From Eledone cirrhosa (taxonomy: Eukaryota): a stretch of DNA of 64,000 nt. The DNA is taken from contig OZ024744.1 in assembly GCA_964016885.1 (NCBI GenBank), positions 38,502,001-38,566,000 on the forward strand, given 5' to 3'. Position numbers and translations under genes: made by a program. Positions within the stretch are counted from its first letter, which is position 1; each line of letters begins with the position of its first letter. The notes below the pieces were generated by a model that made no database searches, was not told the DNA's origin, and was given only the letters and a program-made list of their open reading frames with translations. Of the stretch, positions 1 through 64,000 are shown piece by piece.

Positions 1-70
1 CCCTCTGCTCTATTTTTCTCTATTGCTAAAGTCTTACTAAACCTAATGGACTCTATTCTAATTGCTCTTT

Positions 71-913
71 TCAGAGCAAACCACCACTTGTTGTTGACGA
101 TGGCCCCGTCAACGCCCGTTTAACTAGTTCGCTAATCCGGTCTCTGTAGGCCTTGCGCGTTGGTAAGGACGCGTTTAGCTTCCAGTGGCCGGGTCCTCGT
201 CTATGAAGCCTATCTAAGTCAAGCACACAGATCACGAATTTGTGGTCCGTGTAGCTGACTATCTTGAATTGTGGACAGCCTATGCTAGACCTATCTATTT
301 CCCTACAAAATACTCTATCTAGATATGATCTGGATGACCCTATGCGATTTGTCCAAGTCCACATTGGTACATTCGTGAAATCCATTCGGTACCTGTCAGA
401 CAGTTCAAAACGTCTGAGCAGGTTGGTGAGACTCTTGCACCCTCCTTCCCTATCTACTAATCCCACACAATCCCAGCGTGCATCTAAGATCCCGTTCCAG
501 TCGCCTACTAACACTAAAGAGCGGGACGTTCCAAGAAAGGTCTCCAGACGCCGGAAGAAATCAGGCCGCCCTGCTCCTGTCGGGGCATAGACGGCCACTA
601 ACCTGAAAGCTTGGCCGTCTCCGCTGGTCACGTCCAGCACCACCAACTTACCTTCTGGGTCCAGGAAGATGGCCCGTATGGCAAGATCCAAACCTCTCCG
701 AAAAAGCACAGCAACTCCTCCCCCCGATCCCGGACGGCTGGGAGATGCGTACACATCGTAGATCGGTGCGAAAGCCTGTGCTTCGGAGATTCTGGTCTCG
801 CTGATGGCCACTACATCTATGTTTAGTGACCTGAGGTCGTTGAGCAGGTGGCCCTGCTTCCATGACGACCCCAAGCCACGCGCATTTATGCTGCCTATTC
901 TGAGTGAGGTCAT
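71..913 (-). pseudogene. ORF2 N-terminal apurinic-like endonuclease (EEP/APE) domain of the Tx1/L1-like element; frameshifted near the 3' end
   Basis: Motifs SINARGL, AISET, VYAP, GDWN, YLDRVF, TDH, GPGHWKLN typical of L1/Tx1 endonucleases. Confidence 0.9.
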
Positions 914-947
914 GTTGAAAAGGAGTGGAAAAGATGGGAAAGACCAC

Positions 948-2945
948 TTACCTTACTTCTCGTAGGGGAAGGACGGTTTTTCCATCCTTTTCACTGCTTG
1001 TGGCCTCCTCAGGAAGGATGTCCTTATAAATCCTCCTGGAGAGTGCTTGTCGGAAGTCTCCGATGTCTTTGGGGAATTTTTGTTTTAGTGTCATGTACGT
1101 TTTCTGTGTGATGCGAGTGATTTGTATGTGTGGAGGTGGTGTGAATTTTGGGGTTGTTGTGTAGTCTTTTTCTGTGATGCTGGTGTTGTGTTGGATGTAG
1201 TGTAATAATTGCTTGTTGTTCAAATTTAATGCTGTGTAGTGTGTATCGTTTTGGTTGTTTTGTTTTGTTTGCGTTTGTTGTGGGTTTGTTTCTGTTTCGC
1301 ATTTTGGTGACTTTTGTGGTGTAGGTGATGGTGGTGTTGGGGTTAATGATGGTAATGGTGTTGGTGTTTGGGTTGATGGGGTTGGTGATGCTGGTGTGGA
1401 TGGTGGCATATCTCTCCTAACTTTTTTGTTTCTTAATTTATTTGTTTCCCTCTATATTTTGTTTTTGGAGGGGGAAGGAAGAGAATTTTTTTCTTTTTTG
1501 GTTTCTTTTTTTTTTTCCGGATATCGTTTCCCACTCCTCGTTGTCACAATCTGTCTCCAGTTGTGATAGGCCGGGGAGTGGAAAATCCTCCACAGCCGTT
1601 AGTTTTGGTTGGGGCGTGGTGGATGGTGTAGGCGCTGGTGCTAGTTCTGAAGCGTTGGGTGGTGGTGGCGTTGGTTTTGCTGGTGGTGGTGGTGGTGTTG
1701 GTTTTGCTACTGTTGCTGGGGTTGTTGCTGTTATAGTTGCTTCTGTTGTTGCTGCTACAGTTGTTGCTGCCATCTCTGCTACTGGTGGTGTTGATGGTTG
1801 TGTCACTGGGGTGGGTAGGAGAGGTGGCCTCAACCTTTAAGCCTGAGGGCAGAAAGCCCTTAGGTGGGTTCCTTCACCACAAACGACACACCTAGGTCTT
1901 CTGCCCTCGACAATTACCGTGAGGTGGCTGCCGTCAGTGAGGTCTATTACCTCTGGGATCTCCTCAATGCTTTTTTGGTCCGCTTGGATCAGGAGCTCCA
2001 TCCCAGATCCGGACCAGTTCTCCTGCTTTTCTTTTGCTATTGCTATTATTTTCGTGTTGGCTTCGATGCCGGCGAGGACAGCCGCTATTAGCCAGGGAAT
2101 TTCGATGGCCGGTGGAACGTGGGTCACCCTGATCTTTACGAGTCTCTGGCCACAATAGCTTGTGACGAGTGTGATGTCGTCACTTCTTAATGGGGCCATG
2201 GAGTGTTCTCTAGCCTCCTCTGGTGTTTCAAAGAACACGTCCACGGTTCCATACTTTTGCCCACGTCTGATGTGGGTTTTTCTTGCCCACACATGTCACA
2301 AAGCTTTTTGGATTTGGGACTCGGATGCCCATTCCACTCGGCGCGATTTTGCATTTATTGTTCTATACGACACGGTGCATAGGGGCCGATGCTCCATTTT
2401 ATTAGGTGGGGGGTGAGGCTGACCCTGTACCCATCTTTCTTTACCATTTGTTTGGCATTTTCTAAATCCTCCTGAGTTACCGTAAATGCTTCGAACTGTT
2501 TTGCTACTCTGGCGAAACTGAGGGGGGGGGGGGGTTATAATGTCATTGTTGTTGTTGTTGCTATCGTTAATATTAATTTTAGTTTCAGTTGTGGTGGTGG
2601 TGACGTCAGTCGTCTTTGGTGGGGAAGAGTCCATTTTGCTTGATTTCATTTCGACATCACGAGTTAATTTTTTTTTTCTTCTTTTGTTTCTGTTGTCGCG
2701 GTGATGGTGGTGGTGGTGGTTGTCGCGGTGGTGGTGGTGGTGGTGGCTTTAACACCTGCAGTCATTGGTAATGGCGGGAAATGAATGTCTGCCTGAGACA
2801 AATTTAAAATATTGCTAGTGCTTATATTTTTTTTTGTGTTGGCAAACGTAGTAACATTTACAATGGTAGTGTCGGTGTGAGGTGTTAATTTGTGAGGAAG
2901 TCTTTCAGCTGCTTCGTGCAGAGGTGAATTAGCCATTTTTTTCAA
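948..2945 (-). pseudogene. ORF1 (gag-like) of the Tx1/L1-like element, interrupted
   Basis: ORFs 2296-2649, 1837-2292 and 1438-1833 share one frame separated by single stops; CVVCGEGTHLRAFC zinc knuckle; Pro/Thr-rich linkers; frameshifts at T homopolymers; ends 34 nt before the ORF2 ATG. Confidence 0.7.
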
Positions 2946-3144
2946 AGAAAATTTTTTGATAATAATAAAAGTTTAAATTTTGGGCACAAGGCCTTAATCT
3001 TTTTGGGTGTCCTTTTCGGAAAACAATGTATGTGCGCTTATAAGCAGTTAACAATAAAATTTTCCATAAATGACAATTTTTAACAAACGGAAATAACAAA
3101 CCTTTGCGGAGCTCACGATGATACGATTTACTACGTAGGTCGGC

Positions 3145-3208
<64 letters not shown>

Positions 3209-3213
3209 GTAAT
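3145..3213. repeat. (AAT)n microsatellite / LINE tail and target
   Basis: Direct sequence; separates two same-orientation Tx1-like elements. Confidence 0.95.
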
Positions 3214-5852
3214 GATTTCTTTATTGGCCACAAGGGCTGACATCAAGAAAAACATCTCAGACGGAACAGGGCGGTACGATGTGGGTTTTGTGCGTGTAAA
3301 TATTTTTATTATTTATATAAGAAAAGAAAAAAGACATAAAACATATATATATATAAACAATAAAATGAAAATTGAAACAATGAAAAATCCCCCAATAGGG
3401 GGGAAACCTCCGAGGGTTACTCGTGGCGAAAACCACACAAAAGACCCCGGCCACCCTGACTACCAGGGCAAGCGCCCTCTCTCAATTTTTCCATCTCTTA
3501 AACTACAGACGTATATTCAGAGTGGTCTCGTTCACCCACCTTTCAACAAACTTGCTAGAAAGCAGCACTTGCCTCTCCACCCTGATTTTCCTCTTCAAGT
3601 GAAACTTGAAAAAGTTAATCAGGGATTCGCCGAAGAGTAAAGTGTTTGTCTTTAATCCTTTTAACCTTGTCCACCACACAATCTCTTTCGCCATGGCCAC
3701 CAGGCAGACGAAAACTGCCTGCCCTTCCTCCTCAAAGGAAGACGGCGAGACCATCTGCACAATGGACTCAGTCGACTACCGGATCAGTCCCACACGTGAC
3801 AGCAACTGTTCGACATAGCTCCACAAGTCAGCAATGCTCGGGCGCTGAACGAGAGTGTGCACAACGGTTTCCTCGCTATGCGCGCATCTCGGACAGGCTC
3901 GGCTGACGGCACTTCCGTGCCTGTAGAGCTTATCTCGAACCGGCAGCGCTCCCCGGTAGCACTGCCAGGCCAGGGATTTTTGGAAGTTATCCATAGGTCC
4001 CGGGCTGAAAGTTCTCCGGAAGAGAGCAAGCAGCTGATCTTCTTCGACGCCCAGGAACTCTCCGAGAACGTCGTCGCTCTTCCTCTCCACTAGTCCTCTA
4101 TAGAACGCCGAGGTGGATGTTCCACCGATACTGGTTCCCAACTGGGAGAGGGCAGTGAGCGCCTGGAGACATTCCAGTTTCCAAGCGCTATCCCTCGGTC
4201 TTTTTCTGACCCAGGACTGCAGCTCCGTCAAGGAGACGAGCTGTGGTAAAATGTGCCTGGCGAACGGCGACCACACCCGTTCACCATCAAGGAAGCACCA
4301 GAGATGTCGCAGCCTCAGCGCATCATCAGCCATGGTATGCCCAGTCCTCCATGCAAAGGGTGTTGACAGCAGATGGATCGTCTGACCATGGGAGCGCGTC
4401 CCTTCCACAAAAAGCGGAAGAGGAGGCGCTCCATTTTGGTGAGAGTTGGGCTGGAGCAAGGGACGACGGTGAGGCGGTAGCAGATGACGGATGCGATGTA
4501 CGCATTCGCCACTTCCGCCCGGCCTTTTAGGGACAGCTTCTTCTCAGCCCATTTCTGGGTGAGGGAGGCCACCCTGCTCGTCACCTCGTTCCAGTTTTTC
4601 TCCATCTGGAGGTCCGGTCCGAACCAGAGTCCGAGCAATTTAACCGGTCCGTCCGTCCAACACCCCACGACGCTGTCGGACGGCATGGACTTGCCTCTCC
4701 AGGTGCCTAGCTGCAAGCCCACCGACTTTTCCTGGTTTATCTTTGCTCCTGTCACCGTTTCGTATTCCTTGAGAACGGTGCCGAGCATCTGGACATGTCT
4801 GGTGCTCGACACCACCACGGTGACGTCGTCAGCGTAAGCCGACTCGGATTTCCCGCATCCTAGTTCGCGTGGGACGCCCCTCATCGCCCCCAGTTTGTGC
4901 AGTAACGGCTCGAGAGCCAATACGTACAAGAGGCACGAGAGGGGACAACCCTGGCGGACTGAGCGCATGATGCCGAACGGCTGCGACAGGTGACCGTTCA
5001 CCCTCACAACTGACCAGATGTCGCTGTACATCGCAGCGATCCAACCCCTGAAAACGGGCCCGAAACCGACTGCCTCGAGGACCGACGCCAGGTACAGATG
5101 GTCGACCCTATCGAATGCTTTGGATTGATCCAAGTTGATTAGGGCCCACCCTTGCCAGGTTCCTTAACCACCCTCTCTATGATGTATCGCATGAGGTGGA
5201 GGTTGTCGTGTATGGATCTGTCAGGGATGGCGCATGTCTGCGCCTCTCCCACCAGACCCTTGACGACAAGCGCCAACCTTGTTGCTAACACCTTGGCCAA
5301 AATCTTGAACTCTGCGTCTAGCAGAGTTATGGCCCTGAAATTATCAATAACATCCCCCTTCTTCGGGTCTTTTCTCAGCAGCGCCACTGCTCCCCGGCTC
5401 ACAAAACTGGGAATGCTCCCGTTCTGCTGCCAGTTGCAGTAGATGTCTGCCAAGAGGTCACCGAACAAGTCTGGCATAAATGCATAAAGCTCGTAGGGCA
5501 GACCATCTGAACCTGGCGATTTACCTCTTGTGCAGTTAGCCATCGCTTCCCGTATTTCACCGGCTGTTATTGGCTTTTCGCAACACTGTGCTGCGGTCGT
5601 CGAGAGCCGAGGCAGTCCGTCGAGGTATGCACTGAAGTCCATGTCCCGATCCGGGCCGCCGCCGCTCCCGAACAGTTCAGCAAAGTGCTGCTGAAAAGCT
5701 TCACACATCCGCTCGGGTTCGAGCATCACGCACCCGTTTTGGTCAGACAAAGACCGAATTGTGGCTTTATTGCCACGTCGCACCTCTTCCACCCGGGCCC
5801 ATTGGACGGCTTTTGTCCCCTCGTAATTCAGAGCACGCGCTCTAGCTCTGAC
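3214..5852 (-). mobile_element. 5'-truncated Tx1/L1-like LINE: RT, C-terminal Cys-rich region, 3'UTR
   Basis: KSPGSDGLPYE, KAFDRVDH, VRQGCPLS, YADD, HGGLG and CPRC...H motifs in frameshifted ORFs; ends AATAAAGAAATC-(ATT)n. Confidence 0.92.
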
Positions 5853-5873
5853 AATAATAATAATAATAATAAT

Positions 5874-8254
5874 ATACATGCCCCATGGATAGAAAGACAA
5901 ATGAAAGATACAGCTCACCTTGAGGTACAAACATGGGAAAATATAACAGTTGAACAGTTGCGTTTGGCTCTTAGAAAAACCAGCAAATAGAAATCCTCAG
6001 GAAAAGACAAATGCCAAATTTTTGGATAAATGCCTTCACAGAGTCTCATGAGCTGTTAGCCCAACTTTACAATGAAATAGTTAAGGAGCCAGAAAAGATA
6101 CCATCATGGCTAGTTAACGGCATTACATTCCTACTTCCGAAGAATGATGAGACAAACAATCCTAAACATTACAGACCGATAACTTGCTTGACCACAATGT
6201 ATAAAATTTTAACATCAGTCCTAACTGAATATACATATGACCACCTGATAACAAATGACCTATTTCCCATTGAGCAGAAATGGTGTAAACGATGTAAAGA
6301 TCAGCATTTGGTTAACAAAATGATACTGGAAGATTGTCATAATAGACACAAAAATCTATCAATTGCTTGGATAGATTATAAAAAAGAATTCGATAGTTTG
6401 CCACACAGTTGGATTGAAAAATATTTAGAGATATCTTCCGTTGTCAGGAGGTTCCTGTCATTCAGTATGAAGACATGGAAAACGACACTCCTTTTGAATA
6501 GTGAAAAAAAATTCACTGAAATCTGGAAAAGTTAATATTAATTGTGGAATTTTTCAGGGTGACTCTTTATCATCGCTTTTATTCTGCATCGCACTTATAC
6601 CATTAAGTAAAATGCTCAATGAAACAAAACATGGATATAAAGTCTATGACAAAACCATTAATCACTTGTTCTACATGGATGACCTGAAACTATTTGCAAA
6701 AAATGATGAACAATTGCAAGGGCTATTATCCACCGTGGAGCAGTTCAGTGATGACATTAAAATGGAGTTTGGACTAGATAAATGCGCCAAAGCAACGTTC
6801 ACCAGAGGAAAGCTGCTGAAGAGTTCAGACATTAATCTTGATCGGAGGAATGTGATAAGAGAACTTGATCAAGAGGAAACTTACAAATATCTAGGTGTTT
6901 GTGAAGGAGACGGAATCAAGCACTCGACAATGAGGGAAAGGATAAGGAAGGAATGTTACCGCAGAGTAAGAGCAATCTTAAGAACGGAATTGAATGCAAG
7001 GAATAGGATCGATGCCATAAACACGCTTGCCATACCAGTAGTAACCTACAGTTACAATGTCATGAACTGGTCAAGCACAGAGATCCGTAGGCTCGATACA
7101 AAAATTCGAAAATTCTTAACCATGCACAGAATGAATCACCCTAAGGCAGATACAGATAGAATATATCTCCCTAGGAAAGAAGGAGGACGTGGGTTAATCC
7201 AGTTAGAGATTGCGTTGAAACCTACAACAATTGGATTATCTACATATCTAAGGGAATCACATGATTGGATGATCAAACTCGTTTTGAAACACGAAAGCAT
7301 CAAAAGATCATACTCCATTACAAAAGATGCACAAAGATACAGTAATGGACTTCAAATCTCAGAAGTTCCATATACTGCTGAAATGAAAAATACAGAAAAA
7401 ACAAAGCAGGTAAAAGTAACTGCAAAGAAAGAACTGCTACAGAAACTGCCTAAGAAATGGCAAGAAAAGCTTCTGTATGGATAATACCCAGAAAGCTAAC
7501 AATCCTGATGTTGACAAAACTGTAACCCATCAGTAGTTGACATCCTCTGGACTGAAATCGGAGACTGAAGGACTGATTATATCAGCACAAGATCAGTGTC
7601 TGCCAACAAAATATTACCAAGCCAACATATTGTGACAGAGCTGCACAATACATTCATTGGATAATGTGTAAGCATTTTGACCTGCCCCATCAAAAGAATT
7701 GGTGGGAGCATCAACCACATCCCATACTTGAAAAAGATCACATCTCAATCTTGTGGAATTTTAGCATCCAAACAGACCGAAAAATAGATGCAAATAGACC
7801 TGATATAATATTGAAGGACTTTAAAAAGAGGGTATGCCTGCTAATTGAAATGTCCGTTCCAATAGACAAGAATGTATCTATAAAAACATCTGAAAAATTG
7901 AGCAAGTATAAGGACCTGGAGATAGAAATTGGAAAAATGTGGAAATTGAGAACTAAAACAATACCAGTGGTTGTAGGCGCTCTGGGAATGATACCTAAGG
8001 GGTCTAATGATTACTTATCGCAAATCCCAGGAAACCCGCGTATAGGAAAAATACAAAAGATAATGCTAATGGGAACTGCCCATATACTAAGGAAGATTCT
8101 GTCAATATAAGTATATCACAAGTCTAAACACTAAAGATGCATGTGTGAGTATGTATGTTCTTTCTTGAACATGGCGGACCTTGTTGTCTCTTGAGGTCAC
8201 TGGTTGTGACTTGGTGATAACTCGTATGAACATAGAGCAAGATAAATGCAACTG
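5874..8254 (+). mobile_element. Dong/R4-like RT-RLE non-LTR retrotransposon (family D1), 5'-truncated, degenerate
   Basis: YRPITCL, GIFQGDSLS, FYMDDLK, EGGRGL, RPDIIL...EKLSKYKDL restriction-like endonuclease; flanked on both sides by (TAA)n; the CCHC region present in other D1 copies is deleted near 7632. Confidence 0.9.
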
Positions 8255-8273
8255 TAATAATAATAATAATAAC

Positions 8274-8334
<61 letters not shown>

Positions 8335-8335
8335 T
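8255..8335. repeat. (TAA)n microsatellite
   Basis: Direct sequence. Confidence 0.95.
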
Positions 8336-8344
8336 TAAAAATAT

Positions 8345-8672
8345 ATTCGACACGAGAGTGCAAGAGAAGGAGAGGGAGAAAATTAACCGATACCAGGACT
8401 TAAAGTGGGAGGTAAAAAGGATTTGGAACTGCCATGAAGTCAAAGTGGTCCCGATTGTCATAGGCGCACTAGGGACTATCTCAAAAAGTTTCCAGGGATG
8501 GTTAAAGAAAATTGACCCCGCCACGCTTTTTGGAACGCTTCAAAAAACATGCTTGCTGGGAACAGCAAGGACCCTCCGATACGTCCAGAATATCTGAGGC
8601 TGCAGGTAGTGGCTTGATATTCATTTCAACAAACTTTCCAGTTAACTAACATCAATGACTGAGACTCAAAGA
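8345..8672 (+). mobile_element. Dong/R4-like family D2, 3' fragment (RLE C-terminus + 3'UTR)
   Basis: FDTRVQEKEREKINRYQDL...VPIVIGALG; near-identical to 9795-10132 and 53952-54280; ends in TAA repeats. Confidence 0.85.
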
Positions 8673-8696
8673 ACAATAAAAATAATAATAATAAAT

Positions 8697-9737
8697 ATTT
8701 CTTTATTCGCCACAAGGGCTGACATCAAGAAAAACATTACAGACGGCACAGGACGGTACAGGACGGTACGATGTGCGTTTTGTGCGTGTAAATATTGTTA
8801 TTATTTATATAAGAAAAGAAAAAAAGACATAGAAACATATATATAAAAACAATAAAAATGAAAATTGAAACAATGAAAAATTCCCTGACCACCAGAGCAA
8901 GCGCCCTCTCTCAATTTTTCCATCACTCAAACTACAGACGTATATTCAGAGGACCCTTCTCGCTACATTCACCCACCTTTCAACAAACTTGCTAGAAGGC
9001 AGCACTTGTCTCTCCACCCTGATTTTCCTCTTCAAGTGAAACTTGAAAAAGTTAATTAGGGATTCGCCGAAGAGGAAAGTGTCTGTCTTTAACCCTTTCA
9101 ACCTTGTCCACCACACAATCTCTTTCGCCATGGCCACCAAGCAGATGAAAACCGCCTGCCCTTCCTCCTCGAATGAAGACGGCGAGACCATCTGCACAAT
9201 GGACTCAGTCGATAACCGGATCCGTCCTACACGTGACAGCAACTGTTCGACATAGCTCCACAAGTCAGCAATGCTCGGGCACTAATGAGTGCGTGCACGA
9301 CGGTTTCGTTGCTCTACGCGCATCTCAGACAGGCTCGGCTGACGGCACTTCCGTGCCTGTAGAGCTTATCTCGAACCGGCAGCGCTCCCCGGTAGCACTG
9401 CCAGGCCAGGGATTTTTGGAAGTTATCCATAGGCCCTGGGCTGAAAGTTCACCGGAAGAGAACAAACAGCTGATCTTCGACGCCCAGGAATTCTCCGAGA
9501 ACGTTGTCGCTCTTCCCCTCCACTAGTTCTCTATAGAACGCCGAGGTGGATGTTCCATCGATACTGGTGCCCAGCTGGCAGAGGGCAGTGAGCGCCTGGA
9601 GACATTCCAGTTTCCAAGCGCTGTCCCTTGATCTTTTTCTGACCCAGGACTGCATCTCCGTCAAGGAGATGAGCTGTGGGAAAAGGTGCCTGGCGAACGG
9701 CGACCACACCTGTTCAACGTCAAGGAAGCACCAGAGA
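8697..9737 (-). mobile_element. Tx1/L1-like LINE 3' fragment
   Basis: Closely similar to 3214-4310; same 3' end; bounded by AAT repeats. Confidence 0.88.
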
Positions 9738-9751
9738 TGATAATAATAATT

Positions 9752-10132
9752 ACAAGGAAAAATGATCGTGCCTGATTGTGGATGTGGCCTGCCTATTCGA
9801 CACGAGAGTGCAAGAGAAGGAGAGGGAGAAAATTAACCGATACCAGGACTTAAAGTGGGAGGTAAAAAGGATTTGGAACTGCCATGAAGTCAAAGTGATT
9901 TGGAACTGCCATGATTGTCATAGGCGCACTAGGTACTATCTCAAAGAGTTTCCAAGGATGGTTAAAGAAAATTGGCCCCGCCCCGCTTTTTGGAACACTT
10001 CAAAAGGCATGCTTGCTAGGAACAGCAAGAACCCTCCGATACGTCCTGAATATCTGAGGCTGCAGGTAGTGGCTTGATATTCATTTCAACAAACTTTCCA
10101 GTTAACTAACATCAATGACTGAGACTCAAAGA
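9752..10132 (+). mobile_element. Dong/R4-like family D2, 3' fragment
   Basis: DVACLFDTRVQEKERE; same 3'UTR as 8597-8672; small internal duplication of GATTTGGAACTGCCATGA. Confidence 0.85.
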
Positions 10133-10150
10133 ACAATAATAATAATAATA

Positions 10151-12862
10151 AAAACGAGAGGAAACAACACACAAGAAAGATCAGAACCTTGGTGGAAGAA
10201 ACGACCGAATGGTCAAATCAAGGAAATGAGAAAAGACATTGGAAAGCTTGAATCCCTACTGAATGGGACATTACAAAACATAGACACTAAAAATAGTTTG
10301 GAAATAAAGTACAAAATTAGGGGGGAAAAGCTAAATATTTTCATAGAGGAAGTGAAGCAACGCATTGTAGCAAAAAGTGCAAAGATTAGGCGGTATGAGA
10401 GCAGAGTCAGTCAGTATAGACAGAACCGCATGTTTGACAACAACCAGAAGATGCTGTTTGGACAGCTTGAAGGGAAAGAAAGAGGCAACGACTTGATCCC
10501 TGAGGCGGAACAGACTAAGACATTCTGGAAAGGAATATGGGAGCAGGATGTTGAACATAATAGTCAGGCAGTGTGGATTGAGACTGTTCAAAAGGAGATT
10601 AGTGAACAAGCACACCAACAACCTGTTTTTAGTATCACAGCTGAAACTCTTAAAAAACAGGCCAAAAAACTAACCAACTGGAAATCACCTGGCCCAGATG
10701 GTGTGCAGGCGTATTGGATAAAAAATATAACATCCCTCCACCCGAAACTTACAACCATGTTCAATGACTGCTTGATGTCAGGTGAGGTACCAGAGTGGTT
10801 GACAAAAGGTACCACAGTTCTGATAATGAAAGACCGAATCAAGGGTAATGATGTTACCAACTATAGACCTATCACATGTCTGTCCGTAATGTGGAAACTG
10901 TTGACAAGCATTATGTCTGAGGAAATCTACCATCACCTCCACATAAACAACTTGTTACCGGACGAACAGAAAGGATGCCGAAAGAAGTCCCGTGATACAA
11001 AGGACCAGTTACTTATTGATAAGATGGTAATGAGGAATTGCAAGAGGAGGCACACTGGTCATGCCATGGGATGGATAGATTACAAAAAGACATTCGACAT
11101 GGTACCTTATTCTTGGATAACCAAAAGCCTAGAGATCTTCAAGGTGGCAAACGACATCAGACAGCCATTAAGTAAAATTATGAAGTCCTGGGAAACAGAG
11201 CTAACATCAAGTAGAGAATCCTTGGGAGAAGTGAAGATCAAGAGAGGTATCTTCCAGGGAGATTAGTTTGTCCCCTTTGTTGTTTGTCCTTACCCTCATT
11301 CCCTCATCTCTCATATTGCGAAATGTGAAAGCAGGATACAAGCTGGGAAGAGGAAAGCTTACCATCAACCACCTCCTCTTCATAGACGATCTTAAACTCT
11401 TCGCGAAAAGCAGAAAGGAGTTGGATGTACTTGTTAACACTGTCCGTATTTTCAGCAAAGATGAATGGAATTGGGTGTTAATAAGCGTGGAGTCCTAGTG
11501 ATTGAACAGAATAATTGGATGTTAATAAACATGGAGTCCTAGTGATTGAACAGAAGCAATGGAATCCAGGCACCAACTGGTGAGATGATGAAGGAAATCG
11601 ACACTGACGAGGGCTGAAGTATTTGGGTATTCTGGAAGCAGATGACATCAATAACAATAAAATGAAGGAATTGATAAGATCTAAATACAGAAGGAGAGTA
11701 AAGAACATACTAAAATCACATCTAAATAGTAGGAATATCATAAGTGCAGTAAATTCTCGAGCTTTGTCTATTATTATTTACAGTGCAGGAATTCTGAAAT
11801 GGAATGTTACTGAACAAAAAGAAGTCGATAGAAAGACTAAAAAGTTAATGACTGCCTATAGCATCTACCTAAGGAGATCTGAAGGTGGAAGAGGTCTCCT
11901 CGGCATAGATGACTATGTTCAGATGGAGAAGAGCAGTCTGCACAAATATGCGTCTGAGAGTAGGGAGCCAATGCTCAAAGTTTATATTGAAGGAGAAGAC
12001 AATAGACCAGAGGATGTCCAAGGAGAAAGTAACAACAAAGAGGGAGAGCAACTTTCATGAAAAATCCCTTCATAGCACCTTTTTCTAGAAAACGGAATTC
12101 AGAGATCCACAGACATGAAACTGGTTAAAAAGAGGAGACTTTAAAAAAGCTACAGAAGGAATACTAATGGCTGCACAAGAACAGGCCCTCAGAACGAAGT
12201 GGGTGAAACACTATATTGACAGGGAGGAGGCTAGCTCACTGTGTAGGATCTGTGGAGAGAGAGAGAGAGGAGACTGTGGCTCACATTGTATCCGAGTGTA
12301 AACACCTAGCCCAGACTCACTATAAAGGCTGGAGACATGATGTGATAGGAAAGGTGACTCACTGGTATTTATACAAACTAAATAACTTACCACATTCTGA
12401 GAAGTGGTATGAGCATAAGCCAGAATCGGTGATAGAAAACGATCAGGTCAAGGTGCGATGGGATTTCAGGATACAGACAGACAAGAAATTAAAACACATT
12501 AGTCCTGACCTGGTGGTTTTTGACAAGGAAAAAAGATCATGCCTATTTACAGATGTAGCCTGCCCCTTTGACACAAGCCTGTAAGAAAAGGAGAAGGAGA
12601 AAGGTAACCGATACCAGGTTTAAAGTGGGAATGAAAAAGGATTTGGGATTGTCATAGGAGCACTTGGTACTATCTCAAGGAGTTTTCAGGGATAGTTAAA
12701 GAACATTAGTCCATCCCCCTTTTTTGGAACACTCCAAAAGGCATGCTTGCTGGGAATAGCAAGAACCCTCCGATACGTCCTGAATATTTGAGGCTGCAGG
12801 TAGTGGCTTGATGTTCATTTGGGCAAACTTTCCAGTTAAATAACATCAATGACTGAGACTCC
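10151..12862 (+). mobile_element. Dong/R4-like family D2, long degenerate RT-CCHC-RLE copy
   Basis: WKSPGPDG, YRPITCL, GIFQGD, FIDDLK, EGGRGL, zinc-knuckle remnant ETVAHIVSEC, PDLVV; stops and frameshifts; ~44-bp tandem duplication at 11476-11555. Confidence 0.9.
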
Positions 12863-12879
12863 AATAAAACAAAAATGAT

Positions 12880-13920
12880 TTATTTATTAATGGCCACAAG
12901 AGCCGAACACAGAGAACAATACAAAGGTGTGGTCAGTGGGGGTTTACATGCAATCGAGTAAAAATTTAACAAAACAAATAAGCAAAAAACCTATCAACAA
13001 CAGAATTCCTCAATGGGGGGAGGGAGTAACTACCCAGGGGTGACGTTATGAACCCCACAAATTCCAATCCACCCTCATCTCCAAGAGTACCTTAGGAGGC
13101 GCTCCTCTCTCCCCCCCCCATATTTTCAGCCTACAAATTGGGCCCATTCACAAGGGCTATTCCCGCAACAATCACCCACCTTTTAAAAACTGTTCGGGGA
13201 GGCAGGGGTGGGGGGCAATATTTTTCTCTCCAACCTCATCTTCTTTTCCAAGCGGAACTTGAAAAAGTTGACAATTGTTTGACCGAATAGGAATGTGTCT
13301 GTCTTCAGACTCTTCAATCGCGTCCACCACACAATCTCTTTCGCTACAGCTATCAGACAGAGGAGAACTGCCTGCTCTTCCCGGCCGTGGTGGGGCGATC
13401 TTCACTGTGTACACGGTCGATAACTGGATCCATCCTACACGTGACAATAGTTGTTCAATATAACTCCATAAGTCAGCAACACTCTGCCAATGGACGAGTG
13501 CGTGCAAAATTTTACGGTCTGTCTGTCTAGCGGGCTACGTCGCTGTCAGACGGCATGAACTTGCCCCTCCAGGTGCCGAGCTGCAAGCCCACCGACTTTT
13601 CCAGGTTTAGTTTCGTTCCTGTCAACTTTTCATATTCCTCCATAAGCCGACACAGACTTTCCCCGTCCCTGTTCGAGTGGGATGCCCTGCAACAGCTCTA
13701 ACTTCCACAGTAAAGGCTCGAGAGTCAATCCATACAGAAGGAAGGAGAGAGACAGAGCACCTTTGACGGACCAAGTGGGAGATCTGAAACGGTTCCGAAA
13801 GGTGATCATTAACTTTGACTATCCAGCAGATGCCACTGTGCATTGCAACGATCCAGCCTCAGAAAACGGGACCAAAGCCAGCTGCCTTGAGGACAGCCAC
13901 TATGTATCGATGGTCGAATT
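12880..13920 (-). mobile_element. Diverged, internally deleted Tx1/L1-like LINE fragment
   Basis: DLWSYIEQLLSRVG and KSVGLQLGTWRGK segments homologous to 3214-5852; 3' end CTTGTGGCCATTAATAAA. Confidence 0.75.
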
Positions 13921-14039
13921 CCTTCCAGGTCACACCATGACATCCTGTATGAAGAGGGACTTTTTTATCGACAGCTTCGGGCCCCAGTTTGGTGCGAAAC
14001 CCGCACTAAACGGGGGTGGGTTCCGCTAATGAGTGAACG

Positions 14040-16285
14040 AACTTTCCATTTGACATTTTGTTCGTGATCGCGCTTGACACGTGTATCGTGGCCATCTGGT
14101 GGCGATCTCCCGCCTCAGGCTTGTCCACACTCCCATGGCTGAAACACTAGCGAGTTCAATCGACCGATCGCTTGACTCGGGCGATCAACAGGACTGGACC
14201 AGACTGTTCAGTGTTTCCACTCTCGAACTCGGCATCCCGTTGGTGGGAAAGCCGACGGCGAGAGACGGATCTGGCCACTCCCTAGCTTCGTGGTTCAAGG
14301 GCAATGTCATCTCGTTTTGCGACCCTACACCTGCGAGCCTCTCGGCTCTCTCGTGCTGCCCACCAGTGCCAACACAACAACCCCAGTCCAGAAACTTCTC
14401 CGAGACAGAGTCAACCTCAAACTAATTGAGGGCAACGTTTCGGAGACTGTTTGTGTGCTGGCCTCAAGCGACACTGTACTCCGACCAACACCGGATGTTT
14501 TGTCAGCGCTCCACCTCAAATATCCGGACCCTATTGCTGACATCAGGGACGCTTCAGCCCCGGCCAGCAATGTCTCCCCGGAAGCGTCCAGCGAGGACAT
14601 GGAAGCTACCCTAAGATCTTTTCCTGGTAGCAACAGTGGTGGAGTAGACGGTTTGCGCCCAGTCACCTCCGAAACCTCATCTCATCTCATGCGGCGGAAG
14701 CAGGCTCCCGACTGCTCCAGTCTTAAACAGCCCTCACCCACTGTCTCCTCCGCGCCAACTTGCGCTGCCATGCCCGCGATCTTTTCTTCTCAGCGAACTT
14801 GACCATCCTGAGGATGAATGACGGAGGCGTCCGCTCCATCGCGGTGGCATGCTTCTCGGCTCTTCCATTTTTCGAAAGCCATAAGAGAATGCCTGGAGAC
14901 CAAGCACGCAGATTTGTCCCAATTAGCAGAAAGGCTGCGCCTCATTGACGCTCGCCTCACGCTCTTCCTCTTGAGGAACTGTTTTGTCCTTCCCATATTG
15001 ACATTCACGCTGCGCGGTGCACCTTGCCACCCCTACGCAGATCTTCTCGGGGAATTTGATGCCACCATTCGACGCTGTGCAGAACTCATCAGTAATGTCA
15101 GTTTCGACAGCGCTGGCTGGCAACAGGTGACACTCGCAGTGAGGTTCGGTGGCCTTGACCTCCAATCAGCTTCGGACCTAGCTTTACCTGCCTACCTGTC
15201 CTCTATCTCCTCCTGTCGCATTCTCGTCAGCGAGGCTGTCAGCCAGACGGCCGAACTTGACCTGCCCCTGAGATGGAACAGGCTCTGGCCTACTGGACAG
15301 GCGAAGGCCTCGCTATCCCCCTCTCTATACTACGGTCCAACGTAACTGGGGCGTCATCAATTGCAAGTCCTCAGTCAGAAAGATTATGTCTGGACAAACA
15401 CCACCACACCTGCCTCCGCTCCGCTTCCCAGCCCAACAGCGGCGCGTGGCTCAATTCGGCGCTCTCCTCATCAACCGATACCTTCTTGACGATGAGTGCA
15501 CTCGCATCGAAGTAGCCCAACGCCTTGGCCTCTGCATGTGTAATCCACATAAATGCCGCTGCGGGGCGGTTGTTGACAAGTTTGGCCTTCACTTTCTGTC
15601 TCGCCATCACAGCGCAAGCCGGTTCTCTCGAGACGCCGCACTCAACGACATATTGAGAAGAAGCATGGACGCAGCTGGCTTTCCATCTCAACTGGAGCCA
15701 GCAGGCCTAGAACACAGGGATAGCAAGCACCCCAACGGAATCACCCTCTTCCCATTCGAAGGAGGTAGATCCCTCATATGGGACGCCACCTGCTGCGACA
15801 CGTTCTCCGCCTCCAATTTTGTCGCTTCGGCTACAAACCCCGGCATCGCAGCCCGCCTCGCAGAAGAACGTGAAATAAACAAATACCGGGGCTTGTCCAG
15901 CCACTTCCTCTTCACACCAGTCACCGTCAAGACCTCAGGCGTACTTGGTCCCCGTAGTGCCGAGCGCCTCCGCAAGTTCGGAACGTCGGCGGTCAGTGTG
16001 AGGTTTGGGGGCTGCAGCGGGTGTTATTGGCCATCGGGCGGAGAGATGCTTTTGCCGTGATGTCAGCGGGACGCAGCACTTCTGCCCCCTTTCCCTAGGC
16101 CCAAAGCCCAATCACCCTCCCCCTTCACCCCTCCCTCTCTTCTACGACACCAGAGCTCTTACAATCGCCTCCCCTTCCCGATCTTTTTCTTCTTTCTTTC
16201 TCGCCTCTTTTATTTTTCTGTTTCCCTATTCTTTCTTTCCTTCTGTTTCCCCGTTCTTTTTTATTATTTCTATATTGAAAATAAA
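14040..16285 (+). mobile_element. CRE-clade-like RLE non-LTR retrotransposon, degenerate, with the RT core deleted
   Basis: GGVDGLRP, GGVRSIAV, RFGGL, SGAWL, CRCG...GLHFL, HPNG...LIWDATC...KY, and a pyrimidine-rich 3'UTR; no QGDP/YxDD region. Confidence 0.7.
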
Positions 16286-16489
16286 CAGTTACAGGCTGGA
16301 GGAGAAAAAAAGTAAAACAATAAAAAATTTCCCTAAATGGCTGTCAAATAGAAGGGACGGAAGGAAGATGAGAAAAGAAATGGGTGAGAGAAGGGACAGA
16401 TAAAAGACAAGGGTGAGACAAAGAACGAACGAATCAAACACACACACACATACAAACACACGGAAACAGAGTGGGGGGTGAATAGGGGG

Positions 16490-16661
16490 AATATATGTAC
16501 ATATATTTATACACACACACACACACATGTGAGTGTGTGTGTGTATAAATATATGTACAGATATTCCCCTATTCATATATATATATGTGTGTGTGTGTGT
16601 GTACATATATATATAAACATACATATAAATGTATATATATATATACATATAAATATATAGC

Positions 16662-16733
<72 letters not shown>

Positions 16734-17027
16734 CCTTCCACGTTCAAATTCCGCTCTTTCGACTTTGCTTGTGTCTTGCGTTTTAAATTCATCTTTATCA
16801 GGGTCGATTAATGAAGTACCATACATATATATATATATATATATGTGCGTGTATGTGTATATATATATATATATATATACAAATACACGCACATATATAT
16901 ATATATATATATGGTACTTCATTAATCGACCCTGATAAAGATGAATTTAAATATATATATATATATGTATATATATATACATATATTATATATATATATA
17001 TATGTGCAGGTATATATATATATATAC

Positions 17028-17100
<73 letters not shown>
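16490..17100. repeat. Compound (TA)n/(CA)n microsatellite with an embedded SINE-variant fragment
   Basis: Direct sequence. Confidence 0.9.
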
Positions 17101-17105
<5 letters not shown>

Positions 17106-17113
17106 ATAGAAGG

Positions 17114-17164
17114 AGCTTCTACAGGACTAGTACTGTTTCATTCAGATGAAATCTTCAGGAAGCT
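17114..17164 (-). ncRNA. Type I hammerhead ribozyme motif (mirror arm of palindrome)
   Basis: Exact reverse complement of 17161-17211. Confidence 0.65.
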
Positions 17165-17211
17165 TCCTGAAGATTTCATCTGAATGAAACAGTACTAGTC
17201 CTGTAGAAGCT
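17161..17211 (+). ncRNA. Type I hammerhead ribozyme motif
   Basis: AGCTTC-CTGAAGA-(T TTC ATCT GAA T)-GAAA-CAG TACTAGTC CTG-TA/GAAGCT: 6-bp stem I, stem III closes a GUA site; weak stem II with a U.U base. Confidence 0.65.
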
Positions 17212-17287
17212 CCTTCTATAAAATAAAAAAATTTTACTCTGCCATGTATTGAGTACCTTACTTACTGTGGTTATCCCCGACTCAACC

Positions 17288-17464
17288 CGGTGGATTGGGA
17301 GTATCGGTAGAGAGTCGGGCACCATGCTTTGAAGCATAGAGTAACGTCCCTTTATAATCTGAGTTCAAATCCTGCCGAGGTTAACTTTGCCTTTCATCCT
17401 TACGGGGTCGATAAAGTAATGTACTGAGTACTTGCTGGCCTTGTGCCTAAAAAAGAAACAATTA
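17288..17464 (+). mobile_element. tRNA-derived SINE (family S1)
   Basis: A-box-like TGGGAGTATCGG, B box GAGTTCAAATCC, core GCCTTTCATCCTTACGGGGTCGATAAA (resembles the Meta/MESC SINE domain as I recall it), tail CCTTGTGCCTAAA..GAAACAATT. Confidence 0.85.
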
Positions 17465-17489
17465 TATATATATTTATGAACATTATGAA

Positions 17490-17672
17490 CGGTGGATTGG
17501 CAGTATCGGTAGAGAGTCGGACACCATGCTTTGAAGCATAGAGTTACGTCCCTTTATGATCTGAGTTCAAATGCCGCCGAGGTTAACTTTGCTTTCATCC
17601 TTACGGGGTCGATAAAATAAAGTACCAGTAATGTACTGGGTAATTGCTGGCCTTGTGCCTAAAATAGAATCA
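17490..17672 (+). mobile_element. tRNA-derived SINE S1 with 8-bp TSD
   Basis: Same boxes and core; ATTATGAA on both sides. Confidence 0.88.
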
Positions 17673-17889
17673 ATTATGAATTAGCCACCTTTATAACCGA
17701 TTTTAAAATCTATTATTTATAATGAATGACTGTTATTACAGTTAATTTCTGCATTCGGGGTTCTCACATTTTCAAATACATTCATGTATGTATATATGTA
17801 TATGAGTTTGTTCGTACGCATGTTTATATGTATGTGTGTGTGTGCGTATGTCCATACGCACATTTTATAGATACACATTCACAGGCATA

Positions 17890-17921
<32 letters not shown>

Positions 17922-18157
17922 TCTTTCACCGACACCCACTCCTCACTCACTCTTTTCAGTAGGCACACAGCTCACTCCCGAGAGAACACCCGACACATTA
18001 ACAAGCCGAGTTACCTCAATTTATGCATAAAACACTCCTTCTATGTGACATCGCACACACATTCATGCGCAAAGAGAACAAGAGAAATACACACACACAC
18101 ACACACATACTATACACACATACACATACTATACACATACACACACATATATAAAAT

Positions 18158-18189
<32 letters not shown>

Positions 18190-18876
18190 GTGTGTGTAAG
18201 TGTGTATATATATATATGTGTGTGTGCTGTGTGTGTGTGTGTATGTGTGTATATATATAGAGAGAGGGAGCGGTAGAGAGACGGGGGTAGAGAGAGAGAG
18301 AGAGAGAGAGAGAGGCGGGTGTTGAGAGAGAGACGGGTAGAGAGAGAGACGGGTGTAGAGAGAGTGAGAGAGAGAGGGAGAGAGACGTAGTGAGAGAGAG
18401 AGAGTTTTAAAAAACAAGCAATACCTTAATATTTGTCTCCGCCCATTTTTAAACGTCACTAGCTACTCTCGTCATGTTGTGCTACTATGCTAGGAGATAG
18501 AAGACGATTTACGACTAGTTAAAGCTGGGGGGATACAAACAACAACAAGTAAAAAGTACTTTAATAAGGAGAATGAATACCACATTTGCAAATCAGTAAA
18601 AAAAACAACAACAAAAACAAACAAAACAAAGACAAAAACTTTAATAACCGTATTTCAACAAATTACTATTAAAGTCACATCGACTCCAGAAGAATATCAG
18701 ACAGAATATCTATATAACAGGTATGTTATAGTAACTTCAAAGGAAGAGCGAGTTACCTCTGAAAGAAGATATTAATAGTAATAATAATAATAAAATATCT
18801 TCAGCAAATATACTAATGATGATAACTCCTTGTCTTCATTTGTACAGGAGCACAGTTGTATAATATTACTACTACT

Positions 18877-19000
18877 GGTACTTCAATAATAGACCCTGAT
18901 AAAGATGAACTTAAAACGCATGACACAGGCAAAGTCGAAAGCGCGGAATTTGAACGTGGAACGTAAAGGGTCGTAACTTGAATACGGGAGAGCATTTTTT
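18877..19000 (-). mobile_element. SINE S1 variant with an insertion in the core
   Basis: Homologous to 16733-16820 (+); GTTCAAATTCCG...GACTTTGCC[TGTGTCATGCGTTTTAAG]TTCATC. Confidence 0.65.
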
Positions 19001-19728
19001 CTTGGTGTTCTCCTCACATACATATATATATATATATATATGTACACGTACGCACACACATACACACAAACATGCAGTTTTACCATCTACTGCATGTATA
19101 AGTGATTATAAGAATAATGATGATTGTGATGACGATAATTATGATGATGATGATGATGATGATGATAACAAAAAGCAACAGTAATGATAGCAGTATTAGT
19201 AGTAAGAATAATTATTTAATTATTTCAATGTTAAATCATTTTTTGTCCTTAAAAACTTTCTTAGTTATATCAAAAACAGAAAATAAAAACGAAATATAGT
19301 GAAACGTTTGAAAGGATAAAAATAAAAGAAAGAAAGAAATTATCGAGGGGAATATTTAAAAAAAGAAAATAATAATAGATAAATCTAAAAATATATATAT
19401 AAAGGGGGCACAAACTCTTCGGATATTACCAAAACTGAAAGGATATATACAATGAGGATCACTAAACTTTACTATGGATGATACTACAGCACAGATTGAA
19501 TTTGACTACTTAATCGAAAACCCTGACTACCTGTGCAAATTTGTCCTGGGTAAGTTCAGACACCTACATACACAATTTTCTTTTTTCTTTCGTTGCAACA
19601 CAATGACAGAATCGTTACAGCGTCGACCGAAACTGCCTTGCAATATTTGTAACCGGTTCTTAACGTTTTAAGTTCAAATCCCACCGAGTATAAATTTGTC
19701 TTACTTTCAAACTGTGGTTGATAAAATA

Positions 19729-19924
19729 CAGGGTGTTTTTTGGTATTTTATTTGATATCGATGGTCTGTTTCCAAGGTTGTCACATTAATATATATATAT
19801 ATTGTGAATTAGTGTTATAATATTGACAAACTTTGAGGAATATATCTTATGTTGCTCAACATTACGCCTGTATTTTCTGGAATATTTACATCTCAAATGA
19901 TGTCTATATTTTTGAAACAACCTG
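19729..19924. mobile_element. Tc1/mariner-type MITE inserted into an old SINE S1 (19665-20005)
   Basis: TA|CAGGGTGTTT...AAACAACCTG|TA termini; SINE core to the left and SINE tail to the right. Confidence 0.6.
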
Positions 19925-20169
19925 TATAATAACGGTTAAGTGCTAGTGTCGGTATATTCGATTTTCACCTTCTCTCCAAATTGCTGGCCTTGTGCCTAAA
20001 TAAGAATTCATCATCATTCGTTATATTTAACAACACCTCAGTTTTCCATTCAACAGGCAAGTTTTTACAAGTTTTAAATCAGATTCGTTTCCTAGTTATG
20101 ACTGTTGTTTATTGTTATTCTTCCAGCTGTACATACACACGGTCAAACTGTTGTCAAAGTTGTCTGGAA

Positions 20170-20226
<57 letters not shown>

Positions 20227-20350
20227 CGTGTGTCTGTGTGTCTGTGTGTCTGTGTGTGCGCGCGCGCGCGTGTGTGCGTACGTGTGCTCATATTTCGCTG
20301 GATTGGACTAAAATAATGTAGTTTCTCTCGACACGAAACATATATATATA

Positions 20351-20510
20351 TAACGAAGGAAGTGTGGTAAGTAATCAGGTGGACCATAACGCACCAAAGT
20401 ACTCGATACTGGGTAGTAGAGTGGGTAATAGGGAAATAGTCAGGATCCCGACGGCTGAGCTAGGTGTCGAAACGGCCGGAGCTCAGCCGTCGGGGTCCTG
20501 ACTCTTTTCC

Positions 20511-20512
<2 letters not shown>
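20351..20512 (-). mobile_element. Fold-back hairpin + tail mini-element, family F (half-hammerhead)
   Basis: Arms 20429-20461/20480-20512; ~80-nt tail homologous to the other F copies; (TA)n on both flanks. Confidence 0.75.
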
Positions 20513-20549
<37 letters not shown>

Positions 20550-21049
20550 ACAGTGAGAGAGACAGTGTGTACAGAGCGAGAGCACGTATATAATATATAT
20601 ATACACAGTGAGAAGGAGAGAGAGAGAGAGAACATTTAAATGGTTTTTTTTCGTTCCAGGTATATTTACTGTTATGAATGTGTACTTAGGTATAAATAGA
20701 ATGCACGCATATGAGTGGTCATAGGTCTGCTGTAGGACCTGTTGCTTAACAACAATAACATAAGGATTTGCTAACCACACATACACATATACATGCGTGT
20801 GTCTCGCCGTGTAAACCGAAGAATGATAATCTTGTGAAGCTATATAACAGTGACTCAAGGGCCGGAAACTTCGACCTTAATGCTTATATATATATATAAA
20901 GTCTAAAGTCTGTCTTAAGCCAACAATTTCATTTGGCTAGTGCTTATCTCAGTTTCATGGCGTGAAGCGACTGAGAGTACAAGACTCCCCCCCCCCCCCT
21001 GGACAGGGCGCCAGTCCATCGCAGAGTTAATTGCAGGGTTACAATATTT

Positions 21050-21152
21050 AATATAGAAATGGCTTCTACAGGACTAAAACTATTTCATTCGAAGGAAATC
21101 TAATATGTACTGAGTACCTCACTTACTGTGGTTACCTCCGATTGAACCCCGG
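21050..21152 (+). mobile_element. Deleted relative of the 17100-17290 hammerhead fold-back element
   Basis: GGCTTCTACAGGACTA..TTTCATTC left arm joined directly to the tail TGAGTACCTCACTTACTGTGGTTA. Confidence 0.65.
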
Positions 21153-21619
21153 ATACACACACACACTCACATATATTTTCTCAGCGCTTAAACAATCCGA
21201 GAATTTGGCTAACGTACATTGCTTGTTTATATATATACTCTCTACCTATAACACCGGCACCACATCTACTAAAACTAAATGTGTGCACTCTGAACGGCTG
21301 GCTACAACACCGTTACTACAATTCAGCAAATTCATTGAGTGAGCTAGACGCTGGCCGAAGACTGTTGAATTAATACCAACGATCTTCGTTAATTGTATAT
21401 AGTATATATATATGTATATATATGTATATGCGTGTGTGCGTGTGCATGTGTGCGTGTGTACGTGTGTACGTGTGTGCGTGTGTGTGTGTGTGTGTGTGTG
21501 AAACTTAAATTTTACGGTCCGTAGAGTTTGAAATGAAAGCTGTCTCATGCAGTCAGTCAGGTTTATAGAATAAGACTGATAAATAAAACTTTTATTAAGG
21601 AACAGAAATATGTAATAAT

Positions 21620-21797
21620 TGTTTCTACTTTTGGCACAAGGCCAGCAAATTACTCAGTACATTACTGGTACTTTATTTTATCGACCCCGTAAGGATGAAA
21701 GGCAAAGTAAACCTCGGCGGGATTTGAACCCAGAATGGCAAGGACCGTAACTCTATACGTCAAAGCATGGCGCCCGACCCTCTACCGATACTGACAT
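21620..21797 (-). mobile_element. SINE S1 with 11-bp TSD
   Basis: TATGTAATAAT flanks both ends; boxes and core present. Confidence 0.88.
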
Positions 21798-21994
21798 TAT
21801 GTAATAATGAAAGTATTAAACAATCTTAAATAACAAACAAAAGAATAAAAAGGTTTTGTATTATTGCTCTTATATTTTTTAGACTAGGTGTAAGGTTCCC
21901 AGGTCAGTAGCGAAAGGGGTCAACTGTAGCACAGCGGTAAACCTAACCCGTATCAGAGAAAGAAATGACTATGTTCCTTTCCCCTTTATTTTGC

Positions 21995-22180
21995 CTCCAC
22001 CCGATCACTCAATCTGCTAGAACAAGCAGCCAAATAGCCTTTAAATCACAAACTACTCACTTCAAAGAGTGATCTGATGTATAATGTACATCTGGATTTA
22101 CAAAAAGATGTTGTGGTCATGGCCGAATTTCCTTTAAGTTAGGATCTGCTCGATTCAGGATTACCTAGGGTTAAACAACC
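21995..22180 (+). mobile_element. Dispersed repeat family ending TAAACAAC (other diverged copies ~26480-26665 +, ~27155-27340 -, ~31600-31770 +)
   Basis: Shared GCTAGAA..GCAGCCAAAT...GGTCATGGC...TAAACAAC; class not determined. Confidence 0.5.
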
Positions 22181-22441
22181 TACCTCCTCCCTCTCTCCCC
22201 TTCTCTCTCTCTACATATATATATATGTGTGTGTGTGTGTGCGTGTGTATACAGTGAGAGAGAGAGAGAGAGTCTGCAGTACTGAGACCGGGGAGACGAC
22301 TAATCATGTGAGTACTCAATGCATGGGAACGTGCAGAATGGGTATAGAAAGAGGTAAAATCCTAACCACGGTGCCGATACCGCTTAGCGCTGCAGTCGGG
22401 ATTTTACCCTCCTCTCCCCTTTCTCTCTCTCTGCATGTATT

Positions 22442-22521
<80 letters not shown>

Positions 22522-22771
22522 GAAAATAGAGAAATTAATGTGAGCAAGAAGCCAACAGTAATTCAAACATATAAGTGACTATTACGTCAAGATGGAAAAT
22601 ATTTAACGTAAGAAATGGGAAAATAATTCAATCTCAATTCAAAAAAAGTCAAGACAGAGATTTTATCCACAGATTTTGTGTAATCCAGGAAAAAAAAACC
22701 CAATAGAGTCCTAACTCAGAATAAAATTAAGGGTAAATACTTATCCTTCAATTTGGAAAAATCGACAAATG

Positions 22772-22850
22772 CTCTATATAGTCTTAAAAAGACTATTTCA
22801 CGAAACTTTTCAGTGGGGTTAATCACGGTTGGAGTCGTTCATCAGTAGAG
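22772..22850 (-). ncRNA. Type I hammerhead ribozyme motif
   Basis: Minus strand: CTCTA-CTGATGA-ACGA...TCGT-GAAA-TAGTCTT TTT AAGACTA-TA/TAGAG; stems I, II and III all pair. Confidence 0.75.
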
Positions 22851-22979
22851 ATCAAGACGATAACTAAGAGCCACAGCTAAAATATGCCAAAAGGGAATAT
22901 ATATATATATACTAAAACGATAGGAAACGGTTTTATATTCAGCTGAATTAATACCTGCGATCTTCGTTAATTTTAAATA

Positions 22980-23017
<38 letters not shown>

Positions 23018-23023
<6 letters not shown>

Positions 23024-23134
23024 ACCCATGGAAGTCGGATATGATATAGGGTTTCATATTACTCACTCCAATACCCCAAGTATCGAGTACTCTGGTGGGT
23101 TATGATCCAGCTGGTTTTTACTACACCCTATCTT
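23018..23134 (+). mobile_element. Family F mini-element, mostly tail
   Basis: GTATCGAGTACTCTGGTGGGTTATG tail and a short remnant hairpin; (TA)n flanks. Confidence 0.6.
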
Positions 23135-23159
23135 ATATATATATATATATATTTGTAAA

Positions 23160-23545
23160 TTTCATGAAATACCGGAGCTTATCCGACTGCTTCCTCATTG
23201 CACAGGTCACCGTTGAGATCTGAGGTGTACTCGGATCTCTGACAGCTGACCTCCTTGGTAAAATCGGATCGATTGCAGCCCGTCTGTCTGAGAAACGAGC
23301 TCCCTGGGGTGGAGGTGACTGTTGCAACGTGTGTCGCTGGCCATTATCCGCGGAAATGCTTTTACCATTTTATTTGCTGGGTGCAACCGACACACCGCTC
23401 TGACCTAGGCGTAGGGTCTGTCACCCTTTCCCCCTTTCCCTTCCCCCTTTCCCTTCCCCCTTTCTTTGTTCCTTTGTCCAGTAGTCCTTGCTTCTCCCCT
23501 CCTTTTCCTCTTATTTATACGTATTTATGATAAAAATTTCATTAA
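23160..23545 (+). mobile_element. CRE-like element 3' fragment
   Basis: Homologous to ~15880-16270 (AAATACCGG..GTCACCGT.GAGA..GGTGTACT.GG, pyrimidine-rich tail). Confidence 0.6.
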
Positions 23546-23939
23546 AATATACTTCATTAAGAAACCTCGTTTTTGTCTTTGATTTGCAGGATTCTTGTTG
23601 TAAAATCATGTGTTGAAACAGATATTGTTATACTTTGTAGTATGACACTCCCAATAACAACTTCAGGTTCTCTCTTTAATTGAAACTGGTTTCGTTAGTC
23701 ATTATTGTTAGCTAGTGAATGTGCTTGGTTATGACGTTGGACACACGATCATAACATCGTGGGTTCTATTTTCTGACTGGGTAATGCATTGTGTTTATAA
23801 GCAAACCTTTTTCATTTCATGTTGCTTCAGTTCACCAAGCTATGCAGTCCTAGAAGGTTTATTTGAAAAACGATGGGTTACAAAATCTTTTCATTTTAGC
23901 CCGGCTCAATCATAACTGAGCTGGCCAAAACATCAGGTA

Positions 23940-24280
23940 TTCTTTTCTTATTTGGTCACCGATTTCAGTCATTTAACTGAGACCATTTTGGGGCACCAAG
24001 TCAGTTGATCAACTTCAGTACTTTTCTTCAAATCTGATATATATTTCATCAATATCTTTTTGTCGAACCCTTAAGTTACGCACACATACACACATGTGCG
24101 CGCGCGCGTTTATGCGACGGGCTTCCGCAATTTTCTATCAATCAAATCTCACTTAAAAGGCATTCATCAATGCGAGGGTATAGAAAAAGAGACATATGCC
24201 CGAGGTGCCACGTAACGAGAGGGAACCCGAAACCATATGGTTGCTAAGCGAACTCCTTAATCATAGAGCCAAACCTACGC
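23940..24280 (-). mobile_element. Old tRNA-derived SINE of a second family
   Basis: Degenerate tRNA-like head (TGGCTCTATGATTAAG...GGGTTC) followed by GGCACCTCGGGCA. Confidence 0.45.
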
Positions 24281-24654
24281 CTATATTGATAAAAGTCAAA
24301 GGTATTATTTTTGTGTCAATTTATTTTCGCCTTTTCTAAGTTTTGCAACAGGTGACTGAATCGCGTGCTTTCAAATTAAGATTGTTTTTAAAAATGTGGA
24401 GAGGTGGTGAATAAAATTGATTTTTAAAAAATCTGCTAGAGGGTATAGCAGAGATAGTCGAGACATTAGAGGGCATGTTTATGTTATATGTTCAGTCGAA
24501 GGACAGGGGTAAATTGAGCAGACAAATCAGACTTATCTACGATCAAAGTTAACCAATATTTTTTTAATGAAATTCAGCCAAGAAACGGAAACTGTGCTAT
24601 TTGTGTGTTTGTGTGAACGAGAAACTTTGGGTTAAATAAGCAATCCTGGATTGT

Positions 24655-24951
24655 TGTTTCTACTTTTCGTACAAGGCCAGCAATTATCCCAGTGCATTAT
24701 TGGTATTTTATTTTATCGACCCTGTAAGGATGAAAGGCAAAGTTAATCTCGGCGGGATTTGAACTCAGACCGTAAAGGGACGTAACAAAATATTTTCTAG
24801 TATAGGCACAAGGCCAGTGATTTTGAGGGAGGGGAAAGTCGATTAAATCGACCCCAGTGCATGACTGATACTTTATTTTATAGACCTTGTAAGGATGAAA
24901 GGTAAAGTTCACCTCGGCGGGATTTGAACTCAGTCCGTAAAGGGACGTAAC
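24655..24951 (-). mobile_element. Two tandem 5'-truncated SINE S1 copies
   Basis: Both contain the core and B box, and both stop at GGGACGTAAC. Confidence 0.85.
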
Positions 24952-25184
24952 ATAATGACATCAGTTCGATCGATAATTAATTCCTGATACAAAACATTTA
25001 ACCTTTTATTTATTCTCTGTGTAATTGAATAAAGGAAAATCGACTCATACAGCTGACACAACGGCATATATTGTTTGCTGCTGAAAACCTTTTTATTATA
25101 TCTGGTTATTTTTACTCCAACATCAAACTGCTAGTAAATTTATTTATTTACTTATTGTTGTTTAACTCTCACTGATGTTTGTGT

Positions 25185-25296
25185 AGGTACGTGGCCTAAT
25201 TTTTGGAGCGTTGATCCCACGATCATATGGTCTTGAGTTAGATTTTGGACCGGACTGCACGTTGTGTTCTTAAGCAAAAGCCTTCATTTCACGTTG
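25185..25296 (+). mobile_element. Degenerate tRNA/CORE-like SINE fragment (related copy 56565-56632 on -)
   Basis: GTGGCCTA...GAGTTAGATT..GGACC..GCACGTTGTGTTCTTAAGCAA. Confidence 0.45.
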
Positions 25297-25790
25297 TATT
25301 TTAATGATAGGACTAGAACCCAAGAAACTTCCTACGAGATACAACCTTTTAGGAAGCTAGATAACCTTACATAGGTGTGAGGTATTTATTCCAATTTCAT
25401 TTCTCAATTGGACATCTTATCTCCACTAGCATATATCCATCTTTTTCAGTAGCGGGTTCGTTTCTAATATTGATATGGCCAAGCTATTGCCTCATCATCA
25501 CACACTAGGGGGCTGGGTGTTAGTATTAACCGTGCCCTGAAAGCTATGTTTCCCGCGAAGTCGCGGCCAAGTTATAGGAGAGGTGGAATTAGGACAATAC
25601 CATCTAGATCCGGAACTTTAAACTAACTCCACCATTCAACCACCCTTGGACTGATACTTTAGTTATCGACCTTAAAAAAAGAACGAGCAAAGTTAATATG
25701 TGGCAGTATTAAAATGCAGAAACCTAGAACAAATATTGTAAACTATTGTGTTTGACGGTCTGACGACTACCGATTATAACACACACACAC

Positions 25791-25828
<38 letters not shown>

Positions 25829-25847
25829 ACACATATATATATATCTG

Positions 25848-26009
25848 ATAGGGTGTGGTAAAAATAGCTAGACCATAACCCACTAGAGTACTCGATACTT
25901 GGTGTAGTAGAATGTGGGTAATATGAAAAGATTCAGGACCCCGACGGCTAGATCCTATCCTAGCTGTCGAAGCAGTCGGAACTCAGCCGTCGGGGTCCTG
26001 AATCTTTTC

Positions 26010-26013
<4 letters not shown>
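25848..26013 (-). mobile_element. Family F fold-back mini-element
   Basis: Arms 25921-25949/25985-26013; tail on the left; (TA)n flanks. Confidence 0.75.
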
Positions 26014-26044
<31 letters not shown>

Positions 26045-26055
26045 TATATACACAT

Positions 26056-26255
26056 ATAGGAAAGGAGTTAGAACCTCGACGGCAGAGTTCAAGCCGTCGA
26101 CAGCTATATTTCTGGAGTCCAGAAATAGCTGTCGTAATGGCTTGAGCTCTGCCGTCGAGGTTCTGACTCCTTTCCTATTACCCACTTTACCCCAAAGTAT
26201 CGAGTACTCTGGTGGGTTATGGTCCACCTGGTTCCTTACCACAATTCCTTCGTTA
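26056..26255 (+). mobile_element. Family F fold-back mini-element
   Basis: ~60-bp arms over 26056-26178; tail on the right; (TA)n flanks. Confidence 0.78.
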
Positions 26256-26753
26256 TATATATATATATATATATATATAATCCAGGACCTGCTAGTGATG
26301 GTTTGCCAGATAGGACGCAGGGAGCCAGAACCGATACCATAGTCCAACAGTACACCTTTAAGCGACACACTTTTGCTGTTTATGCAACAAAGCAAATACA
26401 GTCCCAACTTCACGAAGAACTTTAACCCCCCTCCCTACACACACAGCTATAGAAAGCCTCTAGAATCTATATAGTCACACGACATGCAAGACATAGCAAC
26501 CGAATTACCCTCAAAACCCTTACCCCCTGTCTTAAAACAAAAGAATACGTTCGATAATTTAGTCATAGAAAGACTCTCTCAAATAAGATCGGATGGCCAT
26601 GGCTGAAAAGCCTATAAGCATTTGGCCTGCTTCTTAAGGGCTTGCTTGTCTGGAACTATAAACAAGTATAATTTTATGCTGCCTCGATTCATGAATATTT
26701 TGAATGTCCGTCTATGTACACGTCAGTGTATGTTTATTTATTAACATACTCTA

Positions 26754-26789
<36 letters not shown>

Positions 26790-27564
26790 TTGCGCGTGTC
26801 CTGTGTGTGTGTGTGTGTGTGTAATATGAGTGTAATATGTATATAATATGTATATGCGCATATTTCGTACGTGTGCGTGGTGTATTTTGTAATTTATATA
26901 TACTGTAAATATATTCATGGACACGCGCGTGTGTGTTTATTATGAATAGCTATCACTGTTGACATAGATATACGTAAGGTACAAGCAAGCATACACTTTG
27001 TCATTGTACATCACACATTTTCTACTTCAGGTATTTGCACATGCGTACACAGATAGCTGATGTGAGCGCGCGAATCTAAGTAACAATGAGTGTCTACTGC
27101 ACAAATTAGTAGCAGTAATAGTTTTAGCAGCAGCAACAACCGCATTAGTGGTGGTGGTTGTTTAGCCCCAGATCATACTTATGATAGAAAAGCATTCCAT
27201 TTCAGCCGTAACCGTCTTGTCACTTTACTCGGTGTCTAAATCTACGTTACCTAACGTGTCCTTCATTGAAGAGTGTAGATACGGCGTGATTTGAGAGAGA
27301 TTTGGCTGCAATTCTAGCACATATATTGACCATGTAGTGACCCCTTTTCTTTTACCTAGGACAGAAACGGTGTGATTCCTGTGATAGGTTGACGTAATAT
27401 CAAAATATCAAATAACAGGTAACATAAGATTTAGTAGTGGACGTAATATTAAACTTAGGCAGGTAACGCAAAGTTTAGTAGTATGAGCAATAACAGGAGA
27501 AACCGAAGAAATACTAATGATGGTTGCAGATACCCATGTGAAAATATTATTTACAACTTATAGG

Positions 27565-27764
27565 NNNNNNNNNNNNNNNNNNNNNNNNNNNNNNNNNNNN
27601 NNNNNNNNNNNNNNNNNNNNNNNNNNNNNNNNNNNNNNNNNNNNNNNNNNNNNNNNNNNNNNNNNNNNNNNNNNNNNNNNNNNNNNNNNNNNNNNNNNNN
27701 NNNNNNNNNNNNNNNNNNNNNNNNNNNNNNNNNNNNNNNNNNNNNNNNNNNNNNNNNNNNNNNN
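27565..27764. other. Assembly gap (200 N)
   Basis: Direct sequence. Confidence 1.
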
Positions 27765-28140
27765 TTTGAGAAGCATGGTGATTGTGCCCTTCTCCAATTC
27801 AAGTTTGTGTGGCAGCGTACAGGATTTTTTGTCTATATTAATTAATAGACATACATCTTTAGCTGTAAAAGCCAGTGTGTCAAGTTGACTGCTTTCAAAT
27901 GCATTCTCCATCAGGCCGATATCGTCTGCATATTCAAAGTCACCAACCCCTAAACTTCAATAGCTACCTCTATTTCAGCCTCAGTGTTAATGTTGAGATC
28001 ATGTTCAACGGGGAGAATTTCTTTACTAGCTATAACAGGTGGTGCATTTAAGAGATTCGAAAGATATTCCGTTTGCCACTCTATTCTGTATCATATTACG
28101 TTAGTACTGCTGTTAATTAAATCTAGCCTGTCAAGTCCGC
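27765..28140 (-). mobile_element. Degraded LINE RT fragment (RTE-like)
   Basis: Minus strand encodes DFEYADDIGL...LLINIDK. Confidence 0.55.
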
Positions 28141-28144
28141 GCTA

Positions 28145-28807
28145 TCTATCTATATATTACTAAAATTCTGTGATTGATTGCTTGCTTTGTTGTCTGTAAT
28201 TTAATGCGAAAAGGGCGCATAATGGGAAAATACTTTGAAAGGAAGTTGACCCTAAAATGGGAATACGAATTGAATAAAGCAAGTTTCGCGTAAATCGAAG
28301 CACGGGTTTCCGAGATATGGGGTTTCCTGGGTACCTTCATAAACAGAGAGAGAGAGAGAAAAGTATAGAGAGAAAAAGATAGCGGTTGTGAGAGAGTAAA
28401 TTGAAAGAGAGACATAGAGAGAGGGAATGGAAACAAAGACGGAGAATGGAAGAGAGAGAGAGCGAGAGAGCTGATGGTGTTGTTGTGTATATATATATAA
28501 GTGTGTGCGTATATATATATACGTGTGTGTATATTTTTGTGTGTCTATGACCAGTGTATATAGATCACAGACACCCACACACACATATATACATACACAC
28601 GCACACATACATATATATGTATACACACACACATTTATTTATATACATACTACACACACGTATATATATTTATTGGCCTTCCAGTTTAATTTCACATTAT
28701 ATACATGTCTCTGTATATCTTAATTATTTAAAAATTATTTTTACGTAAACATGATTTTTTTTTAATGTTTGTAGTGAACGTGACCCGACGGGTAACGGGT
28801 GGTCTAG
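28145..28807 (+). mobile_element. Non-autonomous Helitron-like element carrying GA/CA microsatellites
   Basis: A|TCTATCTATATATT 5' end; 3' hairpin ACCCG-ACGGGTAA-CGGGT then CTAG|T; no TSD. Confidence 0.6.
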
Positions 28808-28875
28808 TATCTATATAAACAAATGAATTCGCACACACAAACAACATGAAAGACGCAAAGACAAGAACGTGTAAA

Positions 28876-29048
<173 letters not shown>

Positions 29049-29177
29049 GCAACAATGCAGGTCAAATTAGTTGAAAACACGAAAAATCTTAGTTCTTATT
29101 AATTTGATTTAATGTTAATAGTCGTCAACGCACAAACTACCTTTTATAAGAATATATATATATATACATACACACAT

Positions 29178-29241
<64 letters not shown>

Positions 29242-29772
29242 TATATATAGGGAGGGGGTGTAGTTTTGTTTCATTAACAATTGTTCTGGAACGTCGAACA
29301 AGTATTTGTTTTTGTTTATGTTTTGTCTTTGTTGGTATGAAGATCAAACAAAACAAACATTTCCAACTATCGACTGGACCATAAACAACATAACAACTGC
29401 TGCTGAAATAAGAGAAATATATACGATATCATATATATATATATATATAAAGGCAAAGTTCAAAGAAACTTTTCTTTTTTACTTTTGTCTTCTGTTCATA
29501 AGTTAGTCATTTCTTCCTTTTGATTTATTGTAAATATATGTTAAGTTGTAGATATGTATATATGTATGTATATCTTTTCCTGAGTCCAACCATTTCGTTG
29601 CTATGGCAATGCGGCTGGACTGCCGATCGCTATATTTGTTTTGCAAAGCTGTCTAAACGTCTTGTTATTACTCTAGGTATTATTCTCTATCGAGTGCTAG
29701 AGCTAAATTCCGAATTTGCAATCGTTAGCTTAGCCGCAGCCTAAAGCTTCGTTAATGCTGTACTAAAATTTG

Positions 29773-30603
<831 letters not shown>

Positions 30604-30971
30604 AATTAGTATATCTACCAACATATGTATACAGATGCATACCTATGCTAGAAAATATATAGGTTTTGTCTTAGTAACTTTGTAGTTCAATGCAAAGGGA
30701 TGCAGAACAATTATATGAAAGATGTAAAATAAGAGAATTATGAAAATCAACTTACTTACTAAAATTTCATATATATACATATATATATATATATGTATAT
30801 TTATATATATATGTATATTTATATATATATATATACACCTATATATATGTATATATATATAGGCACCCGTTTTACGTGTGTTGTGTTGAAGCAAATAACT
30901 ATGTGTATACTCTTTGAATGTATCTTACATTGCCCATGGAGTACGCTGAGATACAACCGGTACTGGCATTG

Positions 30972-31157
<186 letters not shown>

Positions 31158-32880
31158 AATTTTCCTCAAGACGAAGCAAAACCCGCAAACTTCGGTGGGA
31201 GATTACAGTTAGACATTAATTAAGGGTTAGATTTCACCAACTGCTTTTGCTTCACCATGGCAGAAAATTATAGATGCACATATGCACGGACACGCATGCT
31301 CACACACACAAACACACATATATATATATATGTGTGTGTGTGTTTGTGTGTTGTGTGTTGTGTGTGTGTGTTTATTTATGTATGTGTGTGTGTGTGTCTG
31401 TGTGTCTTTGTGTTTATGTCTTGTAACTTATTGTTTCGACAAAATGACCTCGGTAGAATAAGTACTAGGCTTGAAAAATTAAGTACAGGTGTCGATATAA
31501 CATTTTCATTGGGTTGATTTGAGTGATCCACTGGATGTTTAAGCAATGTTATTAGATGTAAAATCGAGGAAGCGTGTACATGTTCGCTGAAAATCGTACC
31601 TAATCCCTTTTACATTACACTCTTACATTTCCTCAAAAGAAAGCATTGATTTATATGTAGTCTGTGGTATTTTATATGTATGATAGATGGGATAGTCTTG
31701 GATGGAATGTCTTTGATCTTTGACCACGTTATGAATAAAGATCAAAGGCTTTGATCATTATTAAACAACAACAGCTGTCTTGTTATTTATTCCCTGATTG
31801 AACTATGCCGATAATGAACCAATATTTTAAAGAAATACAGCTGAAATGAACCAATTTACATCTTTATACAAAGCCGAATTATTCCGAAACTCTCAGTATT
31901 CATATAAAAAGATTTATGTACAAAAATTAGTTTTAAGGTAATTAGTGTTTCGACAAAGTAATAACCAGTAGATTTTAGTATCGATTTCTCAATTGTTGTA
32001 ATTTAGGAGGATATTGAGGTTGATAAGTTCGAAGATATATTTCGGGCATAAATGTTCATAATGATTCATAATGCTTTCTTAATTATGAGTGTCATTGATA
32101 TATGTGTGTTGTTCTGCGTCAATATATGCGCATGTGTTTGTCTAAATTTGAAATATTCTCAACGCTACAATCTTATTATAATTCTGCTAGTGTTTCCGTT
32201 CATTCGCAACGTACGTTACGCTTTAGTTACCGGCACACATATCTACATGTAAATACATAAACTGATACTGAGAGAACAGAAGCGCAAACACACACACACA
32301 CATCTACTCATACATATTCATAAATAGACATATAATAAAAACAATAATTATCACATACACACACATCTATGTAATGATTGAAGAAGTCAGGGACTGGTGA
32401 AACGCTATAGCGATGACCATTCCAAGATTGTGTGAGTGTATGTATGCGTTTGTGTGAGTGTATGTGTGCGTTTATGTGAGTGTGTGTGTGTGTTTTGTGG
32501 GAGTATGTGTGTTTGCGCGTTTATATTTATATACTCATACATATAACTGTATACATACGCATATACACATACACACATACATAATTGTAATGTGTGTGTG
32601 TATATGTGTACAGAGACGTGAGGAAATGACTGAAGAAAAGAGACATATCGTTTTAGACTAAGCTAGACTAAGACAACAGAAGAGATAATATACAGGCAAA
32701 CGTCTCTAGCTCCTCTTAATATTTTACTCCGTGGAATTTCCACGGGTCCCGTTAGTGAATAATGATTATAATAGGCGGCGAATTGAAAAATCTAGTAAGA
32801 TCTTATGTGCTTCCCGCTATTTATTCCGGCTCTTTGCGATCTGCGTTCAAATCCTGCCGAGATCAAATTTACTTTTTATC

Positions 32881-32928
<48 letters not shown>

Positions 32929-33291
32929 GTCTGTGGAAGAAATCGGCTGTTGTCAAATCTGGAGAGGTATGGGCACCACTAGGTTTTAAAAACATCCCAA
33001 ACTCGCCGTATGACAAGGCTTCTACAACTCCATAACGAGATATAGTATCAGGGATCTGGATGGAATCATGTGGATGTATCTTCTGTTTCTCTCTGACTGC
33101 GTGGAAATATATCTTGGTAACTTGGAGGTCTCAGTTCCGATTCAAAGTGCTAGATGCCAACTTAATCAGCAGGGACTGTGGCCATATTGTACGCCATAGT
33201 AGTTACCTACATATCCTGCGCTCCATTTAAGGTGTGGATGCAACAGATTTGTCGTGGAAGACGAATTTCAATTACTATTTGATTATATAAA

Positions 33292-33490
33292 AGGCGGTAG
33301 ATTGGCAACTGCGGCACATAGTTACGGCCCTTTGTGTTCTGAGTTCAAATATCGCCGAGATTAACTTTGTCTATCATCCTTAGAGGATCATTTAAATAAA
33401 GTACCAATAATGTACTGGTGATTCAACCGATTTTCCCTTTCCCTTCAAATTTCTGTTCCCGACTTGTGCTTAAATTAGTAACCAATATTC
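33292..33490 (+). mobile_element. Old SINE S1
   Basis: GGCGGTAGATTGGCA...GAGTTCAAAT...core...tail. Confidence 0.7.
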
Positions 33491-35328
33491 GTAGTTGATG
33501 TTGAATCAGAATTGTCTTAAATGATCGGCTCAAGAATGTTAACATTCTATAGAAAGTAGTTAGTCGGTAAATTAGACCTTCAGTAAATTAGTGGCAAGGA
33601 CTAATTTTCCGGAGACGTCTTCTGCAAGAAAAGCACATGTTTAAGTAGAAATTAAAATACTTAATGTTATAAGGAGGAATAAAATTACAATAAATTAAAA
33701 TGACCCGATAATAAAAAGAAGCCATTAGCATTATTCTTGTTCACGACAAAGGTGGCCGTTCCGAAATTTAAAAGATGAAGTGGGGATGCACTCAGTAGAG
33801 ACTGAATCTGATTTTGCTAAGTGCAGTGATAACTCCGGATAGGTTTCAGTCATACTAGACCAGCTTAGCAAGGCATAGACGTAATCCTACTTACCAGGGC
33901 CTTGAATGGCAATAAAATTATATATAGTATTTCTTTCATTGAAGAATCATTCCCTGATTAAGCATTTGAAAAATGTGAGGTGGGAAAATTTTCCAAGTAT
34001 GCCCCCTGCATGCAGAACATATATAACTTGAGGTAGTAAAGAAAAAATAATATTCAATTAAACTTTCTCCCATAATGGAAAGAAAAAATATTTAGGGTTA
34101 ATAATAATTATTGAACTATTAAAGGGAAACAACTGTGAGTTTCAAATTGATTAAAATTTGAATATTGACATGCAATGGTAACTGACTAATAAGCTATAAA
34201 CAAATATAGGGAATCACGTCCATACATATTTAGTATCACACTCTGACGAATTATGCACACGGAGGTAGCGGGCATTTCAGCTTCTTGGGACAATGATCGA
34301 ATCGATTTGCTTGTTGTTTAACAATTCATCAATGCTTATTCATATCTCGTTGCTAAACTGTCGATCTAATGTTCGACTCTTGTCCTAAGTCGCCGAAAAA
34401 GTCACCGTAGGTCTAATTTTCAAGGAAAACTAAAAGTGAATGGAGGTGAGCCTGTATAATTGTATATTGTTAACACATGTAATTGGTACTTTATTAAATA
34501 TTTATTTAGTCAGTTTATTACTTGGTTAGTCCATCAGTTAACTAATTAACTAATTAATCAATCAATTGATTAATTAATTAGATAATTGGTTAATTACTAA
34601 GGCGTTACTTTTCAATCAGATAGTTAGTCATTTAGTTAGTCACCCTCACCACAAATTCTACCACAAATATACCACCCCCGCACACACGTAAAAATCACTT
34701 CCAATGAAGAAGCCATTACCTGGTCACCTGAACTGCTAGAGAAAAAAAACAGTGAAACTTTCTCGCTTTAGGCACAGCATTCTTGAAAATTGATTGAACG
34801 TCGGATAGAATGTTCTATGGTATTCGTTCTGTCTCTCAGCTGTCTGAGTTCAAATCTCGCCGAGGTCAACTTTGCCTTTCATCCTTTCGAGGTCAATAAA
34901 AAAAAAGAACCAGTTTAGTACTGGGGTCGATTCTTCTTCTATATCTCTTTCCCATTTCCTCTCTCTCAATTTATATCTTTCTCTGAAAGAAATCTGTTGT
35001 ACTCAGACCTGGAGAGGGATGGGCTCCGCCAGGCTTAAAATGCCCAGGAAGCGGTGTATGTCAATATGGCGGTCCTACGACTCTATCGGGAGTTACGGGA
35101 CCATATATACTGTTCTAAATACAAAATGCTCGAAAAAGCCGAAGGGGAAATAACTGGAGTACCTTTGAATATAGTGCTCATCAACAACATCATCCAGGAT
35201 TAACCCCTCTTACTACAACCACTAACCCTGCAAATTCCATAAAGTTAAATACCAACAATTACATTACCCACATTACTTCCAATACTAACAAAACTACCAA
35301 CACTAGCAACGATCTTCGCAGCTAAATA

Positions 35329-35519
35329 CGAGGGTAGGCTGAAAATTTAATAGCTGGCTATGAAGGAGTGATGCTAGAGCTGCGAAATCTTGCATTCATT
35401 AATTTCATTCATTAATAACTGCATTGTTTCTTTCCTGTGACTATGTTGAAAAATAAACCTCATTTGCTCATTTCATGAGAGTATCTTGGTCAACCTATGA
35501 ACTCTTCAGCCGACTCACG
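35329..35519. mobile_element. Mariner-derived MITE
   Basis: TA|CGAGGGTAGGCTGAAAA...TCTTCAGCCGACTCACG|TA imperfect TIRs with TA TSD. Confidence 0.7.
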
Positions 35520-35704
35520 TATAACCAGGAAGGAAATACAAAAGTGATAAGAACTAAAATAGGTGACGTGGCATGTGATAGGATGGTAACTTAGAGAAGG
35601 ACTCTCAACCTTATCAATGTAAACAAAACAAACATAATAACTGAAATATAGACAAAAGTCAGAGACAATAGAAAAGAAATAATGCATTCATGTTGCTGGA
35701 GGCA

Positions 35705-36250
35705 ACACACACACACATACACACATACACACATCATACACACACATACACACACACACACATACACACACACATCACAAACACACACAAACATACACAC
35801 ATACACATACACACGCATCACACACGTCACACACACATAAACATACACACACACAAACATACACACACACATACACATACACACACACAAACACACACAC
35901 ATAAACACACATACACACACACGCGCATACGCATCAAACACACACACATACACACACACTCACATCAAACATACACAAAAATACACACACACACATACGC
36001 ATACACACACACACTCATATACACACATCACACACACAAACATACACACACATACACACATACACATACATACACACACACACTCATACACATCACACAC
36101 ATACGCATACACACACATACACACACATACACACAAATTACACACACACATATACACACACATCACACAGACATACACTCACACATCACACACACATACA
36201 CATAAACACACATACACACACACATACGCGTGCACACATACACATACACA
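35705..36250. repeat. Degenerate (CA)n microsatellite
   Basis: Direct sequence. Confidence 0.95.
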
Positions 36251-36328
36251 TAGATATCTCTTAGTTTTTCTTTGATTGTTTCCTTAAAGTTTCCACCATT
36301 CCGTTGGTATACATCTATTACGCAATTT

Positions 36329-36386
36329 ACACCTGATGAAGTCACCGGGTTCTTACGCAACCTGGCCACTGAAATGTGCATAGTGT
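36329..36386 (+). ncRNA. Minimal type I hammerhead ribozyme motif
   Basis: ACAC-CTGATGA-AGT..CCGGGTT CTTACGC AACCTGG..ACT-GAAA-T GTGC A-TA/GTGT. Confidence 0.72.
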
Positions 36387-36799
36387 TTACAGTAATAAAC
36401 AATTAAGGAAATTCAACATATTTGCCCTCCTGTCATTTCACTTTATAATATATATATATGTAGCGAAATTTGTCCACACCTTGACCCCTGGGTGACACTT
36501 AACGGTTAAATACTGGGTTACCTCCCTTTTAGCGTAAATAAGTTGATGCGAGGCAGGGAACAGAGGAAGCGACATATATAAATAGCCTGTCTTAGACCAA
36601 GCAAAAAGCAGTTCGGAGCAGTTCCTGATTGAGTAACGATTTAAAACATTTGCTTTCTACAGGCTCCTTGGAGTCTACAAATTATTACTCTCTACCCGCG
36701 TCCTACAGGCCCCTCACCTTCTCTGGTCACTGGGCTGTGACTACTACCTTGCTGCTGCTACTAACGAACGATCTCTTACCAGAAACTATTTCAACATAA

Positions 36800-37180
36800 C
36801 CAAATAACAGTAAAAACATCAAATTTTATGATTTGTAGTAATCTTATTCTTTGTTCATTTATTCATTTCTAACAACATTTACTTTGTAGGGTTAATAAGC
36901 CGAATAGAGGGGTTGTTCGGGAAATTGGATTTGTGAGCCTTCAGGGTAAAGTGGGGGAGAAATAGGGTCGAGAGGTTCAGTCCGGTTCAGGATTTTGAGA
37001 TCAGAGGTGATTTTAAACCCAGCATCGTTGATGTCATTAATGACACTCCGGTTAGTTTTACGGTAATCCTTAGTTACAGCATTATGTAACAGTTGATGGT
37101 AAGTACTGCGCTCCACTTGATATAGATTGCCAGTTTTATCGGAGTGGACGTGCGCGGCATTAGAATCCTTAACATATAGA
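36800..37180 (-). mobile_element. Penelope-like RT N-terminal fragment
   Basis: SDKTGNLY and (after a frameshift) LKAHKSNFPNNPSIRLINP motifs. Confidence 0.6.
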
Positions 37181-37660
37181 TTTTTTTTTATATATATTTT
37201 TATGTGTGCTTGTATTTGCATAGCCATTGCGGGTGTTTCCGCGTATGCATGCGTATGTACGTATATGGATGCATGCATGTATATATTTAATTTTTGTTGA
37301 TTTGAATTACCTCCGTAATTTATTTACATTATTCTTAACTCTGAAGCCGAGAATCATTCCTAAATAGAATTTTCCTAAATAGTATTTTAGTCTACAACTT
37401 CAGTTATGCCATAAACGTGGTTTTGTCTTTGCGTGTAATTGATCTCAGCGCTACAAATAATGACGTATTATCTTCGTTTTTTTCCGTTCTTTGCCAGGGA
37501 ACGTTTCCACCAACCAAAGTATCGTCTTCCTGTCTTCCTTCGGTTGCAACTTTTTTTCGGAATTTATTTCTGCGTTCACAAATTGACTTTGTTAGTTTCA
37601 GAAGATCCCGTTAAGGGTGAAAGCAGCGATTCTTTGCTTAAACTTTAATCTTTTATTTTA

Positions 37661-37701
<41 letters not shown>

Positions 37702-37744
37702 ATATATATATATATACATATACATATATGTATATATATATATT

Positions 37745-38706
37745 CTATAGAAATAGTGGACACCTTCCGTTACTTGGGTGACAAAATCACCAGTGGTGGA
37801 GGGTGCTCTGAAAGTACAGTAGCTAGAGTCAGAACTGGATGGAAAAAGTTCAGAGAGCTTATACCACTATTAGCTGCTAAAGGGTTCTCTCTAAAAATGA
37901 AAGGCAGGCTGTATGATGCCTGCATACGAACAGCAATGTTACATGGCAGTGAGACCTGGGCATTGTGTGCAGAGGATATACGCAGACTGGAGAGGAACGA
38001 AGCTTGCATGCTCCGCTGGATGTGTAATACGTGAACGGCAAAGCATAAACGAACTAAGTGAAAAATTAGAAATAAGAGGGATCAGATGTTGTTTACTCGA
38101 GAGAAGACTACGTTGGTATGGTCACGTGATGCACATGAAAGACGACAGCTGTATAAAAAAGTGCAGGGCAATAAAAATAGACGGTAGCCACGGAGTAGGC
38201 AGACCCAGAAAAATCTTGGACGACTTGATAAATTCCGACCTCACACACTTACACCTCTCCAAGACAATGTCACTGGACCGAGATCTTTGGCGCTACACAG
38301 TAAACAGAAGCCCCGCCTTACCTAAGTACAAAATGAAACCTACTACAGTCAGTAGGCACCTCTAACAAAATACACCCCGTCCCACTACCCCCACCCCATC
38401 CACACCACCCCTTTCAATGTAAAGTTATGTTGGTACCACAACATCCAGGTCGAAATAAATGAGGTCGTGTAGGTGTCACGACAAAAAAAAACACACAGTC
38501 CACGCTGTAATGTGGCCGTATAGGTAAAAACCTCCCAGTCCACAGTGTAAACGTGGTTGGTGTTAGGAAGGGCATCCAGCTGTAGAAAACCTGCCAGACA
38601 GTCCTATGCGAGCGAGACAACCACTCTTGCCTCAAGTGGGAAAACTCCCGTCCAAACCCATGCAAGCGTGGAAGATGGACGTTAAACGATGATGATGATG
38701 ATGATT
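37745..38706 (+). mobile_element. RTE-clade LINE 3' fragment
   Basis: FRYLG, HGSETW, RRLRWYGHV, GRPRK; ends GGACGTTAAAC-(GAT)n. Confidence 0.8.
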
Positions 38707-38736
38707 ATATATATATATAATCTTTCTTTTTTAGCC

Positions 38737-41700
38737 ATGAACCTGGCAAAAGAAATAGAGAAAAACATTTTAGCCATCACCCAACACCATCCTTGCTGTC
38801 ACTAACACACAATCACAAAACAAGCCCCCTGCAACAGTCAAAACCAGCCACCACACTAGCCTCCACATTCTTACTCAATACACAAGGTATCAGCCCATAC
38901 ACCAATGCACAGAAATGGAAGATCCAATTCATTGAGGATTGGGTTGGTAACCATCCATTTCACATCCCCTTCCTCATTCTTACTGAAACCCACCTTGACA
39001 ACTCCCACTTGGAGACCGAAGTAAGAGTGAGAAATTTCACAACCATCCGTGCGAATCGTGTTGGCAGAAGGAAGGGTGGAACTGCCATTTTCCTGCATGA
39101 TTCCTTTACGGCAGATGGCAACACAACATTCTCTAATGGATACTGTGTATCAGTCACTGTGCACAATAAAGCCAATGACCTGACATTAGTTGGGCTCTAT
39201 AGGCCACCACAAACACCCATCATCTGTTTCAAAGAATGCCTCAACAGTATTAAATGCTTTATTAAACAGTGCCATTCTAGCAACATACTTTTGATGGGAG
39301 ACTTTAATCTACCCTGTGTCCATTGGTCTACATGTAGTTTGAAACCAGGCTCCACAGCCTCAACCACTGACAAATAGGCTGTCCAGTCACTTCTTGACTT
39401 CATGAATGAGTTTTTCTTGTCCCAACTTGTCCTTGCACCAACGAGGCATCAGGAGAACATTCTGGATCTAGTGTTTAGTAAGCACACTAACACTATACAT
39501 AATATTACAGTGGAAAAAAGCCTTCTCTCAGACCATGACATGGTTCTCTGTAACCTGAGATTCCACCAGCCGAAAGCTAATCCCAAGGTCCTCGATCCAT
39601 TTGATAACATGGATCTCCACAATGCCAAATGGGATGCAATTATGAACGAACTACCACATGTCGACTGGTCTTTTACACACGCACACACTTCCACCAACAT
39701 CAAAACATCTTGGCAGATCTTTGTAGACACTGTGACAAATATATGTACAAAACACACCCCACCAAAGCCTGTGAACAAAACCAAGTGCAGTATCCCCCAA
39801 AAAAGAAAAACAATTATCAGAAAAATAAAAAGTACAAACAAAAAAATTAACACACTAAAATACTGCCAACAGCAACACACACATTCAATGGCTATCACCC
39901 TGCTTGAGTCAAACAAATATAACCTCCAGCAATGCATGATGACCATCATCAATAACCAGAGAATATCTGAAGAGAGGTGGGCCATTGAGAAAATAAAACT
40001 CAACCCCAAAGTGTTCTTCTCATTCGCTAAAAAACACATGGTTACCGTCTCCACTGTTGGTCCCCTAGTTGATGAAAATGGCACACTCCAGGACAATGCC
40101 AAAACCATGGGCGAGATACTGCAGAAACAATACTGCTCTGTTTTCAGCAACTCTGATATGGCCGATCTGGGCCGTATCAGTGATATTAACCCCCAACACA
40201 CTATATCAGACATAACGTTTGGCGCCCCTGATGTCTTAGATGCAATAAACGAAATTAAATACAATTCAGCAGTAGACCCCGACAGGTTCCCTGCTTGTGT
40301 CCTGAAGGTATGTCGACACCAACTTGCAACTCCACTTGCTAATCTGTGGAGGAACTCACTGGACACTGGCTATATTCCTGAAAACTTTCTGTCCCAGTCC
40401 GTTGTCCCAGTCTTCAAAAAGAGAAATAAATCCCTTGCAGTGAACTACCGTCCGATCTCAATCACCTCTCATATTATCAAGGTATTTGAGAGGGTGGTGA
40501 GATCACGAATAACCCACTTTCTTGAAAGCAACGGCCTGCTGAACTCCAACCAACATTGATTCCGTAATGGAAAGGACTGCCTAACGCAGCTCCTGCATGA
40601 CTTTGACGATGCTTTGAGAGCCTTGGGAGAGGGCTCCAACACTGATGTCATCTACCTTTATTTCAGCAAGGCCTTCGACAGGGTTGATCATTAAATTTTA
40701 CTGAAAAAACTATCCAATGTTGGTGTCTCTGGAAGGTTACTACAGTGGATCAAATGTTTCCTGACAGGCAGAACCCAGCATGTTGTAGTCGAAGGAGTAA
40801 AATCAAGCCCTGCCAAAGTCAGCAGTGGCGTCCCACAAGGCACTGTGTTGGGCCCACTTCTTTTCATCATCTACATTAATGACATTACTGACATCATCAA
40901 ACACAGTAACATCAGAATCTTCGCAGATGATTCCAAGCTCCAAAGGGTCATCAATGAGGTGGGTGACCGGACTTGCCTTCAGTCAAACCTACTGGCTGTT
41001 ATCCAATGGGCAGAGATGAATAATATGCTGTTGAATGAGGATAAATTTGAACTAATCTACTTTGGAAAAAAAGGATGCCCTGAAACTACCATACTCTCTT
41101 CCTTCGGGTGAAACTCTAGTGGCTTCCAATAACATCAGAGACCTGGGAGTAACTGTGGACAACAATATAAGCTGGGCCACTCATATAAACAGCAAAGTTG
41201 ATATGACCCGCAGAATGTGTTCCTGGATTCTCAGAACTTTCCACTCGAGAGATATCCACACTGTTGTCCTTCTCTTCTCCACTTTTGCCCGACCCCACCT
41301 TGAATACTGTTGTCCACTGTAGTTACCCCACACGAAACAAAGTATCATGAAAGTTGAAACACCCCAAAAGTCAATTACAAAAAAGATAGTTGGCATGACA
41401 GACCCTGACTATTGGGGTCGATTAGAAAAGCTCAAACTTTATTTTCTTCAACGTCGCCGTGAGTGCTACATTATCTGTATGATGTGCAAAATATTCCATC
41501 AGCTTAGCCCAAATGATATTGGCATCACCTTTAGTGTACACCCAAGGCTTGGGCCCCGTCTATCCGCCCACGACAAAAATCGCACTCGCATCACATAACA
41601 ACAATACGGCACAATTATTTCACCTCAATTGGCCCTGCACTCTTTAACATTACACCAAAACACAACAAAGCAGAGACAGACCCCATCAAGTTCAAGAAGT

Positions 41701-41890
41701 CTTAGGATAAATTCCTTCAAGAAATCTCGGATAAGCCTCCTACACCCGGATATGCCTCCGTAAACAATAACTCTCTGCTCGAGTGGGTTATGGTGCCCAA
41801 ACTCTGATTTGTAAGACTTCGCCAGGTGGTGCTATTAAGTTAGACATGGCCTGGGACAATACTGGCCGAAACCTATCAAAGTTATCAAAG

Positions 41891-41893
<3 letters not shown>
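38737..41893 (+). mobile_element. CR1/L2-group LINE ORF2 (APE + RT), near full ORF2, degenerate
   Basis: ILTETHL, YRPP, GDFNLP, LDLVF, SDH, NYRPISIT, FSKAFDRV, GVPQGTVLGP, FADD, RPHLEYC; ends in a TATCAAAGT tandem tail; flanked by (TA)n. Confidence 0.9.
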
Positions 41894-41950
<57 letters not shown>

Positions 41951-41954
<4 letters not shown>

Positions 41955-42136
41955 CGAGGGGAATGTGGTAAGGAACCAGGTGGACCATAACGCACCAAAG
42001 TACTCAATACTTAGGGTAGTAGAGTGGGTAATAGGAACAAGTAAGACCCCGACGGCTGAGCTCAAGCCGTTTCGACGGCTAGTCCAGAATTAGCCGTCGA
42101 AACGGCTTGAGCTCAGCCGTCGGAGTCTTACTTGTT

Positions 42137-42141
<5 letters not shown>
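41951..42141 (-). mobile_element. Family F fold-back mini-element (best-preserved copy)
   Basis: 51-bp arms 42031-42081/42091-42141 with 1 mismatch and a 9-nt loop; 80-nt tail; (TA)n on both sides. Confidence 0.8.
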
Positions 42142-42178
<37 letters not shown>

Positions 42179-42314
42179 AAAGTTAAACAAGGTTCAATGA
42201 ATAAATCAAAGAATGAGTTTTACAATAGATTGGAAGCACTCAATATATTGGTTTTCCAGAGTTATTAATATTAATTCAAAATATTAACAAAATAGATATT
42301 CTTGTGATCAAGTA

Positions 42315-42381
42315 TATTTTATTATACATATTTCAGAGGTACTGAGTTAAGTTCAACAGTACGCCCTCATCAGATAAAATA
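42315..42381 (-). ncRNA. Minimal type I hammerhead motif (left arm of inverted repeat)
   Basis: Reverse complement of 42431-42497 with one substitution. Confidence 0.7.
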
Positions 42382-42430
42382 TGACTGAATCTTAACCATC
42401 TACCATGTCAGGGTATGTCATGCATCATCT

Positions 42431-42497
42431 TATTTTATCTGATGAGGACGTACTGTTGAACTTAACTCAGTACCTCTGAAATATGTATAATAAAATA
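42431..42497 (+). ncRNA. Minimal type I hammerhead motif (right arm)
   Basis: TATTTTAT-CTGATGA-GGACGTACTG..CAGTACCTCT-GAAA-T ATGT A-TA/ATAAAATA. Confidence 0.7.
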
Positions 42498-42966
42498 TAC
42501 TTGATCACAAGAATATCTATTTTGTTAATATTTTGAATTAATATATATATATATATACAAATAAATGATCGAGAATCGGAATCTCGGCCCACGAAATAAC
42601 GAAACACAATCTTCGAAATGCATGGCAAAGGGCTCATTGGATAAACCAGAGCTATAACTATCGTTTAAATACCAACACATAGAGACAATGCTTAAAATCA
42701 TTCGCACAGCCGAAAAAACGACCAGGAAAATTCGGGTCATACAAATAATAAATTAATAAATTAAATGAATGAAAAATCTTACCCGGACCCGCTAGAAGGA
42801 TGTTAAATTCTAGCTTTTTGGGTTTCCGCGGTTCCTTAATCAATTACCGTCAGCCTACATAAAAAATATATCTGACTTCTGGCAAAAAGATGAACGAGGA
42901 AACCACTTTCTCAGCAGGCATTTCGTTCAAAAATACAGAGGCACCCGTTACTAAACGCACGTGGGG

Positions 42967-43013
<47 letters not shown>

Positions 43014-43216
43014 ATTTATGTATATGTATATAATTTATAATAGGTTGTTTACCAATGGATAGAACTGGTTGGTAAACCATGATGCAACAAATTAATTAAA
43101 GCACTCAACGTTATGCAAGCTATCAATCCTAGAATTGGTAACCAGTGGTTGGTGCAGGACTGGAGTAAACTGTTCTTTAAAACAACTGGAAAATTTAATT
43201 TAGAATTTTAATAACG

Positions 43217-43296
43217 CGAAATCACTATACGTGTTTCGATGGTCCAGCTCCATCATACGATTATGATGTAAGACAAGACGATCTCATCAGGTTTCG
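43217..43296 (-). ncRNA. Probable hammerhead motif, imperfect stem I
   Basis: CTGATGA-GATCGTC...CATCATA ATCG TATGATG...GACCATC-GAAA-CACGTA. Confidence 0.5.
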
Positions 43297-43469
43297 TCTG
43301 CATTGTGTAACAGGATTGCGTTGAACACACATATAGAATGGAAGATAGAGAAAAAGAAAAAGAAAAAGAAAAAGAAAAAGAAAAAGAAAAAGAAAATAGA
43401 AAATTCGATTCGGGGACGGCCTGCAAATATGGTGTTATATTGATAGACTGTCCCTCGAATTCGTGGTAC

Positions 43470-43960
43470 CTGATACAAACATACTTCTCTTGAATCTTGT
43501 GATATCAGGTGGAGGAATAGAGTTATTTGGGGATCTTGAGATCAAAACCACAACAAAGTCGAACACAACAGCCCTGATATTGTTTTAAAAACAAACAAAC
43601 CCCCCAAATGGATTCTAATTGATATTGCCATCCCTCAAGACCACAATGTGGCTGAAAAGGAAATGGAAAAGATTAATAAGTATGTCGACCTCGTAGACAT
43701 TATTAGAACCAAGCACCATGTAGAGACAGAAGTTGTGCCAATTGTCAGTGGGGAGCTATGGATGGTCCCTAAATGTCTTACAACTTTCATCAAGTTGGGA
43801 TCCCCGACTTTATAGGCAATGTCGGAATTTCTACCATCTCTAGCACTGCCAGAATCCTACGCGATATATTGAACCTCTGAAATAAGGGGCTGATCAGAAG
43901 CCAATTAACACGTTGCACCTACCAACCGTTTGCTAGAGAAAACTTACAAAAGAAAAAAAA
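43470..43960 (+). mobile_element. Third RLE-type LINE 3' fragment (Dong/R4-like, D3)
   Basis: Encodes HNSPDIV...LIDIAIPQD...EKINKYVDL...VVPIV; preceded by (GAAAAA)n at 43350-43395. Confidence 0.65.
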
Positions 43961-43974
43961 TATTATTTTTTTAT

Positions 43975-45230
43975 TTTCATTTATCTTGCTTTATGCTCAT
44001 ACGAGTTATAACCAAGTCACAACCAGTGACCTCAAGAGACAACAAGGTCCGCCTTGTTCAAGAAAAAAAAACACACACATACATGTATCTTTAGGTGTTT
44101 ACACTTGTGATGTATTTATATAGACAGAATCTTCCTTAGTATATGGGCAGTTCCCATTAGTACTATCTTTAGTTTCCTGAGATTTAGGATAAGTATCATT
44201 AGACCCATTAGGTATCATTCCTAGAACGCCTACAACCCCTGGTATTGTTTTAGTTCTCAACTTCCACATTTTCCGACCTCTATTTCCAGGTCTATATGTT
44301 TGCTCATTTTTCAAATGTTTTTATAGATACATTCTTGTCTACTGGAACGGACATATCAATTAGCAGGCATACCCTCTTTTTAAAGTCCTTCAGTATTATA
44401 TCAGGTCTATTTGCATCTATTTTTCGGTCTGTTTGTATACTAAAGTTCCACACGATTGAGATGTGATCTTTTTCAAGTACGGGAGCTGGTTGATGCTCCC
44501 ACCAATTCTTTTGATGTCAAAATACTTACACATTACCCAATGTATGTATTGTGCAGCTCTGGCGTGCCTGTGTAGTTATTCAGTTGAAGCTATAGGGTTG
44601 CACATTGAAATTATATGATCAATGGTCTCTGGTTGCTTTTACATACCCGGCATAATGGGTTGCATCGATGTTTTATGATGATTTTTTTGTTGACAGACAC
44701 TGATCCATTTTTTATGCTAATTTTTGTGTTGTCAGACACTGATCTTGTACTGATATAATCAGTCATTCAGTCTCCGATTTCAGTCCAGAGGATGCCAACC
44801 ACTGATGGGTTAAAGTTTTGTCAACATCAAAATTGTTAGCTCTTTCTGAGTATTTTCCATACAGAGGCTTTTCTTGCCATATCTTAGCCAGTTTCTGTAG
44901 CAGTTCTTTCTTTGCAGTTACTTTTACCTGCTTTGCTTTTTCTGTGATTTTCATTTCAGCAGTAAAGGGAACTTCTGAAAGTTCATTATTGTATCTATGT
45001 GCATCTTATGTAATGGAGTATAATCTTTTGTTGGTTTCATGTTTTAAAATGTTTTAACCATTCCCTTAGATATGTAGATAATTCAATGTTGCAGTTTTTA
45101 ACGCAATATCTAACTGGATTAACCCACGACCTCCTTCTTTCCTAGGGAGGTATATTCTATCTGTATCTGCCTTAGGGTGATGCATTTTGTGCATGGTTAA
45201 GAATTTTCTAATTTTCGTATCGAGTTTGCG
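43975..45230 (-). mobile_element. Dong/R4-like D1 3' fragment
   Basis: Reverse-complement homolog of ~7090-8250. Confidence 0.85.
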
Positions 45231-45244
45231 AACTAATCAGTGAA

Positions 45245-45995
45245 CCATGTATAACTTCCAAAAGTCCCTCATTTGGCAGTGCTAGCGGGGGGGGGGGGGC
45301 ATTGCCGGTTCGAGATAAACTCTACAGGTACGGAAGTGCTGTCTGATGACCTACCTGAGATGCGCGCAGAGCGACGAAACCGTTCTGCACACACTCGTCC
45401 AATGTCTTTGCATTACTGACTTGTGGAGTTATGTTGAAGAGCTGGTGTCGCGTGTTGAACGGATCCTGCTATCGGCCAAGTCCATTGTGAAGATCTACCC
45501 ACCGCCTTCTTCTGGCCAGGAAAGGCAGGCAATTTTCCTGTCTGGTGGCAGTAGCGAAAGAGGTTGTAAGGTGAACCAAGTTGAACGGATTGGAGACAGA
45601 CACTTTTCTCTTCGGCAAATCCCTCATCAACTTTATCAAATTTCACTTAGAAAGGAAGGTGGGGGTGGAAAGAGAAGTGCTGCCCCCAGTACGTTTTCTG
45701 AAAGGTCGGTGAATGTGGCGAGAATGGCCCGTGTGAGTGAGCCTACTTTCATTATGCGCCTGTAGGCTGGTGAATTTGAAGAGGGGAGGGGTGCCCTTGA
45801 AGCGTCGGGTGGTTCAGGATTGGTAGGGTACCTGAATCAACCCTGGGTGGTTATCCCCCAATTGGGGAATTTTTAATTGTTGTATTTTTCTTGTTTATTG
45901 ATTATGTTTTCTTATTTCTTACTAGATTTGTATGTAAAACCCCCACTGTCCCCGTCTATTGTCCTCTATATGTCGGCCCTTATGGCTAATGATTA
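45245..45995 (+). mobile_element. Tx1/L1-like LINE 3' fragment, diverged
   Basis: DLWSYVEELVSRV; 3' end GGCCCTTATGGCTAAT-(ATT). Confidence 0.78.
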
Positions 45996-46000
45996 TTATT

Positions 46001-46380
46001 AAGTGGATTGGCAGTATCAGTAGAAGGTCGGAGGCCATGCTTTCCAGCATAGTTACGTCCCTTTACGATCTGAGTTCAAATCCCGCCGAGGTTTACTTTG
46101 CCTTTCATCCTTACGGGGTCGATAAAATAAAGTACCAGTAATGTACTGGGATAATTGCTGGCCTTGTGCCAAAAGTAGAAACAATTATTAATAATAATAA
46201 TAATAATAATTATTATTATTAAGGGCGGTGAAGTAGCAGTATCGGTAGAGGCTCGGACGCCATGCTATTCTGAGTCAAATCCCGCCGAGGTTAACTTTGC
46301 CTTTCATCCTTGCGAGGTCGATAAAATAAAGTACCAGTAATGCACTGGGTAATTGCTGGTCTTGTGCCAAAAGTAGAAAC

Positions 46381-46385
<5 letters not shown>
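46001..46385 (+). mobile_element. Two SINE S1 copies separated by AAT/ATT repeats
   Basis: 46001-46185 and 46222-46382; boxes, core and tail present. Confidence 0.88.
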
Positions 46386-46407
<22 letters not shown>

Positions 46408-46411
<4 letters not shown>

Positions 46412-47422
46412 GCATTTATCTTGCTTTATGTTCCTACGAGTTATCACCAAGTCACAACCAGTGACCTCAAGATACAACAATGTCCGCCATGTTCAAGAAA
46501 GAACATACATACACACACATGCATCTTTAGGTGTTTAGACTTTTGATGTACTTATATTGACAGAATCTTCCTTAGTATATGGGCAGTTCCCATTAGTACT
46601 ATCTTTTGTATTTCTCCTATACGCGGGTTTCCTGGGATTTGCGATAAGTAATCATTAGACCCCTTAGGTATCATTCCTAGAGCGCCTACAACCACTGGTA
46701 TTGTTTTTGTTCTCAATTTCCACATTTTTCCAATTTCTATCTCCAGGTCCTTATACTTACTCAATTTTTCAAATGTTTTTATAGATACAATCTTGTCTAT
46801 TGGAACGGACATATCAATTAGCAGGCATACCCTCTTTTTAAAGTCCTTCAGTATTATATCAGGTCTGTTTGGATGCTAAAGTTCCACAAGATTGAGATGT
46901 GATCTTTTTCAAGTATGGGAGGTGGTTGAAGCTCCCACCAATTCTTTTGATGGGGCAGGTCAAAATGCTTAAACATTATCCAATGTATGTATTGTGCAGC
47001 TCTGTCATGCCTGTTTATGTATTCGGTTGGAGCTATAGGACTGCACATTGAAATTATATGATCAATGGTCTCTGGTTGTTTTTTACATACACGGTATAAT
47101 GGGCTGCATCCATTTTTTATTATGTTGGCTTGGTCATTTTGTGTTTGCAGACACTGATCTTGTACTGATATAATCAGTCCTTCAGTCTCCAGAGGATGCC
47201 AACCACTGATGGGTTAAAGTTTTGTCAACATCAGGATTGTTAGCTCTTTCTGGATATTTTCCATACAGATGCTTTTCTTGCCATTTCTTAGCCAGTTTCT
47301 GTAGCAGTTCTTTCTTTGCAGTTACTTTTACCTGCTTTGCTTTTTCTGTGTTTTCCCAGCAGTAAATGGGACTTCTGAAATTTGTAGTCCATTACTGTAT
47401 TTTTGTGCATCTTTTGTAATGG
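46408..47422 (-). mobile_element. Dong/R4-like D1 3' fragment
   Basis: RHDRAAQYIHW, EKLSKYKDL; (ATT)n on both sides. Confidence 0.88.
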
Positions 47423-47423
47423 A

Positions 47424-47465
<42 letters not shown>

Positions 47466-47682
47466 AGGCGGTGGATTGGCAGTATCCTTAGCGCGTGGGA
47501 TATTATGCTTATAGTTATAGTTACGGCCCTTTACGGTCTGAGTTCAAATCACACCGAGGTTAGCTTTACTTTTCATCCTTACGGGGTCGATAAAATAAAG
47601 TACCAGTAATGTACTGGGGTCGATCTAATCGACTTTCCCCTCTCCCCAAATTGTTGGCATTGGGCCTAAATCAGAAACTATT
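47466..47682 (+). mobile_element. SINE S1 (long-tail subfamily)
   Basis: Boxes, core and GTCGATCTAATCGAC hairpin; ends in (ATT)n. Confidence 0.85.
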
Positions 47683-48761
47683 ATTATTATTATTGTTGTT
47701 GTTGTTTTTTGCCATTGTTCTTGTTATCGCAGTTGATGTTTTTTTATAATTCATGTTATTGTTGTTATTGATTACTTTGTTTTTGGTGGTGGGAGAGATT
47801 TAGTGGTGATATTGGTCCTGATGACGAAGGTATTTTGTATCTCGGTAATAATTTTCACACATTTTCCTTATTTATGGAAGAGATACGTTTATTCTATTTT
47901 TTCTTGTCAATATCGTTGAGAAAGTTAACACGCAATACTGAAATGCGGTTTTCCTTTTGATGACAATAACATACGACTTTGTATCATCGTTAAAATCCTT
48001 GTGTTTTTGTAAAAATCCATATTTTCGTCTCAAAAATAAACATTCATTTCAAGTATGGCATGATAACATTCGCGGTGAAGAGAGGTGAGAAAAATTCTCA
48101 GGTGTAGCTATGTGTGAAATTAAACGCTGCATAGCTCTCAACTTTACAAATATACAGTGGTGTGGCCGGCCTAGCAACTACAGGCTTTGATCTCAATGCT
48201 ACAACAAATTCAACTGTTTCTATGACGTTACTGTATAAGGACGAGCAGTAGCAAAAAGAAAAAAAAAACAAGAACAGTAGTAATAACAAAACACCGAAAA
48301 TGCCATGACTATATATTTGCCTGTGCAACAAGCAAATGGTCAACCCACATTCCCAAAGAAAACGCAAAAACCATTGATAAATAGAAAGGTGATATTGTAC
48401 GCATCATCTGTGGCGTAACATACCAATATCGCATAACAAATGCAGAAATTTTCACACAAACAGAGCAGTTACATCTCTATGCTCACGTTCGAAACCGGTG
48501 ATTGATATGGATTGGTCATCAAATCCGCCATCCAATTAGCAATTTCTATGCTGAGTGTCTTCTGCTACATAACTACCAGGAAGTAGTCGCAAGAGACAAT
48601 GACCGAAGACCACATTCCAAAGAATGGTCACAAAAGAACTGAATGCAAAAGTCACTACAATTCAGCAAAATAGCCAATGATGAAATCGCTTGGGTGGCTT
48701 TTATTTTATCTTTCTCATGACATTATGACATTATGTTAATGTGCTTTATTATTTCATTTGA

Positions 48762-48870
48762 GTTCAAATCCCGCCGAGGTTAACTTTGCCTTTCATCCTT
48801 ACGGGGTCGATAAAATAAAGTACCAGTAATGTACTGGGTAACTGCTGGCCTTGTGCCTAAAGAAGAAACA
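48762..48870 (+). mobile_element. 5'-truncated SINE S1 with 14-bp TSD
   Basis: ATTATTTCATTTGA at 48748-48761 and 48871-48884. Confidence 0.88.
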
Positions 48871-49256
48871 ATTATTTCATTTGAAATAATAAATATTGAT
48901 TGATTGATTGTACGACTTTAGGTGATGGGGATTTTGATCAAGGATGTGAACACAACCCAAAGAAAGAAGAGTTGTATACAAATTTTATATGCTGTATATG
49001 TGGTAGGCTGCTGTTCTCGATATCAGAGAAAACCGAAAAATATCCGGATGAAGCGCAACTTGAAGTATTTTATGAATCCAGCAAGAAACAATACATGACG
49101 GTGTCTGAAGCAATATGCAGGTAACCTGATCAAAGCTCACAGCTACATGATCACACTCTATGTAGGACGTCGTGTGACCAACGTCAGGATCATCAACGTG
49201 CTGTTAGATAGGTATCAGGCCAGAATAAGATATAGAAAAGGAAAGATATCAATAAT

Positions 49257-49443
49257 TGTTTCTACTATTGGCACAAGGCCAGAAAATTACCCAGTACATT
49301 ACTGGTACTTTATTTTATCGACCCCGTAAGGATGAAAGGCAAAGTTAACCTCGGCGGGATTTGAACTCAGAATGGCAAGGGCCGTAACTCTATGCGTCAA
49401 AGCATGGCGTCCGAACCTCTACCGATACTGCCAATCCACCGCC
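49257..49443 (-). mobile_element. Full-length SINE S1 with 18-bp TSD
   Basis: AGGAAAGATATCAATAAT at 49239-49256 and 49444-49461. Confidence 0.92.
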
Positions 49444-49674
49444 AGGAAAGATATCAATAATATGAAGCAAATAGAATGGCAATGGAGGAAGATTACAGGG
49501 AAATAACATGACTCAAATATACCCCTAGCAGAACTGAAAGGGGACGTGGGTTGTTCTACTGAATGAGGCATTTACATTTTTCGAAGTGCCTTATCCCGCA
49601 TGTCTTTACCACTATTTGTTTAATCTTTCCATTCACTTCATGGGTGTCTTGTTTATTGTTAATATTACAGTTAT

Positions 49675-49856
49675 GTGGATTGGCAATATCGGTAGAGGGT
49701 CTGACGCCATGCTTTGAAGCATAGAATTACCTCCCTTTATGATCTGAGTTCAAATCCCGCCGAGATTAACTTTGCCTTTCATCCCTACAGGGTCGATAAA
49801 ATAAAGTACCAGTAATACACTGGGATAATTGCTGGCCTTGTGCCTAAAGTAGAAAC
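49675..49856 (+). mobile_element. SINE S1 with 14-bp TSD
   Basis: AATATTACAGTTAT at 49661-49674 and 49857-49870. Confidence 0.9.
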
Positions 49857-50022
49857 AATATTACAGTTATTTGATATTTAAGTTGATTTTTATTTTTCCT
49901 GTTAGGTCTTCTCTTCAATTTTACTATATAAAGATAGACCTTTCCTTTTTATTTCCATTTTATGTAGTTTATTTGTTTTCGTTTTTTTCTTAGGCTGAGA
50001 GTAACATTACTAAATGTTTTTA

Positions 50023-50218
50023 CAGACCTGCCTAACCTCTAAAAACCTAAACAGGGTGTACCATTAAAAAAGTACCCCCAAACGGGGAGAAATGAGGCAA
50101 AATGGGGAGATTTTACATAATGAAAGCTTTTACCCAATTTCTAAAGAGAAGACATCTCTCACTCAACTCAAATTGGGTGGGAGATCTCCCCGTCGGACAG
50201 GGAGAGTTGACAGGTCTG
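50023..50218. mobile_element. MITE with ~16-bp TIRs
   Basis: TA|CAGACCTGCCTAACCTCT...GGAGAGTTGACAGGTCTG|TA; superfamily not determined. Confidence 0.65.
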
Positions 50219-51460
50219 TATTCAGGCAGTTTGTTTCCGCGGATAGAAATGTTTTGCTGTCTCCTATTATATTAATTTATTCTTTCGTAGGGCTGCTCCT
50301 GCATGTGTAAGTTAAGGAGGTGTTTTATATTGACCCATGTTCATTGATATTATTATGTTATTTTCTTGTATTTTCTGTATTGTTTCTGTTAAGTCCTTCT
50401 CAATGTTAATGATGGTAGACCTGTTGTGTTATGTTTTCCTTTGTTTACATTTAGGTGTGGGGTGAGGTCTATATTGTTATTGTGGCTGTCTATGTGGTTG
50501 AATATTTCAACATTACTTTGGACATTATTGTTTTATCTTTATTTGTTTTTAATTGATTGTATTGTTTTCTTTGGGGTGAGTTCTCTGCTATATTCACTTT
50601 TTTAAGATCTCGTTTATTATATGTTTGGTGGTCACTATTTTGTGTTGCTTTCTTTTGTGAATCCATATGTGTTTTAATGTAATGGTCTCTGATATAATGC
50701 TTTCATTAGATTGTGCTAGGTTGTTTTTATGTGTACTCAGTTTTTCTTTATTTTCGGTGTGTATTATGTCGATGAGTTGGTTGCTCTATTTCAGTATTTT
50801 GCATCTTGTTATTGTTGATTATAATTCTCCGTTTATTCGCATCAATGACTCGCACATATTTTAGTGGTCATTGGTGCAGCATTCTCTTTTAATTTTGATT
50901 TAATTTGTAAGAAAAAGGATTTTCTGTTTGGAGTTAATCCCACTTCGGATCCACAACATTTTATGCAATGCAATGCCGGACAAGTGCGGGGCATGTAGTA
51001 TACATTATAAATGAGCCTTAAGTTCAAAACGAACATTTTACATAAAGGCTAAAGAGAATATGATACTATAGTATAAAGTACATAGCTCGGGCCCTCGGAA
51101 AATGTGAGCCCTCTGAAAATGCTGGGGCTCTGAAATTGTGTTACGCTATTTTTGTTTCGTGATTGCTAGAAACTCACGCTAAATAAAAATTCTTAATACA
51201 TATTGTCCCAGACGATTGCGTTTCTTGTTGCTGTTTGATTTAGCAGTGAAAATGGCTGTAATGTTATTAAATAGTATAGGCTTCATCCTCCTCCTTCTCA
51301 TCATCATTACCCTCTTCATTCTCCTCCTCCTCCAACCCCTCCTCCCCCCTTCCTCCTCCTCCTCCAACCCCTCCTCCCCCCTTCCTCCTCCTCCTCCTCC
51401 TCCAACCCCTCCTCCTCCTCATCATCATCAACATCATTTTCATTACGTTTATTGACATCG

Positions 51461-51494
<34 letters not shown>

Positions 51495-51514
51495 ACAATA
51501 CGGTCTTTGGCGGA

Positions 51515-52950
51515 TCACGTCGGGCGCATGGTACTTGATCCCAAATACGCTGGACTAACGAACCGGTGAAGTTGCCTGGGCTCTGGTTCGGACCAGATCT
51601 CTGGGTGGGTATGAACTGGGACGTGGTAACGAGCTCGGTGGCCACTCTCTCCCAGAAATAGGCTGAAGGGAAGTAATCCCTGAAAGGTCGGGCGGAGACG
51701 GCGAACAAGTACATCGCGTCCATCATCTATTACCACTTGGTTATCGTGCCTGGCCCCTGTTTGTACCTCACCAAATTGGAATGGCCGCTCTTCAACGTCT
51801 TGTGGAAGGGATAGGTTCCATTGGTAAGGCGATCTCTCTGCAGTCATCACCCTCTATGCGGAGGGCTGGCCATGCTTTGGCAGATGATGTGCAAACATGC
51901 ACTGAGGCTACGGCATCTCTAGATATACAGTGAATAGGTGTGGTCGCCGTTTGCCAGCTAGGTCTATCCAAAGCTCGTCTCTTTGAATGCGCTGCATTTC
52001 TGGGTCAAGCGAAGACAAATACTGGGTGCCTAGCATATGGAATGTTGTCAGGCGCTCGCAGCCTTCTATCAGACGGGCAATGTGGTCAGTGGAAATTCCA
52101 CTCTAGAGTTTAATAGAGCACTAGTGGTGGGCAAATGTGACGACGTTAACGGAGAGGGTCTGGGCGTTGACGATATCGAACTGACCAGTCTGTTCCGTAG
52201 AACTTTCGAGCCGGGGACTTTGGAAAACTTCCAGAAATCCCTGGCCAGACACTGGTATCTGGGGTCACAGCGGACTCGAGACAAACTCTACAGGCACGGA
52301 ATTGCTATAAGGCGGACTTGTTCGAGGTGCGCGCACTCGTCCAGTATCTATTTATTACTGATATGTAATGTTTTGACGAACAGCTATTATCACGTGCAAG
52401 CTGGATCCGGCTATCGACCCAATCCAATGTGAAGAACGCTGCACCGCATACATTTGGCCGGGAAAGGCAGGCAGTTTTCCTCTGCCTAGTGGCTGTAGCG
52501 AAAGAGGTCGTGTGGTGGACGTGGCTGAAAGGGCTGAAGACAGACCCTTTTCTCTTCGACCAATCTCTTATTCAACTTTTTCAAGTCTCTCCTGGAAAGG
52601 AAGGTGCGGATGGAGAGGGGAGTACTGCCCCCAGTACATTTGTAAAAAATTGGTGTACGTAGCAAGGAGGACACAAATGAATCGGCCTATTCTGACCATG
52701 CGCCTGCAGATGGGATACTTTAGAAAGGAGAGAGGCACACCTATTTTGCTCTTAGAGACCAGGGTGATTTGTGTCGGTGGAGCTCCTAAGTCACCTCTGA
52801 GAGGTACGCCCCACTATAGGGGAATTTTTATTGTTATAATTGTAGTTTACTGTTGTTTGTTATATATATTTTTACACGGTTTTATGTAAACACCCTCTGT
52901 CCCTGTCTTTTGTTTTGCCATACATGTTTCGGAACTTGTGGTCAATAAAT
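51515..52950 (+). mobile_element. Tx1/L1-like LINE 3' portion, diverged
   Basis: Homologous to 3214-4700 (GPDL, RDKLYRHG, LVAVAKEVVWW); (ATT)n on both sides. Confidence 0.82.
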
Positions 52951-52969
52951 TATTATTATTATTATTATT

Positions 52970-53917
52970 ACAGTTGCATTTATCTTGCTTTATGTTCCTA
53001 CGAGTTATCACCAAGTCACAACCAGTAACCTCAAGATACAACAAGGTCCACCATGTTCAAGAAAGAACATACATACACCCACATGCATCTTTAGGTGTTT
53101 AGACTGTTGATGTACTTATATTGACAGAATCTTCCTTAGTATATGGGCAGTTCCCATTAGTACTATCTTTTGTATTTCCCCAATACGCGGGTTTCCTGGG
53201 ATTTGCGATAAGTAATCATTAGACCCTTAGGTATCATTCCTAGAGCGCCTACAACCACTGGTATTGTTTTAGTTCTCAATTTCCACATTTTTCCAATTTC
53301 TATCTCCAGGTCCTTATACTTGCTCAATTTTTCAAATTTTTTTATAGGTACATTCTTGTTTATTGGAACGGACATATCAATTAGCAGGCATGCCCTCTTT
53401 TTAAAGTCCTTCAGTATTATATCAGGTCTATTTGCATCTATATTCCGGTTTGTTTGGATGCTAAAGTTCCACAAGATTGAGATGTGATCTTTTTCAAGTA
53501 TGGGAGGTGGTTGATGCTCCACCAATTCTTTTGATGGGGCAGGTTAAAATGCTTAAACATTATCCAATGTATGTATTGTGCAGCTCTGTCATGCCTGCTT
53601 AGGTATTCGGTTGGAGCTATAGGACTGCACATTGAAATTATATGCTCAATGGTCTCTGGTTGTTTTTTACATAAACGGCATAATGGGTGGCATCAGTTTT
53701 TTATTATGTTGGCTTGGTAATTTTTTGTTGGCAGACACTCATCTTGTGCTGATATAATCAGTCCTTCAGTCTCCGATTTCAGTCCAGAGGATGCCAACCA
53801 CTGATGGGTTAAAGTTTTGTCAACATCAGGATTGTTAGCCTTTTCTGGGCATTTTCCATACAGAGGCTTTTCTTGCTATTTCTTAGCCAGTTTCTGTAAC
53901 AGTTCTTTCTTTGCAGT
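52970..53917 (-). mobile_element. Dong/R4-like D1 3' fragment
   Basis: RPDIILKDF, EKLSKYKDL; (ATT)n on both sides. Confidence 0.88.
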
Positions 53918-53951
53918 TATTATTATTAATTATTATTATTATTATTATTAT

Positions 53952-55140
53952 TCTTTGAGTCTCAGTCATTGATGTTAGTTAACTGGAAAGTTTGTTGAAA
54001 TGAATATCAAGCCACTACCTGCAGCCTCAGATATTCAGGACGTATCGGAGGGTTCTTGCTGTTCCCAGCAAGCATGCCAATTGAAGTGTTCCAAAAAGAG
54101 GGGCGGGGCCAATTTTCTTTAACCATCCCTGGAAACTCTTTGTGATAGTACCTAGTGCGCCTATGACAATCGGGACCACTTTGACTTCATGGCAGTTACA
54201 AATCCTTTTTACCTCCCACTTTAAGTCCTGGTATCGGTTAATTTTCTCCCTCTCTTTCTCTTGCACTCTCGTGTCGAATGGGCAGGCCACATCCACAATC
54301 AGGCACGATCTTTTTTCCTTGTCAAAAACCACCAGGTCAAGTCTATTGTGTTCCAGTTTCTTGTCCGTCTGTATCCTAAAATCCCACAGCACCTTCACCT
54401 GATCGTTTTCTATCACCGACTCTGGCTTATGCTCATACCACTTCTCAGAATGTGGTAAATTGTTTACTTTGCATAGTGCCAGTGGATCACCCTGCCCATC
54501 ATATCATGTCTCCAGCCTTTATAGTGAGTCAGGGCTAGGTGTTTACACTCGGATACAATGTGAGCCACAGTCTCCTCTCTCTCTCCACAGATCCTGCACA
54601 GTGGGCTAGCCTCCTCCTTGTAAATATGGTGTTTCAGCCACTTCGTTTTGAGGGCCTGCTCTTGCGCAGCCATTAGCATTCCTTCTGTAGCCTTTTTAAG
54701 GTCTCCTCTTTTCAACCAGTTCCATGTCTGTGGATCTCTGAATTCAGTTTTCTCAAAGAAGGTACTATGAAGGGATTTTTCATGAAGGTTGCTCTTTCGC
54801 CTTGTTATTTCCTCCTTGGACATCCCCTGGTCTATTGTCCTCTCCTTCAGTACAGTTCTGAGTATTGGCTCCCTACTATCAGTCACGTATTTGTGTAGGT
54901 TGTTTTTCTCCGTCTGAACACAGTCCTCTATCCTGATAAGACCTCTTCCACCTTCAGATCTCCTTAAGTAGCGTCTATCAATCTCACTCCTCTTGTGGAA
55001 CATGTTGTAGATAGTCAATAGCTTCCTAGTCTTCCTATCCATTTCTTTTTGTTCAGTAACATTCCATTTCAGAATTCCCGCACTGTATCTCATAATAGAC
55101 ACAGCTCGGGAATTTACTGCACTTATGGCATTCCTACTGT

Positions 55141-55143
<3 letters not shown>
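53952..55143 (-). mobile_element. Dong/R4-like D2 3' portion (thumb, CCHC, RLE)
   Basis: EGGRGL, CRICGEREETVAHIVSEC, DVACPFD; (ATT)n on both sides. Confidence 0.9.
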
Positions 55144-55176
<33 letters not shown>

Positions 55177-55177
<1 letters not shown>

Positions 55178-55590
55178 GGGCGGTGGATTGACAGTATCGG
55201 TAGAGGGTCGGACGCCATGCTTTCCAGCATAGTTACGTCCCTTTACGATCTGAGTTCAAATCCCGCCGAGGTTGACTTTGCCTTTCATCCTTACGGGGTC
55301 GATAAAATAAAGTACCAGTAATGCACTGGGTAATTGCTGGCCTTGTGCCTAACGTAGAAACAATTATTATTATTATTGGTTTTGCAGTATCGGTAGAGCG
55401 CCGGACACCAAGCTTTACAGCATAGAGTTACTTCCCTTTAAATACTGAGTTCAAATCCCGCCGAGGTTAACTTTGCTTTTCATCCTTGCAGGGTCGATAA
55501 AATAAAGTACCAGTCATGCATTGGAGTCGATTTAATCGACTTTCCGTTCCCTTAAAATTGCTGGCCTAGTGCCTAAATCAGAAACCCTTA
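55177..55590 (+). mobile_element. Two tandem SINE S1 copies
   Basis: 55177-55363 and 55378-55588, separated by ATT repeats. Confidence 0.88.
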
Positions 55591-56125
55591 TTATCATTAT
55601 TATTGTTGTCACAGATACTGACCCTTAAATTTGTTGAAAAATATACAACCATCACTGATAAACATGATAACAAGAGTAAACGATAGCTGCATAAATCTTC
55701 ACTAAGAATTAGTGGCTCTTACTATGATATATTTGACGTGAAATTTTAACACACTTCCTCCATAGATAACGAGAAAATGAAACAGTGCATTGTATCCTAT
55801 GACAATTTAAGGCAACTACAAGTGTCACAAGTTACCCTCAAACATTGATCGTTTGAAAGAAAAAATTTTAACTTTGCTGCTATATAGATAACCTTTAATG
55901 GCGTTGTAGTTCATTTATATATATGTAATAATACCATTGTAACTATGTCTAGCAAAATAAATTACATTAAGTCATGAAGTGAGTATTAAAAGCCGTATTT
56001 CATATGTTAAGTTAAAAAGGAAACCGTGTCGAGAAACTCTCATACGACGCAAGTAGTTGAGTTGTTCAGATAATCGCGTGTCAGACGAGAGAATGCGTTT
56101 GATTTACGCTCATATATCTCCCTCG

Positions 56126-56210
<85 letters not shown>

Positions 56211-56212
<2 letters not shown>

Positions 56213-56386
56213 CGGCTCCAGCCGTTTTGATAGCTAGATCCGAACAGTCATTATCTAGCTGTCGAAACGGCCGGAGCTCAGTCGTCGGGTTCCTGAGTTT
56301 TTTCCTATTACCCACTCTACTACCCTAAGAATCGAGTACTCTGGTGCAATATGGTCCACCTGCTTTCTTGCCACATTTTCTTTGTT
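56211..56386 (+). mobile_element. Family F fold-back mini-element
   Basis: TAGCTGTC-GAAA-CGGC..GTCG-TC-GGGTTCC plus the F tail; (TA)n flanks. Confidence 0.72.
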
Positions 56387-56636
56387 ATATATATATATAT
56401 AGTAATAATAATAAATTTGAAGACTAAAATCCAAAGAGGGCTCGATATATATATATCGACACTCGATCGACTTTCGTCAAATCGGACCGAGGAAACAATG
56501 TTTCCGTTGGTCTTTCCAATTGCTAATACTATCTATCGGTCGCAACTCCAGGTAGAAGGAGCAAAGTGAAATAAAGTGTCTTGCTCAAGGGCATAACGCA
56601 TCGCCTGGTCCGGGAATCGAACTCACAACCTCACAA

Positions 56637-57417
<781 letters not shown>

Positions 57418-58071
57418 TTTTTTTTTCTTACCTTGTTTGCCTTTCCCAGATATAATTATATTAAGCTTTGAATGAGTTGACCTAGTATCGGTTGGACAGC
57501 TTTGTATGTATATATACTTGTGTAAAGATATATATATTTAGATTCAAATTTGACTGATTCCGATTGCTTTTTCTAGTAACACGCAACCTGCCAATGTCCA
57601 CCTTACTACCCTGCTGTTGGTCACTTATCAAGTGATATGTCTTCCATTTGAAATGTTCACTGATGGCGAACAAGGAAGAAGTTTTCTGTCTTGAATGTTC
57701 TTTGTTGACTTAGAAAGTCACCTGATGATTTGAGGTTTCTCGCAATACTCCGAGTATTGTTATTTTCTCAAAGAAACTGCAGTACGGACATTAAAGTAAA
57801 GATTTTAAGAGTTGGACACTTGAATGATCCTGTTATTTTTCTCTAAAAACATTTTTTCCAATTCCACCCCGCTCGTTACGTCACGCTTTCTAATTTCTCA
57901 TTCTTTCTTCTGATGGAAGACTAGCGTCCGAAACGGTAAGACCCACCTTCCGCTATTTCAAGTGTTTACCTAATATATTCCATCCATATACTATACCGAT
58001 TGTGTTGTTATTTCTGCTTACCTTTTACATATATATATTCGGGAGAAATCATCAGGAAGACGACTGTCCAG

Positions 58072-58112
<41 letters not shown>

Positions 58113-58250
58113 GATAAATGTAATCTGAGTTTTTGAATATTAATAATAATATTCGATTCGTTTGCAATTATGCCAACAACCCACATTTTTAAAGCCATGT
58201 CAGTAGAATGAGCCCCTCATTCTTGCTCTTGTGTTAGCATGTAAACAGAT

Positions 58251-58294
58251 CTGCAGACACTAATGTTTCTGGGTATCACCCTTCATCAGTGCAG
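58251..58294 (-). ncRNA. Type I hammerhead ribozyme motif
   Basis: CTGCA-CTGATGA-A GGGT GAT ACCC A-GAAA-CA TTAG TG-TC/TGCAG; GUC cleavage triplet. Confidence 0.72.
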
Positions 58295-58574
58295 TTTACT
58301 GTTCACCTGCCAACTGTCAGAGCTAGTGAAAATATATGATATTTTCTAAAATATACAGTGACTGATCTACTTGATTTGCATATTAGCAGACAGGCTGATC
58401 AGTCAAATCTGCATATTAACAGATCCACTGATCAGCCAGATTTACATATCAGCAGACTGGTCAGTCAGTTTCCTGTACACGAGCGATGAATGGCCGGCTT
58501 TACCATATTCAAATAATAATAATAAAAATGTTCGCTCTACATGGCTGAATACAATTTTTTTCGAATATATATAC

Positions 58575-58618
<44 letters not shown>

Positions 58619-58679
58619 GTGAGGTTTTTTTACAAAATGAAAAATAACGCGATAACGCGAGTGAAAGTATAAGGAAAAA

Positions 58680-60224
58680 AGATGAAATCGAAAATGTAAC
58701 TGGAGTCTCTTTTTTTAAAATATATATTTATTTGGTTCCTTTACCGGTTTCGCAGTTCTTCTGCTTTTTAAAAGTAGAATTGAGATGGAGGGTTTGTGGT
58801 TTTTCTCACATCTGGTTGGTCTTTGAATGTTACTTCTTTTTTATATGGAACAAAGTGGCTCGAAATGCCAGGTTTTTAGAGAAGTGTTTTGGTTGGTTGG
58901 TTGATTGGTGAATAAGTATAATAAATTTTGCGCCAGTTCGCGTTAAAAGTTCTTATTATATTTGCTTTCAAACAAAGGGGAGGCTCAGGTTGTTTTTTCA
59001 TATATGAGTGAAGTTTGGTTGGTTGATGCAGTCACGTGAATAAGCACATCAGCTTTCGCACCAGTTAGTGTTTGAATTTCTTTTTCCTTAAAAAAAGTTG
59101 GCTCACCAAGGCTTTTTTTTTTTATAAATGTAATTTGATTGGTTATAAATGAAATTATGACTGTCACGTGAACAAGTACATTAAATTTCGCGCCCGTATT
59201 TTGGAATTTATTTTGTAGACTTTTAGGGAATTTTGTATCAAACAAAAGATAATGGTCAAGGAAAATGGGTGGGGAGAATTGTTCTGGTTCAGTGAATATG
59301 GCTGGTGCGCTAGGGTGTCAGAATTCAGACTTTCTGTCTTAACTATAATAAAGGTAAGATTTGCGGGATTGCGTCCAGATTATATTTGTTTACCCCGTTT
59401 GTAAAATAAGTTGGATTACTTTGAATAAATAATGAATTAATATTACATAATTTATGTGCTAAATTTCGTGGCTGTTGATTAAATATCTTTTATAGCTTAA
59501 TCTTTAAAATTCACTTCTTTAAAATTATCAAACGTCAACACTTCCGGTTAGCGGCCGTTATATTATAACACTTATAATCGCATATATTTCCGTCGCTAAT
59601 TTTCTCCCAATGCAGTTTATATATAATGTCGTCTTTTTTTTAATATATCATGGATTACTGATTACAGAAGACAGTGTAACATAGGCTTTGTTCAATTTCT
59701 GTGTATATTGTCAAGTACGATTTTATTTGATGTATCATATCTACATGCATATATATTTGTGTATAATATCAATATACACACTACACATGCTAGCAGGAAA
59801 CCACTTGTAGGGTGGTTTTTCTGCTAGTTGAAATAAAGGAAATAGAGATATGTATGTTTATTTGTGTGCTTGTGTGTGTGTGTGTGCGTGTATAGGAAGA
59901 TGATTCTATTAGTAGAAGTGGGGGAGGGAGTTGTGTGTGTATGGGTGTTATGTGTGTGTGTATGGGTGTTATGTGTGTGTGTATGTGTGTCGGAGTATGA
60001 TTAGCATGTTAAGTTGGAGAGAATATATATATTTTTTGTGCGTGTGTGTGTAGGAAAATGATTCCATCAGTAGAAATAGGTTAGGGAGGTATGTGTGTGT
60101 GGTGGTGTGGTTAGCATGTTTAGGTGTTAGAGTATTAAAGTATGTTAAGGTTTATTTAGTTCTGGTTATTATTTTCTAAAGTAGAAGGTGTTATGTATGC
60201 GCGCGTGTGTGTCTGTGTGTCTGT

Positions 60225-60311
<87 letters not shown>

Positions 60312-62147
60312 GGCCTGTTTGGATGGTTACCATGAAACGGTGTTGGCATAATGTATATTAAACTATATTTAATGCTGGTCTATATTTTTGAATAAACATA
60401 TTTTCCTTATTTATTCGTATTTGTTCTGTTGTATTGTCAGCGCAAAGATAAAATGGGAAGACTTGGAATTTGGTTGTCTCATTACTTGCGCATATGTCTA
60501 GATATGCACTTAGTGGTATCTGTCTCGTGGTTGGATCTCGTAATTGTTGCCGATGAACTATCATTCTGTTTCTGAGTGTGAGTTTAGTTTGTCCTATATA
60601 ATCTTCATTACATCCTTTACATTTAATAGCATAAAATAGATTTTTTGATGAGCAAATGAAGTGATTTTTTCCAGCAAAATTTTGTCCTGATTGAAATGTA
60701 TACGTGTTGCCTTTAATGAGGTGAGTGCAGGTTCCTCAGTTAGAGCTACCACATTTTTTGACAGTTGGTTGTGGGTTTGTGGTAGGTAATTTGGCATTGG
60801 TGAGTAATGTTTTCAGTGATTTCGGTTGTCTTTTGCTTTTGATTATTGTGTGTGTTTCAAGGTCTTTTTTCATTCTTGGGTCTTGTTTCAATAGTGGGAT
60901 GTTCTTGTGAATAGTGTTGTAAGCTTCCGCATTTCTTGGGTTGTGTGTTGAGATATATGATAGAATATAGGACGTACCTTGAATTTCTTTTTGTTTTCGT
61001 AATTCATCAATGCCTAATGCTTTAGCTCTTTCTATTCCATTATTTATTAGTAATTGTGGGTACTGTCTTTCGAGTAGAATTTCCTTTAATTCTTAAAGTC
61101 TTTTATTTCGCGTTTCATAATTGGAGACAATTGTGCAAATTCTTTTTGCTAGGTTAAAAGGAATGTTCGTCTTCGTGTGCTTTGGATGGTTGGGGGGTGA
61201 ATAGCAGGTATTGTTTGGAATTTGTTGGCTTATAGTGTATGTCAGTTTCAATATTTGTGTCTTTTTTTAAGATTAAGATGTCCAGAAATGGGAGTTGATC
61301 TTGGCTCTATTCCATTGTGAATTGGATGTGGTAATTGCTGCCGTTAATTAAATTGTTTAAATCATTTAGTTGGTTGAGTGTGTGGGACCAAAGAATGAGA
61401 CAATCATCCAAGTAGCGTTTCCAATTCTGTGATAAATATTTGTGGAAGTTCAATCTGTATTTTTATTTGGACTGTTCATATATCTGGACTACCAAGTATG
61501 CCATGACTAAGTTGGCATAAGTTGGAGCGGCTTTTGTACCTATTGTAGTCTCCGATACGTGCTTGTAGGTACTGCCGTCGAAATCAAAAAAGTTGTTCCG
61601 TAACATAAATTTTAATCCCTCGGTGATGAAGCTTTTTTCTGTTCTGTCAGGTATCTCATTGGGATATTTCTCTAGCCAGATTCCTATTGCTTCTAGTCCG
61701 TATTGGTGTGGGATCGTTGTGTAGAGATTCACTACATCGAAAGACACAATAATAGTGTCGTTGTTGACATGTTTGGGGAGGTGGTTTAAGAGGTCCAGAT
61801 CGTCTCTTACAAGGCTTGGTATGTGTTTGAGAATTGGTTTTAGTAGTATGTCTATAAAGTTGCTTAGTCTGTGTGTTTCTCATTGTGGGCCCGCTACAAT
61901 TGGTCTTAATTTAAAGTATGTGGGGTATTGTGTGTTCACGCAGGATGAGGTGGATTGTTTACAGACATCGTTAATTATTTTATACTTGTGGATCTTCGGA
62001 AGTCTGTAAAGGTTGCTGGTTTTGTATTCAAAATGTGTTAAATAATCGCGTTCCTTTTTAGTTAAGTCTTCCTGGTATCGACAAATGAATGTATTTAATC
62101 TGGTCGTCGTTTTTGATTGCTGGTACTTTTTTACTCTTTCATAGTAG
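58680..62147 (-). mobile_element. Penelope-like element (RT + GIY-YIG endonuclease, long 3' region), degenerate and 5'-truncated
   Basis: SFDVVNLYTTIP, GTKAAPTYANL, WKRYLDDC, LPFLD, IY.IKCKGC..DYIGQT..LRNR; ORF ends at 60358. Confidence 0.88.
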
Positions 62148-64000
62148 CGATAGGATTCTGGCTAGAGAAATATCCCAATAACCACATTCACAATGGAATA
62201 CAGCCAAGATCAACTCCCATTTCTGGACATCTTAATCTTAATAAAAGACACAAATATTGAAACTGACATACACTACAAACCAAGAGATTCCAAACATTAC
62301 CTGCTATTCACCTCCAACCATCCAAAGCACATGAAGACGAACATCCCTTTTAACCTAGCAAAAAGAATTTGCACAATTGTCCCCAATTATGAAACGCGAA
62401 ATAAAAGACTTTAAGAATTAAAGGAAATTCTACTCGAAAGACAGTACCCACCATTACTAATAAATAATGGAATAGAAAGGGCTAACGCAATAGGCATTGA
62501 TGAATTACGAAAACAGAAACAAATTCAAGGTACGTCCTATATTCTATCATATATCTCAACACACAACCCAAGAAATGCGGAAGCTTACAACACCATTCAC
62601 AAGAACATCCCACTATTGAAACAAGACCCAAGAATGAAAAAGGACCTTGAAACACACAAAATAATCAAAAGCAAAAGACAACCGAAATCACTGAAAACAT
62701 TACTCATCAATGCCAAATTACCTACCACAAACCCACAACAACTGTCAAAAAATGTGGTCGCTCTAACTGTGGAACCTGCACTCACCTCTTTGAAGGCAAC
62801 ACGTATACATTTCAATCAGGACACAATTTTGCTGTAAAAAAATCACTTCATTTGCTCATCAAAAAATCTACCATTAAATGTAAAGGATGCTATAAAGATT
62901 ATATAGGACAAACTAAACTCACACTCAGAAACAGAATGATAGTTCATCGACAACAATTACGAGATCCAACCACGAGACAGATACCACTAAGTGCATATCT
63001 AGACATATGCGCAAGTAATAAGACACCCAAATTCCAAGTTTTCCCATGTTATCTTTGTGCTGACAATACAACAGAATGAATACGAATAAATAAGGAAAAT
63101 ATGTTTATTCAAAAATATAGACCAGCATTAGATATAGTTTAATACACATTATGTTAACACCATAACATGCTAACCATCCAAACAGACACATACACACACA
63201 CACACATAACACCTTCTACTTTAGAAAATAAAATCTAGAACTAAACAACATACGTTAATACACCTTAACATACTAACCACACACCCACACACACATAACT
63301 CCCTCCCCCATTTCTACTAACCGAAGCATTTTCCGACACACACACACAAAAATATATATATATATTCTCTCCATCTTAACATACTAACCATACTCCCACA
63401 CACACATACACACACACACAAAACACCTATACACACACACACATAACTCCCGCCCCATTTCTACTAACGGAATCATTTTCCTACACACACGCACACACAA
63501 AATATATATATTCTTTCCATCTTAAAATAATAACCATACTCTCACACACACATACACACACACATAACACCCATACACACACAGCTCCCTCCCCCATTTC
63601 TACTAATAGAATCATCTACCTATACACACACTCACACACACACACACACAAGTACACAAATAAACATACATATCTCTAGTTTCTTTATTTCAATAGAAAG
63701 TCTGAATTCTGACACCCTAGCGCACCAGCCATATTCACTGAACCAGAACAATTCTCCCATCCCATTTTTCTTGACCATTTTCTTTTGTTTGACAGAAAAT
63801 TCTCTAAATGGCTAAAAATAAATTCCAAAATACGGGCGCGAAATTTAATGTACTTGTTCACGTGACAGTCATAATTTCATTTATAACCAATAAAATTACA
63901 TTTATTTTAAAAAAAGCCTTGGTGAGCCAACTTTTTTAAGGAAAAAGAAATTCAAACACTAACTGGTGCGAAAGCTGATGTGCTTATTCACGTGACTGCA
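62148..64000 (+). mobile_element. Inverted partial copy of the same Penelope-like element; runs off the window
   Basis: LPFLDILI, IPFNLAKRI, CKGCYKDYIGQT; reverse-complement homolog of ~59030-61330 lacking ~59337-59825. Confidence 0.88.

What the first reader, a model, noticed from the sequence alone, without database searches (positions are those of the whole stretch)
41951..42141. Family F: recurrent palindromic element that keeps only half a hammerhead and folds back at the ribozyme's own stems
Seen: copies at 20351, 25848, 26056, 41951 and 56211 (remnant at 23018) share an ~80-nt tail and the string TAGCYGTC-GAAA-CGGC(T)-loop-(A)GCCG-TC-GGGGTC, with some copies degenerate. That string matches stem II 3' strand, GAAA box, stem III, GUC site and stem I 3' strand. 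No copy has CUGANGA; its place is taken by the inverted arm, and the palindrome centre falls at the stem II loop (41951, 26056, 56211) or next to stem III. Arms match within a copy better than between copies (TAGGAACAAGTAAGAC vs TATGAAAAGATTCAGG vs TAGGAAAGGAGTTAGAAC), and loops differ. Inference: the hairpin is rebuilt at each insertion by cDNA snap-back priming on ribozyme stems, or the half-ribozyme is a substrate for a trans-acting CUGANGA strand.
Basis: partly seen in the sequence, partly recalled or inferred. Interest (0 to 1): 0.8.

Follow-up and report, generated by a model that had tools for sequence, protein, structure and literature searches.

The report
Double-primed retrotransposon stubs with half-ribozyme
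These hairpin-shaped repeats are short stubs of a Penelope-like jumping gene, present in over 30,000 copies, and their shape suggests that both ends of the cut chromosome likely each copied the element's RNA up to a likely transcription start inside its self-cutting RNA motif, which bears on the unsolved question of how this class of elements inserts.

Summary
It is the end of a Hydra-clade Penelope-like retrotransposon (at least 30,513 tail matches). Long copies carry the whole hammerhead with the known U3-A8 core (2,038 matches against 8 for CUGANGA) and an RT/GIY-YIG-type ORF. In 69 of 71 two-armed insertions exactly one arm has the 80-nt tail, and the tail-less arm is longer in 15 of 70, which simple snap-back cannot give. 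Both arms stop in loop II, not in the stems. The main stop, 41 nt before the cleavage site, is an initiator-like (T/C)AGT kept in diverged subfamilies; the untemplated base before it is G six times as often as A (5,781 against 959). Best reading: both cut ends prime reverse transcription at the two known PLE start sites, run off an RNA 5' end in loop II, and are joined head to head. The architecture is known; dual priming and a start site inside the ribozyme are inferred and untested on RNA.

The parts
41892..41953 (.). (TA)n target run, left flank
   Evidence: sequence; a TA run lies next to the tail end in 94 of 100 sampled copies
41954..42031 (-). PLE 'tail' (+21 to +100 from the hammerhead cleavage site): stretch between the two inferred RT start sites; in tandem copies it runs on into the ORF leader
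   Evidence: tail continues to the ATG in L257, L258, L260, L261; 30,513 exact matches to a 22-mer
42032..42081 (-). tailed arm, +20 to about -34: stem I 3' strand (42045-42050), cleavage site between 42051 and 42050, stem III with palindromic loop, GAAA (42070-42073), stem II 3' strand
   Evidence: structure from long copies
42081..42140 (+). tail-less inverted arm, from exactly -41 (the A of the initiator-like (T/C)AGT in loop II) to +20; about 7 nt longer at its 5' end than the tailed arm
   Evidence: same junction recurs on three subfamily backgrounds
42139..42175 (.). (TA)n target run, right flank
20350..20513 (-). older-subfamily copy; tailed arm starts near -12, tail-less arm reaches about -27
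25848..26010 (-). older-subfamily copy; tail-less arm reaches about -36; tailed arm lacks GAAA and stem III
26056..26256 (+). copy whose tailed arm starts at -41 with G before it (this G may come from the partner arm)
56211..56388 (+). older-subfamily copy; partner arm ends at -40, degenerate tailed arm starts at -41
23053..23125 (+). tail remnant

Best explanation
Family F consists of truncated head-to-head insertions of the end of a Hydra-clade Penelope-like retrotransposon, likely made when both ends of the cut (TA)n target prime reverse transcription, one at each of two start sites, and both cDNAs likely run off an RNA 5' end inside loop II of the hammerhead. SHOWN: the parent element (3.6-3.7 kb unit: pLTR with whole hammerhead, tail, ORF, long 3' UTR); two fixed outer ends (+20 and +100); one of each per insertion; either arm can be the longer; both arms stop mostly at -48..-35; excess G at -42. 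INFERRED: (1) the endonuclease cuts both strands in (TA)n; (2) one 3'-OH primes at +100, the other at +20, each at a TAT that can pair with the target; (3) the usual template begins at -41, most likely a capped Pol II start at an initiator-like (T/C)AGT, so it carries only the 3' half of the ribozyme, and the extra G is the copied cap; (4) the two cDNA ends are trimmed or filled and joined, giving the palindrome. The half-hammerhead is thus a by-product of where the RNA starts. Long and tandem copies need a second template class (read-through or circular RNA) or a jump from the RNA 5' end to the downstream pLTR. Odds by step: Hydra PLE stub 0.97; two RNA-templated cDNAs 0.8; capped start at -41 0.6.
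For: Parent; Hydra motifs read in natural ORF copies against Craig 2021 section 11. Whole hammerhead: stems I/II/III of 5, 1+6 and 6 pairs; constrained fold within 0.8-2.4 kcal/mol of the MFE in the 8 U3-A8 young-subfamily copies folded correctly; pair 3-8 covaries (UA 7, CG 3, UG 1, other 1 of 12) and one stem II pair changes on both sides. One-tail rule: 69 of 70 short partners tail-less in the tail-selected sample; 69 of 71 two-armed insertions in sets picked without regard to tail, 0 with two tails (83 insertions examined, 12 without a partner, 7 duplicate loci dropped). Long arms are tail-less in 15 of 30, so +20 is a real start. Tail-less arm longer by 8 nt or more in 15 of 70, tailed arm longer in 12 of 70. 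Stops: 70 of 97 tailed arms reach -35, 8 pass -60; on a second pass through the same sequence 0 of 10 stop there (Fisher P 3e-8), so loop II is no plain road-block. Base before A(-41): G 5,781, A 959, templated C/T 22,955; in 16 of 30 G loci read by eye the G cannot come from the partner (95% interval 34-72%); 7 of 7 sample arms ending exactly at -41 have G. (T/C)AGT at -41 in 12 of 14 long copies listed, including the older subfamily with an otherwise different loop II. In vitro, a Poseidon PLE cuts and extends both strands and starts RT at two sites that bound the tail (PMC11167929). An extra 5' G is read as cap copying in L1 insertions (PMC11702581). D. virilis Penelope has an internal promoter in its pLTR (PMC2377424).
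Against: No full-length copy starts at -41 (0 of 10), which a single mRNA from -41 would predict; a second template class or efficient jumping has to be added. G is also common before arms ending at -38 (5 of 8) and -40 (4 of 13), so the RT may add C to any finished cDNA, cap or not; 14 of 30 G loci are ambiguous. Stops spread over about 13 nt, and in the older subfamily many reach -50 to -56 (by eye). The same AG follows a pyrimidine tract and looks like a 3' splice site. Arms share minor variants more than chance (12 against 1.2 expected), which snap-back or arm-to-arm conversion would also give, though 95 variants are arm-private. Later asymmetric deletion at a palindrome centre could mimic a longer tail-less arm. 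Pfam and PDB searches gave no hit for this ORF itself; the profile comparison with the window's own GIY-YIG and RT fragments was weak (probability 17% and 4%). The initiator consensus is recalled. The sample is the first 100 exact tail matches on one contig (3 rows dropped), and inverted arms were sought within 190 nt only.
Confidence: 0.68

Rival explanations
1. Snap-back or self-priming: one cDNA stalls in the ribozyme, folds back on itself and copies itself to make the inverted arm (first reader; close to the self-priming proposal of Arkhipova 2013).
For: Predicts one tailed and one tail-less arm by itself; 12 of 70 junctions have 4 nt or more of overlap, some at stem III or at the ATTC/GAAT mini-stem in loop II; arms share minor variants (12 against 1.2); snap-back junctions are documented for R2 (PMC11371274) and proposed for PLEs (PMC3846280). 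Some palindromic fillers (L102, L204/205) look like local snap-back during joining.
Against: Tail-less arm longer in 15 of 70 and in the focal copy; long arms tail-less in 15 of 30; L064; mixed-subfamily arms in L112 and L114; extra C and G at both inner ends with 1-3 nt between them; 39 of 70 junctions have no overlap.
Confidence: 0.1
2. Two cDNAs as in the best explanation, but the stop in loop II is a structural or protein road-block, or a processed (spliced or cleaved) RNA end, not a transcription start.
For: Stops are spread; the -41 AG follows a pyrimidine tract like a 3' splice site, with CTAAY upstream in some subfamilies; PLEs often have an intron next to the hammerhead (PMC4209133); G also appears before -38.
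Against: 0 of 10 stop on the second pass and L257 runs through three hammerheads; no shared upstream exon or leader in the 30 G loci; a splice junction would cut after AG, but arms keep the AG.
Confidence: 0.17
3. The palindromic stub is an independent non-autonomous element (MITE, Helentron or SINE) that moves as a unit.
For: One junction recurs in many top hits; the stub would keep the putative start site and could be re-transcribed, which may explain minor variants shared by both arms.
Against: The recurrent junction sits on three subfamily backgrounds and centres vary widely in the unbiased sample; the tail is unpaired, so there are no terminal inverted repeats; arm lengths grade from 20 nt to full length into the PLE. 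Re-transcription of one arm would still use the mechanism above.
Confidence: 0.05

Closest known systems
Hydra-clade Penelope-like elements (Craig et al. 2021, PMC8557442)
   Same: Single ORF with C-terminal endonuclease, DKT, CxCX5C linker, CxxC and CxH, no CCHH, (TA)n targets, hammerhead in the pLTR; by-eye likeness to the Hydra proteins in the paper's supplement.
   Different: Unit 3.6-3.7 kb (published: under 3 kb); RWR for RWK; U3-A8 core, 6-bp stem III and 37-39-nt loop II (8 and 4 nt in the two supplement rows seen); 80-nt tail (published 30-40); over 30,000 copies, mostly stubs. An 11-mer of this hammerhead is absent from that supplement.
Inverted 5'-truncated pLTR with one-sided tail and palindromic junction (Arkhipova 2013, PMC3846280; Craig 2021 Fig. 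2)
   Same: Head-to-head arrangement, tail on one end only.
   Different: Published proposal is self-priming on an antisense template; the counts here point to two cDNAs made on a sense RNA with a fixed 5' end.
Poseidon PAc in vitro (Frangieh 2024, PMC11167929)
   Same: Two RT start sites bounding the tail; both target strands cut and extended; AT-rich target.
   Different: The parts read do not link this to the inverted junction, to a one-tail rule or to a cap; other clade.
PLE hammerheads with U3-A8 core (Cervera and de la Pena 2014, PMC4209133)
   Same: U3-A8 covariation; palindromic loop III; paired motifs on opposite strands at short distance.
   Different: Here stem III is long enough for a monomer, and most genomic copies hold only the 3' half.
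L1 twin priming; retroviral strong-stop DNA (both recalled; twin priming seen only as a reference and passages)
   Same: Second target end primes cDNA; short cDNA runs off a capped 5' end.
   Different: L1 twin-primed arms cover different parts of the RNA; here both arms copy the same stretch from two fixed starts.

Membership tests
Penelope-like element (EN+) | Single ORF with RT and C-terminal GIY-YIG endonuclease | tested here: met
   FD..S.Y, LYRDDG and VIYQC..YIGLT motifs in natural copies; 598 homologues, one with RVT_1 at E 2e-7 and one with GIY-YIG at E 0.012 among 32 scanned; no direct Pfam hit for this ORF
Penelope-like element (EN+) | Partial-tandem pLTRs | tested here: met
   L257 two units and three hammerheads; L258, L260, L261 pLTR-ORF-pLTR
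Penelope-like element (EN+) | Inverted 5'-truncated copy with tail at one end | tested here: met
Penelope-like element (EN+) | Hammerhead in the pLTR | tested here: met
   Rfam found no hammerhead in the window, where only halves lie
Hydra clade | RWK, DKT, CxCX5C, CxxC/CxH, no CCHH | tested here: met
   RWR, DKT, CNCPDRSSC, CNLC, CKH against section 11
Hydra clade | (TA)n target | tested here: met
   94 of 100
Hydra clade | Placement in an RT tree with named Hydra members | not tested
   reference sequences seen only as supplement text; compared by eye
Active hammerhead ribozyme | Self-cleavage after GUC | not testable with these tools
   17 of 20 A|GGGG loci are true stops at the site, several on both arms; 451 against 261 for the neighbouring position, whose control is itself mostly compatible with stops at the site; a pause at the foot of stem III would look the same
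MITE / Helentron | Terminal inverted repeats or fixed subterminal hairpin with fixed interior | tested here: not met
   unpaired tail, variable centre, continuum into the PLE
Non-LTR retrozyme | Head-to-tail tandem units, each with a whole type I hammerhead | tested here: not met
   stubs are head to head with half motifs; definition from bioRxiv 2026.07.22.740005

The most novel reading that the evidence does not exclude
This PLE starts transcription inside loop II of its own hammerhead, so every mRNA begins with a capped half-ribozyme that can be completed only by the upstream half carried in the 3' UTR of the same or another transcript: a natural split hammerhead that could decap, circularise or time the RNA. 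The tens of thousands of palindromes would be a fossil record of PLE 'strong-stop' cDNAs, one made from each target end on one RNA, and a jump of that cDNA to the downstream pLTR would be the missing route by which pLTRs and tandems are regenerated.
Probability: 0.22. Interest if true: 0.82.

Novelty: new variant of a known kind. Interest (0 to 1): 0.58.

Why it matters
How Penelope-like elements, the sister group of telomerase RT, build their tandem and inverted ends is stated to be open (Craig 2021; Schostak 2008: no obvious mechanism for pLTR regeneration). This family gives tens of thousands of short junctions with countable signatures (one tail per insertion, arm asymmetry, extra G at a fixed base) that separate dual priming on sense RNA from the published antisense self-priming idea, and it names an exact base for a CAGE or 5' RACE test and a 140-nt template for an in vitro test. 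It also suggests a reason for hammerheads in pLTRs beyond simple cis cleavage.

Tried and rejected
RNA evidence: no RNA holder listed (four rows of unknown kind from one study); no reads were laid, so expression and 5' ends are untested. Rfam scan of the window gave only sub-threshold microRNA-like hits on repeats. Pfam and PDB gave nothing for the ORF or its profile. Free folding of the region is not better than shuffles in a telling way (z -1.7 for the whole motif, -0.07 for the half); covariation over 12 related copies is modest (12 of 500 shuffles reach the score) and is not proof. In one search three of 14 copies (L073, L089, L160) were mis-anchored by my script and their energies are ignored; the three CUGANGA copies folded correctly (L162, L164, L166) lie 4.8-7.6 kcal/mol above their MFE. 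The cleavage-site control proved unclean, so in-vivo cleavage is not claimed. The tail classes's second table and the shared-variant count had faulty patterns and were replaced. Spliced-leader or exon-1 origin of the G: no common upstream sequence in 30 loci. Earlier findings of this scan: none returned. Literature searches for a prior description of dual priming, strong-stop or a start site inside a PLE hammerhead showed none, but the library lacks most subscription papers and Repbase notes, and I read only parts of each paper; bioRxiv supplements were not seen.

Full report
Observation. The copy at 41951-42141 is a ~60-bp inverted repeat plus an unpaired ~80-nt stretch between two (TA)n runs. 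The other five places match it. The window lies in a 3.0-Gb animal-type assembly rich in microsatellites; an exact 22-mer of the tail occurs 30,513 times, the reversed control 0 times. Positions below are counted from the hammerhead cleavage site (0 = first base after GUC).

Parent element. Three of the first 30 hits ran on past the palindrome centre. Following them gave a 3.6-3.7-kb unit: pLTR with hammerhead, tail, leader, ORF, long 3' UTR, in partial tandems. The ORF, read in natural copies with their own stops and shifts, shows the features that Craig et al. 2021 list for the Hydra clade (PMC8557442; passages, section 11 and supplement rows seen): RWR for RWK, DKT, CxCX5C, CxxC, CxH, no CCHH, and (TA)n targets (94 of 100). 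It has 598 homologues, mostly about 40% identical, but no direct Pfam or PDB hit; no tree was built.

The ribozyme. Long copies hold stem I, core, stem II, a 37-39-nt loop II, GAAA, a 6-bp stem III with palindromic loop, and GUC. The core is UUGANAA in 2,038 places and CUGANGA in 8; U3-A8 is a published PLE variant (PMC4209133, parts 1-2 of 4 read). Pair 3-8 covaries and one stem II pair is compensated in the older subfamily. So the family does not lack the upstream half; short copies simply end before it.

Two outer ends, one of each. Copies end at +20 or +100. In the first 100 tail matches on contig C1 (3 dropped), 70 have a short inverted partner and 69 of these are tail-less. In loci picked by inner motifs, 69 of 71 two-armed insertions have exactly one tail, 2 none, 0 two. 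Long arms are tail-less in 15 of 30, and L064 joins a short tailed arm to a 2.8-kb tail-less arm. Frangieh et al. 2024 (PMC11167929, parts 1-2 of 4 read) showed in vitro that a PLE cuts and extends both strands and that the tail lies between two RT start sites. The inverted copy with a one-sided tail is itself well known (PMC3846280, passages), with self-priming on an antisense template as the published proposal.

Inner ends. 59 of 97 tailed arms and 50 of 70 short partners end at -48..-35, in loop II; 70 tailed arms reach -35 and only 8 pass -60. The tail-less arm is longer by 8 nt or more in 15 of 70, the tailed arm in 12; 30 junctions have filler, 9 are blunt, 12 overlap by 4 nt or more. 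One cDNA folding back cannot supply both a tail on one arm and extra 5' sequence on the other; later deletion at the centre could, but not the mixed-subfamily arms of L112 and L114 nor the extra C and G at both inner ends of L082, L105 and L141. Arms are 0.94 alike within and 0.86 between copies but beat the best other copy in only 10 of 48; they share 12 minor variants against 1.2 expected and differ at 95. This fits a common source RNA or locus, or some conversion, followed by separate decay; I cannot tell these apart.

Why loop II. When long cDNAs pass the same sequence a second time, 0 of 10 stop there, so it is not a plain road-block. At -41 lies (T/C)AGT, like the invertebrate initiator (consensus recalled), in 12 of 14 long copies and at the same offset in the older subfamily whose loop II otherwise differs. 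The base before it is G in 5,781, A in 959 and templated C/T in 22,955 places. In 16 of 30 G loci the partner arm cannot supply the G (by eye); all 7 sample arms ending exactly at -41 have G. An extra G is taken as cap copying in L1 (PMC11702581, passages), and D. virilis Penelope has an internal pLTR promoter (PMC2377424, passages and section 15). Against: G is also frequent before -38 and -40, the stops are spread, the AG resembles a splice acceptor, and no full-length copy begins at -41, so a second template class or a jump is needed.

Cleavage site. 5 of 97 tailed arms end at 0 or +1; 17 of 20 loci with A before position 0 are true stops, several on both arms. The genome-wide ratio is only 451 to 261 with an unclean control, and a pause at stem III would look the same. 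Suggestive only.

Verdict. Family F is the stub form of a new Hydra-type PLE family. Its architecture is of a known kind; the counts favour dual target priming on a sense RNA with a fixed 5' end in loop II over snap-back at ribozyme stems (seen for R2, PMC11371274, passages). The start site and any split-ribozyme role are inferred from DNA alone. Seven literature searches showed no prior account of this, within a library that lacks most subscription papers. The retrozyme preprint 10.64898/2026.07.22.740005 was read in part 1 of 5. New variant of a known kind; interest 0.58.

Noticed in passing
window 42280-42520: A second palindrome right beside the focal copy, each arm with a whole CUGAUGA...GAAA hammerhead-like motif and minimal stem III; related pieces flank several loci (e.g. 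L019). Probably another PLE family with the same head-to-head habit.
   Followed up: partly
window 17105-17280: Third family: near-perfect palindrome with CUGAAGA...GAAA on both arms, centre just upstream of the core, and a tail on one arm only; seen also in L003, L009, L014, L019.
   Followed up: partly
window 17247, 20397, 41998, 42234: The tails of these different families share a TATTGAGYRCT-like motif (6 matches with one mismatch against 2.0 expected, 3 of 100 shuffles as high); a like motif is visible at the end of a published Hydra sequence. Candidate RT-binding signal.
   Followed up: partly
window 60358-63079 (-): Broken Penelope-type fragments of another clade: GIY-YIG (PF01541, E 1e-6) and weak RVT_1.
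   Followed up: partly
window 36892-37323 (-); L067: Fragment of a different Hydra-type ORF (…HSDKTGNLYQVERS…), matching the family seen next to L067.
   Followed up: no
L082, L095: Flanking sequence between TA runs is duplicated on both sides of the insertion (23 nt in L082), suggesting staggered nicks in two separate TA runs.
   Followed up: no
L083, L134, L077, L153, L154: Junction fillers of pure A or T runs (up to about 14 nt), suggesting untemplated A addition to cDNA ends.
   Followed up: no
L239/L240: Both arms start exactly at the cleavage site and are joined to pieces of the ORF's 5' part, as if the RT jumped template at that point.
   Followed up: no
window 16789-16944: Another short inverted repeat around a TA/CA-rich centre; only sub-threshold microRNA-like Rfam hits.
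   Followed up: no
window 71-16060, 38721-41111, 53163-55255: Many broken LINE fragments of several clades (APE endonuclease and RT pieces by eye); the window is nearly all repeats.
   Followed up: no
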